The notes beneath the pieces were generated by a model. That model saw only the letters and a list, made by a program, of their open reading frames with translations, was not told the origin of the DNA and searched no databases. From the NCBI GenBank assembly GCA_029953675.1, contig JAMWBK010000003.1, positions 434,001 to 498,000 on the forward strand: DNA of 64,000 bases, in the 5' to 3' direction. The DNA is from Rhodosorus marinus CCMP1338. Its lineage: Eukaryota; Plantae; Rhodophyta. This document shows, one piece after another, positions 1-64,000 of this stretch (position 1 is its first letter; each line of letters begins with the position of its first letter). The position numbers were made by a program, and so were the translations under genes.

Positions 1-1372
1 GAAAGGACAAGCTACTGGACGAGAAGTATAATCATTATGAAACGCATGTGAGAAGCACTGACGTAGATCGAACACTAGTCTCTTCAATGGCAGTCATGGC
101 GGGATTGTATCCAGGACGATCAATAGCCGTAAGTTGTGCCAGCATAAGGAAAAATGTTATTACGTTATTTTTCATGTCTAATCATGTCCGCACACGACGC
201 CATCTAGCCCGGATTCGACGGAACTGTACTAGTCCCAATTCACACAGTGCCTTACGCGACGGATGCTTTGATGGACGGATCAGCCAGTAAGCACTGTCCA
301 AGGTTCAACCGAGCAGCTACAGCGGCGCTCAATTCCAAGACGATTCGAAACGCGATTCTGTCTGACCGCAAATTCGCAAGCTCGTTGGCCATCCTCGCGA
401 ACGTGACTGGGGATAGAATGCGCGCTATGCCAGGCACGGTATCATCAAAGCAGAAAAGTGTACGGCTTTGGTTTGCGGGAGGGATTATTCCTAACCTTTC
501 TCACCGCCCACGTCATTTGGTAAACAGTCCCTGGTTTCCTTAGTAACGTCGTTGAGAGACTTGAGGCTATGCCAACGTGCGCACAACATGACCCAGCCAA
601 AAAACGTGACCCAATGGGATTCCAAGCTTGAAGATTTGACTACGCGGATAACCAATGCCAAGTGGGGATCAGCTCACATGGGTGCTCTGGTCGGAGGTCG
701 TGCGCTGCGCGCAGTTGCAAATCGATTCAAAGCTACGGTGGCTGTGTATCATCACGAGCAGTGGGCGCTTGAGAAGATGAACGAAGAGTGCAACGCAAAA
801 GGAAGCGACAGTGACGAGGATGGGGGCTGTCCGAGAAAACTCGCCGTGTATACAGGACATGACACAACAATTTTTGATCTCAGAGCAGCACTAGGCGTTG
901 ACATCACCGAGCCTGGAGTCGTCCCATATGTGTCGCACCTAATTTTCGAACTTGAGTAAGTCAGCTCCTAAGAAACTGCTTCATTTTTTCCTTCCAAGCT
1001 AAGTAGTCATGGCTTCTACTGTTCAGGGGGGATGGGAAGAACTTCACAGTCAGCCTTCTGTCGGGGAGCTTCCTCAAGAAAGCGACGCCGTTAGCAGGGC
1101 CCTTCTGCGGGGGCAAGAGCACGTGTTCGTTGGACAAGTTCCTCGCCTACGTTGAGAGGACGGTTCCGATGGACATCGATAAAGCGTGCTCTGTGACTAT
1201 TGAACAGCTCAGCAACGGCCAACCGGGCTCTACCGAAACGACGACTAGCTCATTCGTTCCACAGCTGCTGAAGACGGGCTTCATTACTGTGGCCGCGATT
1301 GTCGTGGGTGCAGTAGGTGCCCTACTCATCTCAGCTCGCTTGAGAAGATCCCGGTACAACCGAATCGACTGA
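1..1372 (+). CDS. Histidine acid phosphatase (lysosomal/vacuolar type), 5' end outside the window, C-terminal transmembrane anchor
   Basis: Motifs RSTDVDRTLVS, VPIHTVP, catalytic YTGHDTTI, CSLDKF, then a hydrophobic helix (FITVAAIVVGAVGALLI) before the stop at 1372. GT-AG introns at about 129-207, 461-527 and 957-1025. Confidence 0.85.
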
Positions 1373-2537
1373 TCCACTTTTGACCACTAGAGGGCGAATT
1401 CTCGAAAGGTTCTACCCCGAATCCTTGGCTGACATCACTCAACGAGTGGAGATCGATCTTATACTTTTCCTGAGCTGACTAACTTGATAATCACAAGATT
1501 GTTCTAAAAGATGGCATAGCCGAATCGAGCAGTTCTTGGTATCTGCACGAAGCCAGCTCCTTGTTAGCGGCAAGGTCGCTCCGCTTTCGTTGGGTAGCTC
1601 AGTATACCGTAACGAGTAAGGGGATATGAAACCACTTCCACGTGTGTCCTGTAAGACCTTGTTCCGACTTTCTACAGGATGTTGAACTTCGCCAGTCGAA
1701 GAGTGGCACCTTCAGTCGCAACGGTCTTTCATGGTTCACAGTAGTGGCCTGTCCCAACACCCAGCTATCTGGGACAACTGTTGACTACAAAATGCCATCT
1801 CTGCAGCTTCCCCACTCGACGAAAGCCCTCAACGCTCGGTGGGGTGCGATCGACGGGATTTTTAGTAAGCATCAGATGATATATGTTAAAACGTTGTTGT
1901 CAAGGGTCTTAAATCTGACCATCATCACACTGACCAAAGACCCTTCCTCGTCTTTGACCAAACAGTCGTGTAGACTTCCCTGCCTTAATCTAGATCGGGC
2001 ATATCTAAAAAGAACATTTTTTTCCAGCTACTTCTTTTTTTAAGTTATCTGTTTTAAAGTAGTATGGATTAATATTCAAAAAAGTATTATTAGTAAGGAG
2101 TCCAGACTAAAAATACCAATAAGGTTTAAATGAAGTACATATTGAGTCTAATTTACGAACTACAAATTTCGTCGTGTTGTCAGCCATGTCGGAGCTCTCC
2201 TCGCCCGGGGGGCGCCGGCTTCTGATGACAACAAGGGTATGACTATTCTGTTATATAAGCAGAAAGATAGGTATTGAGAACATAATTCCAAGGAATCGCT
2301 TCCTGCTTATGGAAACGTGACTGTGTTTTTTGAACCCGTTTGTTGAAGCGTTTACGGTCTGCTCAGTTGTCCTCACCCGACGGCACGGGATGGAGATTGG
2401 ATAAGATCGTTGGGATTGATGTGACAACGGATGTGGACGTGCATGTGAACCCCTGCGTGTAGAACTGAAGATCCTGATCATCGCTTTGCGTTGATTCTTA
2501 TTTAGTGGGATCTATTGAGACATCCGAGATCACAGCG

Positions 2538-3503
2538 ATGGCGTGGATTGGATTCTGTGCTCCTTTGCCAGACTGGAAGCAAAAGAATTTACGAAGAGCC
2601 AGTGTAGTTGCACGATGCTCGATTTCAGGGGACGACGGGTTGGATAGGAACCGGCGGTTTCTGCTGAGGAGCACAGGATTGCTTCCGTTCTTGGCTCTAC
2701 CTGGCGGCTCGTTTGCGGGTGAAATAACTGAGCAGACGATCGTTGGCAAGATTGAAACCGAGGGATGGTCCAGGACAAATAATTACAGGTTGAACTCTGA
2801 GGATGTGTTCTACCCAGAATGGATGGCGGGAATCTGGAGCTCGGCTTCTATGTTAACTGGAGTAGAGAGTCCTGCTGGCGAAACAGTTTTTGGGCCGCCG
2901 GGTAGTCTGGACAATGCCAGGAAGGTATGAAACTTTTTCGACTGTGCTCTTTGATCGACGTTTCTTACGGCTGAAAGTTCGATCTTATTGAATCAGGGCA
3001 TAGGAAATTCGATCAAGTACGACGTCCGATTTCGGCGAAAAGCGGGAAATATCGTCTCCGACCGACCGTACAACGTAACGCAGATCTCCCGTGCAATAAT
3101 GGGTAAGGACTCCGTTCTGTCAGTTGTCGATAACTACGCGAATGTGAACCGCTTGAGGCTCGAGTTGCTTCCTAGCGCATCCGGAGGCATCTCCTTCATC
3201 GTGGATATAAGAGTCCTTGGACGACAAGTTGAACCCTCACTTGATGGAAAATCCTTCTGTTGCTCGGAGTTGATCAACCAGACCGTGACTCCCGTTGCCG
3301 ACGGACCATCACGTTCTGCCCCGCTTGTCAAAGACGTAGAAACAGCTACATGCTATCGCTACATATCCGATGATCATTTGGTGGCTTCCATGAAGAACTC
3401 GGTGTTCTTCCCTAGAGGAGATCCGAAGTCAAATGCCGTGCAAGGAAGGCCCATCGACGTCAGAACTTATCAGATCGAGTATAACAAGATCCGAGGCCTG
3501 TGA
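2538..3503 (+). CDS. DUF6816-like protein, probably plastid/thylakoid-lumen targeted (paralogue 1)
   Basis: Two exons with an intron at about 2925-2996. N-terminus MAWIGF, then RRFLL + hydrophobic stretch + SFA. Core motifs YPEWMAGIW, VRFRR, DRPYNV recur in paralogue 2. Family name is from recall, not a search. Confidence 0.6.
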
Positions 3504-3693
3504 GGATGTGGACCCATCGACGGATCCTATTGCACTGCCCTAATTCACCCAAGCAAGCCAAAGAACCTGTTCCCTTAGGACCTTGGGAACTCTTGGTCTG
3601 CAAGTTGCTCCTGGGCGTGTGGTTTCCTTTAGATTTCGTATCCGATGTTCACTAAAACAGACTAAATATGGACTTGTACACCCTTTCCGTATT

Positions 3694-6600
3694 TCAGAGC
3701 TTTCCATTCTTCTCATCCATGTTAATCTCATATACTGCAGCAGCTCCCATACCCGATCCGATGCACATAGAAACCACAGCAAACCGTCCCCGCCTTCTCT
3801 TCAGCTCGTTCAATGCTGACACTGTTAGCCTTGCACCTATAAAAAGAACCAAAAAGAACAATGCCTCAGAAAATAGTTTTGGAAAATAAGAATATTATGG
3901 TTGCTGGCTCATAATTGGGGAAGCACGATCTTGTTTTAGGGACCTACCGGTGGTACCGAGCGGGTGTCCGATAGCGATGGCTCCGCCGTTGACGTTCACG
4001 ATGTCTCTGTTCAGGCCCAATGTTTCAATACTGTAGTCAGCTTGGGAACCGAAGGCCTCGTTGATCTCCCAGAGGTCGATTTCTTCGGTTGTAAGGCCAG
4101 CCTTGTCGAGGACCTTCGGGATAGCGGCCACCGGGCCGATCCCCATGATGGATGGGTCCACGCCTGCCACGGCAAAGGCCTTGAAGGTACCCATGGGTTT
4201 GAGTCCTCGGCGTTTGGCCTCACTTCTCTTCATGAGGAGCACTAGAGCGGCACCGTCGCTGATCTGTGAAGAGTTTCCAGCTGTTGTGCTTCCATTTTTC
4301 TTGAAGACTGGCTTCAGCTTGCCCAGGCTCTGCATGGACACCCCGACACGAACGCCTTCGTCGCGGTCGACGACAATGTCTTTCTTCATTTCCTTTCCAG
4401 ATGAGTCCTTCAGCTTCACCGTGGTTGCAACAGGAACGATTTCATCCTTTTGCTTGCCAGAGAGCTGAGTAACTGATGCCCTCGAGTGGGACACAACGGC
4501 AAGACGATCCTGTTGCTCTCTGCTCAATCCGTACTTGGCTGTCACGTTCTCCGAGGTCTGACCCATGGTCACGTAGCAGGTCGCTGTATTTTCCACAGCC
4601 TTGGGGTTTGGCTGCAGTTCATCGTTGATGAACGGGTTCAGACTCATGGACTCCGCTCCACCAGCAAGGACGATATCATAATATCCATTCTTAATGCCAG
4701 CAACCCCATCGGCGATAGATTGCAAGCCCGAGGAGCACAGGCGGTTGACTACCTTACACGGAACGTGCTCTGGCAGCCCGCCGAGGAACGATGAAACTCT
4801 GCTCTGAACCACCGCAGAATCACCACGGCCTAGGACAGTTCCTACAACCAGGTCGCCTACTGCATCAGGTTCCACTCCTACAGTTCAAAGTAAACAATTT
4901 CGAGTATTCAGGAATGGGGGTGCTGTCTCCCTCCTCGTGAATTCCAGACCCTTGAGACCGGGTTCTTCACTTACCTGTAGTCTCCAAGCATTTCTGGATC
5001 AATGGAGCAAGCATATCATCAATTGGAGTATCCTTGAAACCGCCCCTGAGCGCCCTGCCCATTCCGGTGCGGTATCCTGCTACTACAACAACATCGTCAG
5101 GGTTTCCAAACTCTCGGTGCGGACTTGGATTGACTCCAATCGGCATATTCGCCATTGCCGTGCGTACTAGGGCAAATGAAGGTTTGAACAGTGGGAAACC
5201 ATCCGTCATACGGTAAAACTGCTCCAGCCTCTTCATTACAGGACCAGCACCACCTCGCTCGTTCATCGCCCAGAATAAGAGTCCACCTCGGAACGATGGA
5301 AACGCCATGCCTGCGCCAACAAGAAAACGCGGGTCAGCTCAAAATTCATTGACGATTGAATGCGCACCTGGAAGATCTGCAATACCCATCATGCTTCCAA
5401 TATCCACATCGCCAGGTTTAAGAGCAACTCCTTCATGCAAGAGTCTGCAGGCCTCATTTACGCACGGTAGCAGGATCATGTCCACAATGTCATCGTCTGA
5501 GACCGGGCTGTCTTTCGTCAATGCGGACGGGAACATTTGTGAGATCCTCTCAGGATCCGGCTTCCCAGGCCCCCTCACATTCTTGTCGTACGTGTAGTAG
5601 CCTTGCCCGGACTTTTGTCCTTTCCAGTTCAGCTTCAGCATTTCATTCGCGACTGACGAAGATCGCGAACGATCTGCGTAGGCCATTCCATAGATTATCC
5701 CAATTGCCGCAACAATATCCAGTCCCACTAGGTCCGCAAGTCGGAATGGTCCCATTGGCAAGCCGAAAGCCTCCAGTGCCCTGTCAATTCTGTTTTGAAC
5801 CAAGATATTTGTCGCCGTTTAGACTCTGTTAGAAGCGCTGCTAATAGCGCGGTCCAATTTAGTCGAAGACAGCACTTACATGTACGGGTTGATTCCCAAC
5901 TTGGTCGACATCAAGTCCGCGACTTGTCCTTGAGGAAAATACGTTCTGTTCACGCAAAATCCAGCGCAGTTACCAACGAGAATGGGAGTCTTTTTGATCT
6001 TCTTTGCCAGTTTCATCACGCTGTTGATCGTGCTGTTCGAGGTGGACGTCGTCCTAACGATTTCTAGAAGCGGCATCTTGTGCGCAGGAGAGAAGAAATG
6101 TGCACCGATCACGCGGCCCTGCAGGTGCGCTTTCGGAATCTGCAGACGAAGGGTCGACAATTGAACAGTAAGAAAACAAGGGCTGTAACAAGAATCCACT
6201 CCGGCTGTTCATCTAGTTCTGTTTGCTTCCATACCTTGGCGGCGATTAGATCTATGTTGATAGTACTTGTGTTCGTCGCGAGGATGCAATTGGCGTTGGT
6301 TTCTGATTCAAGGGTCTTAAACAATTCCTGCTTAAGTTTGACATCTTCCAAAGCCGCCTCAATGACTATATCCACATCCGCAAAACCCGCAAAGTCGGTA
6401 GTAACTCGAAGGAGTGCCGGCGGCGAGCTGGATTTGAGATTCTTCGTCACCCGCTTTGCGGCTGCTTCTGCAGCGCCCGGATTGATTTCCTTTATGGTCA
6501 CTTCGATTCCTGCTCGGATCATTGCCGTAGCAATGCCTGCTCCCATCAATCCGCCTCCAATAACGGCTGCTTTTCTAGGGCATTCTCCAGCGTTCGCTCC

Positions 6601-7704
6601 TACATTTTCGGGTAATCAAACATGTCAATATACTGCTCGTTTAATGCAGGTACTTTTGGCAACTTCCGCCTTAGGAACGCGTCACCCAAACACCTTACCG
6701 TCGGTTGGAACACCAGTCTTTGTGGTTGCTCGCTGAGCCAGGAAGGCGTGAATGAGCGACTTCCCAGTTGGTGAGTGGAGGAGGTCCACAAACACGCTCT
6801 TTTCCTTCAAAAGACCCTCAGTGCTACCGTGTGCAACCCCATACAGGGTCACGTCTAGGCAAGCTTGGAACTGAGGAATCTTGCCACCTTGTGAGAGTCT
6901 CATCAAGTCCTGATCTCATGTACGACCGTCCAATTAGCGGACATGCATACGAACTTTCTGGATGTACCGATTTAACCAGCTTACCTTTCCAAACTTCTGG
7001 GCTAACGCATGAGCTTCGTTTATAGGTGGCAACCTGTCAGAGTAGTCCGACGTTACGATCTTTGGCATTCTTCCGCTAGAAAGGTCCAGAACTACTTGTG
7101 AAGCTCTGTCAATTAACTGCTCCGGTGAAGCGACTGCCTCTACGAGTCCCATCTCCTCAGCCTTGACGCCGGGGACGACCTGGCTGTGGAGCATCATCCT
7201 GAGGCCATTTTCTAGGCCTACTAGTCTTGGAAGGCGCTGCGTGCCTCCATAGCCAGGGATGAGACCAATTTTGAGCTCGGGTAATGAGAATGTGGCCCCG
7301 GGTGTGGCTACACGGGCTGAGCAGCAGAGGGCCAACTCCAGCGCCCCACCGAAGCAGATCCCGTTAACCGCCGCGACGACAGGCTTGCGATGCTTCTCCA
7401 TCTCGTAGAACAAAAATACTCGAGACGGATCTTCAATCGACTCTTGGCTAAACCCTCCGAACTCATTGATATCCGCACCCGACGAGAAGAACCCATCAGC
7501 ATCATTCGCACAGATCACCACCCCACGCACATCGTCCGCATTCAACGCCTCCCGCACCTCAGCCGCAATCAACACAAGGTGCCTCCCAGACAACGCATTC
7601 ACAGGCGGGTTCTCAAACCTCACCACAGTCACACCATCCTCACGCCTTTCAGACGTCACCCGGGCACCTCCACCCAACGACCTAACCTCAGTTACGTCCA
7701 CCAT
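3694..7704 (-). CDS. Fusion protein: enoyl-CoA hydratase + 3-hydroxyacyl-CoA dehydrogenase (MFP) + 3-ketoacyl-CoA thiolase, 1,122 aa
   Basis: Exons 7704-6985, 6909-6699, 6599-6235, 6139-5880, 5789-5386, 5310-4975, 4877-3948, 3836-3694. All introns GT-AG, phases consistent, total 3,369 nt. Hydratase motifs GGALEL and LPELKIGLIPGYGGTQRL; dehydrogenase GGGLMG and GAHFFSPAH; thiolase VNRLCSSG, GHPLG and SMCIGSGMG. Confidence 0.9.
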
Positions 7705-8966
7705 CTCTCCCCCCTCCCCCCACCCGCAGTCCTTATACCCTTCCCCCCTCAAAAAAACAACCCCAAAAACCCCTCTTCACATCACCACAGATAAACCTCT
7801 CTGTTTCCAATATACTACTCTTATATACATATCTATTCACCCGCCCAGAGACAATCCAAACTTCCTCTCCCAAACTAAAACTCCATCCACACCTCCTTCG
7901 CGTCCCACCGCACCCCCACCGGAATCCCACCCCCTTGCTCCCTCCCCGCCCAAAATCCAATAACAACAAAAAAACATTAAAAACCCTCCCAATGTATCAA
8001 ATTTTTCTTAGATAGGGTATTTCGTAGAGACATGAAAAATGGGGGTAAAAAATGAAATAGATGTATATATTCATATAATGGAAATAAAAACGGCGATTTT
8101 TAGTGTTTTATGTAGGGGGGGTGATCGCTGGGAATACGTTTCTTGTTTTCTCAGTCATTTTTTGATGTATTAATTTGTATTGTATTTATATAGAAATTGG
8201 TGTGATGATATCTGGTGATGTGATTATAGAAATATGATTGGAGAAGGTGTAATGCTTTTAGGGTATAATTGGTTAGAGTTTTTTAATACATATGTTCTTG
8301 TTGAGAGAAACAGGAAGGGGTTGCGGTAGTGGCAATGGTGATATTTATCATATTAAGATAGATTATTGCCGCTTAACGAGGTCAACTAGGATTGAGAGTA
8401 AGGGGTCAACGTGAGAAGTTTGTGTTTTGGTTTTTGTTGAATTTTGGTGATGGATGAAATGATTGGGTCGTTGAGATAAATATCTCAACGTCGGTCTGTG
8501 GAAACGGAGTGGAGGATTGGGACGTTGTCAGTACTTATGTCTCCACACATGGGCTAGAACGAGTGGAAAGGGTACATGTGAGTTTGTCTATGTTACTCAC
8601 GCAGATATCTGTTTGGGTGTGCGGGGAGTAAGACTCCTTGTATTTGGATTCTCGCAACCGTCTTAATGGACGCAAAAACTGAAACAAAAAAAAAACACGA
8701 CCATATACCGTTCACGGCTATTGCTGAATTCATTGGGACACTCTCCAGTTGGGATGCGTCGGCGCTGCGCTTTTTTATTGTCGTCACTTGCTGTGGGTAA
8801 GTGCGTAAAGCGTATTGATGAACACCAAAATCCGTACCTCGGGAGTTCAAATTCGCGGCTTGGCTGGGGTCTGTTTTTGAGTTTTGACGAGGGATGGTGC
8901 TGTTCTTCTCGCCCCACCTGCAAACAAAAACACGGAGGCTCTGTTCTATCTGTCCTCTTTTTCATC

Positions 8967-11469
8967 TTAGTTTTCGCTTAGGGTTACAATGATGTCATCC
9001 TCGCTCCACGTGCGGTTTGCAGTTTTGTCGGTGCCACTCGGGTTAAGAAAAGCTGACTTCCCATTCGCGTACCCAATTACAATTTCGTTGTGATCTTCGC
9101 TGGCTGCCTTCGCGATCGACTGGTAAGAGCCAGTTTTGTCTTCTCCTAGGTACTTCGTCACTGGTCGCATCGTGACCTCACGCCCGTACTGACTCAAAAG
9201 CTCCTGAACGAGCATTCCAACGATATCAAATATGAGACGGGATACGAACTAAACGGCAGAACATCGGTAGCCTTGCTTACGTTCCAGACTTGGTTGAGGA
9301 GGGGCTCGCGCAGTGTCTCGGCGATAAGCCTAGATCCCACTTCGTAAGGATAGATCACGTTCGCGTAACCAAAGTGATCGGCAACATCGTGCATGCGCTC
9401 ATCCCAGAACTCAGCGGAAAGGTCGACCTTAGAACCATTCGCCTTAACCAGGCTCTCTATATGGGCGAGACCGGCGAGAGAATTAGCGTCGGCTCTGAGG
9501 TCCGAATCCTGCGGAAAGACGTTGGGGTTGGAGAATTTGCTCAGCGCCTTCGTGACCACATTTCCTTTCACGCGGGTAACTGTTGAACGTACTTCATCTT
9601 CCGCATCAGCACCTTGCTGGCTTGCAAGCACAATAACCTTGTTGATTGGCGCAGAGTTGAACGCCTTCTCCAGATTCTCCGGGACCACCCACCTGCCTTG
9701 GATTTGCGTAATTGAAGACTTCGACAGCTTCTTAGGCAGCGAGGTGAGCTGCTTGTCAAGGCCCAAGACGACGATTTTACTCTTCGGTGGTAAAGTTTCG
9801 TCCAGTTCCGTCAGCATGTCAGTCATGTTTCGTCTCCATCCACAGATGAGGACGTTCTCGGGCGTTTCGGTTGGCCGAACGCTAAAGCCTGAGGCAGAAA
9901 CCCCCTCTGTTCTCCGCGTAGACCCGTCTCCAATTACGAGCAACTTAGTCGCACTCGTTATCTTGAAATCGTCCTTTGCGGAGATATGCACTTGACCATC
10001 CGAGCCAACGTATCCCAAAATCGTCCTCCCAGGAAGCGAATCGTATCTATCAATGTTCGAATAGAGCTCGTCTACTAAACCCTTTCCGGACTTTGCCTCT
10101 ACGAAATCTAGCTTGGTAGCGGATTCTGCCGTCATCATCTCTCTTACAACGCTGTTCAAGCCCCTCTGAACCACAACCTGAGCTAGGTACCTGCCCAAAA
10201 GTTTGTTAGCATTAACGATCTGAACGCTTTTGGCCAGCGTGCCGTTGAGAATGCTCTCCACAATCGCCTCGTCCTTTTGGTCGTTTACGACGGCCACCAG
10301 GTTGCCCTGGAAGTCACTCGAGCTCCCACGGAATGCTAACGTCTTGCTCACAACCTGGGATACGCACATGCAGAGAGAGCAAGACACGAAACCGATCAGA
10401 TTCCTCCCTGCTACTCTCTATACAGGACAGAGCAATACCTTACGTCCTTGGAGTCTGGGTTCTCCCGATACGAAGAATCAGACAAGAAAACGATCGTCTT
10501 GGCATCCATTGCCCGAACCCTTTCGAGATCAAATTTGACCAGCGGGTTCCCCAAGCGGACGTACACTTTACCGCCTCTGTCAGACCCGAGTTTGTCCCTG
10601 ACCGCGGCGATTACTTCATCGGGGGGGTGATTGGTTATGACAGCAACCTTCGATCCATTTCCAACAACTCTAGAAAGCGCGAGTGGAGCGCTCGAGTTCC
10701 AACCGTTGACGACGACATGGTTTGATACGATGGCGGGGATGCGCATGTTCGGGAATGAATTGACAGCATCCTCAACGGTCTGCGTGACCATCCCGACTAA
10801 TATCCCGAAGAAGACCATGCCAATGCTGGCCAGAAAGCAGGAAACCACTCTGGTGGGGACAGTTGCGAAATCATCTTCGAACGGATTTACCTAGAAAGAG
10901 ATTATCGAACGATGTGTCAGGTTTTGGCGTTAGCATGGATCGGTTACGGCAAGCCTTACGATTGCTCTAATCGCCCTCCAGACGGGGGAGTCCACTTCAC
11001 CCTCTTGATCCACCATGGCAAACAAGTACCCTCCGAGTTTGGCGAAAGCCGCACATACGACCAGCAACGAAAGCACTTTGGCAACTGGGCTCCACATGAT
11101 AAACTCCCCAAACCAGAATGAGAGAAGGTGGTTGATATTCGGCAAGAACGCCAACGGCACTGCCGGAGCGGCAACCATGGCCAATGAACTGTTCATGCTC
11201 GATCTCCCAAGAAGTTGGTAGATCGCCGCCCTTCTCACCGTCGCGAACACAGCAACGGAAATCGCCGCGGAGACGAAAAACTTCATCCGATCATACTCCG
11301 GTCGTCCAGGCTGAGACCCAGAGACGGACATTCTCACCGGTTCCATCCGCGCTATAGCCCCCAATTTCCCCACTCTAACACCACTACGGATCCCAAAACC
11401 ATCGCGACTCACTCCAACCTGCCGCAGACTCACCCCGAAACCCCCAACAAAGCAGACCTCACCCATCAT
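8967..11469 (-). CDS. CASTOR/POLLUX/PEC-like cation channel with two RCK domains, probable plastid transit peptide
   Basis: N-terminus MMGEVCFVGGFG rich in G/R/S/V. Several TM helices, then SNHVVVNGWN, GNPLVKFDLERV, second RCK PENVLICGWRRNMTDMLTELD, and C-terminal EIVIGY..FLNP. Multiple short GT-AG introns. Confidence 0.75.
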
Positions 11470-13816
11470 CAAACCCCACTCTCCTACCCCACCCCTCCAC
11501 CACCTGCCCCCCAAAAAAAAAAGAATCCCTCCAAATATGCAAGACCTGTCGTCGATCAAACACCTGTCTACTCAACACTCAACATCCACCCAACCCTCCC
11601 ACCACTGGCCCGGCCCCCCCCACCCTCTCCATCAAAACCTACTACCAAAAAAAATCACAAACCCTCCCACTCACCTCCCCATCCTCATCCCCCTCAAATC
11701 GATCCGTTTTTCTCAGCAAAAAAACAAACCAAAAAAAAAAAAAATCCCCACCCAAAAAGTCCACACTGAACATTTGGCTTTCGTTCATAAAATTACCAAA
11801 ATTAAACAAAACACATATCCGATTCCGATACTTCCGATACTGTATTGTCAATAACTCCAACCAAAAAAAAAACAAATCTCGATATAATGATTGAATCAAT
11901 CTAAAAACGATACTAGTTTTGGTTTTAATGGTTTTTTAAGATATCGTGGAGATCGGTCGTAGGTGTGTATTTTTTCGATAATTCATTTACTTTTAATTTA
12001 ATAAAAAAGGATACGTGTATCTTCTTTTTTTTCCGCGGATGGCACGTTTTGTTTATATTTTGGATGAAAAAACTGTAGTACGGATGAGGAGGGAGGAGGG
12101 GGGGGGGGGATGTTTTAAATGCAGTAATAAAGATTTATTTGGGACGGAAATGGGGATGGGGTGTGTGGTATGTCCCGTCTTGAACGGGAGTAGAAATTTT
12201 GGGTTTTTGGTTTTTGGGAGGGTTTGGACGGTATGAAAAATGGGACATCACACGGTGAGAGGGGGGGGGGAGGCGGAGGGGACCTGTTCACGGTATTTTG
12301 TACAGTGGGAGAACGTGGTTGTGAAATCTACAGCGTTGAGGGCAACGGCAATGTTATTGCCTAACGATCTCGATGTGCGTTTTTGTCTTTTCACGAGCGC
12401 CAAAGCTCGGGCTTTATCTCATTGGCGGCTCCGCCGTGGTCTCTTCCTTTTGATCCTCCCGCTGTTCATTTAGCTTCCCCAAGTTTCAAGCTTTCTAACT
12501 CTGCTTCCAGCTATTGATAACCGTTCGCTTTTATCCTCACAATTCGAATGCGGCCCGAGATATGCCCGGATACTTAGACCGTGCGAGCGAGCTAAGCGAT
12601 AGTCGCAACAATCGCGATTCTAGTAGCCGAGGTGAAGTTGGATCAAGTCCACTGCTCCGACATGCCATGCAGTATATACAACATCCTAGTCGTTGTCTAA
12701 ATTGCACTGTAGACGTTATAAATCCCAATCAAAGCCTGTCATGCTCCAAATTCCATGGTTCCTCCCGGTCACTCTGTGAGCTTCAAAAAAGCCTTCAAAA
12801 CTTTGATGCATGTCCGCGTACTGCCGCGTATTGCGTGCTGACGCGAAAATCAAGGGGTTCACATCACACCATTTTCGACAGTACCAAACTCAAACTAGTA
12901 GTATCCACTAACGTTCACTAACTCCAACTACTTCCGGAGTAGGTAGATCCCACAAGCTCCAGTCATATCGGCGAGCCCAACTGGCTCGTCCAGATTCTGA
13001 TGCCCCACAACGCCGCACAGTCTGCTGCTCACATGAGAACCTCATCACGGCTGCATGTATCACCCAGGTCAAAGGTGAAGTGTGATGATGGGGTATGCAC
13101 GCCAAAAACAACTCGTAAGCAACGAAAACCTGCACCGCCACATGCTCCAAGCAGTCCATCCGCCCAATGCCATTCCCCATAATTCTTTTTCTCTAGCGCA
13201 TCCAATTTTTCTTCATAATACGAAATGAGGCATACTTCATATTGGATTGTGTCTTAGGTACATTAACGAACATATATCTGGGCGAGCTTGTTCATGAATA
13301 TAGGAAATAAGTTGCTCTATCGCGAATGCCCCCCCTTCCCCCTTAAACCGCCCCCTAAATGCCCCAAGTTCGAGAGAGACCGTTTGACATTTTGTCATTA
13401 CAGAGATGCCCCAAAGCCGACTCCAATTTTTTGCCCCCATTTGCCCGATAACTCCTTTCCAACCTCCTCAACAACATGGATGTCGCGACCTGCATGACAC
13501 ACAGTGAAAAAACAACTGGAGACAAATCTACACCCAGAGTACCAAAATGGGTACAGATCAGGAATGGCTATAAAACATCGGTACAAATCAGGAATGACTA
13601 CAATACGAACCGCAGACGAATCAGAAGCATAATTAGGATTGATCATGAGAAATTACATATAAATACGGAGGTATTCGGCCTCCCCTGGATGAGAGAGAGG
13701 AACGTATCCAAAAATAAGAAAACATAAAAAAATAAAGGAAATTAAAAAGAGTTTTTGGAACAAAGACACCCGCTAACTACGAACGTGCCATTTTGGTCTC
13801 ATCGCTTGGTGGTAAA

Positions 13817-13902
13817 CCTGAAACCCGGAACCCTGAAACCTGGAACCCTGAAACCTGGAACCCTGAAACCTGGAACCCTGAAACCTGGAACCCTGAAACC
13901 TG
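13817..13902 (+). repeat. 15-bp tandem array (CCTGAAACCTGGAAC) x about 5.7 in the retroelement leader
   Basis: Read directly; ends 7 nt before the gag ATG at 13910. Confidence 0.95.
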
Positions 13903-13909
13903 AGAGCGA

Positions 13910-15347
13910 ATGTCGTCGCTCATAAAGATCCAGGCCCCGCAACCGAAGGCTTACGACGGACGCCGGGATGCATTGCTGATTAGCACGTTCCTAAACAGCT
14001 TACGAACATATTTTAAATTAGCGCGACTACCCGAAGACGACGAGGAATATAAGATTACCCTGGCCGAGGGTTATCTCACTGGAGACGCATCGTTTTAGTG
14101 GTCGTTAATTCCTGAGGATAAGCGACCGGACACTTTCGACGAATTCGAGTCTACGTTGAAAGCACAATTCTATCCGGCGGATGCCAAAATCAGGGCTAAA
14201 CAGCAGCTCGCGAAGGTCGTACAGCGCACATCGGTTGCGGCATACTCTGCGTACTTCAACAGATGCCTTATCCGAGTGGGCATCATTTCGGATTCCGAAA
14301 AATTTGACCGCTTCGTCGAAGGACTCAAACCCGACTTCAAATAATACATTTATATACAAGATGTAACAACCTCCGAAGAGGTTTTTACAGCCTCAAGCTC
14401 TCGCGGTGGTAGCCAGCTACAGCTCGGGGCCGGACACCGGAGCATCGAAACAGCGGAAACCGGAACCAAGGGAAACTACCTTCAAGAGTAGAGGAACCCG
14501 CTCGGGCAGAAAGTATCTACCTACGATACAGGAGCTAACACGTCGCAACTGTGCCAACATTATCTGCGACTACTGTGGAAAAAGTTGCCATACGAAGCGC
14601 ATTTGCCGGAGTAATCCAGGAAGGGATCCGACTGTTGCGAAGTCGGCACCACCCCTAACCCAGCAATAAAAAGAGCAGAAGTAGGGGACGCTGTTGCTGT
14701 TGCTGAAGAAGGCGTCCCGATTCCTCTCCACGGGGATATGACAGTCAAAGGGTTGGTCAACGGCAAGGAAACCCCCCTGCTGATCGATACAGGTAGCAGC
14801 CATTCTGTCATAAGGGGATTGCCAGAATCGAGGCCGTTGTTACCTTCCCGACATAGCGATTGGACACAGCGTCACCGGGCGCATCGATTGACATCCTGGG
14901 TGAGGCCGATGTGACCCTACAGCTAGGTGGTCATCACTTCGATTGGCAGCCCTATGTAGTTGAAGACGCTGCGAGCCCCGGATATTTAGGAAGAGATTTC
15001 CTACAAAAATACAACCCGCAGCTGAATTTACACAACCACAACCTGATCATACATCCACAACAACCTGAAGAAGAAAACCCTGAAAATTATCCGGGAAATC
15101 AACCTGAAAAACTCCTTGCTGATGACCATGCTCAACCTTGAGAAAATCCTGAAAATCTTAAAAACCCTGAAGAAATGAATCCGGGAGAAAATAACCCCGA
15201 CGGAAATTACTCTGAAAAACCAGAAAACCAGAGGACACTCCTGAACATAAACAACCAGAGGAGTATCCTGAGGACATCAAGACATTACCCCCTTGGCGAA
15301 AGGTGAACTTCGCAATTGAATTGAAGCCCGGAGCAACACCAACGTCG
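13910..15347 (+). mobile_element. Ty3/gypsy LTR retrotransposon remnant: gag and aspartic protease
   Basis: Gag-like PKAYDGRRD and QRTSVAAY..F..FVEGLK, zinc knuckle CDYCGKSCHTKRIC, protease LLIDTGSSHSV and LGRDFL. In-frame stops at 14096 and 14342 plus frameshifts. Confidence 0.9.
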
Positions 15348-16320
15348 TCTGCACCGACGCCAGCAACGGGGGGCACGTTCGTCGTCTGCACCGACGCCAG
15401 CAACAGGGGGGCAGGTGCTGACGACGAAACGTCCTCTCGAAATCCGGATTGCGTAAAACTGGATCCTTCGATAGTTCCGCCCGTAACTTGTCGAATGCTT
15501 GCTGCTTCAATGCCCCCCATTGGAATTTACTATTCTTCTTCGTCAGTTCTGTTAGTGGTGACGCAATTAAGCTGAAATCTGGCACATAGTTCCATAAATA
15601 CCCCGTGAAGCCTAGGAATGCGTGGATGTCGTGCACATTCCCTGGGGTTTTCCACTTCAAAAGGGCGGCAAGTTTCGCCGGGTCTGGTCTGCGTACTCCA
15701 CTTCCCACGAGGTGACCCAGGTACTTCGTTCCTGGTACGCCAAATGCACATTTCGATTGTTTGCTGTACAATCTAGCCTCCCGTAATTTCGTGAACACGA
15801 TGTCGACATGTCTTCGGTGCGTCTCCAGGATCGGCATGTAAATCATGATTTCATCAAAGAAGATGGTCACAAAAACGCCCAACTCATCGAAGAAGAGTTG
15901 ATTCAGCAGTCTCGTAAAGCTGCCGGGGCATTTGTGAGGCCAAACGGCATCACAAGCCATTCATATAATCCGAACGGCGTTGTGAAAGCCGTCTTGGGAA
16001 AATCCTTTCCCTCCACTATGAGTTGCCAATAGCCGCTCCTTAAGTCGATGACGCTTAGGTATGAGGCGGTACCCAGCGCATCCAGGCAGTCATCAATCCT
16101 CGGAGGGCTCGTCTTATTCGGTATCGTCTGTTGATTTCGCCCACCGTAGTCGATACACAATCTTTTTCCGCCATCTTTCTTATCCACGAACAGACAGGGT
16201 GACGCGAATGGTGAGGAGCTAGGTCGAATCAGGTTTTTAGCTAATAGATCCTGCAGCTGCGACTTCAATTCCTGCTGATCCACCAGGCTCATCCTATAGG
16301 GTCGTCGCGACGTTGGTGTT
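15348..16320 (-). mobile_element. Ty3/gypsy reverse transcriptase (inverted relative to gag-pro) with RNase H start; no integrase seen
   Basis: Motifs [57 protein letters not shown]. The YxDD motif is degenerate (FFDE) and there is a frameshift. RNase H start TFVVCTDASN sits at the junction. Confidence 0.9.
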
Positions 16321-17188
16321 AATAAAAACAGCCTGTCCTTACATGCTGTCCCCGATTTTTGTTGTTTTTTTTGCTTCTACTGGACCTCTTTATCTTCCAA
16401 CAAAACTTGCATTTCAATGGCCACCCTTTGGCGTGATGTATTGAACAGTAACCGTTAATTAATTTTCAATAAGATTCATATATCAAAATCTAGAAATTAC
16501 TCCCACACCCCTTCTTCCCACAGAAAGATTTATTTTGACATACTGACAACCCCCCCTGGTATCAGATCTAAGCAAATATTAACAAGAATAATTTATATTC
16601 AATATTTCCAATTTGGCGAGATCGATCAACTTAAGACGTAGTACTCCTCCATTTTTCATTCCTTTTCTTCTCTTTTTCTTCTGATATCTAAGAAATTTTT
16701 TCTTTGGTTGAAAATGAGCGAAAAAAGTACTTATTATGTATTTTAGTAAGTTTTGGAGGATTTTTCCATAATGGAGTTGTACATCATGGCATGATGGGGA
16801 AGACGCTACGAGAACTGAAAATGAGACTTTTTTCTTCTGGTTTTTAAAAATACTTGATCATGAATTATTGAAAATAGTTAGCACGCAATTTAGTTTTAAT
16901 TTTTTTTTGCTTTTTTGTGAGGAGTTCGATTGTCATCTACTGAAATGAGACTCCAAGGCTGCATGGTATAAAACGCAAAAGTTTGGTTGAGAGAAGTGTG
17001 TATGGATATGAGGTTTGGGAGGGAGGGGAGGGGAGGAGGGAAAGAAAAGGACTTCTAGCTCGTTTAGAAGTTTTGCTTTTGTTTTGGGTGTTGTTGTATC
17101 TGCTGAGTTCTTGACCTCGCTGCTGGTGTTGATTTGAGCGCGGTTTGGCCCTTTGTTTTTTCATTGAGTTTTGGGAGGTTGGGAAGTT

Positions 17189-17616
17189 ATGGATCTGCGG
17201 GTGTCGGGGGTAGAGCTGCCTTCGGAATTGGAGGTGAAGATCCTTGAGCTGCTGGCGAATGATTTGTCCTCGATAATGACTGTTAGACGGGTGTGCAGGC
17301 GCTGGAAGGATATTGTTGACAGCAATAGAGTTATCTGGAAAACGATCCCACTCCAACTGCCCACGCGGTTCCCCGCACAGGCTGAGAAATGGTAGGGTAT
17401 AATTCTTTTTGGTTGGGTGTGCTACTGGGTAGCTCTTAACTGAAAAGGTTCTATGCCCGACGACGTAGGTATCGAAAAGCTGCCGAATTCGGAAACCAAA
17501 ACGCCTACGTTCTTCTGGCACTGCTTTATTCATACGGCTATTCGTGCGCGTGCCATTCAGTTCCCCAGATGGCGACAGGGTTGAGCGTCCCGTCGGCGTA
17601 CAGACTGCTCGTGTAA
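17189..17616 (+). CDS. Small F-box protein with one Sel1-like repeat; 3' end uncertain
   Basis: LPSELEVKILELL..VCRRWKDIV F-box motif. Intron about 17392-17468 joins AEKW to YRKAAEFGNQNAYVLLALLY (Sel1-like). Confidence 0.6.
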
Positions 17617-17901
17617 GGCGCCAAGGAGGGAGGGTAGTGCACCACATTTTTCCAGAGGCTGAAGTTCGAAAACTTCATGCGAACCAAGCTTCATCGGTTG
17701 TTTCCAAGCGGTCCAAGAGGAAGGAATGACCTTAAAGGACTGCTGCTTGAGTCCAAAAAGGACCTTGATCCCTTCTTTGAGACCCGAGACGTTCACAATT
17801 CATCCCAAAGAGGCACACATGAGCCGCGCCCGGCTCATGAGTGTTGGCGCGCATTTCGCTAAAATTTCCAGGTTCAACAATAAGTAAATTAAATTTAATT
17901 T

Positions 17902-20900
17902 CTAGTTAAGATAGCCTCGACAATTCTTCGACCTACACAGGCAAGAAATCTTCTCGTCGTCGTCCTCGAGCTCAAACTTGTAGTCGTATGTGATTTCCTC
18001 CCCGGGCGCGAGCCTTCGTTTGCTGTAAAACACAATCTTCGGTTCCTTTTGCACCTCAATGATGCGCGCATCGACGTTGGGTTCACAGCTGTGGTTGATA
18101 TATCGGGACAGTGCACCGTTCCTTGTAGCATCCACGACGGCTTCCTCGCTCACCCGGAACATGTACGAATCGCCCATTCCCAATCGCTGATACATCCTTT
18201 CCCTCGAGTCGGCGACACTGTTCCTGACGAGTTCGCCTATATACTCCACAACATACTCGCCGGCCTCGATAGACTCAACCGCGTAAAGGCCAAGACCGTG
18301 AATTCTCGACTTGCCAGCCCTGAGGTTCTTCCTCTGCGTCTTCAGAGAAAGCTTGCTCAACAGAGAGGATACTTCACAGTGGAGTCCGGCGTTCCTGCGT
18401 AGGCCTCTCACCGCCCCTCTCTTCCAAGTCTGGTGGGCAGAGTCTTTTATCTCGATCGAAGGTAGGTCTTCCACTACAGATGACTTCATCAAGGGATCCA
18501 CCTTACGATAAGGCTCCGTGCGAGCGCAACCGCTTGGGTTCTCAATAAGAGGCTCCTCTCGCGGCCCCTCAGCATCCGAAGCGGAATCCTCGGCTTCCTC
18601 GCTGCTCACTCCCTCAGAAACCTCGGACACAGCCTCCTTCAGCTCCGGAGACAACCTCTTTCTCAGTCTAGACGAAATATCTTCGCCAGTGGGGACGCCC
18701 TCGACGATCAGCTCCTCCGTGATAGAACCAGACGTCTCATCATCGTCGCTTCCCTGCGGCTTCTTCCGCTTGTACCTCGAGCGCCGTGCTTCTCGCGGGA
18801 GGTGAGTTTTTCCAACCGGAATCTCCCTTCGCTCAGCAGTTCCTTCCTTGCCTGGGATTCCCTTCTCAATGCGTTGCACCTCGGTCTGTTTTCCTTTCGC
18901 ATCTCCCGGCTGCTGCGCGTCGACATCGCCCTTCTTAAGCGCGTACTGGAAGCCTAGCTTTGGCAGGGTATTCAGCATGGCCGAAAGCGATGAAGTCCTA
19001 ACTCGAGATCGCTCATTCTCAGTAACCGTCTTCGAAACGCAGTTGACAGCCTCATTATCTACAATGTCACGAATTTCCTTGAAGACGGCTTCTTTCAGTA
19101 CACGCCTAGCCAGGCTGCAAGTATCTTCGAGCAGTTCTTCTTTGCTGATTGGTGGTCGGGTGACCTTTCCTAGCAGATACATCTCCTCCCCACGAGAAAT
19201 CTCGTAGGTGTGCATGAAAACTCCAAATCGACTCCCTCGGATCAGACGATCTTCATCGTCCGCTCCTCGTATTGATTTGTGGCAAAAGTCCCTCCTACCC
19301 TTGGACGTGAACACGACGATCCAGAACGGGCCGGTGCTCTGGACTTTGATACACCCATACTTCACGAAAAACAATTTCACGTCCACCTCCTTCACGTGTA
19401 CTGGAAGCATAGCCACTCGCAAGGCTGGTAGACTGGGAACGCGATTGTCCTCGCCGGCCGTGAGATTCCTCGCATGCTTCTGAGTACTCCCTTGATCCTC
19501 GTCCCCTAGCTTGCTGTGTAGTTGAGCTTCTTCCCGCTGTTTTCGCTGCTTTTCTTGCTCTTCCTTCATCTTTCGCTTCTTCTCCTCAGCTTGTTCAATC
19601 TGTTTCTGTCTCTCAGCGGCCTTTTCAAGCTCTATAGTTTTCCTACGCTCTTCGTCCTCTTGTAAGCGCTTCACCCGGGCTGCCTCCTCGTCCTCGTCAC
19701 GCTTTCGTAGTCGTTCAAGCTCAACATTTGCTTTCTTAAACAAAGGATCAACTTCAATCTCAAGTGAGCGGCCGAGGAACTTCCTCCCACGGAAGGCTTT
19801 CAACGCAACCTCTGATTCGCGCCTGGAGCAAAACCTGACATGCGCTATGCCGGCATGTGCTCCTTTGTGTCGATAGACTTTGACCTCGGCAACCTTGCCG
19901 TAGTTTGAGAACTCCTGCTGAAGGAACCTCTCGGTGACATTGTTGTTCAAATTCGACAGGAGTAAGACGCGCTCGTCATCAGTAGGATCGTTTTCGTCCC
20001 TCCCATAACGCGGGAGCACGCCAAGAAGTTTCCTCACGGGGCCCGACGCTCTTTCTCGCGGGTCAGCCAATGGAAGCCAAGAGTTCGAGCCCTGAGCTGG
20101 CACTCCGACATCAACGTATCCCCGAACACTGTATTTCCGGATACCTTTCTGCGAATCCGAGCCTATTCCTACGAAGCGCCAATCGTCCCCTCGCAGCGTG
20201 CTTAAACAGGCCACAGCTTCACCGGTGGAGAGCTCTCCCAGGATACGCTTGAGAGCCACAACGCTGCTCTCCCTCGTATCCTGCGTACCAGGTACTTCTT
20301 CTTCAATATCCATGTCATCACTATCGTCATGCTCATCCCCCGCCAGTTTGTGCGGCTCAGGAGGGCCAGGAGGGCCCATGTATATGTTCACTTCGTTTGC
20401 TGCAGTAGCAGAAACCAGTTCAGGCTTTCCCGGGACCGCGTCGATCTGAAATCTAGCCTGTGCGAATACGGTACTCCCCGAAGCCTTTGGTTCCTTGATT
20501 GTGGCTATGAGCGTCGTCATCCCAGGCCCTTTCTCCTGGGAGGTCTCAGCGACTTCGCTCTGTGCTTGGACGCCGCTGGCCTGTATCTCATTCTGCTTTG
20601 TCTGACGCGCCATCTCTGAGAACGGATTCGTCGTCCTCCGCGGCTTGCTGCTGTCACGCCCCCGAATCATTCCCATTCGAACTGGCTGGTGGTCACGGCT
20701 AAGCACGTTCTTCCCGATTCCCGTGGCCTCGAGTCGCTTCGATGGGTTTTGAACTGTAACCCCTCTTTCGGGTTCCATGCCGTTGAGCTGTCCGCTAAAG
20801 GCAAAGTAAGAGGGCTGATCATTCCTGCCCTCAGCATCATCGCGGGGTGCAAGCTCGGCTTCTGTTGAGTTCAGAGAATCCTGGAAGCCGTTTGGTGCAG

Positions 20901-22203
20901 GCCTCTTCTCCTGAACGCCCATTTTCTCCGGTAGGCGGCTCTCTTCGTTAATATCAGCCCCTCTCGGAGATGATAACGCGACGTACTCGCTTCTACCGTG
21001 GCTGTCTGCATTCTCGAACACGTTATTGGAGGACTTTGACATCACAGCCTCCGTGTCACTACCAAAATGCGAAGATGACGTGGGGGGGGACGGTTTCTCC
21101 AATTTTTCTCGTTCTGTCTCCTGAGCATCCACTGCAGGTTCTTGCTTTTGTTCCACATGACTCATATTAGTCTTCGCGACCTGCGCGAAAGAGGCGCTTT
21201 CCGCAGCGGAGTGATCGTTCGAGGGAGCGCTGAGTCGTGAGTTTCCTTCCCCGCGCTCGACAGCCACCTGTTCACGCGCGGGCTCGATGCAGGGGCTGGT
21301 CAACCTTCCCGGATTTTCGCTCTTCCGCTCAGGTTGAGGACTACGACTCCGGCTCCGACTTAAGCTTCTGCTCCTGCTTCTACTCACACTTCGGCTGATA
21401 CTCCGACTCCTACTTCGGCTCCTACTCCGACTTCTACTCCGACTTCTACTCCGACTTGTACTCCGGCTTTTGCTTCGACTTAAGCTCCGACTTACGCTTC
21501 GAACCCGGCGGAGAATACTCCTTCGATTCCCACTCCGGCTGTTGCTCCGACCTCTACTTCGACTCCTGCTCCGGCTCCTGGCGGCGGTTCTACCCAGAAT
21601 TCCTGCGCTCTCCCTCCAATCATTTCCCGCCGGGCCTGCATTCAATCGGCGTGTTGGTGGTCGAATGGGAGACCGGCTTCGACTGCGGCTGCGACTTCGG
21701 TTTCGCCTGAACCGGACAGGACTAGGAGGGATGTTCGGATTCCTTGTCCTTGGAGGCACGAAACCCCTTCCAAGAGGGGCAGCCTGTGGCGCGCTGTGTC
21801 TATGTCCATGGAGTTGCGCATTCCTCGCAGTCTGTATTCGTACACGAGCTCCTGGGGCAGGAGGAAGTTTGATGGTGTTGCGTCCGACCATCATCACGTT
21901 CCCTGGAGGTGGAACTGGACGCGTAAACCTTCGGATAGGTTTGGCAATCGGATTTCTCCTGTTATCCCTAATATCCCTCTGGCCCCCCCAACCTCTCCTT
22001 AACGGTACGTGGGGATCGAAGGGACGGTGATATCGTGGACCTGGCCTAGGCTGCCCTGTCGAAAGCACCTCACGCCGCGGGTTGAAGGTGGGCCTCGGGT
22101 TCCCGAGAGCCTTCCGATCAGCAACGACCTCTCCGTCTTCGACGATTTCACCGTCATCATTTCGACGCTCATTTACAGCCCTCGGTGCCGCCCGGGGGTC
22201 CAT
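17902..22203 (-). CDS. SET1: SET1/COMPASS histone H3K4 methyltransferase, 1,433 aa, intronless
   Basis: SET domain GKSRIHGLGLYA..EYIGE..RYINHSCEPN..EEITYDY, post-SET CLCRSKNCRGYLN, WIN-like GCARTE, RRM (LLLSNL..GIAHVRF), N-terminal RS-rich tract. Confidence 0.92.
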   Translation of the reverse strand: MDPRAAPRAVNERRNDDGEIVEDGEVVADRKALGNPRPTFNPRREVLSTGQPRPGPRYHRPFDPHVPLRRGWGGQRDIRDNRRNPIAKPIRRFTRPVPPPGNVMMVGRNTIKLPPAPGARVRIQTARNAQLHGHRHSAPQAAPLGRGFVPPRTRNPNIPPSPVRFRRNRSRSRSRSRSPIRPPTRRLNAGPAGNDWRESAGILGRTAARSRSRSRSRGRSNSRSGNRRSILRRVRSVSRSLSRSKSRSTSRSRSRSRSRSRSRSRSRSISRSVSRSRSRSLSRSRSRSPQPERKSENPGRLTSPCIEPAREQVAVERGEGNSRLSAPSNDHSAAESASFAQVAKTNMSHVEQKQEPAVDAQETEREKLEKPSPPTSSSHFGSDTEAVMSKSSNNVFENADSHGRSEYVALSSPRGADINEESRLPEKMGVQEKRPAPNGFQDSLNSTEAELAPRDDAEGRNDQPSYFAFSGQLNGMEPERGVTVQNPSKRLEATGIGKNVLSRDHQPVRMGMIRGRDSSKPRRTTNPFSEMARQTKQNEIQASGVQAQSEVAETSQEKGPGMTTLIATIKEPKASGSTVFAQARFQIDAVPGKPELVSATAANEVNIYMGPPGPPEPHKLAGDEHDDSDDMDIEEEVPGTQDTRESSVVALKRILGELSTGEAVACLSTLRGDDWRFVGIGSDSQKGIRKYSVRGYVDVGVPAQGSNSWLPLADPRERASGPVRKLLGVLPRYGRDENDPTDDERVLLLSNLNNNVTERFLQQEFSNYGKVAEVKVYRHKGAHAGIAHVRFCSRRESEVALKAFRGRKFLGRSLEIEVDPLFKKANVELERLRKRDEDEEAARVKRLQEDEERRKTIELEKAAERQKQIEQAEEKKRKMKEEQEKQRKQREEAQLHSKLGDEDQGSTQKHARNLTAGEDNRVPSLPALRVAMLPVHVKEVDVKLFFVKYGCIKVQSTGPFWIVVFTSKGRRDFCHKSIRGADDEDRLIRGSRFGVFMHTYEISRGEEMYLLGKVTRPPISKEELLEDTCSLARRVLKEAVFKEIRDIVDNEAVNCVSKTVTENERSRVRTSSLSAMLNTLPKLGFQYALKKGDVDAQQPGDAKGKQTEVQRIEKGIPGKEGTAERREIPVGKTHLPREARRSRYKRKKPQGSDDDETSGSITEELIVEGVPTGEDISSRLRKRLSPELKEAVSEVSEGVSSEEAEDSASDAEGPREEPLIENPSGCARTEPYRKVDPLMKSSVVEDLPSIEIKDSAHQTWKRGAVRGLRRNAGLHCEVSSLLSKLSLKTQRKNLRAGKSRIHGLGLYAVESIEAGEYVVEYIGELVRNSVADSRERMYQRLGMGDSYMFRVSEEAVVDATRNGALSRYINHSCEPNVDARIIEVQKEPKIVFYSKRRLAPGEEITYDYKFELEDDDEKISCLCRSKNCRGYLN

Positions 22204-23507
22204 AGTACCCTATTCTCGGCACGCCCAAAACAACCCCCCCCACCCGGCCTTAAGCCGACGCCCCCCAAATAAAAAACCCCCCAATTCCCATTTATCAGAA
22301 ACCAGAGGGAAGAAAAAAAAATTATGAACCCAACAACCCAACAAGAGAATTCAGAAAGCGCTCCTCTCTCACTTCAACAGTAACCACCAGAACAGCTCAT
22401 TCAAAACCAGTCAACCTTCCTCGTCAACTCCGCCTCCCCTCTCCGAAAACTCACCAAGAAAACTACACCCCCTCAGAACCCAAACCTTCTGACAGAGTTA
22501 TCAATCTCGTTCTTGCTCATTGGAAAAACAAATAACATTATTCTTGCTCCTTGAAATACAACACAAACATATCCTAGTGCTATGACATTTGTTTGCTTCT
22601 CTTAAGAAAGCCCTTTTCCATCTGGCTTTTCTTCACCGTCCCCACCTTCCTCCTCGTCATTTAGAAACGCTCCTTCTTCCCGCGTCCAAGAGAAATCCTT
22701 GAAATTATTGTCAAAAACCCACACATTGACTATCAGCCTAACACGGTGGGTTTTTCCAAGGATTTTCAGAGGGGCTTTCCATGTCCTTAGCTTCTAAAGC
22801 CAAAGAGGTGATCAGTATAGCATTAGATGCCTGCTGTCATGTACAGTTTGTGGCTAAGAAGACCGCCGTTGTTGATACCCGTTGAAGCAACGTGCTTTGG
22901 TTTGCTACCCTTGATGAAGACATTGGGACCTTGGGGAGACAATAGCTGTTTTGACGATGTTTTTTGTTACGCCGTTATAGTTTTAGGCTCTCTGGAAGGT
23001 CAGCTGTCTTGTCTCCTGAACGCGGAGCATTAGCACGTATAAGCGCAATAGATGCATAATAAGCAAAAAAAATCCAGCGCTGAACTGGAGTGCTCTCCGG
23101 GAGCGGTGATCCACTTGTCATTGAGGTCCGATTCGACTTCAGTTCTGGCACGCCTTGGTTTTCGTGAGTGTGTTTGCGACATCGCTGACAGTCACTCGCG
23201 TTAGATCTCTTCTTTGAGTTCTGTGCTGTTGGTTTGCCATGGCGTTCTGACCCCGAATATGTTTGTTGAGACCCGCCAGGCCTGTTTGGCCAGCTTCCTC
23301 ACAGAGTATTTTTCTCCGAGTTGATGATGATGATGGTGATGGTTAAGAACAAGTCTGAATGCGTTAGACCATGAAGTAGGAACTTACATCCTCTCACCAA
23401 GAGTCCGAGGTCGTGGTGCTCTGAAGAAGAATTCTCGCCATCTGCTTGACTCAGTTTCAGCACTGGACTTCTTGCTTAATGTGAGGTGGACGAGTTCGTA
23501 ATGGTGA

Positions 23508-23771
23508 CTGATAATGCCAAAGATCAGAACCGATAAAACCGCTCAACTTGAAACGTATCAGAAGACGGCCAAAAAGCTGTCTGTCCAGCTCCGTCCTTCT
23601 CAAGCAGTCCTCACCACCACCAGTGAGACTGGATCATTGAAAACTTCAAGTCTTGTGTTGGTAGTGCTAAGGACTGCTTGAGGACGGAGATGGACTGCTA
23701 CGTTTTTGGACCGTCTCCTGATACGTTTCAGGTTGAGCAGTTTCATTGTTTCTGATCTTTGGCATTATCAG
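23508..23771. repeat. Long imperfect inverted repeat (arms about 104 and 102 bp, 58-bp spacer)
   Basis: 23508-23611 matches the reverse complement of 23670-23771. The outer 22 bp are identical; roughly 80-85% identity overall by eye. Confidence 0.92.
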
Positions 23772-24250
23772 ATTTACTGGAAGTGGGTTTCTAGAGCCTA
23801 TCCTCCCGGTTTCGCCATAGAAGGGCAGCCTGATGCGTAGTTGTTCAGGGCGAGCATGGATCTGAACTTAGAATGTTCCTCGAACCGGTAGGTGCTCCAC
23901 GGTCTTCTCTAGCGCGCGCTCATCAATCGCGCCAGTGAATCCCATAGTCAGTAGACTGCATTTCGACTGAGAGCGGGTGACGTAGCCTTGTACGGTCTTT
24001 GGAATCGGAATGCTGAAAAAATGCTCCTGTACATGCCCTTGTACATATCTGAGTACAGATCCACTTTGGCTGATGAAACAAGTGTTCGTTGACAAACAGA
24101 ATTGGGATCGATGTAACAGGTTAAGACGAACTCGAAGCGGCAGAGTGTGTCTGATCAACGAACTCGTATGACGAAGTCTTATTTGGACTGTTGTTTCGCT
24201 TTAATTACATAGAGCACACGTGGTGTATAAAATTTTTTGACTTTGGCGTA

Positions 24251-27200
24251 CTAAGTCCACTTAAGGGAATAATAACGATCGTGAACTTCAAGGGTATCCG
24301 AGTCGCTCACAATTTCAACTCTACGATTTGTACCGATTTCCCAGGAGTAGTTGGTTGCATTCCTGCGGACGTATTTGTACTCGATCCGCATGCCCCTTGG
24401 TAGAGACACTTGGCAATAGTGCCTATCTGGTCGATCGGATTGAAGCGGGCACCCCTGCTTTGCGGACCACTCACCTAGAACTTTGTCACCACCAACAATG
24501 ACAAAGCTCTTCGGTACAGGGTTCTTCTCCTTCTCCTTGGCCGAATGAACAACGGAGTCGAGAACAAAGGTCACCCTGACCATGTCGGAAAGTCTATAGT
24601 GCGGTTCGCTGACCACCTTTGAAAGATCGTCAACTACTCCGACATCATCCGGAATAGCAGAAACGTCGTACCCAGCCTTAATCGCCACCGCCAGCTTCTG
24701 ACAGACAGCCCTGTACTTCTTCACGTACTGATGGCATTCAGCCCTTGTCTGCTGTACAAGCGACATCTGGCGGTCAACCTCGTGCGAGAGAATATCAACC
24801 TCCCTCTTCGAGTCCGACTTGATGGACTCTACAATCGCGTCAGTTTGCGACTGCGACTCCGCAAGCTCCTTAGACATCCTCTCCAAAGCAGTCTCGAGTT
24901 CCTTCACCCGCGGAACGATTGGCCTCATCTTCTGGCAGAGGGTTCTCCACTTCACTTCCGACTGTGTGAGCTTTTCCAAGTCAGATTCGGCCCTCGTGAG
25001 CTTGGCTGCTGTTGCATCCTTCTGGCGCTGAAGTTCGTGAACTTCAATTCGCGATCCGCTGTTCAACGTTTCCTTGTCAGATTCAAGCTCAACCATTCTT
25101 GCCTTGACTCTAATAAGTTCATTGTCTTTTCGGAGCTGCGATTCCTGGAGTTCCAAAATTTCTTGCTTGGCGTTCTCGTAAGAGAGCGCAACTGAGTCCA
25201 GCCTCGTCCGTATATCTGCCAGTCGCGTATCCCGCTCGCGAACGCTTCCTTTCGCAGCTTCGAGTTCATCTCTTAGGGCGCCAGTCTCCTTGTCTTGCAT
25301 CAACTCCTTAGCCTCTGTCCTCGACTGTTCGAGCATTTCCTCCAGAGCACGAGTCTTGCTCTTCATACTAGACACTTGATCTATTCGCTCAGCCTCAGAC
25401 GTGCGAATCAGGCGATCCTTTTCCTCGAGACTGGTAGTAAGGTTTTCAACAATGTTTTGCAGCTTCTTACTAGAATTAGATGCACTTTCAAGCTGCTGTT
25501 GCTTCTCAGCGAGCATCTTCTCCGTTTCATGTAGCTTCTGGTTGACGAATTTGCTGTACCTCTGCAGCTGGGATACCGATTCCTCCTTTGCTTCAACCTT
25601 TTCTTGAAGCACCTTGATGCTGGAAGTTTCCGCACGCATCCGGGTCTGCTCAGCCGCGATTCGGTTGTTTACCGAAGTCAGCTCATCCTCAGCTGTCTTC
25701 AACAAGAGCTGCGTAGTGTTGAGCTCCACCTTCAGCCTTGCGATCGTGCTCTCCGCATCCTCGATATGGGCACGCTGCTCAGCCTTCTTGGAGTAGGCTT
25801 CCTCCAATGTTCCCTGCACCTTCTCAAGTTTTTCTTTATACAATTCGAGCTCTCCTCTAAGAAAGGCAACCAACTGCCGCTCTTTGTTGAAGTAGCTCTC
25901 AACCTCCTGCAGTCGCCTGTTACTCTTCTCGAGATCGTCAGTCTTTGCAAATAGCATACTTCGGTACTCCTTGTCAGATTGATCCATCGCGGTCTCGGTT
26001 GCATAGATTGCGCCTTCCGCCTCCTTATACTTGGCTTCGAGCTCAGAGAGTTCCGATTCCCGATCGATGAGTTTAAGTGACAGCTCCTCCTCTCTGCGCT
26101 TGTGGTGAGCAGTCTCTTCCTCTTGCGTTACGAGCTTCTCCTGCAAGTCGGCCAATTTGGCCACAGCATCTCCGATCTCCAGTCGTTGCTGCGCGATGGC
26201 TTTCTCCGAGGATTCAAGTTTGATTCGGAGTTCCTGTGCGTCGACCGCATGCTTCCCAAGACGCTTGATTTGGTCCTGTTTGTCGACAACCGATTTCTGC
26301 GCAAGAATAAGCTCTTCCCGCAAAGTTCGACTCTCGGTCTCAACCTTCGACAGGTAAGAGCCTCGTTCTGAGAACTCCTTTTCCAAGCCCTTCAACCTCG
26401 TGAGCGTGTTTGTATGTTCTCCTTCCTTTTCAGTGTTTGCCTCCTCGAGGAGTCTTAAGAGCTCCGTCTTTCTCGCGACGGTGCTCTCTGAAGTAGCCAG
26501 CTTTTGAGTGAGCAGCTCCAACTTCTCGCGCTGGGCTTTCGCTTCAACCTGCGCCTCCTCTCGAGCAAATACCTCCTGTTCATGCTTAGCTTCCATATCC
26601 GCTAGTTTGGCTTCTATCTCCATGACGACGTGCTGAGCGTGCTTCAGTTCCTTATCTGTTAGTTCCAAGTGATTTTCCTTTGCCGCAAGCTCCGCTTGAA
26701 GCTTGTCTTTCACCGCAGAAAGCTCTCGCACGGATCTACTCTCAGCAGTTAACCCTACGTCCTTCTTTCGCAAAACACTCTGAGCCTGGTCCAAGCTTGC
26801 CAGTGACTCCGTGAGTTTCAGCTCAGTGTCACTTAGTCGCTTGCTTGACCCGTGGATCTCATTATCCTTCCACGCTAGTAAGGCTTGCCCGCTGTTAATC
26901 TCCGCTCGTGCTGCCTTCAGTGCCTCACGATCTTTCTCAGCTTCCGTACTCCATTTGCGTACATCAGCCTCGAGAGACTTCCGTTTCGATTCGAGGGCAG
27001 CTATGGTATGCGCCTGAGACTCGCGTTCTTGATCCACAAGGTTCAATTTTTCATTGCAATCTCGCAGCTCCCACCTGTACGCTTCCACTTCCTCAGTGAG
27101 TTCCATCACACGCCTTCGCGCAATGCTCGAGTGTTCTTCGAGGGCCCTTTGGCGAACAGCGGCGACCTCTCCAGCCGCTCTCAATTGATCCTCAGTATGT

Positions 27201-30200
27201 TTCAGGGCCGACCCTGCGTGTTCAGCACGCCTTGTAGCTTCTTCAGCGAGAGTATCCCGCCTCTCCTTAGTTTCAAGAGTCTCATTGAGCCTTTCCTCAA
27301 CACCGCTAACCATTTCACGGGATCTCTCCAAACTCTCACTTAGCACGACCAGCTCTCTATGCAACTCATTGTTTCTCGTTGTCAGCTTATTCATTTCATC
27401 GAGCCTGGAAGCCGAGACAAGCTTCTCAGCTGCGAGCCGCTCATGCAATGATTCTAATGTAGTATCTTTCCATCTCAGCTTTCCCTTTTGCTCCTCGACA
27501 ACTGCCTCCAATCTGTGAGCTTGGGCGCTCCTCTTAGCAAGATCTGATTCCTGGTCAGCACTTCTACGCTCAGCTGCGGACAATGCCTTCCTTGTTCTGA
27601 CTAGCTCATTAGATACCCTTTCCATGCTCGTTGTCAGGTCTGCGACGCTGGCCTTACTTCGCGTACTTTCCTCCTTGTATCTTTCAATACCGACCTCCAT
27701 GGAGGACTTCTTCTGCCTCAATTCATCCCTCTCCGCGACTAGTTGATCCAGAGACCGTGTCTTGTTTGCAAGTTCCCTCTTGCCGGACTCCTGAAGATTT
27801 TCAGCTTGGTTCACTCTCTGTTCCATGGATTTCATCGAAGACGCAAGCGCTTCGAATTTGTTTCTCTGCTCAGCAAGCGCGTGCTCTGTCTCCTTGATAA
27901 GCTGCAGGTTTTCCTTCCCCTGCTTCTGCAGCTGCTCTTCGCTCGCTTGAAGCAAGGCAAGTGCTTCCACCTTGCTCTCCAGCATTTCGCGCAGGCGACG
28001 AACCTCTGCCGATTTCTCGTCTACAGATGCTTGCAGCAACGCAACTCTGGTGCTTGTTTGCGCATGTTCTTGCTCACCATCCCCATCACCGAAAGCTCTG
28101 ACCACCGAGAGTTCCTTGCGTAGCCGGGCAACTTCCTCTGTCAAACTTGCATTCTTGGCTGTGGATTCTCGCATACTTTCCAGGCTCTTCTGCTTCACGC
28201 GAATGTAAGACTGGGCTTGGGCAACCTCCGCTTTTGACTCTGCGTAAAGAGCCTTTGACTTTTCATGCTCTTCACGTTCCTCCTTAAGCTCATTAAGGGC
28301 TGCTTTGAGCCTTTCTCCTGTTTCAGCTGCTGTAGTCTCCGCGCTTAGCAACTGCTCTCGGAGCTTGTCGCTAGAGTTGACCCGTTTGACCTTTGATGGG
28401 CTATAATTGTTAGGCAAGTCTCGAAGGCTTTCCCGAAACATAACTAGCGCAGCCAGCCCCTCCTTTTGACCTGAAACCAGATTATGAGCCTTTGCTGTAT
28501 CCTGCCACCCGCTGTTTTCCCGCTCAACCTCTTCTAGTCGTCTCTTCAAAGCATCTACCTCCCGCACCAGGGCGGCGTCTTTTGGTACATCACTCGCTGG
28601 CCCGGAGTTTGGATCCGACTTTGACCGCAACTCACGGAGTTCCTCCTTTAACGCCTTATTTTCGGAACGCTCTACCGCAAGGTCTGCCACGAGGGTGGTC
28701 ATATCCGAAACCCACTTCTCCTCGGTATGGCCTGAGAGTCCATTCTTGGGACGATTTTTCTCTAGGGCAATCACCGACTGATGCAGTCTAAGGATCTCCT
28801 CTTCGGCTGACTTCTTCACTTCAGCAATGCCGCTTTCCAGCGTTCTGCTGTTCAGGAGCTCCGCTTCCAGTTGCTTCTCTTTCGATAGGAGTGCCTCCCG
28901 GGCTGCGTTAAGTTGCTCGGAGATCTTGGCAACCTCGGCACTTGCGATTGCAGAATTGTGCTTTGCGTTTCGATCGGCTATGTCCTTCTTTGCGATTTCA
29001 ACCAATTTCTCTTTCCGTGCTAGCTCAGTCTCCTGCATCGCAAGTCGCTTATGAGCAGCGCTGAGCTCTGCCTCTGTCTCACCAAGTCTATTCTTGACAG
29101 CAGCCAGGTCTCTTCTTGCCTGTACAGTATCTGCAGCTTGTTTCTTCGCAGCATCTAGCTCGCTAAGAATTTGGTCCTTTTCCGTGAAAAGAGAGCGGAC
29201 CCTGGTCATTTCTTCTGCTAGTGATTTCTATACGAAGGAGGGAACAAGAAGAAAGCACAAGTATTAGCTATTGTGAGAGCGTTAATTCTCATGAACGTCC
29301 AGGACGCATGTCATGGAGCTTGCATACCTTCAGCGAGGCGGACGTGAGTTCCAGAGCCGTTCTCAGCTTAACCTCTCCGCTGAGTTGCACCTGTCTCATT
29401 TCTTCCAAGGAGCTTAGCTCTTCTTCCCGAATCGCTAGTAAACGGTCACTCCTATTTGATGAAGAGGATTGTAAACGCATTCAGACACGAAAATTCAGAT
29501 GGGCTGATCCACCCAATGCCCGTTGCGCTTTGTTTTCAGCATTGTACACACCTTTGAATTTTCCTCTCCGCAGCGTTCGCACGCTTCGTTACAGAAGCCA
29601 ACGCGCTTTGCATGAGCTTCTCCCTCAGCCCAAGGCGAATTGCCGGAAATCCGAGCTCAGAGAGGGACGAATCAATAGTATTTAGAGAGTTGCAGCCAGT
29701 CAAGTCCAGTCGCTCTAGAGACTTCAACGTGACCAAAGCGACTGGAATCTCCTGCAGTTTGCCGTTATCGTGGAGATCCAGATTTTTTAATGTGCGAAAC
29801 TGCAGAACTGCGTCTTCCTCAATCTTCATGAGCACATTTGAGCTGAGGTCCACACTCTCGAGACCATTTGCTACGGACTCGTGGATGTCGCCATCGTTCA
29901 AAGCCTCAATCTTGTTCCTCGAGAGCACAAGATTTTGTAGCGGCGGGCCAGCAGAAATCCGGGCCCGGGAAATACTGTTGCCGCTCAGGTAAAGCTGACC
30001 AAGAGACAGCAAGCTTGATACATGTAACTCAGTCAAGCGATTCTCCTGTGCGCTCAATATCTGCAACTGACGCTGCCCGTCACCAAGTACAATCTCCGCA
30101 ATCTTGTTTCTGTCAACATTGAGGTCGATGAGTGACTCCGGAAGCTCGCAGTTGGAATTTAAACTCTCGAGACAGTTGTTCTGAATGCTCAAGAACTCGA

Positions 30201-30903
30201 CCGTCGTCGGAATAGAGTTTCTAGACAAGGTCCGCAGTCGGTTACCGTCAAGATTTAGCTTCTTCAACTTTGGAAAGTTCCATACGTCCTGGGGAACCCT
30301 TTCCAGCAGGTTTGCTGATAAATCAATCTCATTAACCTTGCTCTTTTTCTTGAACTTCGAAAAGCTCTCCTCCGCTTCATCATCGTTTAGGCCGAGGTTG
30401 CTCCCATCCAACACCGTGCCTCTCAGCACAAATTCTGTTCGGCGAACATTGTCCTCCGGCAAAATCTCCTGAGAGGGTGTCTCTGTCGGGTGCATGTTTT
30501 CCTCCGGCAAACTCTCCTGAGAAGGTGTCTCTGTCGGGTGCACATGTTCCTTCGGCAAACTTCCCTGAGAAGGTGTCTCTGTCGGGCGCATGTTTTCCTC
30601 CGGCAAACTCTCCTGAGCAGGTGTCTCTGTCGGGTGCGCATTTTCCTCCGGCAAACTATCCCGAGCAGGTGTATCGGTTGGGTTCGCAGTTTCCTCCATT
30701 AGTCTCTCTCGAGCAGGCAATTCTGCTTGGCCCACATTTTCCTCCATTAATCTCTCTCGCGCAGGTAACTCCGTTGCGCTCAAGTTTTCCTCCATTAGCC
30801 TATCTCGAGCAAGTAACTCTGTTCGGCCACTACCTCCCACCGCCGAACGCGCCTGGGCACGTTCGGGCTCGTTCGCCTCCTCCATGCCTTTCTCCTCACA
30901 CAT
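24251..30903 (-). CDS. Giant protein: 16-aa repeats + LRR domain + long coiled coil + C-terminal CBM20 starch-binding domain, 2,150 aa
   Basis: Exons 30903-29552, 29451-29328, 29227-24251; two 100-nt GT-AG introns keep the frame. LRR units such as IDLSANLLERVP and LNLDGNRLRTL. CBM20 signature VTF..G..LGEW..EYKY..WEIGTNR. Confidence 0.85.
30439..30822 (-). repeat. Coding tandem repeat, 8 x 48 bp (16 aa, e.g. TETPSQESLPEENMHP)
   Basis: Visible in both the DNA and the translation. Confidence 0.9.
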
Positions 30904-32949
30904 CAATCGTATTTACACAGTACTAATAATTTCCAACTCTGCCCCCAAAAGCAAGCAACCCCCTACCCACACACCGCTAAGTCATCCCCTCGAGTCTGCT
31001 TTCAAACCCACCACATCTAAAAACGAAACCCTAATCTCCAGATTTCCACTACTACATTCTCGAGGCCCTTCTTTTCCCTCACTACTCAGAATTCAGCAAA
31101 ACCAAACTACAGAAGATGAAATTTCAATTCTTATATACACCCCCTTCGACTCCTACAGAACAACATACCAGGTCCTTCCTCCCCCTCGCACCCATCCCTC
31201 CCACCGAAAATCCCATGTCATACGAAATCCTGTCAACCAGCCAAACCTCAATTCCATGCCAGTTAAACCAGAGGCCCCTTTTGCCTTTCCGCGTCTCAGA
31301 TTTGGCAATACAATAAACCCCTCCATTGTTTAGCTGGAGATTGGCAATATTATTAACACAAAACCCGTATTATCCATTCTACTCGATCTAGTAAAGGGGT
31401 ACGAGAAAAGGGTTCTTGTTAGTATCAGTCCTCATGGAGAACTACCGAGAGATACTACGTGATACTAATGTGTCATAAATATCTTATTATACTGTCATAA
31501 TAATTAGAACTATATTATACGTATTTTACAAATTTTATTACTAGTTATGTTCAAATAATACTTCTGTCGCTTTAATTAATTTTCTAATGACACTAAAAAA
31601 CGCGCTCCGGGATTTTTCGGGTGATTTTAAAAACCACTGTCCAATACCCTTCCGCCACTACTTTCTGAATAAAAGTAATTTTACATCAATAAATCGTTCT
31701 TTCGTCTTCCAATCGACGTCTATTGGGTCACCACCCGTCCTTTTCCTTTCCTTTTTTTTTCGTAGCAACGGGTTAAGTCAAGTCTTGGTTTTTACTTATT
31801 TAGGCCCACCTTTTGGATGATTCCACACGCATGGGTGAAAAAAAACCCGACTTTTCGTATACTCCTCAAAAATTGATTGGATATTGACTTACAGCTTTTA
31901 TCTGCCTTTCTCACCCACAAACCCAAAATACTTGATAAATTATCGAAACTTAAGTAAATGAAGAGGTGGGTATTCGGTGTAACCACAACGGGTGTTTTGG
32001 CATTGGGAAATCGAAAAAAAAACTATGATCTCCTTGTCTTCTTCTTATTGGTCAAATACGATATAAGAAAATTCTTAAAAACAATAATATTGCGAAAAGC
32101 GTTTAATAGAAATAAATTAAAAGGAAATGATAAGCGCGTGTCGATTTCCATTCGTCAAAAAAAGGCCTAACATCACTTAACAAAAAGCGTAGGCGTTTTT
32201 TTGGTAGGGGTAGGGTAGTCATACCCGGAAAGACTAAAAGATGGTTTTTATGTTTTGATTTGTTTTGGTACTGGTATTGGGAGAGGGAGCGAGAAACAAT
32301 CAAGGGGGGTGGGGTGTATTGGATGTATTGGATTCTGAGAATTGGTTCAAGTTTTACTGGATTCGGTCTTCGTCGAAAGGGGGGGAAGGATTGGTGGAGA
32401 CCGTCAGAGATTAGTGAGGAGGGTGGGGGGAAACTAGTAGTAGTAGCACACGTCATTGTTTCATTCGTTTGTAGGGGAAATTTCGACCGTTCCCTGAGAC
32501 AGATGTTGTAAAGCCAAAACAACGTGCGGAGGATCTGGTAAAAAAATTCGATGATGCAACCGTTGTTTTCACCGGGTTCAATATTTTCGTAAGGTGGCTG
32601 GCTGTGGTGGTTGAGGAGTCCTTGGGACTCGAGAGATGGTCACACAAGCTTAATTTTGATCCGTTTCTGGATTTTCTTCCTTTTGACCATGTTGCCGTTA
32701 TTATAACTATTTTTGAATCCGAGCGAGTTGCAGGGAATTGTGTGCCTCTGGCACGAAAGGTGTATTGATTCATGATTCATCCTTGGGTTTGTCGGAATTC
32801 AAACGAGGACTCTGCTTTTGGTTTGTAACGTTGGAGGTTCTTCCTCTTGCCTCGCCGCCCTCGCACGTAACATGACTGTTTTGGAAGGGGGAAGGGAAGG
32901 GTGACCCTACCGTGAAATTGCAGAAATTTGTGTCTCTCTGGAAAGTTGT

Positions 32950-33029
32950 GGACTCCCCTCTGCGGGTGTTCTAAACTCAAGCGAGACTGGACTCCCCTCT
33001 GCGGGTGTTCTAAACTCAAGCGAGACTGG
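32950..33029. repeat. Perfect 39-bp tandem duplication
   Basis: GGACTCCCCTCTGCGGGTGTTCTAAACTCAAGCGAGACT twice, plus GG. Confidence 0.95.
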
Positions 33030-33963
33030 TGTTTTTTGTGTATGTGCGGATGATTGGGCCAAACATGTCCAAGTCTCAATGGATTCACAACCAGCGTGGC
33101 TTTCGAATGGGCATGCTGCTCACGGTACCCTCGTCAGCATTTCTTGAGACAAGAAAGATGCCTTGAATTCTCCTCACCGGATGTTACAGCTACATAAGCT
33201 GATAGCAAAGTCGAAGCAGAAACTGTCCAGTGCTTCAACCTTCTTCAAAAAAAACACCCCGGTATGTACGGTCAATTCCGGGTCGCCTCTCTAGTACAGC
33301 GGAGGAGACGAGTTCGTTTGAATTCGAACAAATTATCAGTGTTAAGTTCCGAGCTCACCTCACTTGGACAGTACTGCCCACCCCGCTCCGAGAGAAGAGT
33401 TCCCGCTCCACGTTCAACTCCAGCGGAACTAGAACAGGAGTATCTTAAGGACACGTGTTACTAATTAATTAGAGGTAAAGCTTACTCCTTGATACCCCCT
33501 ATAAGACAAAAATGTACTGGAGAATACCGTCTAAATTATAATTATATTCATTAAAACATGAATTTTATACGGCAAACAGTTCCACCCTAGTTTTGACCAT
33601 ATTTTCTTTCGATTTATTGAATTCGTACGATTAGTACTAATCTGGCAATGTACTATATCATTTCGACTTCGGTCGGGCCTCCGAAGGAACGACGCTGGAC
33701 TTGCCAATTGAGCAAGCTGAAGCACTTTTTCCGCGCAATAGCGAAACCTTGGATCAGTCGGGCTTCGTGAAATAAAAAACGTGCTAACTCTCCCAGGATG
33801 TCTCCACCATCGTTCTTTGATAAGTGAGTCGTAAATGTGTGCCGTGCGAGGTAGATCTCGAGAAGATCTGCTGTGGCAAGTGGGGGGTTGTGAGATTGGT
33901 CAGGTCGGACTGATCAGCTTTATATAGCGGTACACAAAGTCCCTCTTTGAGGATTCAACGGGG

Positions 33964-34877
33964 ATGCTATTTTTTGCCCTTTGCACTTCGGTGAGCACGC
34001 GCCGGCGAGCTCAAATTCAGAGCAAAAGTTGCGCATCGCGGCGTGAGTTTCTCAGTTTCGGTCTTGCAGTTGGTCCATGTATAGCCTTTCCGGGGTCGCT
34101 GCTGGCGGAGAGGGATCAGCTACTTCCCTTGGAAGCGAGACTGAAGACATCGGACTTGAAAAAACCATTAAGTGATCCATTTCCTAGGGAACCCCTGGTG
34201 GCAGAATGGTACGGACATTCAACGCTCTAGATCTGCCTTGGCCATCCCACTGCTAAGCCAGAATCTTTGTCTCGTTTTCATTGATGCTAACTTTTAGGAT
34301 GGAGGGAGTGTGGAATGTCGTCGTCACTAAAAAAGCAGTTCAAGCCCCAAAAGGAGGCAAGTTCCTGCCGGATGGATACGATCTCAATCGAGAACGATCT
34401 TCGATTGGAAAGCCGCTCCAGTACCGCCTCCGGTTTGCGCAGAGACGTGACGGAAGTGGTGTGGCAACCGATAGGACCTTCAACTTAACTTCCATGATGA
34501 ACGCATACGCGGGAACGGAGCTCGTCAACAACGTTGAGTGGGATCCCAACGGCATTCGATCCGTTGCACTCTTCAAGAACAGCCCTGGGGCCAAGTCCAT
34601 ACAAATCCTCAATACGAGCGCCACAGCCGCAGCCAAAGATCGGTATCTGGTTGAGGAACTATTTCGCAACATTTTCACGAACGGGAACGCGGGCGAGAGC
34701 CCCAAGACTACGGATGTTGAGACCATTACGTTATACAGGCGTTCTCGCGATTCCCGTGTCGAGGGCTCCCAGCGCATTGCAGTTTACTTAACGCCTTCTT
34801 CGGACGGTTGGAGTGCAGAGTACGATGACACTGCCGTACTAATTTCAGATTTTACGCTTGAGATGACCCGTTTATAA
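33964..34877 (+). CDS. DUF6816-like protein, probably plastid/thylakoid-lumen targeted (paralogue 2)
   Basis: Intron about 34208-34298 joins EW to MEGVW. SRREFL + hydrophobic stretch + LLA. Motifs LRFAQR, DRTFNL, WDPN. Confidence 0.6.
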
Positions 34878-34906
34878 CCACCTGACTTAATAAATAACAG
34901 GCCTGT

Positions 34907-37900
34907 TCATCGCGAGGATAGCTTCTTCTGTGCACTGATCAGAATGGTTTGTATTTCGTCTAGGAACTGACTGTTTCGCGTCTTTGTTGCCAATTCAATC
35001 GCTTCTTTCCCTAGACCGCATTGAGCGAGAGCTCTTGCCCGGTCGTGAGGATTCTATATTTGCTCGGAATCGAACACATTGAAGTTAGCTCGACAGCCTC
35101 TTGAGACCGAAACCGGCTTTCGAATTGGGCTTTTGCAAAGCCTACCTTGACCATTCTCGCATATGCAGCCGCCTCTTCAAAGTTCTTTCGACTCAGACAT
35201 GCCCTAACGAATGGCATGTATCCAGTCGCGGGGTTGTTTCCAGTAATCTTCAGCAAGTCTCGAATGCCTGCGAAATCGTCTTCTCCAGCAAGCGCATCCA
35301 CGCAAATAAAGATGAACCGCTGATCCTCGATCTGATAAGATTCCACAAAGAGTCATTCAGCAACCGGGTGCGTTTCCATACTTAAAGGAATCTGTACCTG
35401 AAGTTCCCTTTTCAGCCACTTTAAGACGCCCGTCCTGGTCGCCGAGCTTTGAGAGACGATAGCAGCGACTCTTAGAAGATCGCTGCTGGAAAAGTCCTGA
35501 ATCGTGCCGCTTGGGAACGACAACTTTCGCTCCAGATCTGCACCGACCAAGGCGACATTCGCCAAGTCAACGATAACTCCAGCTTCGAACTCGCACTGTT
35601 GCTTATAGCCGGGTTTGTTGCGAATTGAGGAAGCAAGGTTTCGTAGACTACTTGCACGCCGTCCAACTGAATCGTCACTCAATCTTCTTTCGAGTTCCGC
35701 CATAACTGCTTCGGAATAATGCCCGGTTTCCTCATATAGAATCAACCGCGCGCTGTGGTCTCCGGAGCGCCTTAACAGCGTGCTTAGAGATGCTACTGCC
35801 TGGGAACAACCAACCGGATCCATTCGCTCCTTGATGGTGCGCGAAATAGATCGGATTGTCTGATTCTGACGGAGGTTTTCAAGGACGTCCCAAACAAGCT
35901 CAAGATCGTTGCTAGCGACAGCGTCTGCTAACGCGGCTGGTCCAAGATCGAGTTCCATGAGAATCGGTACCTGAAAGGAAAAAAGAGGAGAGGAGGGTGA
36001 GGAAGGCACTAAAAACTGATGCACGATAAGGTTGACCAAGGGATTGACAGCCGTACCCTTCGAGCAGGGTCCTGCTCCTTTGAGATCAGAAGCTTGGCCA
36101 GACTAAGTCTACCTTTTCGCATCGCCACGTGGGATGCATCAACGTAGGGCGGGGTAAAGTGTGGAAACCGCGCAGCTATCTTTTCGAATTGTTCAATGCA
36201 CTTCGACGCAACGGCAGTCTCGCCGTCACGATCCTTCTCGATGAGCCGCTTTGCCCATCTGGTGATGACCTCTTCGGGGTCTGAGGCGTACCGTGGAACG
36301 GAAAGTAGAGTAGGGTCAATCAGAGTCCGAAACATCCGGGACGCGGTGGCTCACCGACGCAGTCTACGAAGATGTTGTGATAATTTTGAAAACTCACTGA
36401 TTTCGCAAAACGAAGCGATGCGAAAGGCGAGGTTGTCATCACCAAAGGCGGATACTCGATCAACCAAGGCAGCAGCACCGAGCTCGATAAACTCAGCTGC
36501 AGTTATCAGTACCGTTGGAGTACCGCTTCTTACTGAGTTGAGCACTCTCAGCGTCGTCGCTGTTCTTGGGAAGAGATTAGAATCCCGCAATGCCGTCGAA
36601 CCCTCACTTGGCTCTTGCGTGTAGCCGGCCTCTTCCTGAAACGCATCCGCATACGCAAATCCGTAACTTGCAGACCTCAGCAGTCCTTGCTGCTTTCGAA
36701 TCGTCCATTCGTGCCTAGCTGCAGCCAGGCATGTTTCGGCCGAGTTCACAATCGTGTTATCTTCCATGAGCAATTCTATGGCTGAGTGACGCTGCATGGC
36801 CTTCAAGAATCGAGAGTCGGGCGGCTGATCCGACGCGTCCACCTCAACGCTGTTGAACAATAAGGCAGATCCGTGCGTACTTCCCACTGCGAATACTCTC
36901 TCGGTATCCTTCGATACAAGTTCCACAAAGTCTACTGAACCAATACTCAATAGGCGCAGACCATCGCTTTCTGTGGCCAGTCGGGTGGAACTGGAAACGG
37001 TCCAGGTGGCATGCTCCCCTTTCGGACCGAAGACAACCAAAGTAGTACCGTAAACGGCGCTAACAGCGTCGTTTCCACACCAGGAGAGTTGATCCGGCTC
37101 CTGACGACTGCGGCTAGCCGACAAGTCGAACGGGGCTTTCCATTGCAGGACAATTCTTGGTCCGGATTTGGTAATCACGAGGATCGTGCCATTTGCTAAG
37201 GCTCCAGTCAGCAGCTCTCCATTGGGGGAGAGCGAGATATGGGATATACTCTCGCTAAGGTCGAGGACCCTGGGTTTCAACCAGCCCGGCGAAAGGACGA
37301 CGAAGCAGGATCCAGCGCAGCTGAGGAAGATTTCCAGTTGGTTCTCGTCTAGATCGGCTGCGGCAATTGTGGATGAAGCTTGATACACCCGCCTGGGCGG
37401 AAGGAACGACTCCGCTACGGATAGAGGTCTGGAGTTCAACTTGCCGTTTCGATACGAAACAGACCACAGGTTTCCTTTCACTCCGCGGAGGACAATCTGT
37501 CCCTTTCGTGTGATAGCTGCGTCAAAGATCTCCTCCTGCGCCTCGAGGGAGGCCGTATCGAGGATGTGCCCTTCGATGTTGAACTTGGTGACTCTCCCAT
37601 TCGACTGAACGACCAAGAGCGCGTCACGTTCGTCCCATCCAAGAGTCAACACTCTGTTGACTCCGGTTCCTAGCTGCATGGACCCTTCCGCGGATAGTAA
37701 CCGACCAGAGGGCGTACAAATCTCTATTCCCAGGCCAATGCTCCATCCAAACCCTCCACATAGAGCAATTGGCCCCGCACACCTGGCAACCCCTAGTATA
37801 CAGCCCTTCCATTCATCAATCACCTTACGCGGCCACTCCGCGTGCTTACAAAGGCTCAGCTTTCGATAGTTGCGATCCTCAACCTGGCACCAACGTATCC

Positions 37901-37928
37901 ATTCCTCCTCGTTATCCTCTTCATCCAT
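34907..37928 (-). CDS. VPS16: HOPS/CORVET subunit Vps16
   Basis: N-terminal W..VEDRNYRK..ARCAGPIAL, QLSWCGNDAV, C-terminal helical region (PYVDASHVAM..LAKLLI; FVRACL). Last exon spliced as NPHDRARALAQCG...KKLSSR*. Alternative ATG at 37985. Confidence 0.85.
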
Positions 37929-38730
37929 CCTGAGCACTCCCGACTTGCTTACATCAGAACAAAGCCTAGAAAGGCAGCATTCCATCCTTCATTCGATGAA
38001 GAGGACATAAACTTGGTCTTGCCATCGTCTTAAAGGAAAACATGTGGTGATGCTTCTCCGGTCCTGTTTTACGCATATAAGAACAGATCCTTCTCTCCCA
38101 ACGTATCCATCGAGAAGATCGCAATCCTCTGGCTGTGAACAACTAATTCGGAGGTGGGTCCGTAGGCGCATTTTGAAGACGGGCCGATGAGCTTTTGAGC
38201 TGTTCCCGGGGCCTTAAGCAGATGTCTCTCAGTTAGAAACGGCTGGAGGAGGGAATAGTTCTCGCTGTCTCCATCGACAATATCCCGGCTTTGGTTGTAC
38301 GTGTGTTCAAAATGGGACAAATACGACTGGGATCGGCCATTTTAGTTTGGACTCAAGACAGACATGGGTCAGTGCAGGACAGACCTTCTCGAAAAGGCTC
38401 GTCTTTGCATCCTTTCGACAAAGACGTTGAAGAAGACACACAAGACATGGGAGACTTCGCTTTTTTAGAGATTTGGTTGTAAGAAAGCTCGCAACTCAAA
38501 AACCTTGAGTTTTATAACGAAACTATTGAAGAAGGCGCAAAAGGGTGTTTCAAATATAATTAGATAGCAAATGGACTGGAAGATTGTTTTATGAAAAGAA
38601 TTAGATCCAGACATAGAAATTGAATTTAGAAGTAACTTGTTAAGAAAATTCTGCATTTGACAAGTATCCTGCATTGCTCCTGAGAGCGTGTTATAGGTCA
38701 AGCATAAGCTTCAGTAGCCCGTTCAAGATT

Positions 38731-39360
38731 TCAATCTTCATCGCTAGACGACGCGAGGGCCTGGAGAAAAGCCGCCGACTCGTCAATCCTCTGATCTCTG
38801 TGCACGTACTCTGAAGTGGCTTGAAGCATGTTCAGTTTGGAGAAGTCATCGATTCTTTCAACTTCTTCAGCATCCTCGACGTCATCCAGCGGTTGGTACT
38901 CATACGATTGGCCGGACTCCTCCACGGCGCTCTCCCGTTTGCCTCCGATTATACGAATCAACCAGTTCATGCACGTCCTTCCGAAGTCATCGTCCACTTT
39001 GACAACAGTAAAATCGCTCCCTAGGGCTACAGTCGCTTCTCTGGCAGTAGCTGTTTCAACTTCCGCGTGTAAACAGGCTACAAGGCAGGGAATGTCTCTT
39101 GACAGAGTATTCCAGCCATCATCATTACCTTCTTCCTCTCCCATGAGGAGAATGATCGAAGCGTCTGGTTCCGTAAGAGACCCGTCTGCGTAACCTTCAA
39201 ACTCAACCAATCGGCCTTCAGCTGTAAATGAAAACTTTTCGCGGCGCGAAAAGTGTTCGCCCAGTTCATTCGCAATGAGCTCAAGGCCTCCGAACCTGAA
39301 ACGGTCGTCTCCACCAACTGAATGGACGACAACCTGAAACGACTCTTCTTCTTCCTCCAT
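38731..39360 (-). CDS. Acidic ~209-aa protein, weak resemblance to alpha/gamma-adaptin-binding protein p34
   Basis: Open intronless frame with coding-like composition. C-terminal FSKL..QRIDESAAFLQAL recalls p34; assignment unverified. Confidence 0.45.
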   Translation of the reverse strand: MEEEEESFQVVVHSVGGDDRFRFGGLELIANELGEHFSRREKFSFTAEGRLVEFEGYADGSLTEPDASIILLMGEEEGNDDGWNTLSRDIPCLVACLHAEVETATAREATVALGSDFTVVKVDDDFGRTCMNWLIRIIGGKRESAVEESGQSYEYQPLDDVEDAEEVERIDDFSKLNMLQATSEYVHRDQRIDESAAFLQALASSSDED

Positions 39361-39844
39361 CAGAAGACAAAGCTCGCTTCCGACGGAAGAAAGCTCCAAC
39401 GAAGACGACCAGACTCCTTCACAACCAGAACGTTGACTACTCTCTCTCATCGCTCAGATAATTAATTTCAGAGGATCAACTACACCGGAAATCAGCTGGA
39501 TATTGTCTCCTGCTCTGACCTCTGCTTCACCATGAATATAGATTCCAAAACTGCAGTAGAGACAGCTTGTAGAGGAAATAGTTTGACGAAATAAAACGAG
39601 TCTGTGACGCCCAATGCTTCTGGGTGTATTTTCCGAATCCTCCTGGGAGAAGATTTCTTCGCCTCGTTAGTCAGCGCCAGATCGGGCAAGCCGAGCGCAC
39701 ACGAGCGGGGACCACCGAAAGGGTAGTTGGAAAATAGAGCCAGTTTGTCTTATTATGATCAAGTGTACGAGGTCTGCAAGCGGCAGTTTCTTGGCGAAAG
39801 GTCCGTATTGAGACTTGACCGAAAGTACAAGACTCGAATGTGTT

Positions 39845-42800
39845 CTACGATGACCCAACATCGTCAGCGTCCCATCTATGGACCGGTGGAACATCGGGTT
39901 CTTCGTCAGTCCATTCGTCAGGTGCCGACTCCGCAGATTCGTCCGAACTCCACGCAGAGCGTCCCGCTGCTCGCCCTGCAGTAGTAGGAGCATCTCCCCA
40001 GGAGGTCCCTGCAGGTTGGAACCTCATCTTGGCCTGCAAAAAGCGGACAGAAACGGATCAATTCAGATCCTGGTGAAAGAATGTGTAGCAACCTGGCCGA
40101 GAGAATTTTCTCACCCTGAAATTCTCGTCGCAAGCCAGCTGGCGGAAGCTCTTGCTGGTTGTGGCTAAAGGCATTCGAAAGACAAATCTCTTCCGCATCC
40201 TTAGCATCTCAGTGGCAATATACCTCTGCTCGGGATTCGCGAATTGGAGAGTAACCTCAGCTCTGGCAGAGTCAGCTCCCCCAACACCACGTTCGACGGC
40301 ATTGACAACTTCGTACGTTGGGAATACCGTCTCAAGTTCTGCAGCTTTCTCCTTCGTAGACTCGATCTTTGAGAGGATGTTAGAGACGCCTTCAGTGGGC
40401 ACTCGCCCACCAATAGCAACCACCAGTCTCCTCCTCGCCTTGTAATCCGCCTCAAGCCTGAATGTGGACGTTGAGCTCTATGTGAGATTCTATTGATGTT
40501 GCCGGCCAATTCAGCCCCAGGGGTAGATACCTTTCGGCTGCATCGGTTTGGGCTCTGGCGGCCGATAAGAGTACTTTCGGAGTCCGACTAGCTTGACGCG
40601 ATGATTGCTCGATCCGCAGGACTTGCTCATTGTTTGGGTCCGCTTGAAGCGACATCTTGTACCTACGAAACGTCAAATGGAACTCAATCGGGTGAGGACA
40701 GCACGGATTGACGAGTACAATAAGAAGGTTCCTGATAGTGGCCTACTCTACGGCAAGCTTGGTCGCGCAGGCTCGGTCCAATGAACCAAGCGGACGAAGA
40801 GATATGGTTCCTTCGCAGGAGCCAGAAACAGCTGAAGCAAAAATGTTCTCCAGATACGTAACCTTGCGGAGGGCGGAAGGAAGAAAAGTCGTTCAGGTCT
40901 AATGAGTCTGTCATACCAACTGCGGTTTGATGGCGGGGATTGTCTTTTTGGACTCACTGTTTCCAGTTCTGAGCGAGCGTAGTCCATCAGAAAGTCCGAA
41001 AAGCTCGCCGGTTTGATAAGTTCTGCCTCCTTCACTTGTACACGAGACTGGATCGGCACCGCCGCCGGGTTGACAGTACGAGTCGGGTCAGCAACAACCT
41101 GCTGTGATGCAATACTATCTTCCAACTTGTTCATAGTCTCTGTGTTTTCCCCTTTTGCGTCTCGCTCTACTCCAATAGCCTCGGCGAGTCTCTCGTTTCT
41201 TGCCAACTGCGCGCATACATCATCACACGCAAGTCGAACTGCAATACCTCCAATTTTCTCTGCGTCCGAGGACGGTCTGAAACCTTGTCGAAGCCTGAAA
41301 ATGAAGTAGAATGAGCTGACGAAAGCAGAGACTGCTCTACATACTTTGTAAAACAACAGCGATCGCGCTCCGGTTCACGGCAGCCTTGCCTCCAAATATC
41401 AGAGGGATCAAATGCGGGAAACGCTCTCCGCGAATACCGGGAATGCCTGTGAGCAACTTACTCCGTGTTGCAGCCATTTTTTCTCGCTTGCCTTCCGCAG
41501 AGACATCGAACCTGAGTATCCAGGGCAAAACAGAATCACTTCGCATTCAGCAATCCAGCTTCCTTTGAGCTATTGACCATGGTTGAAGATCAATCCAATA
41601 CCCAAACTGGAAACTGGCACTCATAATAGGGACACCCCGCTGTCCCGTGACACTAAAAAAGCATAGGAGACTTTGAAGATCAGTGGTTTGAAGTTACCAA
41701 GCGCTTGGTGGAAATCCAATATCGTTTCGTACAAAATCAGCGCAGGGGTGTCCACAAGGTCGCCGCGGAAGCCCGCATATATTTTCACATCGGAATTCTC
41801 CCTCTCCAGGAGCATTAACGTTGCTCTCGCTATCACCCACTCCTTTGGAGCTGTTCGCCGAAGTACAGGGATCGATATGACAGTACCTCCTGCACTTCAG
41901 GAAAAACCCTGGCATTAGATCATCTCGTTGGCGCAGGATGCGGGCGCGGGGGATAGCTCTGGTTGTATGCGACTGGATCATACCTGCAGGCATGCACGCC
42001 GCAAGGCAGTGGTTTGTTACAGGGTCTACCACACGTGACATTCTCTACGAAACAAGGCACCACGCGCTTCTCACCATGTCCTAGCGAAACGGGGACGAGC
42101 GAAAAACAAAAACCAACAACGGTCGGTGTTGAGTCGCGTGTGGTGTCGTCCCTAACCGAGCATCACTGGTGTACAAATCATCCTTCTTAGGACCCGAAAC
42201 TTACTTGCACAAAACTTAGTAACAATTGCTACGCACTTCTCGCAGTCACCGTGATGGCACGTATCTGGGCACGGGTGGGCACAAGACCTTTGCTTTGTAC
42301 ACGGGCGGTCACACTCTGGGGGTTCCACTCCACATCTGTTCAAACCAAAACTAACACTAAATCAGCCAAATCCGCAAGCGGGTAAGAGGCGGTGCGCGGC
42401 AGCTTGGAGCCTACCGCACTGGTGGGGGAATAACGCTCGCTCCACAGAAGCATGAGATCGGCTCACGAATTAAATAACCACATGTAGGACAATCACCTGG
42501 TCGCAACAGGATCAAAGTGATGGTTTAGTCCCTACAACCGATGACATACGGGCAACCTTTTGCACTCTGATGCTGAGGATTCGTATATACCCCTGTGCCC
42601 GCAGTCGAGGTCACATCCATGCAGACCACAGTTGAGAAGCTTTTCACACTGTTCGTTGCAGTTATGCTTGCTGAATTCCGCCCCACGCATTGAAGCCCAG
42701 AGCCTTTTACTAGCGGCGGATTCTTTGACCTTTCGTTTCCTTTCTGGACAGCAGCTTTCCTGCTCAGCACGGAGTTCGTGGCTCAGAGTTCATCTAAAGA

Positions 42801-45369
42801 AGATCTTTTCACCTAGCGAAACTGATGGATTGATTGCAGTTTACCGAGCAATTGTGCCTTTTGCAGTTCAGCTTGTCTGAGCATACTACTTTGCACCGAG
42901 CCGTTGTCCTAGCCGATTCTTCATCCGTACTGCACTTGAGAGTAAATACCTTGTCACCGCACGCGCAGAGAACATCCACCTAACCCGCGAGTATCAACCG
43001 GGAGAGCACAGTGAGTTAAACGCAGCTTGCACCCTTTCAACGAGCGAGAAGGGAACAGATCAATGGTTGTTTAGACATAAGCGTACCGTTTTCTGGCATG
43101 GACCGCATTCGGCTGTATGCCCACAAATTTGCTCACACGAGTGCCCAGAAAGGCATGACAACGGCTTGCCACAGGGCTGTCCACAGCTCGGGACAGTAGA
43201 CAGACAATCACTTCGTGACATTTTCTCGGCAACTGAAAGCCCTGTCTGCAAATCATCGGCCAGACATGCGTCTTTAGGTTAGAATTTCACTAGACAAAGT
43301 ACTGCAGGGAGGCTCCACTGTTTTCACATGTTCGGGCAGAAAAAAGCGAACCTTCCCGCAGGCGCAATAGTCGCGTACTTGTGGGCTTAGGGCACACACA
43401 CCGCATGGAGGCGAGTGGCAGCCCTTCTCGCAGCGGTGGTTTCCACAAGTGAGCTCCCCATCGCAGAGCTTTTGACACGCAAAACCGCCACCTGAGCAAA
43501 ACCAAACCAGGAGCTCTTCCGATCTTAGGGCTCGAAAGTACTCCCGCAAAGACCTGGTGACTCATCCGTGCACGAATTGATTCACGTACCCGACGATGTA
43601 TCCACCGATACAAAAGCACAGGGTAGCTGTGCAAGCGTCTTCCCACAAAAGCACGGAGTCTCAACGACTTCAACACAGTCACCACATGAGCCGGAATGAC
43701 AAACTTGGTTGCAAAAATGGCTCTTCCGGACGCAGTTCATCGATTTCCCACATGCTCCACCTAAGATTGGTTTGTGATGCACGTGCAGTTTTGATCAGCA
43801 CGGGATAGAATCCAGGAAGATGGTGGAAAGCGAACTCGTGCAGATGCAAAATTGGAGCACACAGATGACCACACATACCACAGCTATAGCCCTCAGCAGG
43901 TCTCGGCTCTGAGCACTTTCTCTTGATAGTTTCCTTTCCGCAGTGACAGGCTTCAGCTGCTGACCACAATAAGCAAGGGGGGCAAGGACCTACAAACACT
44001 GCGTGTTTCAGTAAATTTTCGCGATGATCTTTGAGCGAGTTAAAGACTCACCAGGATGACAGCGTTCTGTACAAGGATGGGTACATGTAGATCTGACCAA
44101 AGACAGCAAAACCGAAGAGATTTAGACAGCGGGCTATTGATTTTGTTTTGCTACTGGCCTTGTTGCGAGTGCTTAAGATTGTTTACCCAACTGCACCTCG
44201 AGATCTCCCACATATTTCCCCACAAGAATGGGGGGTGATGCCCGGGTCAGACTCTGGGTTCACTCGTCGGCCGCAGAAGCAAGTGTATGCAAAGCTCCGT
44301 CCAAGACCTTCATCTTGACACCCCGGACAGCGCCAGGAAGCATCAGAGTCTCTTTCATTATTGTTCTGGGTACGGGCGCTCGTCGTAGAGCTTTTTGCCC
44401 ACTTTCGGACACACCCGATGTGGAAGATAGCATAACAGCGACGGCACGACCTAGACCAATCCCGCAAAATTCTTCAGCCAGCGCCCACGACCGAAAGTTC
44501 ATCATGTCATCGGCATACAGCGTCCTGGGTTACACTTACCATACTTTATCGCGTCGCAGGACGTTCTCAAAGCAAACCATGCACTCATATTCTTGTCTTT
44601 CCAGTTTCTCGATCAGAACCACTGCCAGCTCAGTTAATGCTGGTGCATCCGTATCGCGGGCAGCTTTTACAGTATCTCGCCTTTGGTATCGTCTCGATCT
44701 GCCGGACAAAAAAGCACCAGACTTTTTCCCGCTTTTTTTATTTGGATGTGTCACCTGGGACGGTACCAACTGCGCCTGTCGCCTGCTATTTCGATGCCGA
44801 GATCTTGAACTGGATATGGTCACTTCCGCTAGTGCTTCCGAGATGTTTTCAGCCCCATCCTCCACGCTTCTTTCTCCTAGGTTTTCTCCAGACGGGAGAG
44901 CGTCTTCCTGTCTCCTCAGTGCAGACTTTGGGTATCTTCTTTTCGAAGTTCGTTGACGCGAGTTCGATGTGGAGACGTTCGCCGCTGCCTCTGACGTATT
45001 CTCGCTTTCGCGCTGGACACCGGAAGGTCCGCCCTCTTTCACCTCAGACGCAACTGGAATCTCCTGTCGCAACATCCTAGATTTCCGGTCTGTTACTTTT
45101 CCACTACCTTTAAGAGATCTTCCATCCCTTCCTGGCCGTCCAGTTGGCCTAGACGAGCTCTTTTCTCCGGCACCTTCAACCCCGCTTCCCCTCCCGGGCG
45201 CGTCGCCAGGCGCCAGCGCGTGGCCCCTCCTCCACGAAAGCTCCTCCTCAACTCCCGAAGGAGACTTCAGCTTGTACTTGATACGCCCCTCAAAACGCCT
45301 ATCCTGTCCAGACCTCCCACCGGAACTGCCCCCAGCTTCCTGCGCCGCATCCTCAGACTTACTATCCAT
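39845..45369 (-). CDS. NFX1: NF-X1-type zinc finger protein with RING-like finger, multiple NF-X1 repeats, R3H-like and RRM-like C-terminus; many exons
   Basis: YECMVC..SCRRCYAIFHIGCVRKW, WRCPGCQ, PHSCGEICG, repeated CG.H.C...CH.G.C. The downstream exons (LACDDVCAQLARNERLAEAI; FSDFLMDYAR) match the NFX1 C-terminus, so the 39845-41546 ORFs belong to this gene. Confidence 0.85.
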
Positions 45370-46927
45370 CCAACCGCAAGTACATATACACAAACAGAAA
45401 GTTGCAAGAAAACCTAACAAACAGGTATCCAAAGAAAACGGAAGAGAAAAAACAAAGGCTCTTACAGAATCGTAACAACGATTGATCTATTTAATACATC
45501 CACATCTACCATCCATACCAATCGATAGCTCTCACCCACAAGCCCACCGACCGCCCTCATCAGTAAAAGTACTTAATGACTCACCCAATTCCAACATTAC
45601 CGAAGTGGGACATTCAATCCAAATTCCGATTCTGGGACAATGTTAATGATTGTTTTGTTCCAGCTATTTTTAGTCTTATTTGTTGAGATTATTTGTTTGC
45701 ATTCTTCTTCTCTTTTTTTCAGATTTTTAATGTTGAGAAAAACTGGGGAACTGCGGAACTGGGGAAGCAGTGGGGGAAGAACTGACTGGCGCAGGTGACA
45801 AGCGCTGAGCGTTTCAGACACAGTCGCAACATTTGTGCTTGGAAGAGGCTAGATCCGCAGGTATGGATCTCTCTATTTCGTCAAGACCTGTTCTGGATGA
45901 TCAGGCTTAAGATAAATGTAGCATGCTGGAACCCCTCTTTCGGGTTTGTGTAGGCATTCAGGTGGGACATGGATTGGGGAGGAGTGGAGCCTGATTTCTG
46001 GATTTTGCTTGCTCGAGGCGTACGACCGGAAGGAGATTCAACGCGTTCGTTTTATCTTATCCCAACCTAGAAGGCTTTTTTCGACTCGTTGGGTCCCATG
46101 CAGGGTTACGTTTGGAGGGTAAGAGGTTGGACAGACAAATGTTGTTTACGCCTGGTGCGGCTGCAGAGAATGTGTGTGTGGTAGTTTGTGCATTAGGGTC
46201 CGCGCTGATGTACCCACAGTGCCGAATGACGGACTCTAGCTGGTTGTCCATGTGCGACTGTGCACGCGAGGTTTGGAGCCTAAAGTTCAGCGAATACATT
46301 AGGCCTCCATCGCCGAGGGGTTCGCACCGTTTAAATAAGATTGGATTCGCAGACTGCCGTGTTTGTTGAAGCGTCGCAGTACGTTGCTTCTTATGTCGCC
46401 TCGTACATGCCGCTAGTGCACTTGCGACGCCGCTTTATGTATTTGGAGTCTACTCCGATGAATGTCTTTTCTGGGCCATTGCCAGGTTAGCACCTCGATT
46501 TGGGCTGTCTGCAGAACTAGTCGGACGAATCCCGGAACGACGAAATATCTCCTTCCCCACCGTCCCTCCTCAATTTGCTTTGTGATTATTCACAAGCCAG
46601 ATAGCTTTGGCTTCTGATCTGGCTCTGGACATCGTAAACGAGGACTCAGGGTAAGCTTTTTGCCATGGATACTGTCGCGACACGGGTCCGGCCGAACGGC
46701 CTCTGGGGGACCGGACCACTGCGAGAGTGGCGTACAAAGCCCTGTGGAGTTTGCTAGTCTTCCCCGATGTACAGACTGCAACGTGGTCAGCTGTTTTGTT
46801 CGAAGCCGACAGGTGGTCTGGTTCCATGTCAGACGCCTCGTCTGGCGGCGAGCATATCGAGCCGTACAGTGCAGATCGTGCTCAGTACAAAATCTTCTGT
46901 TCCTCTCAATTCACCTTCCGGAAGAGG

Positions 46928-49900
46928 TCACTGTTCTTCTGCCTGTGACATGTCCAAGAGGAACTTTCTCGCCACTGCGAGAGCAGTAGCAGTTTGCAGG
47001 TCCGAATTCTGGTCCGTGAGGAACTGACCTATCCATTTTGGCAGTTTGCTTTTCAAATTGTGCTTTGAGAACCTTCTGCTTGGAGCGCGTCAGTCCCGTA
47101 CAGTAACAGATGAAGGGGGTGAGAAGTTTTCCTTTGTTTTGATTGATGCAACATGAACACGAGCAAACTGACCTGTCCGCGAACACCATGACGCCATAGT
47201 CTTTCTTGTTTCTAATTACACGTCCAACACATTGGGCAGCTTGTCTCATTGCGTCAAAAACTGATCAAGAACATCGTCACCCATCAGAAGATAGCACTAG
47301 AGATCTCCTTGTACAACTTGTGTTTCTGTCGTATAGTACCGAGAAAGTCATCCTCCCGAACTTGATAGTTTTTTCTCAAATACTCCATTCTTGCCCGCAG
47401 TGTCTTGGACTCCGTATACTGGAAGGGAACCTACGTCAAAGGGGTTCACTTTTAGACTAGTATTCCATGAGCTCCGTTTAGTCACCCGCTCCTCACCCCG
47501 AACAGGATAACGCATCGTCCGTAGTGTCCATCGAAATCGATGCCTTCGGCAGCCTTTCCACGGGCAACAGAAAGCAGGACCGCGCCCCTCTACGCAAAAA
47601 ACAAGGAAGCAGTTCTGCTTAGCACATAGCGTACTCGCTGCAAACTCTCTTGGCTAGAACGTACTCCAGAATCGCATCCTTTTCGAAAATTGGCGATGGC
47701 GAGGGAAGCTTCTGCGGGATCCTGTGTTTCTACGAATACTAACTTCCTCTCCTGCAACTCATTCAAAACGTCGTTGTCCTGCCAAAAGGAGACTATATCC
47801 GACATATACGCGTAGCTCGGGAAAAAGACAACCAAACCATCCGGAATCCTCTCGGCAAACCTCAGCAGCGCGTCGCCATAGTTCCTGGCTACAGCGGGAT
47901 TACCTTCAGAGTTCCAGAGGCAGGTACGTGAAGGCGGGTGTACAGTCAGCGTGGATATAGTCGAGCGGATGGGAATGAAAGACAAACCAACTCACTCCGA
48001 TCTTGGAATTTTGAGCTTAGTACAGTCTGATCCCCCCCGTGAGTGATTACAAGGGGGCAAACACATTTCCGATCCAGGGACATATTAAAGCTTGCCGCAA
48101 CTGCAGCCCTGATTCCCATTGAAATCGCGGATCATTTCAATCAGACACATTTGATCAGACTTCTACTATTATTGCGCGCATACCGAAAGCTCAGCATACG
48201 TGGGTAGAAATCCAGCGGGCTTATTGTCCCAGAAGTAATTACGACAGTCCTGAACTTGTTGGTCACCGGTCGAATCGCCAGGCTCGCGTCCAAGCAAGCA
48301 AGCTGGAGGATTGGTTTGTAGTCGTCTGCAGAGGAGAAAACCGCATGATGATGAGAAACGTCTGGCTTTTTTTGGTCTTTCAATGAAAGGTTCATGTAAA
48401 TACATTCGCGAGCCCTACCTGTGTAGCTGTCGAATGGTTCGAAGATTATCGTGAAACCGTTCTGGAGGTAAGTAGCCGCGACTGTGACAAAGTCAGAGAC
48501 TATATGCAGAGGTCGGTATTCAGACCAATCACTGACTTCGAGAGTCTTAAGGAGACTCGTGAGCCTGTCTGACGTGAATCTCAGGTCCTTCTTGTCCTCT
48601 AAGTTTCCCTCCCGAACGATCTCCTTGCATCGGGTAGACCAAATCAGCAGGATGACGGCGCCGTTCAGCTCTTGTATGTGCAATAACACACATCTTTAAG
48701 ATCGTCTCACCTCTACGAAACGGTTCGGTGACTCCTCAACACTTGAGTTCAGCTGCATTCTTGACTTTTGATCAGATGACATTGGCAAAAAAAAAATAAG
48801 AAAAGGTGTGTTAGCATCAGAAAGAGACCATCAATTTGACTGCCCCTTACCCTGAGCACATTGATGACGACCTGAACGACAGCCAGAAAGTTCTCTGCTT
48901 TTCTAATCTCTGTAGGTACAGCCTCGTGAAGCACGTCCTCCGGGAGAACCGGAGGACCCCTCACTTCTGATCCAGCTACCGCGTTCATCGTTGCAAGCGG
49001 TACGCTTGCCATGATCCGTTCGTATTCCTCCCTTAGCCGAGAAGCGTCTTCTGCCTTGCTCCTCTCAACAGCTCTCGCAAGCCGCCCGAGACAAGCCCTG
49101 GAGCGTCCGAGAATCGATTCATCAATATTAACAGATAGGGATTCAATGCACACGTTATCAATGTTGTGAGCCTCATCGAAAACTACTATCGCATCGCGAG
49201 TCAAGTCCCTGGAAACCAACGCCGCAACCTGTTGGGAGGGTAAGGGTTCCAGATTCACCACGAAACGTGGAAACGTCAGCGATGATGAGTTAACGTGCCG
49301 CCATGATGGAGTTTTGCCCCTAAAAAAGCACCTTGGGGTCCAGCAGATAATGGTATGAATACACAATAACGTTGGCAAAAGTAAGCATTCGTCGTGCGAA
49401 AAAGTACGGGCACCATCCCCGGTCGGTGCCATGCCGTCTGAACTCTGCGAGATCATAAACACCCGCCTTGAGAATTGCCTCCTTGCCTTCATTCTCGTAA
49501 CCTTCAAAAAAGGAGCAAACTTCAACGTCTGTATTCTGAATCGCTGAGTCCCTGATCCAAGGCGCCGTTAGAGCGCGACAAGCGCTGTCAATATCGTATC
49601 CTTCGGAGAGGTTGCTGACTGTCTCGTGGATGCACAGATGGCGCCTAGATCATATTCGGGCGGGTACCGTAAACAACTCGGAATACAGCAGTCACAGTAG
49701 AAGCCATTTGCCAGGTCCTACCTGGACGCCAGTCCAACACAAAGCAGCTCGTCAGCTGAACCGAAGTACTGTCTTCGGTATGCAGATAGAATTCTCATCT
49801 CGTAGAGGACCTTCTGCATCTCCTCAACTGTCCTCGTACAGTAAACGAGCTTTCTAGCATCGGCTCCCCGAGCGCTAAGAATGTACGATGTGATCAGCGA

Positions 49901-50059
49901 AAGGAGCGTAATCGTCTTCCCAGTGCCCGAGGGCATCTCCAATACGGCGTGTCCCCCGGCATCCAAAGCCTTCTTGAGCTCTCGCATGTACTCCAGCTGC
50001 TCGGGGTACACCGATTCATACGGAAAGAAAACCTCCAATCCATCTAGATTAAATCGCAT
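46928..50059 (-). CDS. XPD: TFIIH Fe-S DNA helicase XPD/ERCC2/Rad3; exact 3' end uncertain
   Basis: [73 protein letters not shown]. Confidence 0.93.
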
Positions 50060-50359
50060 TCAAACTCTATTTAAAGCAGCTCAAAAACCCAGCGTATCCA
50101 GAAGCAAAGCAAGAATCCAATGCTTCCCCCTGGCAGACCAACAAAAACGTCCTCTCTCAAGCGCTCATAGCTAGCTCAGCTGTGTGGCACACTCAACCCT
50201 TGAGATTTCCAATCCAAAAACTCTTGGTCCACCGCGAGCTTGTCACGTCCAGCCTTGTACTCTTCTCCGCCCACACTCAACCAGTCCTCGGAAATCGCCC
50301 CTTCAACAGGTCAACTCCGCTCTCTTCACAAAATGCCTCCGTGAAAACTCCCGACGACC

Positions 50360-50755
50360 GATCGACCGGTATTCAGCAAACAGTATGTCCTTCCAAAGTC
50401 TTATCTGTTTGAGGCTTTGTAGCATTACCTCGTTCCTAGTCATAGTCATAACTGGATGCCTCTCGGTTTGGGTTTTCAAGGACTGGCCAGCCTCGAAGTC
50501 CAAAGTGAAACTTCCAAAGCCGATACTATTCACCAACAGTCTGTTCTTTCAAAGTCTTTGTCTCATCCTTAGTCTCAGATCAGACTTAGATGATTGCGGG
50601 TTGGGCTTCGAGGGCTGGCTCGCCTCAAAAGCACCAGTGAAAACTTTCAAAGCCGATACTCTTCAGCAACAGTCTGTTCTTTCAAAGTCTTTATCTCGTT
50701 GCTAGTCTCAGATAAGACTTGGACGACTCTTGCGGTGGTTTCGAAGGACTGTTTG
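50360..50755. repeat. Diverged tandem array, period about 133 bp, about 3 copies
   Basis: CGATACT..AACAGTCTGTTCTTTCAAAGTCTTT at 50521 and 50654; a more diverged copy near 50365. Confidence 0.85.
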
Positions 50756-52576
50756 AGTGTAATCGGAGACCAGGATAAGGCTGGATGTGACGCGCTCGCC
50801 GTGGCCCAGGAATTTTGGATTGAAAGTCTCAAATGTTGAGTATGCTCCACAGCTGAGTTAGTTTTTAGTTACCTTATGGAGAACGTTTGTCTGCCTGCGA
50901 ACAGAAAGCTTTTGGATTCTGTTTTTTATCTGGATACGCTGAGTTTTTTAGCTCTTTGCAACGGTTTTTTCATGCTCTTTTGATCTGGAGCCTATAACGT
51001 TCCACCTCTGGAACAACTCATCATCTTTACTCAGTAATTTTTCTTTGTGCATTCCCCTATTCAATTCCTCGTTTTCAGTGTTTTCATGAGCTCAGTCTAA
51101 ATGATTTTCAATATAGATTGAACTTAGCATTTGTTAAGTTTGCTCGGGACATCGGGAGCTTCCAGCAAGGGATGACAGACCCCGAACTACACCGTACGGG
51201 TAAGCGGGGGAGGAGGTGGGCGATTGGATTTTCTCCAAGTAGGGACTAACCACCATCCATGATCGTGAGAAAAGTCTTAACAGATAGACATGAATTTAAT
51301 CTGGTTCTCTAGTTGCGAAAATTGGTGCTCAATTAGCTCCCACATTCGAAAAAGAAGGATGTTGCTAACAGCTCGATGTTGTCTTTAGCTAGTATCTGAA
51401 TTAGCATGAGAACCCTGGGCAGAGCCTTTTTGGGCTAGTTGAGAGCGCACTGAGAGTCTTCTGGCACTCGAAGAACTTTACCCGATCGCGTTGGGAAGCT
51501 TATGGACGGCTGAGCGAGACCACAATGGCAGGCCCCCAATACCTCACACAGCATCTGGATCCTAGTTCTTCACCAATCTCACGAGCAATACCTGTACCAA
51601 ACGTATGCCTTTGGAGGAGTAACTCGAACATGCCTCTAAGTCTTTTGGAGCAGCTTGTACAAATTCATCTCTGTGGTATTGAAACTTCAAGACAAATGTC
51701 TGTAAAGTGACCATAGTCGACGTGGGTCGGTAGAACTTGCCTCCGAGCGGTGTCGACTACTAAGGCAGGAGGTGCGTGACGATTTCAATTCGAGATAACT
51801 TCAAGGAGAACATCCTAGTAGTATTCTGTCAATGCTGCAACAAGCCACAGGACCTATCTGGGCGTGATGAGCTCTGCAGCCCGGTGGTTTGGTTCGGGTA
51901 CGACGTGTAGGCGCAGATCAGGACAGGTTTCTCATATGACGGCCTGACGAGAGTTCAATCTCGTAGCCCGCTCGTCGACGAGATCCTGCTTGCGTTTTTG
52001 TTTGGCTCCACTGTGCGTGGTACACAATTTTTTCTTAAGGATGATCTTTCTGCCGGTCTAGCGCCAGGCGGATTCTTCGCCTTGGTCTTGGTTTTAAAAG
52101 CATGTCAAGGCGGACACCGAGCTCATCAGCACGAACGCGCTTTTCTTTGATTCAACCTACAGGACAAAGAACGAAACGGAAGCTCCCCACGTACCAGACT
52201 CGCGGGCTTCCAAGTTTTCAAGACCAATTGCAACCAGTCTCCTTTGAGGACAAAGATATTTCGATGCAACAAGTCGATCAGTTGAATGAGCCACACCGAG
52301 GAGTCAAGCGTCCACGTATATCTAGCAAACCTGACTGCTTCTAGGTCGCAGCCCGTACACGTTTTCTCATCGCTCGCAAAAAGGCGCGTTCCTCTCGGTG
52401 CTCAAACTACGATTTCAACCGTCTGCTTCAGGGCTCGCAACTCCCTTAGGAATCTGGTCTGCGTCCAGGCTGACTTGCCGGGCTCAAAGTTGCTGCCAGG
52501 TTCATGATCTGAGATCCCATGGCGGAATTGCTCCTCCTTGCTGTTTCCCGTGATAAAGGCAGGATTGGCATGCTGG

Positions 52577-53684
52577 TTAAGATCCCATCTTAACCATACT
52601 CACAGTCTTGTCCCATGAGCCACAGTACAAAACTCCAGGAGTTTCCGGGTTCCAAGCGACGCCTCTGACAAAGTCCTTGTGATGATACAGTTCCTTCTTG
52701 ATCCCGCCGTCCGTTGTGTCGACGATCACCGTTGAAGGTTCATCAGTTCCCGCGGCGAGGGTAGATGGATCGTGCGGGCTCGTCTTGAGTCGTCGGGCCG
52801 GAGCGGTTAGTTTAGTGAGTGTCCACAGCGGTTCAGGCTGTGTCATCCTTGAGTCGTATGCAAGAATGTCGCATTGCTCTGTGGACAGCACAACTTTGTC
52901 GCTGTTTTCGGAGGTTGCTGCATATACGATTGCTCCCACGTTGACCTTGACCTGGGGCTTAAGCTTCCTGTCCCGCAAATCCCATATCGCGTAAGATCCG
53001 TCGCTTGAGGAGGTTAGAATGGACGATCCCATCCATTCAATCGAATTGATCTGGAATATACCGGAATGCAGACAAGGAAATTTTGCAATGAGTAATTGGA
53101 TCCGCAGGGTTGGCCTGTCTAAGGAAAGGACGACAAGGTTGCCAAAAAAACAAAAAGACACCCACCCCGTCCGAATGGCACTCGAATTTGCTAGGTCGAT
53201 CAGGTGTATCAAGATCCCAGAGCATAACTGTCGCATCCATTCCACCGGAAACGACGAGTTTCTCCCTTCCAGATGCCATAGAAATAGAGGTCGCACAGTC
53301 GTTATGTCCACCGGGAAGTGGGAGTACCCCTTCTTTATGTATCACTCGAATCAAACCATCGTCACATGCCGCAATGAAATGACCTTCTCCAGATGAACAG
53401 AGGTCGGATATTCCGCATTCGACCTAAAGAAACACCAGAAGAGCAGAGAACATAAACACTTTCAGAGGAAAACGAGGAAAGGAACGAGGATTAAAAATAA
53501 GATTTGAGAAAAACCTCACCATAAAGTCAGCTTCTGTAGTTCCGTCACTGGTCAACCCCAACACCTGTCCATCCCAATCCGATCCATTCAAACTCGACGT
53601 AGCCGCAACAACGTTGCCCATCTTCGCCGCTACCACAGCGTCCACATGCCGATTCAGTTGCCATCTCACCGCAATCTCTACCAT
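52577..53684 (-). CDS. WD40 protein, most like methylosome protein 50 (MEP50/WDR77)
   Basis: N-terminal TSSLNGSDWDGQV and ECGISDL resemble MEP50 SSLSGRCWAGSL and EAGVADL. Also HNDCATSIS, SGGMDATVMLWD and HKDFVRGVAWNP..GSWD. Confidence 0.65.
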
Positions 53685-53708
53685 GGTTCAATCTACAACC
53701 AATCCAAC

Positions 53709-53740
53709 CACATACACACACACACACACATACACATACA
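53709..53740. repeat. (CA)n microsatellite with CATA interruptions, in the 5' UTR region of the WD40 gene
   Basis: Read directly. Confidence 0.9.
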
Positions 53741-54389
53741 AAGATTATTACTCTTCTACAATAGAGAAACTACTCAAATGCCTCATTCAATATGTATTCC
53801 AATGCCTTCTCTCCCTCTTCCCTTTGCCAAGCACTCTCCATCAAATTCCAACGTCCCGTCGTCTTCATCTTCATCAAAAACTATCCAAACCCACTCTCAT
53901 CAACAGAACCCCATGACATTCATGAAATATAATAACAATTTCGTCTATTCCCGTTTCCCAAAAACTTATCCGATATAATTGGTCATTTAATAAATTATCT
54001 ATCTATAATATACAAAATTAGATTATATATTTATTTAATTACAATTTATTTAGTACCTAATTTACGAATAATTGGTTTACATATGCGAGATGGGTTTTTA
54101 TTTATGTTTTTGGAATCTAATATGTTTGAATAAACTGAAATTTTAGCTTTTGTTGCGTATAATTGGTCTAAAGTGGAAATGAAATCATAAATGTTTAGAT
54201 GGAAAGGGGGATGTTATTTTCTTTTCTTTATGAAAATTTTGGAATTTCATTGATTGCAAAAGGGGCGGTAGTGAAGTCCTTCGCTCAATAGTCGGGGTGG
54301 TGAACTGGGTTGGGTTCTTGACGGTTTGCGGAAGAGATATTGATGGCTTGAGGAATATATAAAAGGATGTGAGAAACTGAAAAACAGTC

Positions 54390-55946
54390 ATGGTGTTGCA
54401 GAACCTGACGGTAAGTGGTCTAGGAGGAGCATACCCCTAGATCTATTGTCCAATGGGGGATTAGCCGAGCGGACTCAAAACGTGTTTTCCCCCCCTTTTC
54501 GCCTTTTTTGGTTTTCAGTTGCTGTTCCCTCTCGAGAGCAGCGAAGTAAACCTCGATCTGATTGGAGAGCTTCTCCTCAACTACGGCGCGCTTTCGGTTT
54601 CGTTTGAAGACGCTGAGAAAGGAACCGCCTCGGAACAGCCCCTGTTTCGTGAACCTCCCCCCGGAGCCGTCGTGAGGCCACCACCAAGATGGAGATATAC
54701 CTTGCTTAACCTTCCGATTAGCAAAGACTCACTTGTTTTTGCTGCGCTCTGTGTCACAGGAATGGGACTCTTCCCAAGTAGACGGGCAGGTCTTCTGGAA
54801 CTCTGTCTCCGTTAAAGCTCTATTTCCATCAGGTACGTTGCGATCGCAGACACCCAGGCAGAATCTAAGCGCGAAACGTACCTTTGCTAACCAAGCAGAG
54901 ATGTTTTCCGCAACCGTAGAGGCCGGCGTAGAAGCCATCATGCTCGCTATTGGAAGTGACTTGGAACTGCCCATCGAACCGCGCTTCAAAGTCGAAGGCT
55001 TGAAGGACGAAGATTGGGTAAAGAAAGTCCAGAGCACTTTTAAGCCCATCGCATTTAAGAAGATTTACATCACATTTCCGTGGCGCAAGGAGCCAATCGA
55101 TCCTGCGATGATTCCCGTTATACTTGAGCCTGGATCCGCGTTCGGGACAGGAGAACATCCTACAACTAGGTTTGTCGATTTGGCATCTGATACTGACTGC
55201 TTGCTGGCGTTTGCTTGGTTTCTGCCGTTGATCTGACCCAGCCCCTTCAACGCTTGAACCCAAGGCTATGCATTCGATGGCTAGAGGAAGTCGTGACAGA
55301 GCATTCTGGGGAAAAGCTGTTGGACTACGGATCGGGATCCGGAATCCTGTCAATCATCGCACGAAAGCTCGGCTGCCCGGAGGTCGCCGGGGTTGAGATC
55401 GACCGCGATGCGGTCGAAATCGCGAAGAAGAACGTTGACGCGAACGATACAGCCGATGGATCCGTTCAGTTCTATCTTCCATCCGAGACAATCCCAGACT
55501 CGTATTATACGCTGACCGTTGCAAACATCCTGGCGCTTCCGCTAATTCAGCTCGCACCGACCATCGCCGTGTAATAACAAGAACGCGCATGTCAAAAATA
55601 CTCCACGAATGATCCTTTCTCTCACACTAAGACTTTGCCAATCAATAGGAAAACCACACCGGGAGGCCGGCTAGCTCTGTCCGGTGTCCTAGCTCGTCAG
55701 GCAGTGGTAAGTGCCGCGTCAGGTCTGCTTTGCACCTTGTGATCTTCAGGCCTTGCCACGGAGGGCAAATGAGTTGTGGGCCCGGCGAATGCCTTGATTA
55801 CCTCTGCGCTTTGATCCTCAAATTAAACACTTGCTTGTTTTCTTCATCAGGAAGTTTCTAGAGCTTATACTGAAGCAGGTTTTGAGATGCATCAGGCATG
55901 GCAAGACGGCGGATGGGTTCTGCTCACAGGTAGGAAACGGTGTTAG
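54390..55946 (+). CDS. prmA: Ribosomal protein L11 methyltransferase
   Basis: GALSVSFED, EDWVK, LEPGSAFGTGEHPTTRLC, LLDYGSGSGILSI, VANILA, LALSGVL, WVLLTGRK; six or seven exons. Confidence 0.88.
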
Positions 55947-56249
55947 TCTCTGTCCAGCTGTACTGAAAAGCGGAACAAACCTTGTGGCAGAAGTTTTTCC
56001 CAGCGCGGCTGGCATGGAAATACTTGAGCTGACCAACTGGGAGGGAAGGATTTTGGCTTTTCAGGGCCTATGAACCGATCCTCGTGCACAGATCGCATAT
56101 CGGGGGTTCATGGTTAGACCCTGGGCTTTCAAGGGACTCTGGTTAGTCTCCGCTTGTATGACATCGTCTAAAACACAGCTCGCTTCATTTATAAGTTCAT
56201 TACCGACGTTGGCACCTCGGTCAAAGAAACAACGAAAACCTTGACGCGC

Positions 56250-57282
56250 CTATAGTTCACCACAATCGGCGATGTATACTTTTTCTACTGGCCTGTCACG
56301 GCTATCCGTCTTGACATTTTCAACGGTCGTCACTACTTCCATTCCTTCCAGTACTCTACCGAAGACCTACGGTCGATGTTTGAACACAGAAAGTTAGTTC
56401 AATAAACTCAATATGGAATGTGTGATCGCATTGAGCGAAAGCGTCAATACTACTCACCACGTGCTTTCCATCAAGCCAAGGAGTAGGTACCGTCGTTATG
56501 AAAAACTGGCCACCGTTTGTGTTTGGGCCTGAATTGGCCATGGAGAGAACTCCGGGAACCTGCGGTAGGAACTAGCTTTATTAGCTTACCGTGCGATCAA
56601 AAATAAGATACAAAGTGAGGGAATCACGAGATTACCGTGTGCTTGAAGGTGAAGTTTTCGTCCTTGAACTTGGCCCCGTAGATGCTCTTCCCTCCCGTGC
56701 CGTTACCTCGGGTGAAGTCTCCACCTTGTATCATGAACTTCTTTATGACTCGGTGGAAAACACTTTGCTTGTACCCAAACCCAGACTCCCCAGTAGCCAA
56801 TGCCCGGAAGTTCTCGGCAGTCTTCGGAACGTCATCTCCAAAAAGCCCGATGACGATCCGCCGCGGGCTAGCATTCCCGATTCCAATGTCGAAGAAAACT
56901 TTCTTGGTCACAACACCCTCTTCCGCACCCCTCACCTCACCGCCAGCGACCGCCTTCTTCCCAGACAGGAACGAATAAGCCAGATACACTACCAACGCTG
57001 TCGAACCCACCACCTATTCCCGGTTTTCACGAGCGTTACAGAAGAAACAAGCAAGTGAAGGGTTAGACACTCTCCATCAGTCAATAGGTAAAGGGAGACT
57101 CCTCAGTATGACGAACAAAGCAAGTCTAGAACGAAGAAAAAGAAGGAAGGGCCTAGCCAAAATCTTGGTCTACGACTACTACCAAACCGAGCTTGAAAAG
57201 TTTCAAAAAAAGCAAAAACACACACCCCAACTAGAAACACAGTCGGCCGTATTCTAATCCTGTCCATGCTACCTCTCCGCAT
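56250..57282 (-). CDS. Cyclophilin-type peptidyl-prolyl isomerase with hydrophobic N-terminal extension (secretory/organellar type); start uncertain
   Basis: [62 protein letters not shown], ends DCGEL*. Confidence 0.92.
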
Positions 57283-57391
57283 TTCTCTCACAACAAGCTC
57301 TCGAATCCTGACGCAGATTCGTCTTTCGCCTAGTTCCTCAATGACACTCAACAGAAACGGTGGTCAAGTTCTCAATTGACTCAGCGTCTCC

Positions 57392-57827
57392 CTAAAGGAT
57401 CGGCTTATCATAATCTATCAGATAAGGATTCGGCTGGCCAGGACCGTTGGTTGTGAAAACCAGGATCACCCAGATGAAGTGGAGGACTATACTCCTTCCT
57501 TTGCACAGCATCTCATGATCTTCTTGAACACTGAGTTGATCAGGTTCTTGCTCCAGGAAGCAGGATCTTGCTCTGAAATAGAGTGAGCCTTCCTTTGACG
57601 AGGGTAGCTAATACTAGGCGGATATAAAAGCATCGAAAAGCAAAGTCTTGAAGAAACCTGTCTCTCACCGTAAGACCTCTAGAAACTCTTTCGCTTTGCT
57701 GGGCGCTCGCTTCATCCTTCGTCGCCATCATCCGGATCGGGGTGTACTGGATTGGCCTATGCGACACCTTCAACGCGCGTCCGGAATGAAACCCGGACAG
57801 GCGCCCAAAACCTCCGATAAATGCCAT
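57392..57827 (-). CDS. Short unknown protein with plastid-transit-like N-terminus; 3' exon uncertain
   Basis: MAFIGGFGRLSGFHSGRALKV...RMMA followed by a GTGAGA donor; downstream splice model is ambiguous. Confidence 0.4.
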
Positions 57828-58347
57828 CGAGCAGTTTCGTATTCCGTCCCAGCTACTGAACAAACTATGACCGATCACGAACTCCAAGCAACTTCCGCGA
57901 ATATCAACAATAGACACCTTAAGCACCTCACTGTCCCTCCTGACCTCCAACGAGATACTTATCTCAAACAAGATTTAGCAACATCGATCTTCTCGAGCTA
58001 AGCACAGGTGACCAGAGCAGTGGGCCCAGAGACAACAACAAACAGAATCTCAGGACTGTTGAAGTCGGAGTAGCTCGACTTCGTCAAATAACTGACCTCC
58101 AGTTACATCATCGAACACGAGCTTGAATAGTGGAGAACCTGCTTGGTGGAGAGCTTCGAGCTCTTTCGCCCAGCGCTGAGGTGAAGGCCGTAAGGATGAA
58201 TTCTTGTCTTGGAACCCCGACAAGCTTGGTAGAGCTGGTCGTGGTATTACACATAATTTACTTTTGAATCCATGGTTACTACTTGGGTTAACAGGATATG
58301 CTGGGCCAGATCGCCGCAAACAACCGCACAATTGGTAGGGCGTGAGA

Positions 58348-59795
58348 TCATGTGTGCGCTGGTTCGGAACGTGAGCGCAGCATTTCCGTGTACGTGGCTA
58401 GTAAGGCTGCAGTCTCCTCGATTACGGCTCTTTCAACGGCTTCAGCGATTTCCTTGCCTTCGAAGGTCCGGTCCTTCGCGCTGGCCTCCTTTTGGCCTGC
58501 CTTCTCTTTCTGGTTTTCCTGAGCTAGGACGTACTGAACTTCCTCTTGTGCCGCGCAAAGTAGTTGGTTGCATTGCCGAGTTAGTAGTGAAGCTGCGTCA
58601 CGGCAATTTCGAAAATCGTCTTGGGATGCAGAGGCTCCCCGCTGTAGAATTGGCGTCATGCTCAATGGTAGCCGTCCCTGACTCACATAGCCCTCCGAAA
58701 TCCTGCCTTTCGAGTAAGGCTGACTGGAGAGGTTGTGGCGTGGTCGCTTCGTGACAGATCGAGGATCACTCTCAAAGTTCGGATCGGTCGCCGAAAGTGT
58801 TCCGTTCTCCTGTTGGCTTGCCCTAACAGTCTGAAGCTCCGGGGAATTCTCATAGTTCTTGCAGCTGGTACACTTGCACAAATCGGAACACGGTACTCCC
58901 GCTTGAAAGCATTCGCAGTATCCCTTCAAGCAGAACGTTCGTTTGCAGTGACAACCTCGACTGTGCTTGCCCTCCTGGAGTTGATCAGAAACGGAGATAC
59001 CGTCTTAGAAAACTGGGCGAACTCAATGATCGGCACAGCTGGAGGTAGCCACCAGTATACGTAACCACACATAAAAATACTAAATGCGTGTGCCTTCGCC
59101 GCGTTCAGTGCTCTTCCTACCGATTCCACGTTTTTGCTGATCTTCGGTCTGAAAGCGTTCGGATCCCGCCCGAGAGTCAAGCGTATCGCTTTATCTCGCT
59201 CCTCAGCATGGGCTTCATTGTTCTTGCAGTTTTGACAGCTGCATGCGTTGGTGCAGTACAAACCAAATTTGAAACAGTCACAGTACCGCTTCAAGCATCC
59301 GGTACTCTTACAATTACAACACTTGACGCCATTGTTTTGCTCTTCCCCCTGTTCATCCAGGGAATGGCCCTCATCAAATCGTCGCTGTGTCCTGTCGTAG
59401 ATAGCTTCGGGCTGCCCATTGCTCTGCGAGGACGGAAAACGATGGAAACCATGAGGAGTTTGAAAGCCGTCAAATATAGCCCAGAGACGTGGGAAATGCA
59501 CGTTACCTCGGGCCAGTACTTGAGAGGGGACGAAAGGAACTCTGATTTTCTATTAGCCGGCGACTGCGACGGTGTTGACCTGGCCATATCTATCTCACCA
59601 GCACTGTAAGTCAAACAAAAAGAAAAGCAGCGCAAAAGGGATTTGTGGGTTCGTCAGCTGGAAAAGGGCACCAAGCATCTTCCGCAGTTTCGACCTGACA
59701 ACATACGTTGCTAGCACTGACAAAGCGTTCTCATGCTCGAAACCGGCTTCCTCGGACTCCTTTCCATATCTGGTTTCCAACTTCTCGGTGCCCAT
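58348..59795 (-). CDS. Tesmin/TSO1/LIN54-like CXC (CRC) domain protein
   Basis: CNCKSTGCLKRYCDCF...CSCQNCKN, hinge RDPNAFRPKI, second CXC CLKGYCECF...CKCTSCKN. Confidence 0.9.
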
Positions 59796-60429
59796 CGCTG
59801 GCGCGTATCGAAGAACCAATCTCCTCTAACTCCCTCCTTGCCTCTTTTTCTGTTTCAAAGTCCCCGCTACACACATACACATAAGCCCACACGCATGCCT
59901 CTAGTTCCCGCGTAACTGCCTTTCAATGGCCCAACCAGAACTCATCGCCTGCATCGTCGACAGTTTAATGCTCTGTCACCATCTACGCAAGAAATCCTCT
60001 GTGGTCAGACAGCAAGTACTAAAAATACGACTCTTTCTTCCACACAAGATCTACCAGGATCTGCAAACCCACCACGCTCTCGAGCCCGCCGGTCACCCCG
60101 TTCACAGTCAAATCAGACCCCTGGCCCTTTCTGCCCTCAACACGAGCTAAGGCACGAGCTTTCAATAAACAGAAAAAAGCAAAATCGCAACCGCACCGTC
60201 CAAAAAAAAGGAAAGCACAACACACCGTGTCAAAGCACTCCGAAATCCCGATTTGAACCCATTCACGATTTCCTCGACAAGAGATCTGCGGCGGTGTCAA
60301 CCCAAAAAGCAATTGGAAGGAGAACCAAAGAAAACCAGAAACGCCAGCTGACGTATTGTTTATGACGAAAAAAACAGTCGTCGTTAAGCTTTCCACAAAG
60401 ATCAATACCTAACACAATCAAATCGGAAA

Positions 60430-60582
60430 CCGAGAGAGACACAGAGACGGAGAGATAAAGAGAGAGATACAGATAGATACAAAGAAATACAAAGAAATAC
60501 AAAGAGAGAGATATATATACAGAGAGACAGTGAGAGACGGAAGCACAGAGACACAGAGACACAGAGAGAAGCAGAGAGCAGA
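60430..60582. repeat. Purine-rich low-complexity tract (AGAG/ACAG/ATAC units)
   Basis: Read directly; explains the spurious S/L/C-rich minus-strand ORFs. Confidence 0.85.
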
Positions 60583-61944
60583 CGACTTAGTAGCGCCTTC
60601 TTCTTCCCTTCCTCCCCGTCTGCCAACACACCAAAAAGTCAAGAATTTTGGCCAAGATTTTTTCAAAACCAAACTTTTTGGTGTTTTTCAGGCCCATTCT
60701 TTGACGAATGTTCTCTACTCTTTTTTTAGAATATTTTATATGGATTGTTTCTAGGATGCTGAAAATACAGAAACTTTTGGCTCCTTAGAGTTATTATTTA
60801 TTTCTTCATGAAGTTTTGCTGTTTTTTTAGTAGCAAGCGAACAGGGGGGGGGGGAAGTACGGGAAGAAAGTTGTAGAACTATGGTGCTGGGCATGAGGGG
60901 TAGTTTCTGTTGCGCATATATTTTTTAAATCAAAATATGGAAACTCAACCCTTTTGAGGGGGGTTGGATTTTTGCGATGATGAATAGAGTGTGAATCAGA
61001 TGTGAACTATTGAAGGGGGGGTTGCGTTGTTTACATCCGCCAAAAGAAATTGAAATTTCTGAGTGGGTTTTCTATGGGGGGGGGTAGATCTGCGTGGATC
61101 TACAATAATGGTCGTTTTTAGATCTAAAAGGAGGTTGGGGTTAAACAAACACTTCAAAAGATATTGAAATGCAAAAATGGATGCGGGGGGGGGGTTCGAA
61201 ATTTCGACATATTATCAAACGGACCAAATGAAAGCGATGCCAGAAATATCCTCTTTTTATTTTGCTTATATAAGGATTCGATATTTTAAAAAAAAGAAAA
61301 GGGGTTGGGGCGCCTTTTCTTTTGTCCCAGTTAGGGTTGTCAGGTATTTGAAATTCGAAGTGATGGTAAACTTATTCTTTTGCGGTTTGGGTGTCAGGAG
61401 CGATCCACATGAGCGGGGATCGTTGCCAGACAGTGGATTTGATACCTCTCTTGGCATTCAATGCGGTTAAAGCGTAGGAGTGCTGGCATTCAATGCCTTT
61501 AAAACGTAGGAAGGGTTTTCAGCAAGTCATGGCGTGCCGTATTGAATTGTTGTATCTTGCTCGTAGCTCGGTTGAAAGGCAAAACATGGATCTCAGGAAT
61601 GGGTTTCCCTGTGAAGGCGCTAGCGCCAAAGTTGAACTCATAGGCCGTCTTGCAGTACCGATGTCGACAGTCGTAAGTGTGAGAGTATTGTTTTCTCATC
61701 AGCTCAGATGCGCCGTACTAAAGAGAGCAGCCTTGAACTGGTCCCATGGTTTGCTCGCCTCTAGCTCGATGCAACAAGAAGCCAGGGCGCCCGCTGGGCT
61801 GCGCAAACTAGACGTTTAGTTGTCTCCGTTTTATTGGACGCTGTGCATTATGTAGTAGTGCGTCAATTAGGATCCATATCCGGATCTCTCACTACTGATC
61901 TTATAAAAAGGGACCAAGCGTGACGACGCATGTATTTTCGTCCT

Positions 61945-63998
61945 TCATGACTCAAGGGCGATGAGTTCTGGTGCTGCGACCTGCTCAACCTTGCCGGGCG
62001 ATACTTCCGCCTTCACGACAGACTCCGCTTCTCGTGCCCAAGTGTCCAATATCGCTGCAACCCCTAACGATGACGCGGGAGATGTCGCAAGCACTTCCTT
62101 AAACCTCTCACGTACTTTTCTGCTGACGCCTAACCACCTGCATCAAACCGCAAAAAACCACAGATTTGTATTCGATGAGTCTCAGCAAGACACGAGAACG
62201 TATAAGCCAAGCAATAGTCCAGGGCGGTCAATCGTACCCCATGGGTGGCCTGCGAAAGGCGTATGAAGCACTTCCCTTCCTCGGGTAGCCCTTCGAAACG
62301 TGGATTATTAGAGTCGGCATGCTGTGGTCCATAATCCGCAATCGGCAGACAACAACTGGCAAGTTGAACTCGTTCTTAATCGTTAACTGTAGATGAGGGA
62401 TCTTTCTCACAACCTCATCGCATTCCGTATTTACAGCATCTCTCAAGCTCTTGCCATCATCCGCGTGTGCTGGTACGAAAGCAAAATATTGACCCGGTCA
62501 GACTGCGCCGACAGTCGAGCCACTAGGACATAGGCATGACTACGGTGCGAGGATGAGCAGGGTAAAGCACTTACTTTTCGGCTTCTTGGCAAGGCGTAGG
62601 CCGTCAACACTGCATTCGAAGACAACCCGCGACGAGATGAAGTTGCTCGGAGACATAATCGCAATTTCAGGATTCCCCGCACCAAGCAGGCCGTTCGAAC
62701 TCATCTCCACCTTCGAAGGATTCCGCAGAGCGTGGAGTGTGTTCTGTATTCTTTCACTTTTTCCTCGTTTCATCTTGGATAGCGGAAAATATTGAAAACA
62801 CGTGAACACGAGTTGTAAATGCATCCAACGATTCTGCACTCGCCTACCTCCGCGTCAACAAACTCGTCAAGTTTCTGCACTTGCTCCACGGCCATTACAA
62901 CACGCTCGGATACGTGCGCCACCACGTGATTCCAATTTAGCTGCGTGTTATTCGGTACAGAATTCGCTGGTTCGGATTTCTCCGGCTGTGCAGGACTTGG
63001 TGCCTGCTTAGGCTGCCCTGTTGGGGGTGATGGCTTGGGTTTTTGTTGTTTCGAATTGGACGTCGATTGCGATCCCGAACCACCCCTCGCCATCTGAACC
63101 TGATAAGATTTAACAAGTCCGCAGTAGCAACTAAGACCTTGGTCCTACAGGAACATGCTTGGATCATATAGCAAACCTGGATAGGTAAGTTTGGCTCCTG
63201 CTTCGCTCGCTGCCTGGGGGTTGGGTTCTTCCGCGGTGACGCGGTCAGTCTACTTCTCTGTCTCTGTACTTGTTCAGCTTCCACGGCAGGCCCCTCGTTT
63301 CCCATCATCTTCATTCCATTCTCCACAGCACTAGCAACAAGCTTCTTCTGGGTAACCGCCTGTCTCCGCTGCTGTGCGACGGGTACTTGCACTGCGGTGG
63401 GGTCCAGCGGACGATTGCCCTTGTCGGCTACAGCCTGATCTGGGACCAGTTTAGGGGCGACACCTAGATGAGCAGGCAAAACAAAACACGTTTCAGCGAG
63501 GACAGAATATCAAAGAAAAACTCTCCCCAAACTTTGCCTACCTGGCTGCGCCGTGTATTGCGGAGCTCCATGATGCCCAGCATCCACGGTATGCTCTGGC
63601 ATTGGTTGGCCTTGCACGGGTTCGTTACGCTTCACTTGGTCTTTTATCCAACGCATTAGGAAGTGGATCATCTGTCTGACCCGATCCAGAGCTTCAACGC
63701 TGTTGTAGTTAGGTGGTAGTGGCCTGGTCAAGTTTAGAATCTTAATGCACAACCGCGTCTTCTCCACAAAGTTCTCCTTCTTATCCGCTGGTATCGCAAC
63801 CCGGTTCGTGTACACCAAGAGATTCATACTCGTGAGCTTGTCAAAATATTCACTTTTCATGGTCTGCAGCGTTTGCCAGGCTAGTTTATCGTTTGCGTTC
63901 TTATTCGCTGCCGCCCGAATTTGTTGCTGATTCTGGCCTCTAGATCGACCGCTACTCATTGAGGACGTATGCGGATCCTGCTTAGCCGCGGCCGCCAT
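61945..63998 (-). CDS. MED15: Mediator subunit 15-like protein; may extend 5' beyond the window
   Basis: WQTLQTMKSEY helical domain, Q/P-rich linker, C-terminal PTLIIHVSKGYP and ILDTWAR resembling plant MED15 domains. No KIX domain is visible inside the window. Confidence 0.55.
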
Positions 63999-64000
63999 TT

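What the first reader, a model, noticed from the sequence alone, without database searches (positions are those of the whole stretch)
3694..7704. Single-chain beta-oxidation enzyme: MFP fused in frame to 3-ketoacyl-CoA thiolase
Seen: exon 5310-4975 carries the MFP C-terminus (GMAFPSFRGGLLFWA...FKPS) and runs without a stop into the thiolase N-terminus (PDDVVVVAGYRTGMGRALRGGFKDT). Eight exons splice to 1,122 aa, and the hydratase Glu motifs, NAD-binding loop, dehydrogenase His and thiolase Cys/His/Cys are all intact. Established: these three activities are normally on two polypeptides (bacterial FadB/FadA, mitochondrial HADHA/HADHB, separate peroxisomal MFP and thiolase). Inference: a covalently linked trifunctional enzyme that could channel substrate. 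I could not check whether this fusion is already annotated in red algae.
Basis: partly seen in the sequence, partly recalled or inferred. Interest (0 to 1): 0.85.

Follow-up and report, generated by a model that had tools for sequence, protein, structure and literature searches.

The report
Red-algal fused MFP–thiolase β-oxidation gene
The gene is real and encodes one 1,122-residue protein that joins three fatty-acid β-oxidation enzymes, but it is already a deposited Rhodosorus marinus gene model and this fusion was described for red algae in 2016, so it is a sound but not a new finding.

Summary
Eight GT-AG exons on the minus strand (7704-3694) give 3,369 nt and 1,122 aa. Exon 5310-4975 runs without a stop from the end of the multifunctional protein (MFP) into the start of the thiolase. 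All catalytic residues are invariant across 65 homologues.

The product is 100% identical to GenBank KAJ8906392.1 of Rhodosorus marinus, so the same model is already deposited. Two intronless contigs from a close relative (92% nt identity) join exactly at my exon borders and carry one ORF across the junction. Cyanidioschyzon-type genomic contigs hold the fusion as one uninterrupted ORF.

The fusion is known. The C. merolae protein is named a "fusion protein" in GenBank, and Mori et al. 2016 (PMC4928187) called the three-domain MFP a red-algal feature.

Both halves are of the peroxisomal plant type (AtMFP2, AtKAT2). Most red-algal copies end in a PTS1-like tripeptide (peroxisomal targeting signal 1), here -GKL. 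Red algae are reported to lack the PTS2 (targeting signal 2) import route that thiolase normally uses. The likely function is a PTS1-imported, thiolase-dimerised single-chain enzyme for β-oxidation steps 2-4. Substrate channelling is untested.

Novelty: already known. Interest is low to moderate.

The parts
6985..7704 (-). Exon 1 (aa 1-240). Start codon at 7704-7702. Holds the enoyl-CoA hydratase/isomerase (crotonase) domain, Pfam ECH_1 aa 21-209 (about 7644-7078), with catalytic E123 and E143.
   Evidence: Block 1 of the cDNA-like contigs ends at 6986.
6699..6909 (-). Exon 2 (aa 241-310). Helical linker domain between the hydratase and the dehydrogenase.
   Evidence: cDNA block 6909-6698.
6235..6599 (-). 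Exon 3 (aa 311-432). [quoted passage not shown]
   Evidence: cDNA block 6600-6235.
5880..6139 (-). Exon 4 (aa 433-519). Dehydrogenase catalytic H446/E458 and N496.
   Evidence: cDNA block 6141-5880.
5386..5789 (-). Exon 5 (aa 519-654). C-terminal dehydrogenase domains (Pfam 3HCDH aa 492-586, then the second helical repeat).
   Evidence: cDNA block 5793-5379.
4975..5310 (-). Exon 6 (aa 654-766), the junction exon. It carries the end of the MFP, the linker and the first strand and helix of the thiolase in one open frame.
   Evidence: ORF 4967-5308. cDNA block 5311-4974 is 338 nt against 338 nt, with no gaps. dN/dS 0.12.
5096..5179 (-). Linker, aa about 698-725 (SFALVRTAMANMPIGVNPSPHREFGNPD). It takes the place of the MFP C-terminal tail and of the thiolase PTS2 presequence.
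   Evidence: The alignment to AtMFP2 ends near aa 700, and the alignment to AtKAT2 starts near aa 723. The stretch from P697 to D726 is 29-31 residues in 53 of 57 red-alga-type sequences. AlphaFold2 pLDDT is 87-95 over aa 701-730.
3948..4877 (-). Exon 7 (aa 766-1076). Bulk of the thiolase, with C813 (acyl-enzyme Cys), the NEAF motif starting at N1038, and H1070.
   Evidence: cDNA block 4878-3946.
3694..3836 (-). Exon 8 (aa 1076-1122 plus the stop at 3696-3694). Thiolase C1100 (second catalytic Cys) and the C-terminal tail.
   Evidence: The cDNA block starts at 3838.
3697..3705 (-). C-terminal tripeptide G-K-L, a candidate non-canonical PTS1 (peroxisomal targeting signal 1).
   Evidence: 53 of 57 red-alga-type homologues end in [SAGC][KR][LMI], and -GKL occurs in 8 clusters. 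-GKL is a functional PTS1 in a fungal enzyme (bioRxiv 10.1101/524025). Function in this organism was not tested.

Best explanation
This is the Rhodosorus marinus ortholog of the red-algal MFP-KAT fusion (C. merolae CMR380C). One nuclear gene gives one spliced mRNA and one 1,122-aa polypeptide. A plant-type peroxisomal multifunctional protein (2-enoyl-CoA hydratase plus L-3-hydroxyacyl-CoA dehydrogenase) is joined by a linker of about 28 residues to a peroxisomal-type 3-ketoacyl-CoA thiolase.

Shown here: the gene structure, the single frame, the domain order, the intact and conserved catalytic residues, spliced junction-crossing transcripts in a close relative, and purifying selection on both halves and on the junction.

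Inferred:
1. The protein carries out steps 2-4 of each β-oxidation cycle.
2. It forms at least a homodimer through its thiolase domain, because thiolases are obligate dimers. This would give an assembly with the composition of the bacterial or mitochondrial α2β2 trifunctional enzymes.
3. It is imported into peroxisomes by PEX5 through its C-terminal -GKL. The fusion buries the MFP's own PTS1 and removes the thiolase's N-terminal PTS2 presequence. A single new C-terminal signal then serves both enzymes, which suits a lineage reported to lack PEX7 and the PTS2 route.

Substrate channelling between the active sites is plausible but untested.
For: - Gene model and frame.
- Domains.
- Identity with GenBank KAJ8906392.1 (R. 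marinus), 1122/1122.
- Intronless contigs L001 and L002 (92% nt identity) align in eight blocks that end at my exon borders and carry one ORF at 2-3367.
- An uninterrupted 3,438-nt ORF encodes the same architecture in Cyanidioschyzon-type genomic contigs.
- dN/dS is 0.12 overall, 0.17 for the hydratase part, 0.15 for the dehydrogenase part, 0.07 for the thiolase and 0.12 for the junction exon.
- Catalytic residues are invariant in 65 fusions.
- The closest solved relatives are AtMFP2 2wtb (E 2.6e-155) and AtKAT2 2c7y/2wu9 (E about 5e-124). Both score above bacterial FadB/FadA and mitochondrial HADHA.
- The AlphaFold2 model has pLDDT 89.7 and pTM 0.88 with a well-ordered linker. Its MFP part superposes on 2wtb with a TM-score of 0.90.
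- C-termini are PTS1-like in 53 of 57 red-alga-type sequences.
- Standalone plant MFPs in the hit list end in SRL, SRM or ARL, and a standalone thiolase (P0160) carries an N-terminal RINTVLGHF PTS2.
- PEX7 and PTS2 cargo are reported absent from C. merolae and red algae: PMC7710942.
- Prior description of the fusion: PMC4928187.
Against: - No transcript, protein or enzyme data exist for R. marinus itself in what I could reach. The transcript evidence comes from a relative whose product is 94% identical in protein.
- -GKL is non-canonical at position -3.
- The one localisation experiment on this family failed to show peroxisomal targeting. In C. merolae, whose protein ends in -AAL, GFP carrying the C-terminal peptide was not peroxisomal, and the protein was absent from the peroxisome proteome (PMC4928187).
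- The absence of PEX7 was not checked in R. marinus.
- The dimer and channelling claims rest on general knowledge of thiolases and trifunctional enzymes, not on any result here.
- The tools gave neither model coordinates nor predicted aligned errors, so the distances between active sites are unknown.
Confidence: 0.8

Rival explanations
1. Precursor polyprotein. The fusion is translated and imported as one chain through its single C-terminal signal. A peroxisomal protease then cuts the linker, so the working enzymes are a separate MFP and a separate thiolase.
For: From memory, not tested here: mammalian SCPx (a thiolase-SCP2 fusion) and MFE-2 are processed inside peroxisomes by Tysnd1. The linker has a strikingly constant length of 29-31 residues and conserved RP and G positions in red algae, which could mark a recognition site.
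Against: AlphaFold2 places the linker with pLDDT 87-95 and gives a whole-chain pTM of 0.88. This suggests an ordered, packed connector rather than an exposed cleavage loop. The red-algal linker consensus contains no conserved Cys of the kind I recall preceding plant PTS2 cleavage sites. No protein-level data exist either way.
Confidence: 0.12
2. A cytosolic, or at least non-peroxisomal, single-chain β-oxidation enzyme, as Mori et al. proposed for C. merolae. On this reading the C-terminal -GKL is not a working signal.
For: In C. merolae the fusion was not peroxisomal with either N- or C-terminal GFP constructs, and it was missing from the isolated-peroxisome proteome (PMC4928187). -GKL departs from the [SAC][KR][LM] core.
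Against: The Cyanidiales are the exception: their proteins end in -AAL or -AML, without the basic residue. The other 53 of 57 red-alga-type sequences keep x-[KR]-[LMI] at the extreme C-terminus, while the preceding residues vary. That pattern is what selection for PTS1 would produce. -GKL recurs in 8 clusters and works as a PTS1 in a fungus. Both halves are most similar to peroxisomal enzymes.
Confidence: 0.2
3. Two products from one locus. An internal promoter or alternative start (for example Met706 or Met709 in the linker) would give a free thiolase, and the full-length frame would be incidental.
For: In-frame ATG codons lie in the linker (MANMPIGV). Internal starts cannot be excluded without 5'-end data from this organism.
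Against: There is no stop codon anywhere between the halves. Transcript-like contigs from a close relative run continuously from the MFP start region through the thiolase. Transcriptome-derived homologues from several red algae are full-length or cross the junction (P0026, P0057, P0064, P0066; P0141, P0142, P0146). The linker Met residues are not conserved.
Confidence: 0.04
4. Artefact. Two neighbouring genes were merged by a wrong gene model, or a sequencing error hides a stop in the junction exon.
For: None found.
Against: The junction lies inside one exon, not across a predicted splice. The relative's contigs match that exon base for base in length, 338 against 338 nt with no gap, and keep the frame. 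The same junction is present in more than 60 homologue clusters, including intron-free genomic ORFs.
Confidence: 0.01

Closest known systems
Red-algal three-domain MFP (C. merolae CMR380C, BAM82571.1, named 'fusion protein of glyoxysomal fatty acid oxidation tetrafunctional protein, and ...'; also the Porphyridium purpureum 'AIM1' and the Chondrus crispus 'Fatty acid beta-oxydation multifunctional protein')
   Same: The domain order is the same (ECH, 3HCDH_N, 3HCDH, Thiolase_N, Thiolase_C), as are the junction, the linker length of 29-30 residues and the catalytic residues. Identity over the full length is 46-58%. Red-algal copies are monophyletic in both halves, with NJ bootstrap 99 and 98.
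   Different: The differences are only at ortholog level. The gene here has seven introns, whereas the Cyanidioschyzon-type gene has none. The C-terminus here is -GKL, against -AAL in C. merolae and -SRL in Porphyridium, Chondrus and Galdieria.
Plant peroxisomal MFP2/AIM1 (PDB 2wtb) together with plant peroxisomal thiolase KAT2 (PDB 2c7y, 2wu9)
   Same: These are the best solved relatives of each half (E 2.6e-155 and about 5e-124). The folds match (TM-score 0.90 to 2wtb) and the catalytic motifs are the same.
   Different: In plants these are two separate polypeptides. Standalone plant MFPs in the hit list carry a C-terminal PTS1 (SRL, SRM, ARL), and a standalone thiolase (P0160) carries an N-terminal PTS2 presequence. 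Here both signals are gone from those positions and a single C-terminal tripeptide remains.
Bacterial FadBA and mitochondrial HADHA/HADHB trifunctional enzyme complexes (PDB 1wdk, 6tnm, 8bnu, 4b3h, 5zqz, 6dv2)
   Same: They bring together the same three activities. The α subunit is homologous to the MFP half (E 1e-66 to 1e-95), and P. fragi FadA is homologous to the thiolase half (E 1e-74). A dimer of the fusion would have α2β2 composition.
   Different: The complexes are non-covalent assemblies of two gene products. Both halves of this protein are closer to the peroxisomal MFP and KAT than to FadB/FadA or HADHA, and HADHB does not appear among the best 60 thiolase matches. No solved chain covers more than the MFP-sized part of the model; the best TM-score normalised to the query is 0.57.
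MFP-thiolase fusions outside red algae (Andalucia godoyi ANDGO_06968, Balamuthia mandrillaris, Heterolobosea sp. BB2, and the eukprot entry tig00000692)
   Same: They have the same domain order and the same junction position, and are 41-46% identical to the window protein.
   Different: They have no C-terminal PTS1-like tripeptide. Four of eight instead carry an N-terminal extension with a PTS2-like nonapeptide (RREVLLSHL, RRELVLSHL, RQTVLLGHV). Their linkers are 25-44 residues long. They do not group with the red-algal fusions in simple NJ trees.

Membership tests
Red-algal MFP-KAT fusion (CMR380C type) | ECH, 3HCDH_N, 3HCDH, Thiolase_N and Thiolase_C in that order on one polypeptide | tested here: met
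   Pfam domains at 21-209, 320-489, 492-586, 727-984 and 991-1111. The precomputed architecture is the same in more than 70 homologues.
Red-algal MFP-KAT fusion (CMR380C type) | Full-length orthology with the described red-algal proteins, in a red-algal host | tested here: met
   100% identical to an R. marinus GenBank protein. 46-58% identical over at least 97% of the length to the Cyanidioschyzon, Cyanidium, Galdieria and Hildenbrandia proteins and to both Porphyridium proteins, and 54-56% identical over 79-95% of the query to Chondrus, Pyropia and Agarophyton, whose deposited models are shorter. The red-algal clade is recovered with bootstrap 99 and 98.
Red-algal MFP-KAT fusion (CMR380C type) | The fusion is expressed as one mRNA | tested here: met
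   Intronless contigs L001 and L002 from a 92%-identical relative carry one ORF across the junction. Transcriptome-derived homologues cross the junction. This was not tested with reads from R. marinus itself.
MFE-1 / plant MFP (hydratase plus L-3-hydroxyacyl-CoA dehydrogenase) | Crotonase domain with two catalytic Glu, and a HACD domain with a GxGxxG NAD loop and a His-Glu pair | tested here: met
   E123, E143, G325-G330, H446 and E458 align to the same motifs in 2wtb and are invariant in 65 sequences.
MFE-1 / plant MFP (hydratase plus L-3-hydroxyacyl-CoA dehydrogenase) | Hydratase and dehydrogenase activity on acyl-CoA substrates | not testable with these tools
   Needs an enzyme assay.
Degradative peroxisomal thiolase (KAT/ACAA1 type) | Thiolase fold with the Cys / NEAF / His / Cys catalytic set, and closest similarity to peroxisomal thiolases | tested here: met
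   C813, N1038-E-A-F, H1070 and C1100 are invariant. The best PDB matches are AtKAT2, sunflower thiolase and human ACAA1.
Degradative peroxisomal thiolase (KAT/ACAA1 type) | N-terminal PTS2 presequence | tested here: not met
   The thiolase part starts at the first β-strand (DDVVVV), directly after the linker. No PTS2-like motif occurs in the first 80 residues of any red-alga-type fusion.
Bacterial/mitochondrial trifunctional enzyme complex (FadBA, HADHA/HADHB) | Separate α and β subunits forming a non-covalent α2β2 or α4β4 complex | tested here: not met
   This is a single chain. Each half is closer to its peroxisomal homologue than to FadB/FadA or HADHA.
PTS1 cargo protein | C-terminal tripeptide of the [SAC][KR][LM] type that PEX5 recognises | tested here: inconclusive
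   The -GKL ending fits at positions -2 and -1 but not at -3. It is conserved in 8 clusters, and 53 of 57 relatives have [SAGC][KR][LMI]. -GKL is functional in a fungus. No localisation data exist for this protein, and the result for the -AAL protein of C. merolae was negative.

The most novel reading that the evidence does not exclude
The fusion is an import device as much as a catalytic one. Joining MFP to thiolase buries both original signals, namely the MFP's C-terminal PTS1 and the thiolase's N-terminal PTS2. Each lineage then fitted the fused protein with one new terminal signal. Red algae, which are reported to lack PEX7, use a C-terminal PTS1. Andalucia, Balamuthia and a heterolobosean use a thiolase-like PTS2 presequence at the far N-terminus. 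On this reading the red-algal fusion would be a concrete example of the mechanism of PTS2-to-PTS1 cargo transition that PMC7710942 calls 'yet unknown'. The ordered linker would hold the domains in a fixed trifunctional-enzyme-like arrangement capable of channelling. I found no paper in the searchable library that makes this link or notes the non-red fusions.
Probability: 0.35. Interest if true: 0.45.

Novelty: already known. Interest (0 to 1): 0.28.

Why it matters
As a discovery it adds little. The gene model is already in GenBank, the C. merolae ortholog has long been annotated as a fusion, and a 2016 paper named the three-domain MFP a red-algal trait.

The protein itself remains uncharacterised. 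I found no enzyme assay and no structure, and the only localisation result is a negative one in an atypical species. A natural single-chain enzyme for steps 2-4 of β-oxidation would be a convenient object for studying substrate channelling, because the 1:1 stoichiometry is fixed and there is only one gene to express. It could also be useful in pathway engineering.

The pattern of targeting signals across lineages offers a testable account of how a PTS2 cargo can survive the loss of the PTS2 import route.

Tried and rejected
- My first exon borders, picked by eye, gave a frame full of stops.
- A brute-force search over all intron combinations timed out. A per-gap, frame-aware scan replaced both attempts.
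- The merged-gene or hidden-stop artefact was tested and rejected.
- Membership of the FadBA or HADHA/HADHB complex family was considered and rejected, because both halves are closer to the peroxisomal plant enzymes.
- A single origin of all MFP-thiolase fusions was tested with NJ trees of each half. Red algae are monophyletic, but a clade of all fusions was never recovered (0 of 100 bootstraps). The method and the unnamed outgroup sequences are too weak to call this independent origin, so the question stays open.
- The fold search against the PDB found no chain covering both halves. It confirmed the MFP fold and added nothing on the arrangement of the domains.
- Literature searches on Andalucia godoyi peroxisomes and on single-polypeptide fusions in algae turned up nothing beyond Mori et al. 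2016.
- A C. elegans paper listed for 'GKL' had no such term in its held main text.
- I did not type PEX7 from memory to look for it in red algae. The absence of PEX7 rests on the literature for C. merolae only.
Full report
**1.

The gene lies on the minus strand. ORF listing shows a chain of open pieces from 7752 down to 3694. My first borders, picked by eye, were wrong, and a combinatorial search timed out. A frame-aware scan of each gap then gave one clearly best intron per gap. Each has a GTAAG, GTATG, GTATT or GTAGG donor and a CAG or TAG acceptor.

The exons are 7704-6985, 6909-6699, 6599-6235, 6139-5880, 5789-5386, 5310-4975, 4877-3948 and 3836-3694. They give 3,369 nt and 1,122 aa with one terminal stop. 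ATG 7704 is the first ATG after an in-frame upstream stop.

Exon 5310-4975 is open throughout. It reads from the end of the multifunctional protein (...PLFKPS), through a short connector (FALVRTAMANMPIGVNPSPHREFGNP), into the first strand of the thiolase (DDVVVVAGYRTG...).

Pfam finds ECH_1 (21-209), 3HCDH_N (320-489), 3HCDH (492-586), Thiolase_N (727-984) and Thiolase_C (991-1111), with E-values from 2e-21 to 1e-66.

**2. Identity of the sequence**

The spliced product is 1122/1122 identical to GenBank KAJ8906392.1, 'hypothetical protein NDN08_002885 [Rhodosorus marinus]', which UniRef names 'Enoyl-CoA hydratase'. The window therefore matches the published R. marinus nuclear genome, and the same eight-exon model is already deposited as one protein.

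Other ORFs in the window are ordinary eukaryotic nuclear genes: a SET plus RRM protein, a CBM20 protein, a Vps16 homologue and an LRR protein.

**3.

*Transcripts.* The closest cluster-mate (P0001, 94% identical) is encoded on two JGI contigs, L001 and L002. On each, the gene is a single ORF at 2-3367.
- Aligned to the window, these contigs break into eight blocks whose ends fall on my exon borders. All seven introns are absent.
- The junction exon is matched 338 nt against 338 nt with no gap.
- L001 continues into the convergent downstream gene and skips an intron there too.
- These are therefore spliced transcript assemblies from a relative that is 92% identical at the nucleotide level, and they cross the junction in one frame. 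The sample description is not available to me, so calling them cDNA rests on the missing introns.

*Hidden stop or merged model.* The junction lies inside one exon. Cyanidioschyzon-type genomic contigs carry the whole architecture as one uninterrupted 3,438-nt ORF of 1,145 aa, so the fusion does not depend on any splice prediction.

*Selection.* Between the window and L001, dN/dS is 0.12 overall. It is 0.17 for the hydratase part, 0.15 for the dehydrogenase part, 0.07 for the thiolase and 0.12 for the junction exon. The linker alone has too few changes to judge.

**4. Catalytic competence**

The following positions are invariant in alignments of 21 and of 65 full-length fusions:
- hydratase E123 and E143;
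- the NAD loop G325-G326-G327-x-M329-G330;
- dehydrogenase S422, H446, E458 and N496;
- thiolase C813, N1038-E-A-F, H1070 and C1100.

The same motifs line up with Arabidopsis MFP2 and KAT2 in the PDB alignments. Activity itself cannot be tested here.

**5. What kind of enzymes were fused**

The MFP half is closest to Arabidopsis MFP2 (2wtb, E 2.6e-155). Rat peroxisomal MFE-1, E. coli FadJ and FadB, P. fragi FadB and human HADHA follow well behind.

The thiolase half is closest to Arabidopsis KAT2, sunflower thiolase and human peroxisomal ACAA1 (E 1e-114 to 5e-124). P. fragi FadA is far behind, and HADHB is absent from the best 60 matches.

So this is a fusion of the two peroxisomal, plant-type enzymes. 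It is not a covalent version of FadBA or of the mitochondrial trifunctional protein.

The alignment to MFP2 ends about 22 residues before the MFP2 C-terminus. The alignment to KAT2 begins at the first strand of the mature enzyme. The connector therefore replaces the MFP tail, which ends in a PTS1 (SRL, SRM or ARL) in the standalone plant MFPs of the hit list. It also replaces the whole thiolase PTS2 presequence. A standalone thiolase in the hit list, P0160, shows the usual RINTVLGHF motif followed by about 20 more residues before the enzyme begins.

**6. Distribution and prior knowledge**

The word-indexed search returned more than 70 clusters with the same architecture and a length of 1,100-1,200 aa.
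- Named red algae include Chondrus crispus ('Fatty acid beta-oxydation multifunctional protein'), Porphyridium purpureum ('...AIM1'), Pyropia yezoensis, Agarophyton chilense, Hildenbrandia rubra and Galdieria phlegrea.
- Cluster look-up added Cyanidium caldarium and C. merolae.
- Transcriptome entries come from Porphyridium, Timspurckia and Compsopogon.

The C. merolae protein is named in GenBank 'fusion protein of glyoxysomal fatty acid oxidation tetrafunctional protein, and ...'.

In the exhaustive search of 50%-identity representatives, 96,049 proteins match at E<=0.001. Only three representatives are full-length fusions (P0011, P0061, P0075), alongside four junction-spanning fragments. The architecture is thus rare overall and concentrated in red algae. 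Red-algal fusions are monophyletic in NJ trees of each half, with bootstrap 99 and 98. This fits one fusion event before the red-algal classes diverged.

**7. Likely mechanism**

*Shown:* one gene, one frame, intact active sites, conservation, and expression as one mRNA in a close relative.

*Inferred from established enzymology:* the chain performs hydration, NAD-dependent oxidation and thiolysis. Because thiolases are obligate dimers, it is at least a homodimer, with the composition of an α2β2 trifunctional enzyme.

AlphaFold2 with the 65-sequence alignment gives mean pLDDT 89.7 and pTM 0.88. The pLDDT over residues 701-730 is 87-95. The connector is therefore predicted to be ordered and the domains to sit in a defined arrangement. 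I could not inspect coordinates or predicted aligned errors. No PDB chain covers more than the MFP-sized part of the model. Channelling remains a hypothesis.

**8. Targeting**

Of 57 red-alga-type sequences, 53 end in [SAGC][KR][LMI]. The counts are AKM 11, AKL 9, GKL 8, SRL 6, SKM 5 and so on. The residues just upstream vary. This is the pattern expected for a selected PTS1.

The window protein ends in -GKL, as do Pyropia and six other clusters. -GKL is a proven PTS1 in the fungal enzyme MpaH' (bioRxiv 10.1101/524025).

The exceptions are the Cyanidiales, which end in -AAL or -AML. This may explain why Mori et al. could not see the C. merolae protein in peroxisomes.

PMC7710942 reports that the PEX7 receptor and PTS2 cargo proteins are absent from C. 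merolae, citing earlier work, and lists red algae among organisms lacking PEX7. It calls the red-algal mechanism of PTS2-to-PTS1 cargo transition 'yet unknown'.

My best reading is that the fusion lets thiolase enter peroxisomes on a single PEX5-dependent signal. This is inference. PEX7 was not checked in R. marinus, and no localisation data exist for this protein.

**9. An observation beyond the finding**

The same architecture occurs outside red algae: in Andalucia godoyi, an Andalucia-like Logan contig, Balamuthia mandrillaris, Heterolobosea sp. BB2, the eukprot entry tig00000692, and three unnamed sequences.

None of these has a PTS1-like end. Four of the eight have an N-terminal extension of about 40-60 residues that carries a PTS2-like nonapeptide at residues 7-20 (RREVLLSHL, RREVLLGHL, RRELVLSHL, RQTVLLGHV). 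None of the 57 red-alga-type sequences has one. The shuffle expectation is 0.0008 per protein.

I relaxed position 2 of the PTS2 consensus after seeing the data, so this is a lead and not a test. These sequences did not group with the red-algal fusions in NJ trees. That analysis is too crude to decide between one and several origins.

**10. Rivals**

- A precursor that is cleaved after import is possible. From memory, peroxisomal SCPx and MFE-2 are processed this way. The predicted ordered linker does not favour it.
- A non-peroxisomal location is possible, given the C. merolae result and the non-canonical Gly at position -3.
- Separate products from an internal start are unlikely, given the continuous transcripts.
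- An artefact is excluded.

**11. Verdict**

The finding is correct in every sequence detail and its structural interpretation is supported. It is, however, an already deposited gene model of an already described red-algal fusion.

What remains open is biochemical and cell-biological: the activities, the oligomeric state, channelling, processing and location. The targeting-signal pattern across lineages is the only part that may be new.

Noticed in passing
window 2497-3503 (+ strand), and L001 3564-4460: A convergent neighbour gene encodes a DUF6816 protein. Its stop at 3503 is only about 190 nt from the stop of the fusion gene at 3694. The transcript-like contig L001 runs through both genes and skips an intron of the neighbour (window 2995 to 2925). 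The two 3' UTRs therefore probably overlap.
   Followed up: partly
proteins P0073, P0075, P0071, P0139 (not in the window): MFP-thiolase fusions outside red algae (Andalucia, Balamuthia, Heterolobosea sp. BB2) lack a C-terminal PTS1-like tripeptide. They instead carry an N-terminal extension with a thiolase-style PTS2-like nonapeptide. None of the 57 red-alga-type sequences has one.
   Followed up: partly
proteins P0129, P0062, P0122, P0059; loci L003 and L004: The Cyanidiales copies end in -AAL or -AML, without the basic residue kept by 53 of 57 red-alga-type sequences (the four Cyanidiales copies are the exceptions). This may explain the published failure to localise the C. merolae protein to peroxisomes. 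In that lineage the gene is a single intron-free ORF of 1,145 aa.
   Followed up: partly
window 17905-22209 (-), 24254-29227 (-), 29539-30912 (-), 36354-37988 (-): Long open frames with Pfam hits are present: SET plus RRM_1 (1,435 aa), CBM_20 starch-binding (1,658 aa), LRR (458 aa) and Vps16_N (545 aa). This is ordinary nuclear gene content, and I made no gene models for them. The 407-aa frame at 9197-10417 (-) has no Pfam hit.
   Followed up: no
window 7705-7990 and 8000-8500 (read on the minus strand): The 5' flank of the gene starts with a strongly G-rich, purine-rich stretch (runs such as GGGGGAGGGGGGAGAG). Further upstream lies a G-poor stretch rich in A, C and T. I did not examine either for promoter or repeat content.
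   Followed up: no
proteins P0243 (1,737 aa) and P0200 (1,442 aa): Two long representatives match the query in several separate stretches: a thiolase part at 491-726 of P0243 and an MFP part at 728-1333 of P0200. They may be other multi-domain arrangements or merged gene models.
   Followed up: no

What the first reader, a model, noticed from the sequence alone, without database searches (positions are those of the whole stretch)
24251..30903. 2,150-aa LRR + coiled-coil + CBM20 protein: candidate starch-granule tether or scaffold
Seen: the listed LRR ORF (29536-30906) and coiled-coil ORF (24251-29209) join via a 124-nt exon and two 100-nt GT-AG introns, all in frame. The last ~100 aa carry the CBM20 signature; no catalytic domain or transit peptide is apparent. 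Established: non-catalytic coiled-coil + carbohydrate-binding proteins organise starch (plant PTST with CBM48, Chlamydomonas SAGA1 with CBM20), and floridean starch is cytosolic. Inference: a long rod linking starch granules, through CBM20, to a partner bound by the LRR. I do not recognise this domain combination.
Basis: partly seen in the sequence, partly recalled or inferred. Interest (0 to 1): 0.8.

Follow-up and report, generated by a model that had tools for sequence, protein, structure and literature searches.

The report
Giant starch-binding rod protein, Rhodosorus
This is a real, expressed gene of the red alga Rhodosorus marinus for a 243-kDa non-enzymatic protein with a protein-binding LRR head, a long helical rod and a starch-binding CBM20 tail, which makes it the first candidate organiser of cytosolic (floridean) starch in a red alga, although its function is untested.

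Summary
Two 100-nt GT-AG introns join the two ORFs through a 124-nt exon into one 2,150-codon frame. A Rhodosorus marinus transcriptome peptide (MMETSP0011, 2,205 aa) carries exactly the predicted junction peptides. Pfam confirms LRRs and a C-terminal CBM20 (47 bits, cut-off 23) and finds no catalytic domain. An AlphaFold model of the tail matches solved CBM20 domains, and all five residues of glucan-binding site 1 are conserved; site 2 is degenerate. The 1,575-aa middle is Pro-poor, predicted helical and has significant heptad periodicity. Against a second strain, dN/dS is 0.125 and residues 151-2150 align without a gap. There is no transmembrane segment, signal peptide or transit-like N-terminus.

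The gene is already in GenBank as a hypothetical protein (KAJ8906396.1). That model adds a 67-aa tail through an intron whose donor lies in the stop codon, and this tail is probably an artefact. An exhaustive HMMER search of 1.84 billion proteins found no other protein matching beyond the CBM20 core, and none of its 59 CBM20 relatives matches this LRR.

Most likely it is a cytosolic starch-binding scaffold, analogous but not homologous to SAGA1/2 and PTST. It may hold the starch sheath over the Rhodosorus pyrenoid; that reading is speculative.

The parts
24251..30903 (-). Whole coding span of the gene. The start is ATG 30903, or ATG 30885 as used by GenBank and the transcript. The stop is TAG 24253-24251. 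The product is 2,150 aa (2,144 aa from the second ATG), 242.6 kDa, pI 5.5.
29552..30903 (-). Exon 1: acidic N-terminus, tandem repeat, LRR domain and the start of the rod.
   Evidence: junction peptide present in transcript peptide P0001
29452..29551 (-). Intron 1, 100 nt, GT...AG.
29328..29451 (-). Exon 2, 124 nt; begins with the last base of a split codon, followed by 41 whole codons.
29228..29327 (-). Intron 2, 100 nt, GT...AG. It is 98 nt, still GT...AG, in the second strain, where contig L001 retains it.
24251..29227 (-). Exon 3: most of the rod, the linker, the CBM20 and the stop codon.
30431..30827 (-). Acidic Pro/Thr/Glu-rich tandem repeat: 48-nt (16-aa) units, about 8 copies, presumably disordered. 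The other strain carries 7-aa NPTDAPG units here instead. All indels between the two strains fall in this region.
29656..30384 (-). LRR domain, aa ~174-416: N-cap helix and about 10 repeats of 21-26 aa.
   Evidence: Pfam LRR_8/LRR_4; AF2 pLDDT 80-95 with 10 regularly spaced strands; Foldseek hits to SDS22, SHOC2, LRRTM2 and NgR2; PDB sequence hits to LRRD1, SHOC2 and LGR4
24659..29646 (-). Helical rod, aa ~420-2015 (the span includes both introns), with short breaks at aa ~652, 698-707 and 872-876.
   Evidence: composition and Pro count; heptad a/d occupancy far above shuffles; AF2 long helices; dN/dS 0.09-0.17 and no indels
24254..24583 (-). CBM20 starch-binding domain, aa 2041-2150. Site 1 residues are W2079, K2110, W2121, E2122 and N2126. 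H2095 sits at the position of the site-2 Trp. A 9-aa insertion after strand 1 is absent from the other CBM20 sequences in alignment A1.
23868..24250 (-). Probably NOT part of the gene. In GenBank model KAJ8906396.1 this is a 'terminal intron' (24070-24251, donor inside the stop codon) plus a 67-aa extra exon (23868-24069).
   Evidence: structure of the extension; the second strain has TAA|AATTC, so no GT donor, while the stop is conserved; codon-usage score is below every true-CDS chunk.

Best explanation
The gene encodes a cytosolic, non-catalytic scaffold of about 243 kDa.

Proposed mechanism:
- The C-terminal CBM20 uses its intact canonical site 1 (two Trp plus Lys/Glu/Asn) to bind alpha-1,4-glucan helices on floridean starch granules or on malto-oligosaccharide primers.
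- The ~1,600-residue alpha-helical, heptad-periodic rod most likely pairs with a second chain. A parallel dimer would present two CBM20s, giving avidity on a granule surface, and would set a fixed spacing of up to ~230 nm if fully extended.
- The N-terminal 10-repeat LRR solenoid binds a protein partner, and an acidic disordered repeat precedes it.
- The protein therefore connects starch to something else in the cytosol: it positions or shapes granules, or recruits a partner to them.

Shown: gene structure, expression, the domains, conservation of site 1, purifying selection and a strictly conserved length.

Inferred: glucan binding, dimerisation, cytosolic location and the existence and identity of the LRR partner.
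For: - Gene and transcript: the splice model is exact, and its junction peptides are present in an independent transcriptome peptide.
- CBM20: Pfam 47 bits against a cut-off of 23.3. The AF2 model has pLDDT 87.6 and a Foldseek TM-score of 0.70-0.79 to isolated CBM20 domains of STBD1 (8x8k) and glucoamylase (1kul).
- Binding site: in the HMMER alignment to A. niger glucoamylase SBD 1ac0, W543, K578, W590, E591 and N595 align to identical residues. The Trp, Lys, Trp and Asn positions are among the most conserved columns of a 36-sequence CBM20 alignment. The CBM20 is the most constrained part of the protein (dN/dS 0.058, 95-96% aa identity).
- Rod: E/K/R/L/A-rich with 8 Pro in 1,575 aa. Best heptad a/d occupancy is 5.18/8 against 4.40 +/- 0.07 in shuffles. 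AF2 gives helices of up to 104 residues. dN/dS is 0.09-0.17, and there is no indel in aa 151-2150 at dS ~0.3.
- LRR: Pfam hits and a confident solenoid model.
- No enzyme domain, no TM segment and an acidic N-terminus.
- Precedent: coiled-coil plus CBM proteins do this job in plastids. SAGA1/2 CBM20s bind starch and maltoheptaose and localise the sheath, and PTST2 works with MFP1.
Against: - No experiment bears on binding, localisation or partners.
- There is a single CBM20, and site 2 is degenerate (His at the W563 position, the Y556 position falls in a gap), so affinity of a monomer could be low.
- The N-terminal 15 positions of the Pfam profile are unmatched, and a 9-aa insertion follows strand 1.
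- Rod confidence in AF2 is modest (pLDDT 40-85) and the oligomeric state is unknown. An antiparallel or folded-back rod would bring the LRR and the CBM20 together rather than apart.
- The protein was detected only in Rhodosorus, so a general red-algal role is excluded or the sequence diverges too fast to trace.
- A ~230-nm rod is much longer than the gap expected between a granule and an adjacent membrane.
Confidence: 0.6

Rival explanations
1. Pyrenoid-cap tether (a specific version of the main reading). The protein holds the cytosolic floridean-starch sheath against the chloroplast envelope where the Rhodosorus pyrenoid bulges into the cytoplasm. The LRR would bind an outer-envelope protein. 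It would be a cytosolic functional analogue of SAGA1/2.
For: Reviews use Rhodosorus marinus as the example of a stalked pyrenoid with a cytoplasmic polysaccharide sheath. They state that no component is known outside one chlorarachniophyte. The protein was found only in Rhodosorus. In Chlamydomonas the sheath is localised by SAGA1/2, described as large CBM20-carrying scaffolds and as coiled-coil CBM-containing proteins.
Against: There is no evidence of envelope binding. There is no membrane anchor. The rod is far longer than the envelope-starch gap. Sampling of other pyrenoid-bearing red algae is too thin to correlate presence with a sheath. No CO2-response data are available.
Confidence: 0.15
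2. Granule-initiation or enzyme-recruiting factor, PTST2-like. The CBM20 binds malto-oligosaccharide primers, and the LRR or rod recruits a starch synthase or another starch enzyme, so that the protein controls granule number and size rather than position.
For: PTST2 and SAGA1/2 are coiled-coil CBM proteins that bind malto-oligosaccharides and are proposed initiators. Site 1 is intact. No catalytic domain is present.
Against: There is no homology to PTST (which has CBM48) or to SAGA outside the CBM20. A 1,600-aa rod is unnecessary for simple recruitment. No partner is known.
Confidence: 0.15
3. Cytoskeleton- or division-linked LRR-coiled-coil protein, with the architecture of centriolin/LRRCC1. 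It would use the CBM20 to move or partition granules at cell division, or the CBM20 would be a secondary addition to a structural protein.
For: An N-terminal LRR followed by a very long coiled coil is, from my own knowledge and not tested here, the layout of centrosomal proteins such as centriolin and LRRCC1. The rod length is strictly conserved.
Against: No centriolin- or LRRCC1-like hit appeared in any search; the LRR hits are generic (SHOC2, LRRD1, Scribble, LGR4). From my own knowledge, red algae lack centrioles and flagella. The CBM20 is the most constrained domain.
Confidence: 0.07
4. Starch-targeting subunit of a phosphatase. An SDS22/SHOC2-like LRR binds the PP1 catalytic subunit and the CBM20 targets it to starch, analogous to the animal CBM21 glycogen-targeting subunits.
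For: Foldseek places SDS22 and SHOC2, both PP1-binding LRR proteins, among the top structural matches. PP1 affects cytosolic amylopectin levels in Toxoplasma.
Against: LRR fold matches are generic, and designed LRRs and receptors score equally. The only RVxF-like motif is RVTF inside strand 1 of the CBM20, which is presumably buried. The long rod is unexplained.
Confidence: 0.04
5. The CBM20 no longer binds starch, or binds another ligand, and the protein is a generic long coiled-coil tether or structural protein unrelated to starch.
For: Site 2 is degenerate, there is a lineage-specific insertion and the Pfam match is partial at the N-terminal end of the profile. There is only a single CBM copy.
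Against: All five site-1 residues are conserved, the fold is confidently modelled and the domain has the lowest dN/dS in the protein.
Confidence: 0.09

Closest known systems
SAGA1 / SAGA2 (Chlamydomonas reinhardtii)
   Same: Large non-catalytic proteins that combine CBM20 with a very long alpha-helical or coiled-coil region plus a separate module for a second partner. Their CBM20s bind starch and maltoheptaose, and they localise starch to a defined place.
   Different: - SAGA CBM20s are N-terminal (SAGA2 has two); here there is a single C-terminal CBM20.
- The second module in SAGA is a set of Rubisco-binding motifs; here it is an LRR domain.
- SAGA proteins act inside the chloroplast; this protein has no transit-like N-terminus, and red-algal starch is cytosolic.
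- No sequence similarity was detected outside the CBM20 core.
PTST1/2/3 with MFP1 (land plants)
   Same: A non-enzymatic coiled-coil plus a carbohydrate-binding module, linking glucan to a protein partner or a membrane site.
   Different: PTSTs carry CBM48, not CBM20. They are much shorter (my own knowledge), plastidial and lack LRRs. No homology was detected.
STBD1 (genethonin-1, animals)
   Same: Non-catalytic, with a single C-terminal CBM20. Its CBM20 structure (8x8k) is among the best structural matches (TM-score 0.76-0.79). From my own knowledge it tethers a cytosolic glucan (glycogen) to another cell structure.
   Different: STBD1 is small and, from my own knowledge, anchored by an N-terminal hydrophobic segment. 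This protein has no hydrophobic segment and has instead an LRR and a 1,600-aa rod.
Green-algal N-terminal 3xCBM20 + rod proteins (P0014 Chlamydomonas leiostraca, P0015 Haematococcus lacustris, P0023 metagenomic)
   Same: They are among the nearest CBM20 relatives found by exhaustive HMMER and combine CBM20 with a rod-like region.
   Different: They have three N-terminal CBM20s followed by a 300-400-aa rod and no LRR. Identity is only 28-33% and is confined to the CBM20 core.
Centriolin / LRRCC1-type LRR + long coiled-coil proteins
   Same: The order N-terminal LRR followed by a very long coiled coil (my own knowledge).
   Different: No sequence hit to them in any search. They have no CBM. They are centrosomal proteins of organisms with centrioles.

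Membership tests
CBM20 (Pfam PF00686, CAZy family 20) | Profile match above the curated threshold | tested here: met
   47.4 bits against a gathering score of 23.3, E=1.7e-12, profile positions 16-93 of 97
CBM20 (Pfam PF00686, CAZy family 20) | Beta-sandwich fold superposable on solved CBM20 domains | tested here: met
   AF2 pLDDT 87.6 with 8 strands. Foldseek top hits are all CBM20: CGTases, glucoamylases, STBD1 8x8k, GPCPD1 2z0b, beta-amylase; probability 1.0; TM-score (target-normalised) 0.68-0.79 for isolated domains
CBM20 (Pfam PF00686, CAZy family 20) | Binding site 1: two Trp plus Lys, Glu, Asn (A. niger W543, K578, W590, E591, N595) | tested here: met
   All five align to identical residues W2079, K2110, W2121, E2122, N2126. 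The Trp/Lys/Trp/Asn columns are >=90% conserved in A1
CBM20 (Pfam PF00686, CAZy family 20) | Binding site 2 aromatic residues (A. niger Y527, Y556, W563) | tested here: not met
   W563 aligns to H2095 and Y556 falls in a gap. Y527 lies outside the aligned stretch. From my own knowledge, site 2 is not universal in functional CBM20s.
CBM20 (Pfam PF00686, CAZy family 20) | Actual binding of starch or cyclodextrin | not testable with these tools
   Needs a pull-down or ITC with recombinant domain
Leucine-rich repeat proteins | LRR profile matches and a curved solenoid of repeated beta-strand/loop units | tested here: met
   LRR_8 61.6 bits, LRR_4 52.9 bits, LRR_1 25.5 bits, all above cut-offs. AF2 shows 10 strands at 21-24-residue spacing with pLDDT 80-95. 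Foldseek finds LRR proteins only.
SAGA1/SAGA2 family | Sequence homology along the protein, not only in the CBM20 | tested here: not met
   The exhaustive HMMER search with the C-terminal 158 aa matched other proteins only over the CBM20 core (query 74-152). The full-length search returned no rod matches. SAGA1 itself was not fetched for a direct comparison.
SAGA1/SAGA2 family | N-terminal CBM20(s), Rubisco-binding motifs, chloroplast location | tested here: not met
   The CBM20 is C-terminal. The N-terminus is acidic and not transit-like. Rubisco-binding motifs were not searched for; the green-type motif would not apply to a cytosolic red-algal protein.
PTST family | CBM48 plus a coiled coil | tested here: not met
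   Pfam finds CBM_20 and no CBM_48
STBD1-like glycogen tethers | N-terminal hydrophobic membrane anchor plus a C-terminal CBM20 | tested here: not met
   A C-terminal CBM20 is present, but no hydrophobic segment exists anywhere (maximum 19-residue KD mean 1.03)
PP1 glycogen-targeting subunits (PPP1R3) | CBM21 plus an accessible RVxF motif | tested here: not met
   No CBM21 hit. The only RVxF-like match is RVTF within CBM20 strand 1.

The most novel reading that the evidence does not exclude
The protein is the tether or organiser that keeps the cytosolic floridean-starch sheath wrapped over the bulging pyrenoid of Rhodosorus, across the chloroplast envelope from Rubisco. It would be an independently evolved, cytosolic counterpart of SAGA1/2. 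It would also be the first molecular component of a 'capping' polysaccharide sheath outside the green lineage and one chlorarachniophyte.
Probability: 0.15. Interest if true: 0.8.

Novelty: new variant of a known kind. Interest (0 to 1): 0.55.

Why it matters
How cytosolic starch is positioned is unknown in red algae. More broadly, it is unknown how algae with stalked pyrenoids assemble a polysaccharide cap on the cytoplasmic side of the envelope. A 2026 review says only one chlorarachniophyte has any molecular data and uses Rhodosorus marinus as its red-algal example.

A non-catalytic LRR-rod-CBM20 protein in that very organism gives a concrete, testable handle through granule proteomics, localisation and LRR interactors. 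If it proves to be a starch organiser, it would show that the 'long helical rod plus starch-binding module plus partner-binding module' design arose independently in the plastid (SAGA, PTST) and in the cytosol. If instead it is only a lineage-restricted structural protein, the finding is a modest annotation improvement.

Tried and rejected
- **Sub-query word-index searches.** The search for homologous proteins with the C-terminal 158 aa and with the LRR plus junction returned nothing or only generic LRR proteins at 25-27% identity. Neither returned the known orthologue P0001, so these negatives are weak. I rely on the exhaustive HMMER search instead.
- **Metagenome scan.** The scan with the C-terminal peptide found no relative.
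- **PDB sequence search.** A search with 1,000 aa of the rod gave no hit, which is uninformative for a coiled coil.
- **Fourier periodicity.** Simple Fourier analysis in 84-aa windows was noisy. I replaced it with a heptad a/d occupancy test against shuffles.
- **PP1-targeting idea.** It arose from the SDS22/SHOC2 fold hits. I set it aside because the LRR matches are generic and the only RVxF-like motif lies inside a CBM20 strand.
- **GenBank C-terminal extension of 67 aa.** I rejected it as probably an annotation artefact, for three reasons. Its donor is the G of the stop codon plus a T. The second strain keeps the stop but has no GT there. Its codon-usage score is below every true-CDS chunk; that reference is compositionally biased, so the last test is weak.
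- **Membrane anchor, signal or transit peptide.** None was found. No dedicated predictor was available.
Full report
**Observation**

On the minus strand, exon 1 ends ...AAATTCAAAG at 29552 and is followed by GTGTGT. A 100-nt intron ends ...AAATAG at 29452. A 124-nt exon (29451-29328) is followed by GTATGC, and a second 100-nt intron ends ...GTATAG at 29228. Exon 3 then starts at 29227. Joining the three pieces gives 6,456 nt with one terminal stop.

The first in-frame ATG is at 30903, with a TAA stop 9 nt upstream. A second ATG lies at 30885.

**Independent support for the gene model**

A full-length search returned one protein that covers the whole query: P0001. It is a 2,205-aa peptide from the MMETSP0011 transcriptome of Rhodosorus marinus, with 87% identity, 100% coverage and precomputed Pfam LRR plus CBM_20. 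It contains ...AAERKVRRSDRLLAIREEELSSLEEMRQVQLSGEVKLRTALELTSASLKKSLAEEMTRVRS..., which spans both predicted junctions residue for residue. So a spliced mRNA joining the LRR, rod and CBM20 parts exists in a related strain.

The cluster of P0001 also holds P0070, which is GenBank KAJ8906396.1, 'hypothetical protein NDN08_002889 [Rhodosorus marinus]' (UniRef A0AAV8UUZ4, 'CBM20 domain-containing protein'), on a 3.35-Mb contig. P0070 is identical to the window's model over 2,144 aa starting from ATG 30885. The window is therefore this published genome (Lee et al. 2023, PMC10250338). The gene is already deposited but uncharacterised, and no paper in the library mentions its identifiers.

**The 3' end**

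P0070 carries 67 extra C-terminal residues. They arise from an 'intron' whose donor is TA|GTACGC, that is, the G of the TAG stop plus the next base. Its acceptor is at 24071-24070, and the added exon runs to 23868.

A 5,179-bp JGI contig from the other strain (L001, encoding P0071) is colinear with window 29360-24171 at 91% nucleotide identity. It reads ...TGGACC TAA AATTCA at this point. The stop codon is conserved there, but no GT donor exists.

The codon-usage score of the extension is -0.14. It lies below all 66-codon chunks of the true CDS (mean 0.39 +/- 0.14, minimum -0.12) and is closer to intron/3' sequence (-0.34 to -0.46) than the CDS mean is.

L001 retains intron 2 (98 nt, GT...AG). 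I could not establish whether that JGI sample is RNA or DNA.

**Domains**

*LRR and CBM20 by profile.* Pfam finds LRR_8 (6e-17), LRR_4 (3.5e-14) and LRR_1 in the N-terminal part. It finds CBM_20 (1.7e-12; 47.4 bits against a cut-off of 23.3; profile positions 16-93 of 97) at the C-terminus, and nothing catalytic anywhere.

*CBM20 binding residues.* A PDB sequence search with the tail hits the A. niger glucoamylase starch-binding domain (1ac0, 4e-5) and many CGTases. In the printed alignment, the site-1 residues W543, K578, W590, E591 and N595 align to identical residues, here W2079, K2110, W2121, E2122 and N2126. The site-2 W563 aligns to His2095, and Y556 falls in a gap. In a 36-sequence alignment of the nearest CBM20 domains, the site-1 Trp/Lys/Trp/Asn positions are among the few columns conserved in at least 90% of sequences. 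The Rhodosorus proteins also have a private 9-residue insertion after strand 1.

*CBM20 fold.* AlphaFold2 on that alignment gives pLDDT 87.6 and pTM 0.77 with eight strands. Foldseek's top matches against the PDB are all CBM20 domains. They include human STBD1 with maltotetraose (8x8k, TM-score 0.76-0.79), glucoamylase 1kul (0.70) and GPCPD1 2z0b (0.68).

*Rod.* The middle 1,575 residues contain 15% Glu, 12% Leu, 11% Ala and 9% each Lys and Arg, with 8 prolines in total. The best heptad a/d hydrophobic occupancy per 28-residue window averages 5.18 of 8, against 4.40 +/- 0.07 in 100 shuffles. Windows reaching at least 6/8 are 36.7% of the total, against 14.4 +/- 2.9% in shuffles (maximum 22.8%).

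*LRR and rod fold.* AlphaFold2 of residues 150-900 shows a confident LRR solenoid (about aa 174-416, ten strands 21-24 residues apart, pLDDT 80-95). Helices of 104, 57, 60, 37, 21, 27, 95 and 23 residues follow, separated by short breaks, at lower confidence. Structural and sequence neighbours of the LRR are generic: designed LRRs, SDS22, SHOC2, LRRTM2, NgR2, LGR4 and LRRD1.

*N-terminus and targeting.* The N-terminus carries a 48-nt (16-aa) acidic Pro/Thr-rich tandem repeat. There is no hydrophobic segment (maximum 19-residue KD mean 1.03). The first 40 residues have 9-10 acidic against 5-6 basic residues, unlike a transit or signal peptide. That last point is a heuristic, because no dedicated predictor was available.

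**Selection**

I compared window and L001 over the 1,652 codons of exon 3. There are no indels, dS is 0.295, dN is 0.037 and dN/dS is 0.125. Rod segments give 0.09-0.17 and the CBM20 gives 0.058.

In a global alignment of the whole model with P0001, all 73 gap columns fall in three places: the alternative start, the N-terminal repeat (aa 77-136) and the last residue. Residues 151-2150 are gap-free. Identity is 88% in the LRR, 92% in the rod and 95% in the linker plus CBM20. In the repeat region the other strain has about 25 copies of a 7-aa NPTDAPG unit instead of the 16-aa units. The rod's length and sequence are thus under clear constraint, whereas the N-terminal repeat is free to change.

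**Distribution**

An exhaustive HMMER scan of 1.84 billion representative proteins with the last 158 aa found 60 proteins at E<=1e-3. Only P0001 matched the region upstream of the CBM20. The other 59 matched the CBM20 core alone at 26-42% identity.

The best of these are multi-CBM20 proteins. They include a pedinophyte protein with five copies, and green-algal or metagenomic proteins with three N-terminal CBM20s followed by a 300-400-residue rod (P0014, P0015, P0023), which resemble SAGA-type layouts. None of the 59 gives any phmmer match to this LRR.

The full-length search gave only generic LRR hits besides P0001. Within the reach of these tools, the LRR-rod-CBM20 combination is confined to Rhodosorus. 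Two caveats apply. Stylonematophycean red algae are barely sampled. And two word-index searches failed to recover P0001 itself, so their negatives carry little weight.

**Interpretation**

Shown:
- a real, expressed, selectively constrained gene;
- a protein-binding LRR head;
- a very long helical, heptad-periodic rod;
- a structurally complete CBM20 with the canonical site 1.

Established by others:
- Red-algal starch is made in the cytosol, and starch associates with red-algal pyrenoids only where these bulge into the cytoplasm.
- Non-catalytic coiled-coil CBM proteins organise starch in plastids.
- The SAGA1/2 CBM20s bind starch and maltoheptaose and localise the sheath, and PTST2 works with MFP1.

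Inferred: the Rhodosorus protein binds floridean starch or its primers through the CBM20, probably dimerises through the rod, and links the glucan to a partner bound by the LRR. I put about 0.6 on this generic scaffold reading.

The more specific and more interesting reading concerns the pyrenoid. Rhodosorus marinus is the review example of a stalked pyrenoid with a cytoplasmic polysaccharide sheath whose assembly is molecularly unknown. The protein could hold that sheath in place. I give this about 0.15, because nothing here speaks to localisation and the rod (about 234 nm if fully extended) is long for a simple bridge.

Alternatives are a granule-initiation or enzyme-recruiting factor, a cytoskeletal LRR-coiled-coil protein with an added CBM20, a phosphatase-targeting subunit, and a degenerate CBM20. 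They are listed with their tests in the rival explanations.

**Comparison and novelty**

It works like SAGA1/2, PTST and STBD1, but it is not a member of any of these families:
- The CBM20 is at the opposite end from SAGA.
- The second module is an LRR rather than Rubisco-binding motifs.
- There is no CBM48, unlike PTST.
- There is no membrane anchor, unlike STBD1.
- There is no homology outside the CBM20.

It is therefore a new variant of a known kind: a non-catalytic rod plus starch-binding module scaffold, in a new compartment and lineage, and already present in GenBank as a hypothetical protein.

I set interest at 0.55. It is a good, testable candidate bearing on an explicitly open question, but every functional claim is still computational inference, and the protein is known from one genus only.

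Noticed in passing
window 23868-24253 (-): GenBank model KAJ8906396.1 splices out of the stop codon (donor TA|GT at 24252/24251, acceptor at 24071-24070) and adds 67 aa. The donor is absent in the second strain, while the stop is conserved there. This is probably a gene-prediction artefact that should be corrected.
   Followed up: yes
window 30431-30827 (-); P0001 aa ~75-200: The N-terminal acidic repeat array is completely remodelled between the two strains: about 8 copies of a 16-aa PTETPSQESLPEENMH/ELPARERLMEEN unit here, against about 25 copies of a 7-aa NPTDAPG unit in MMETSP0011. The remaining 2,000 residues have no indel.
   Followed up: partly
window 24171-29360 versus L001: The genome strain and the MMETSP0011/JGI strain, both labelled Rhodosorus marinus, differ by 9% at the nucleotide level and by dS ~0.3 in this gene. 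That suggests species-level divergence within the named species.
   Followed up: partly
L001 1-150 (= window 29360-29210): JGI contig Ga0186320_100287 (sample 3300017118) retains intron 2, so its gene call starts at the internal ATG (1,652 aa). It is either an unspliced pre-mRNA or genomic DNA; the sample type was not established.
   Followed up: no
window 17902-22203 (-): The next gene downstream on the same strand is a 1,433-aa uninterrupted ORF with an RRM (aa 748-814) and a C-terminal SET domain (aa 1303-1409), a SET1-like histone methyltransferase layout.
   Followed up: no
window 3895-4875 (-) and 6934-7752 (-): A thiolase ORF and an enoyl-CoA hydratase ORF lie about 2 kb apart on the same strand. 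These are two fatty-acid beta-oxidation-type enzymes as neighbours.
   Followed up: no
window 15277-15960 (-): A 227-aa ORF with a partial reverse-transcriptase (RVT_1) match, probably a retroelement remnant between genes.
   Followed up: no
window 36351-37985 (-) and 48749-49525 (-): A Vps16 N-terminal-domain ORF (544 aa), and an ORF fragment with DEAD_2/HBB domains (XPD-like helicase) that is presumably one exon of a split gene.
   Followed up: no
(tool behaviour): the search for homologous proteins did not return the 92-95% identical orthologue P0001 for two sub-queries, although it found it with the full-length query. Negative results from this tool with short queries should not be trusted.
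   Followed up: partly
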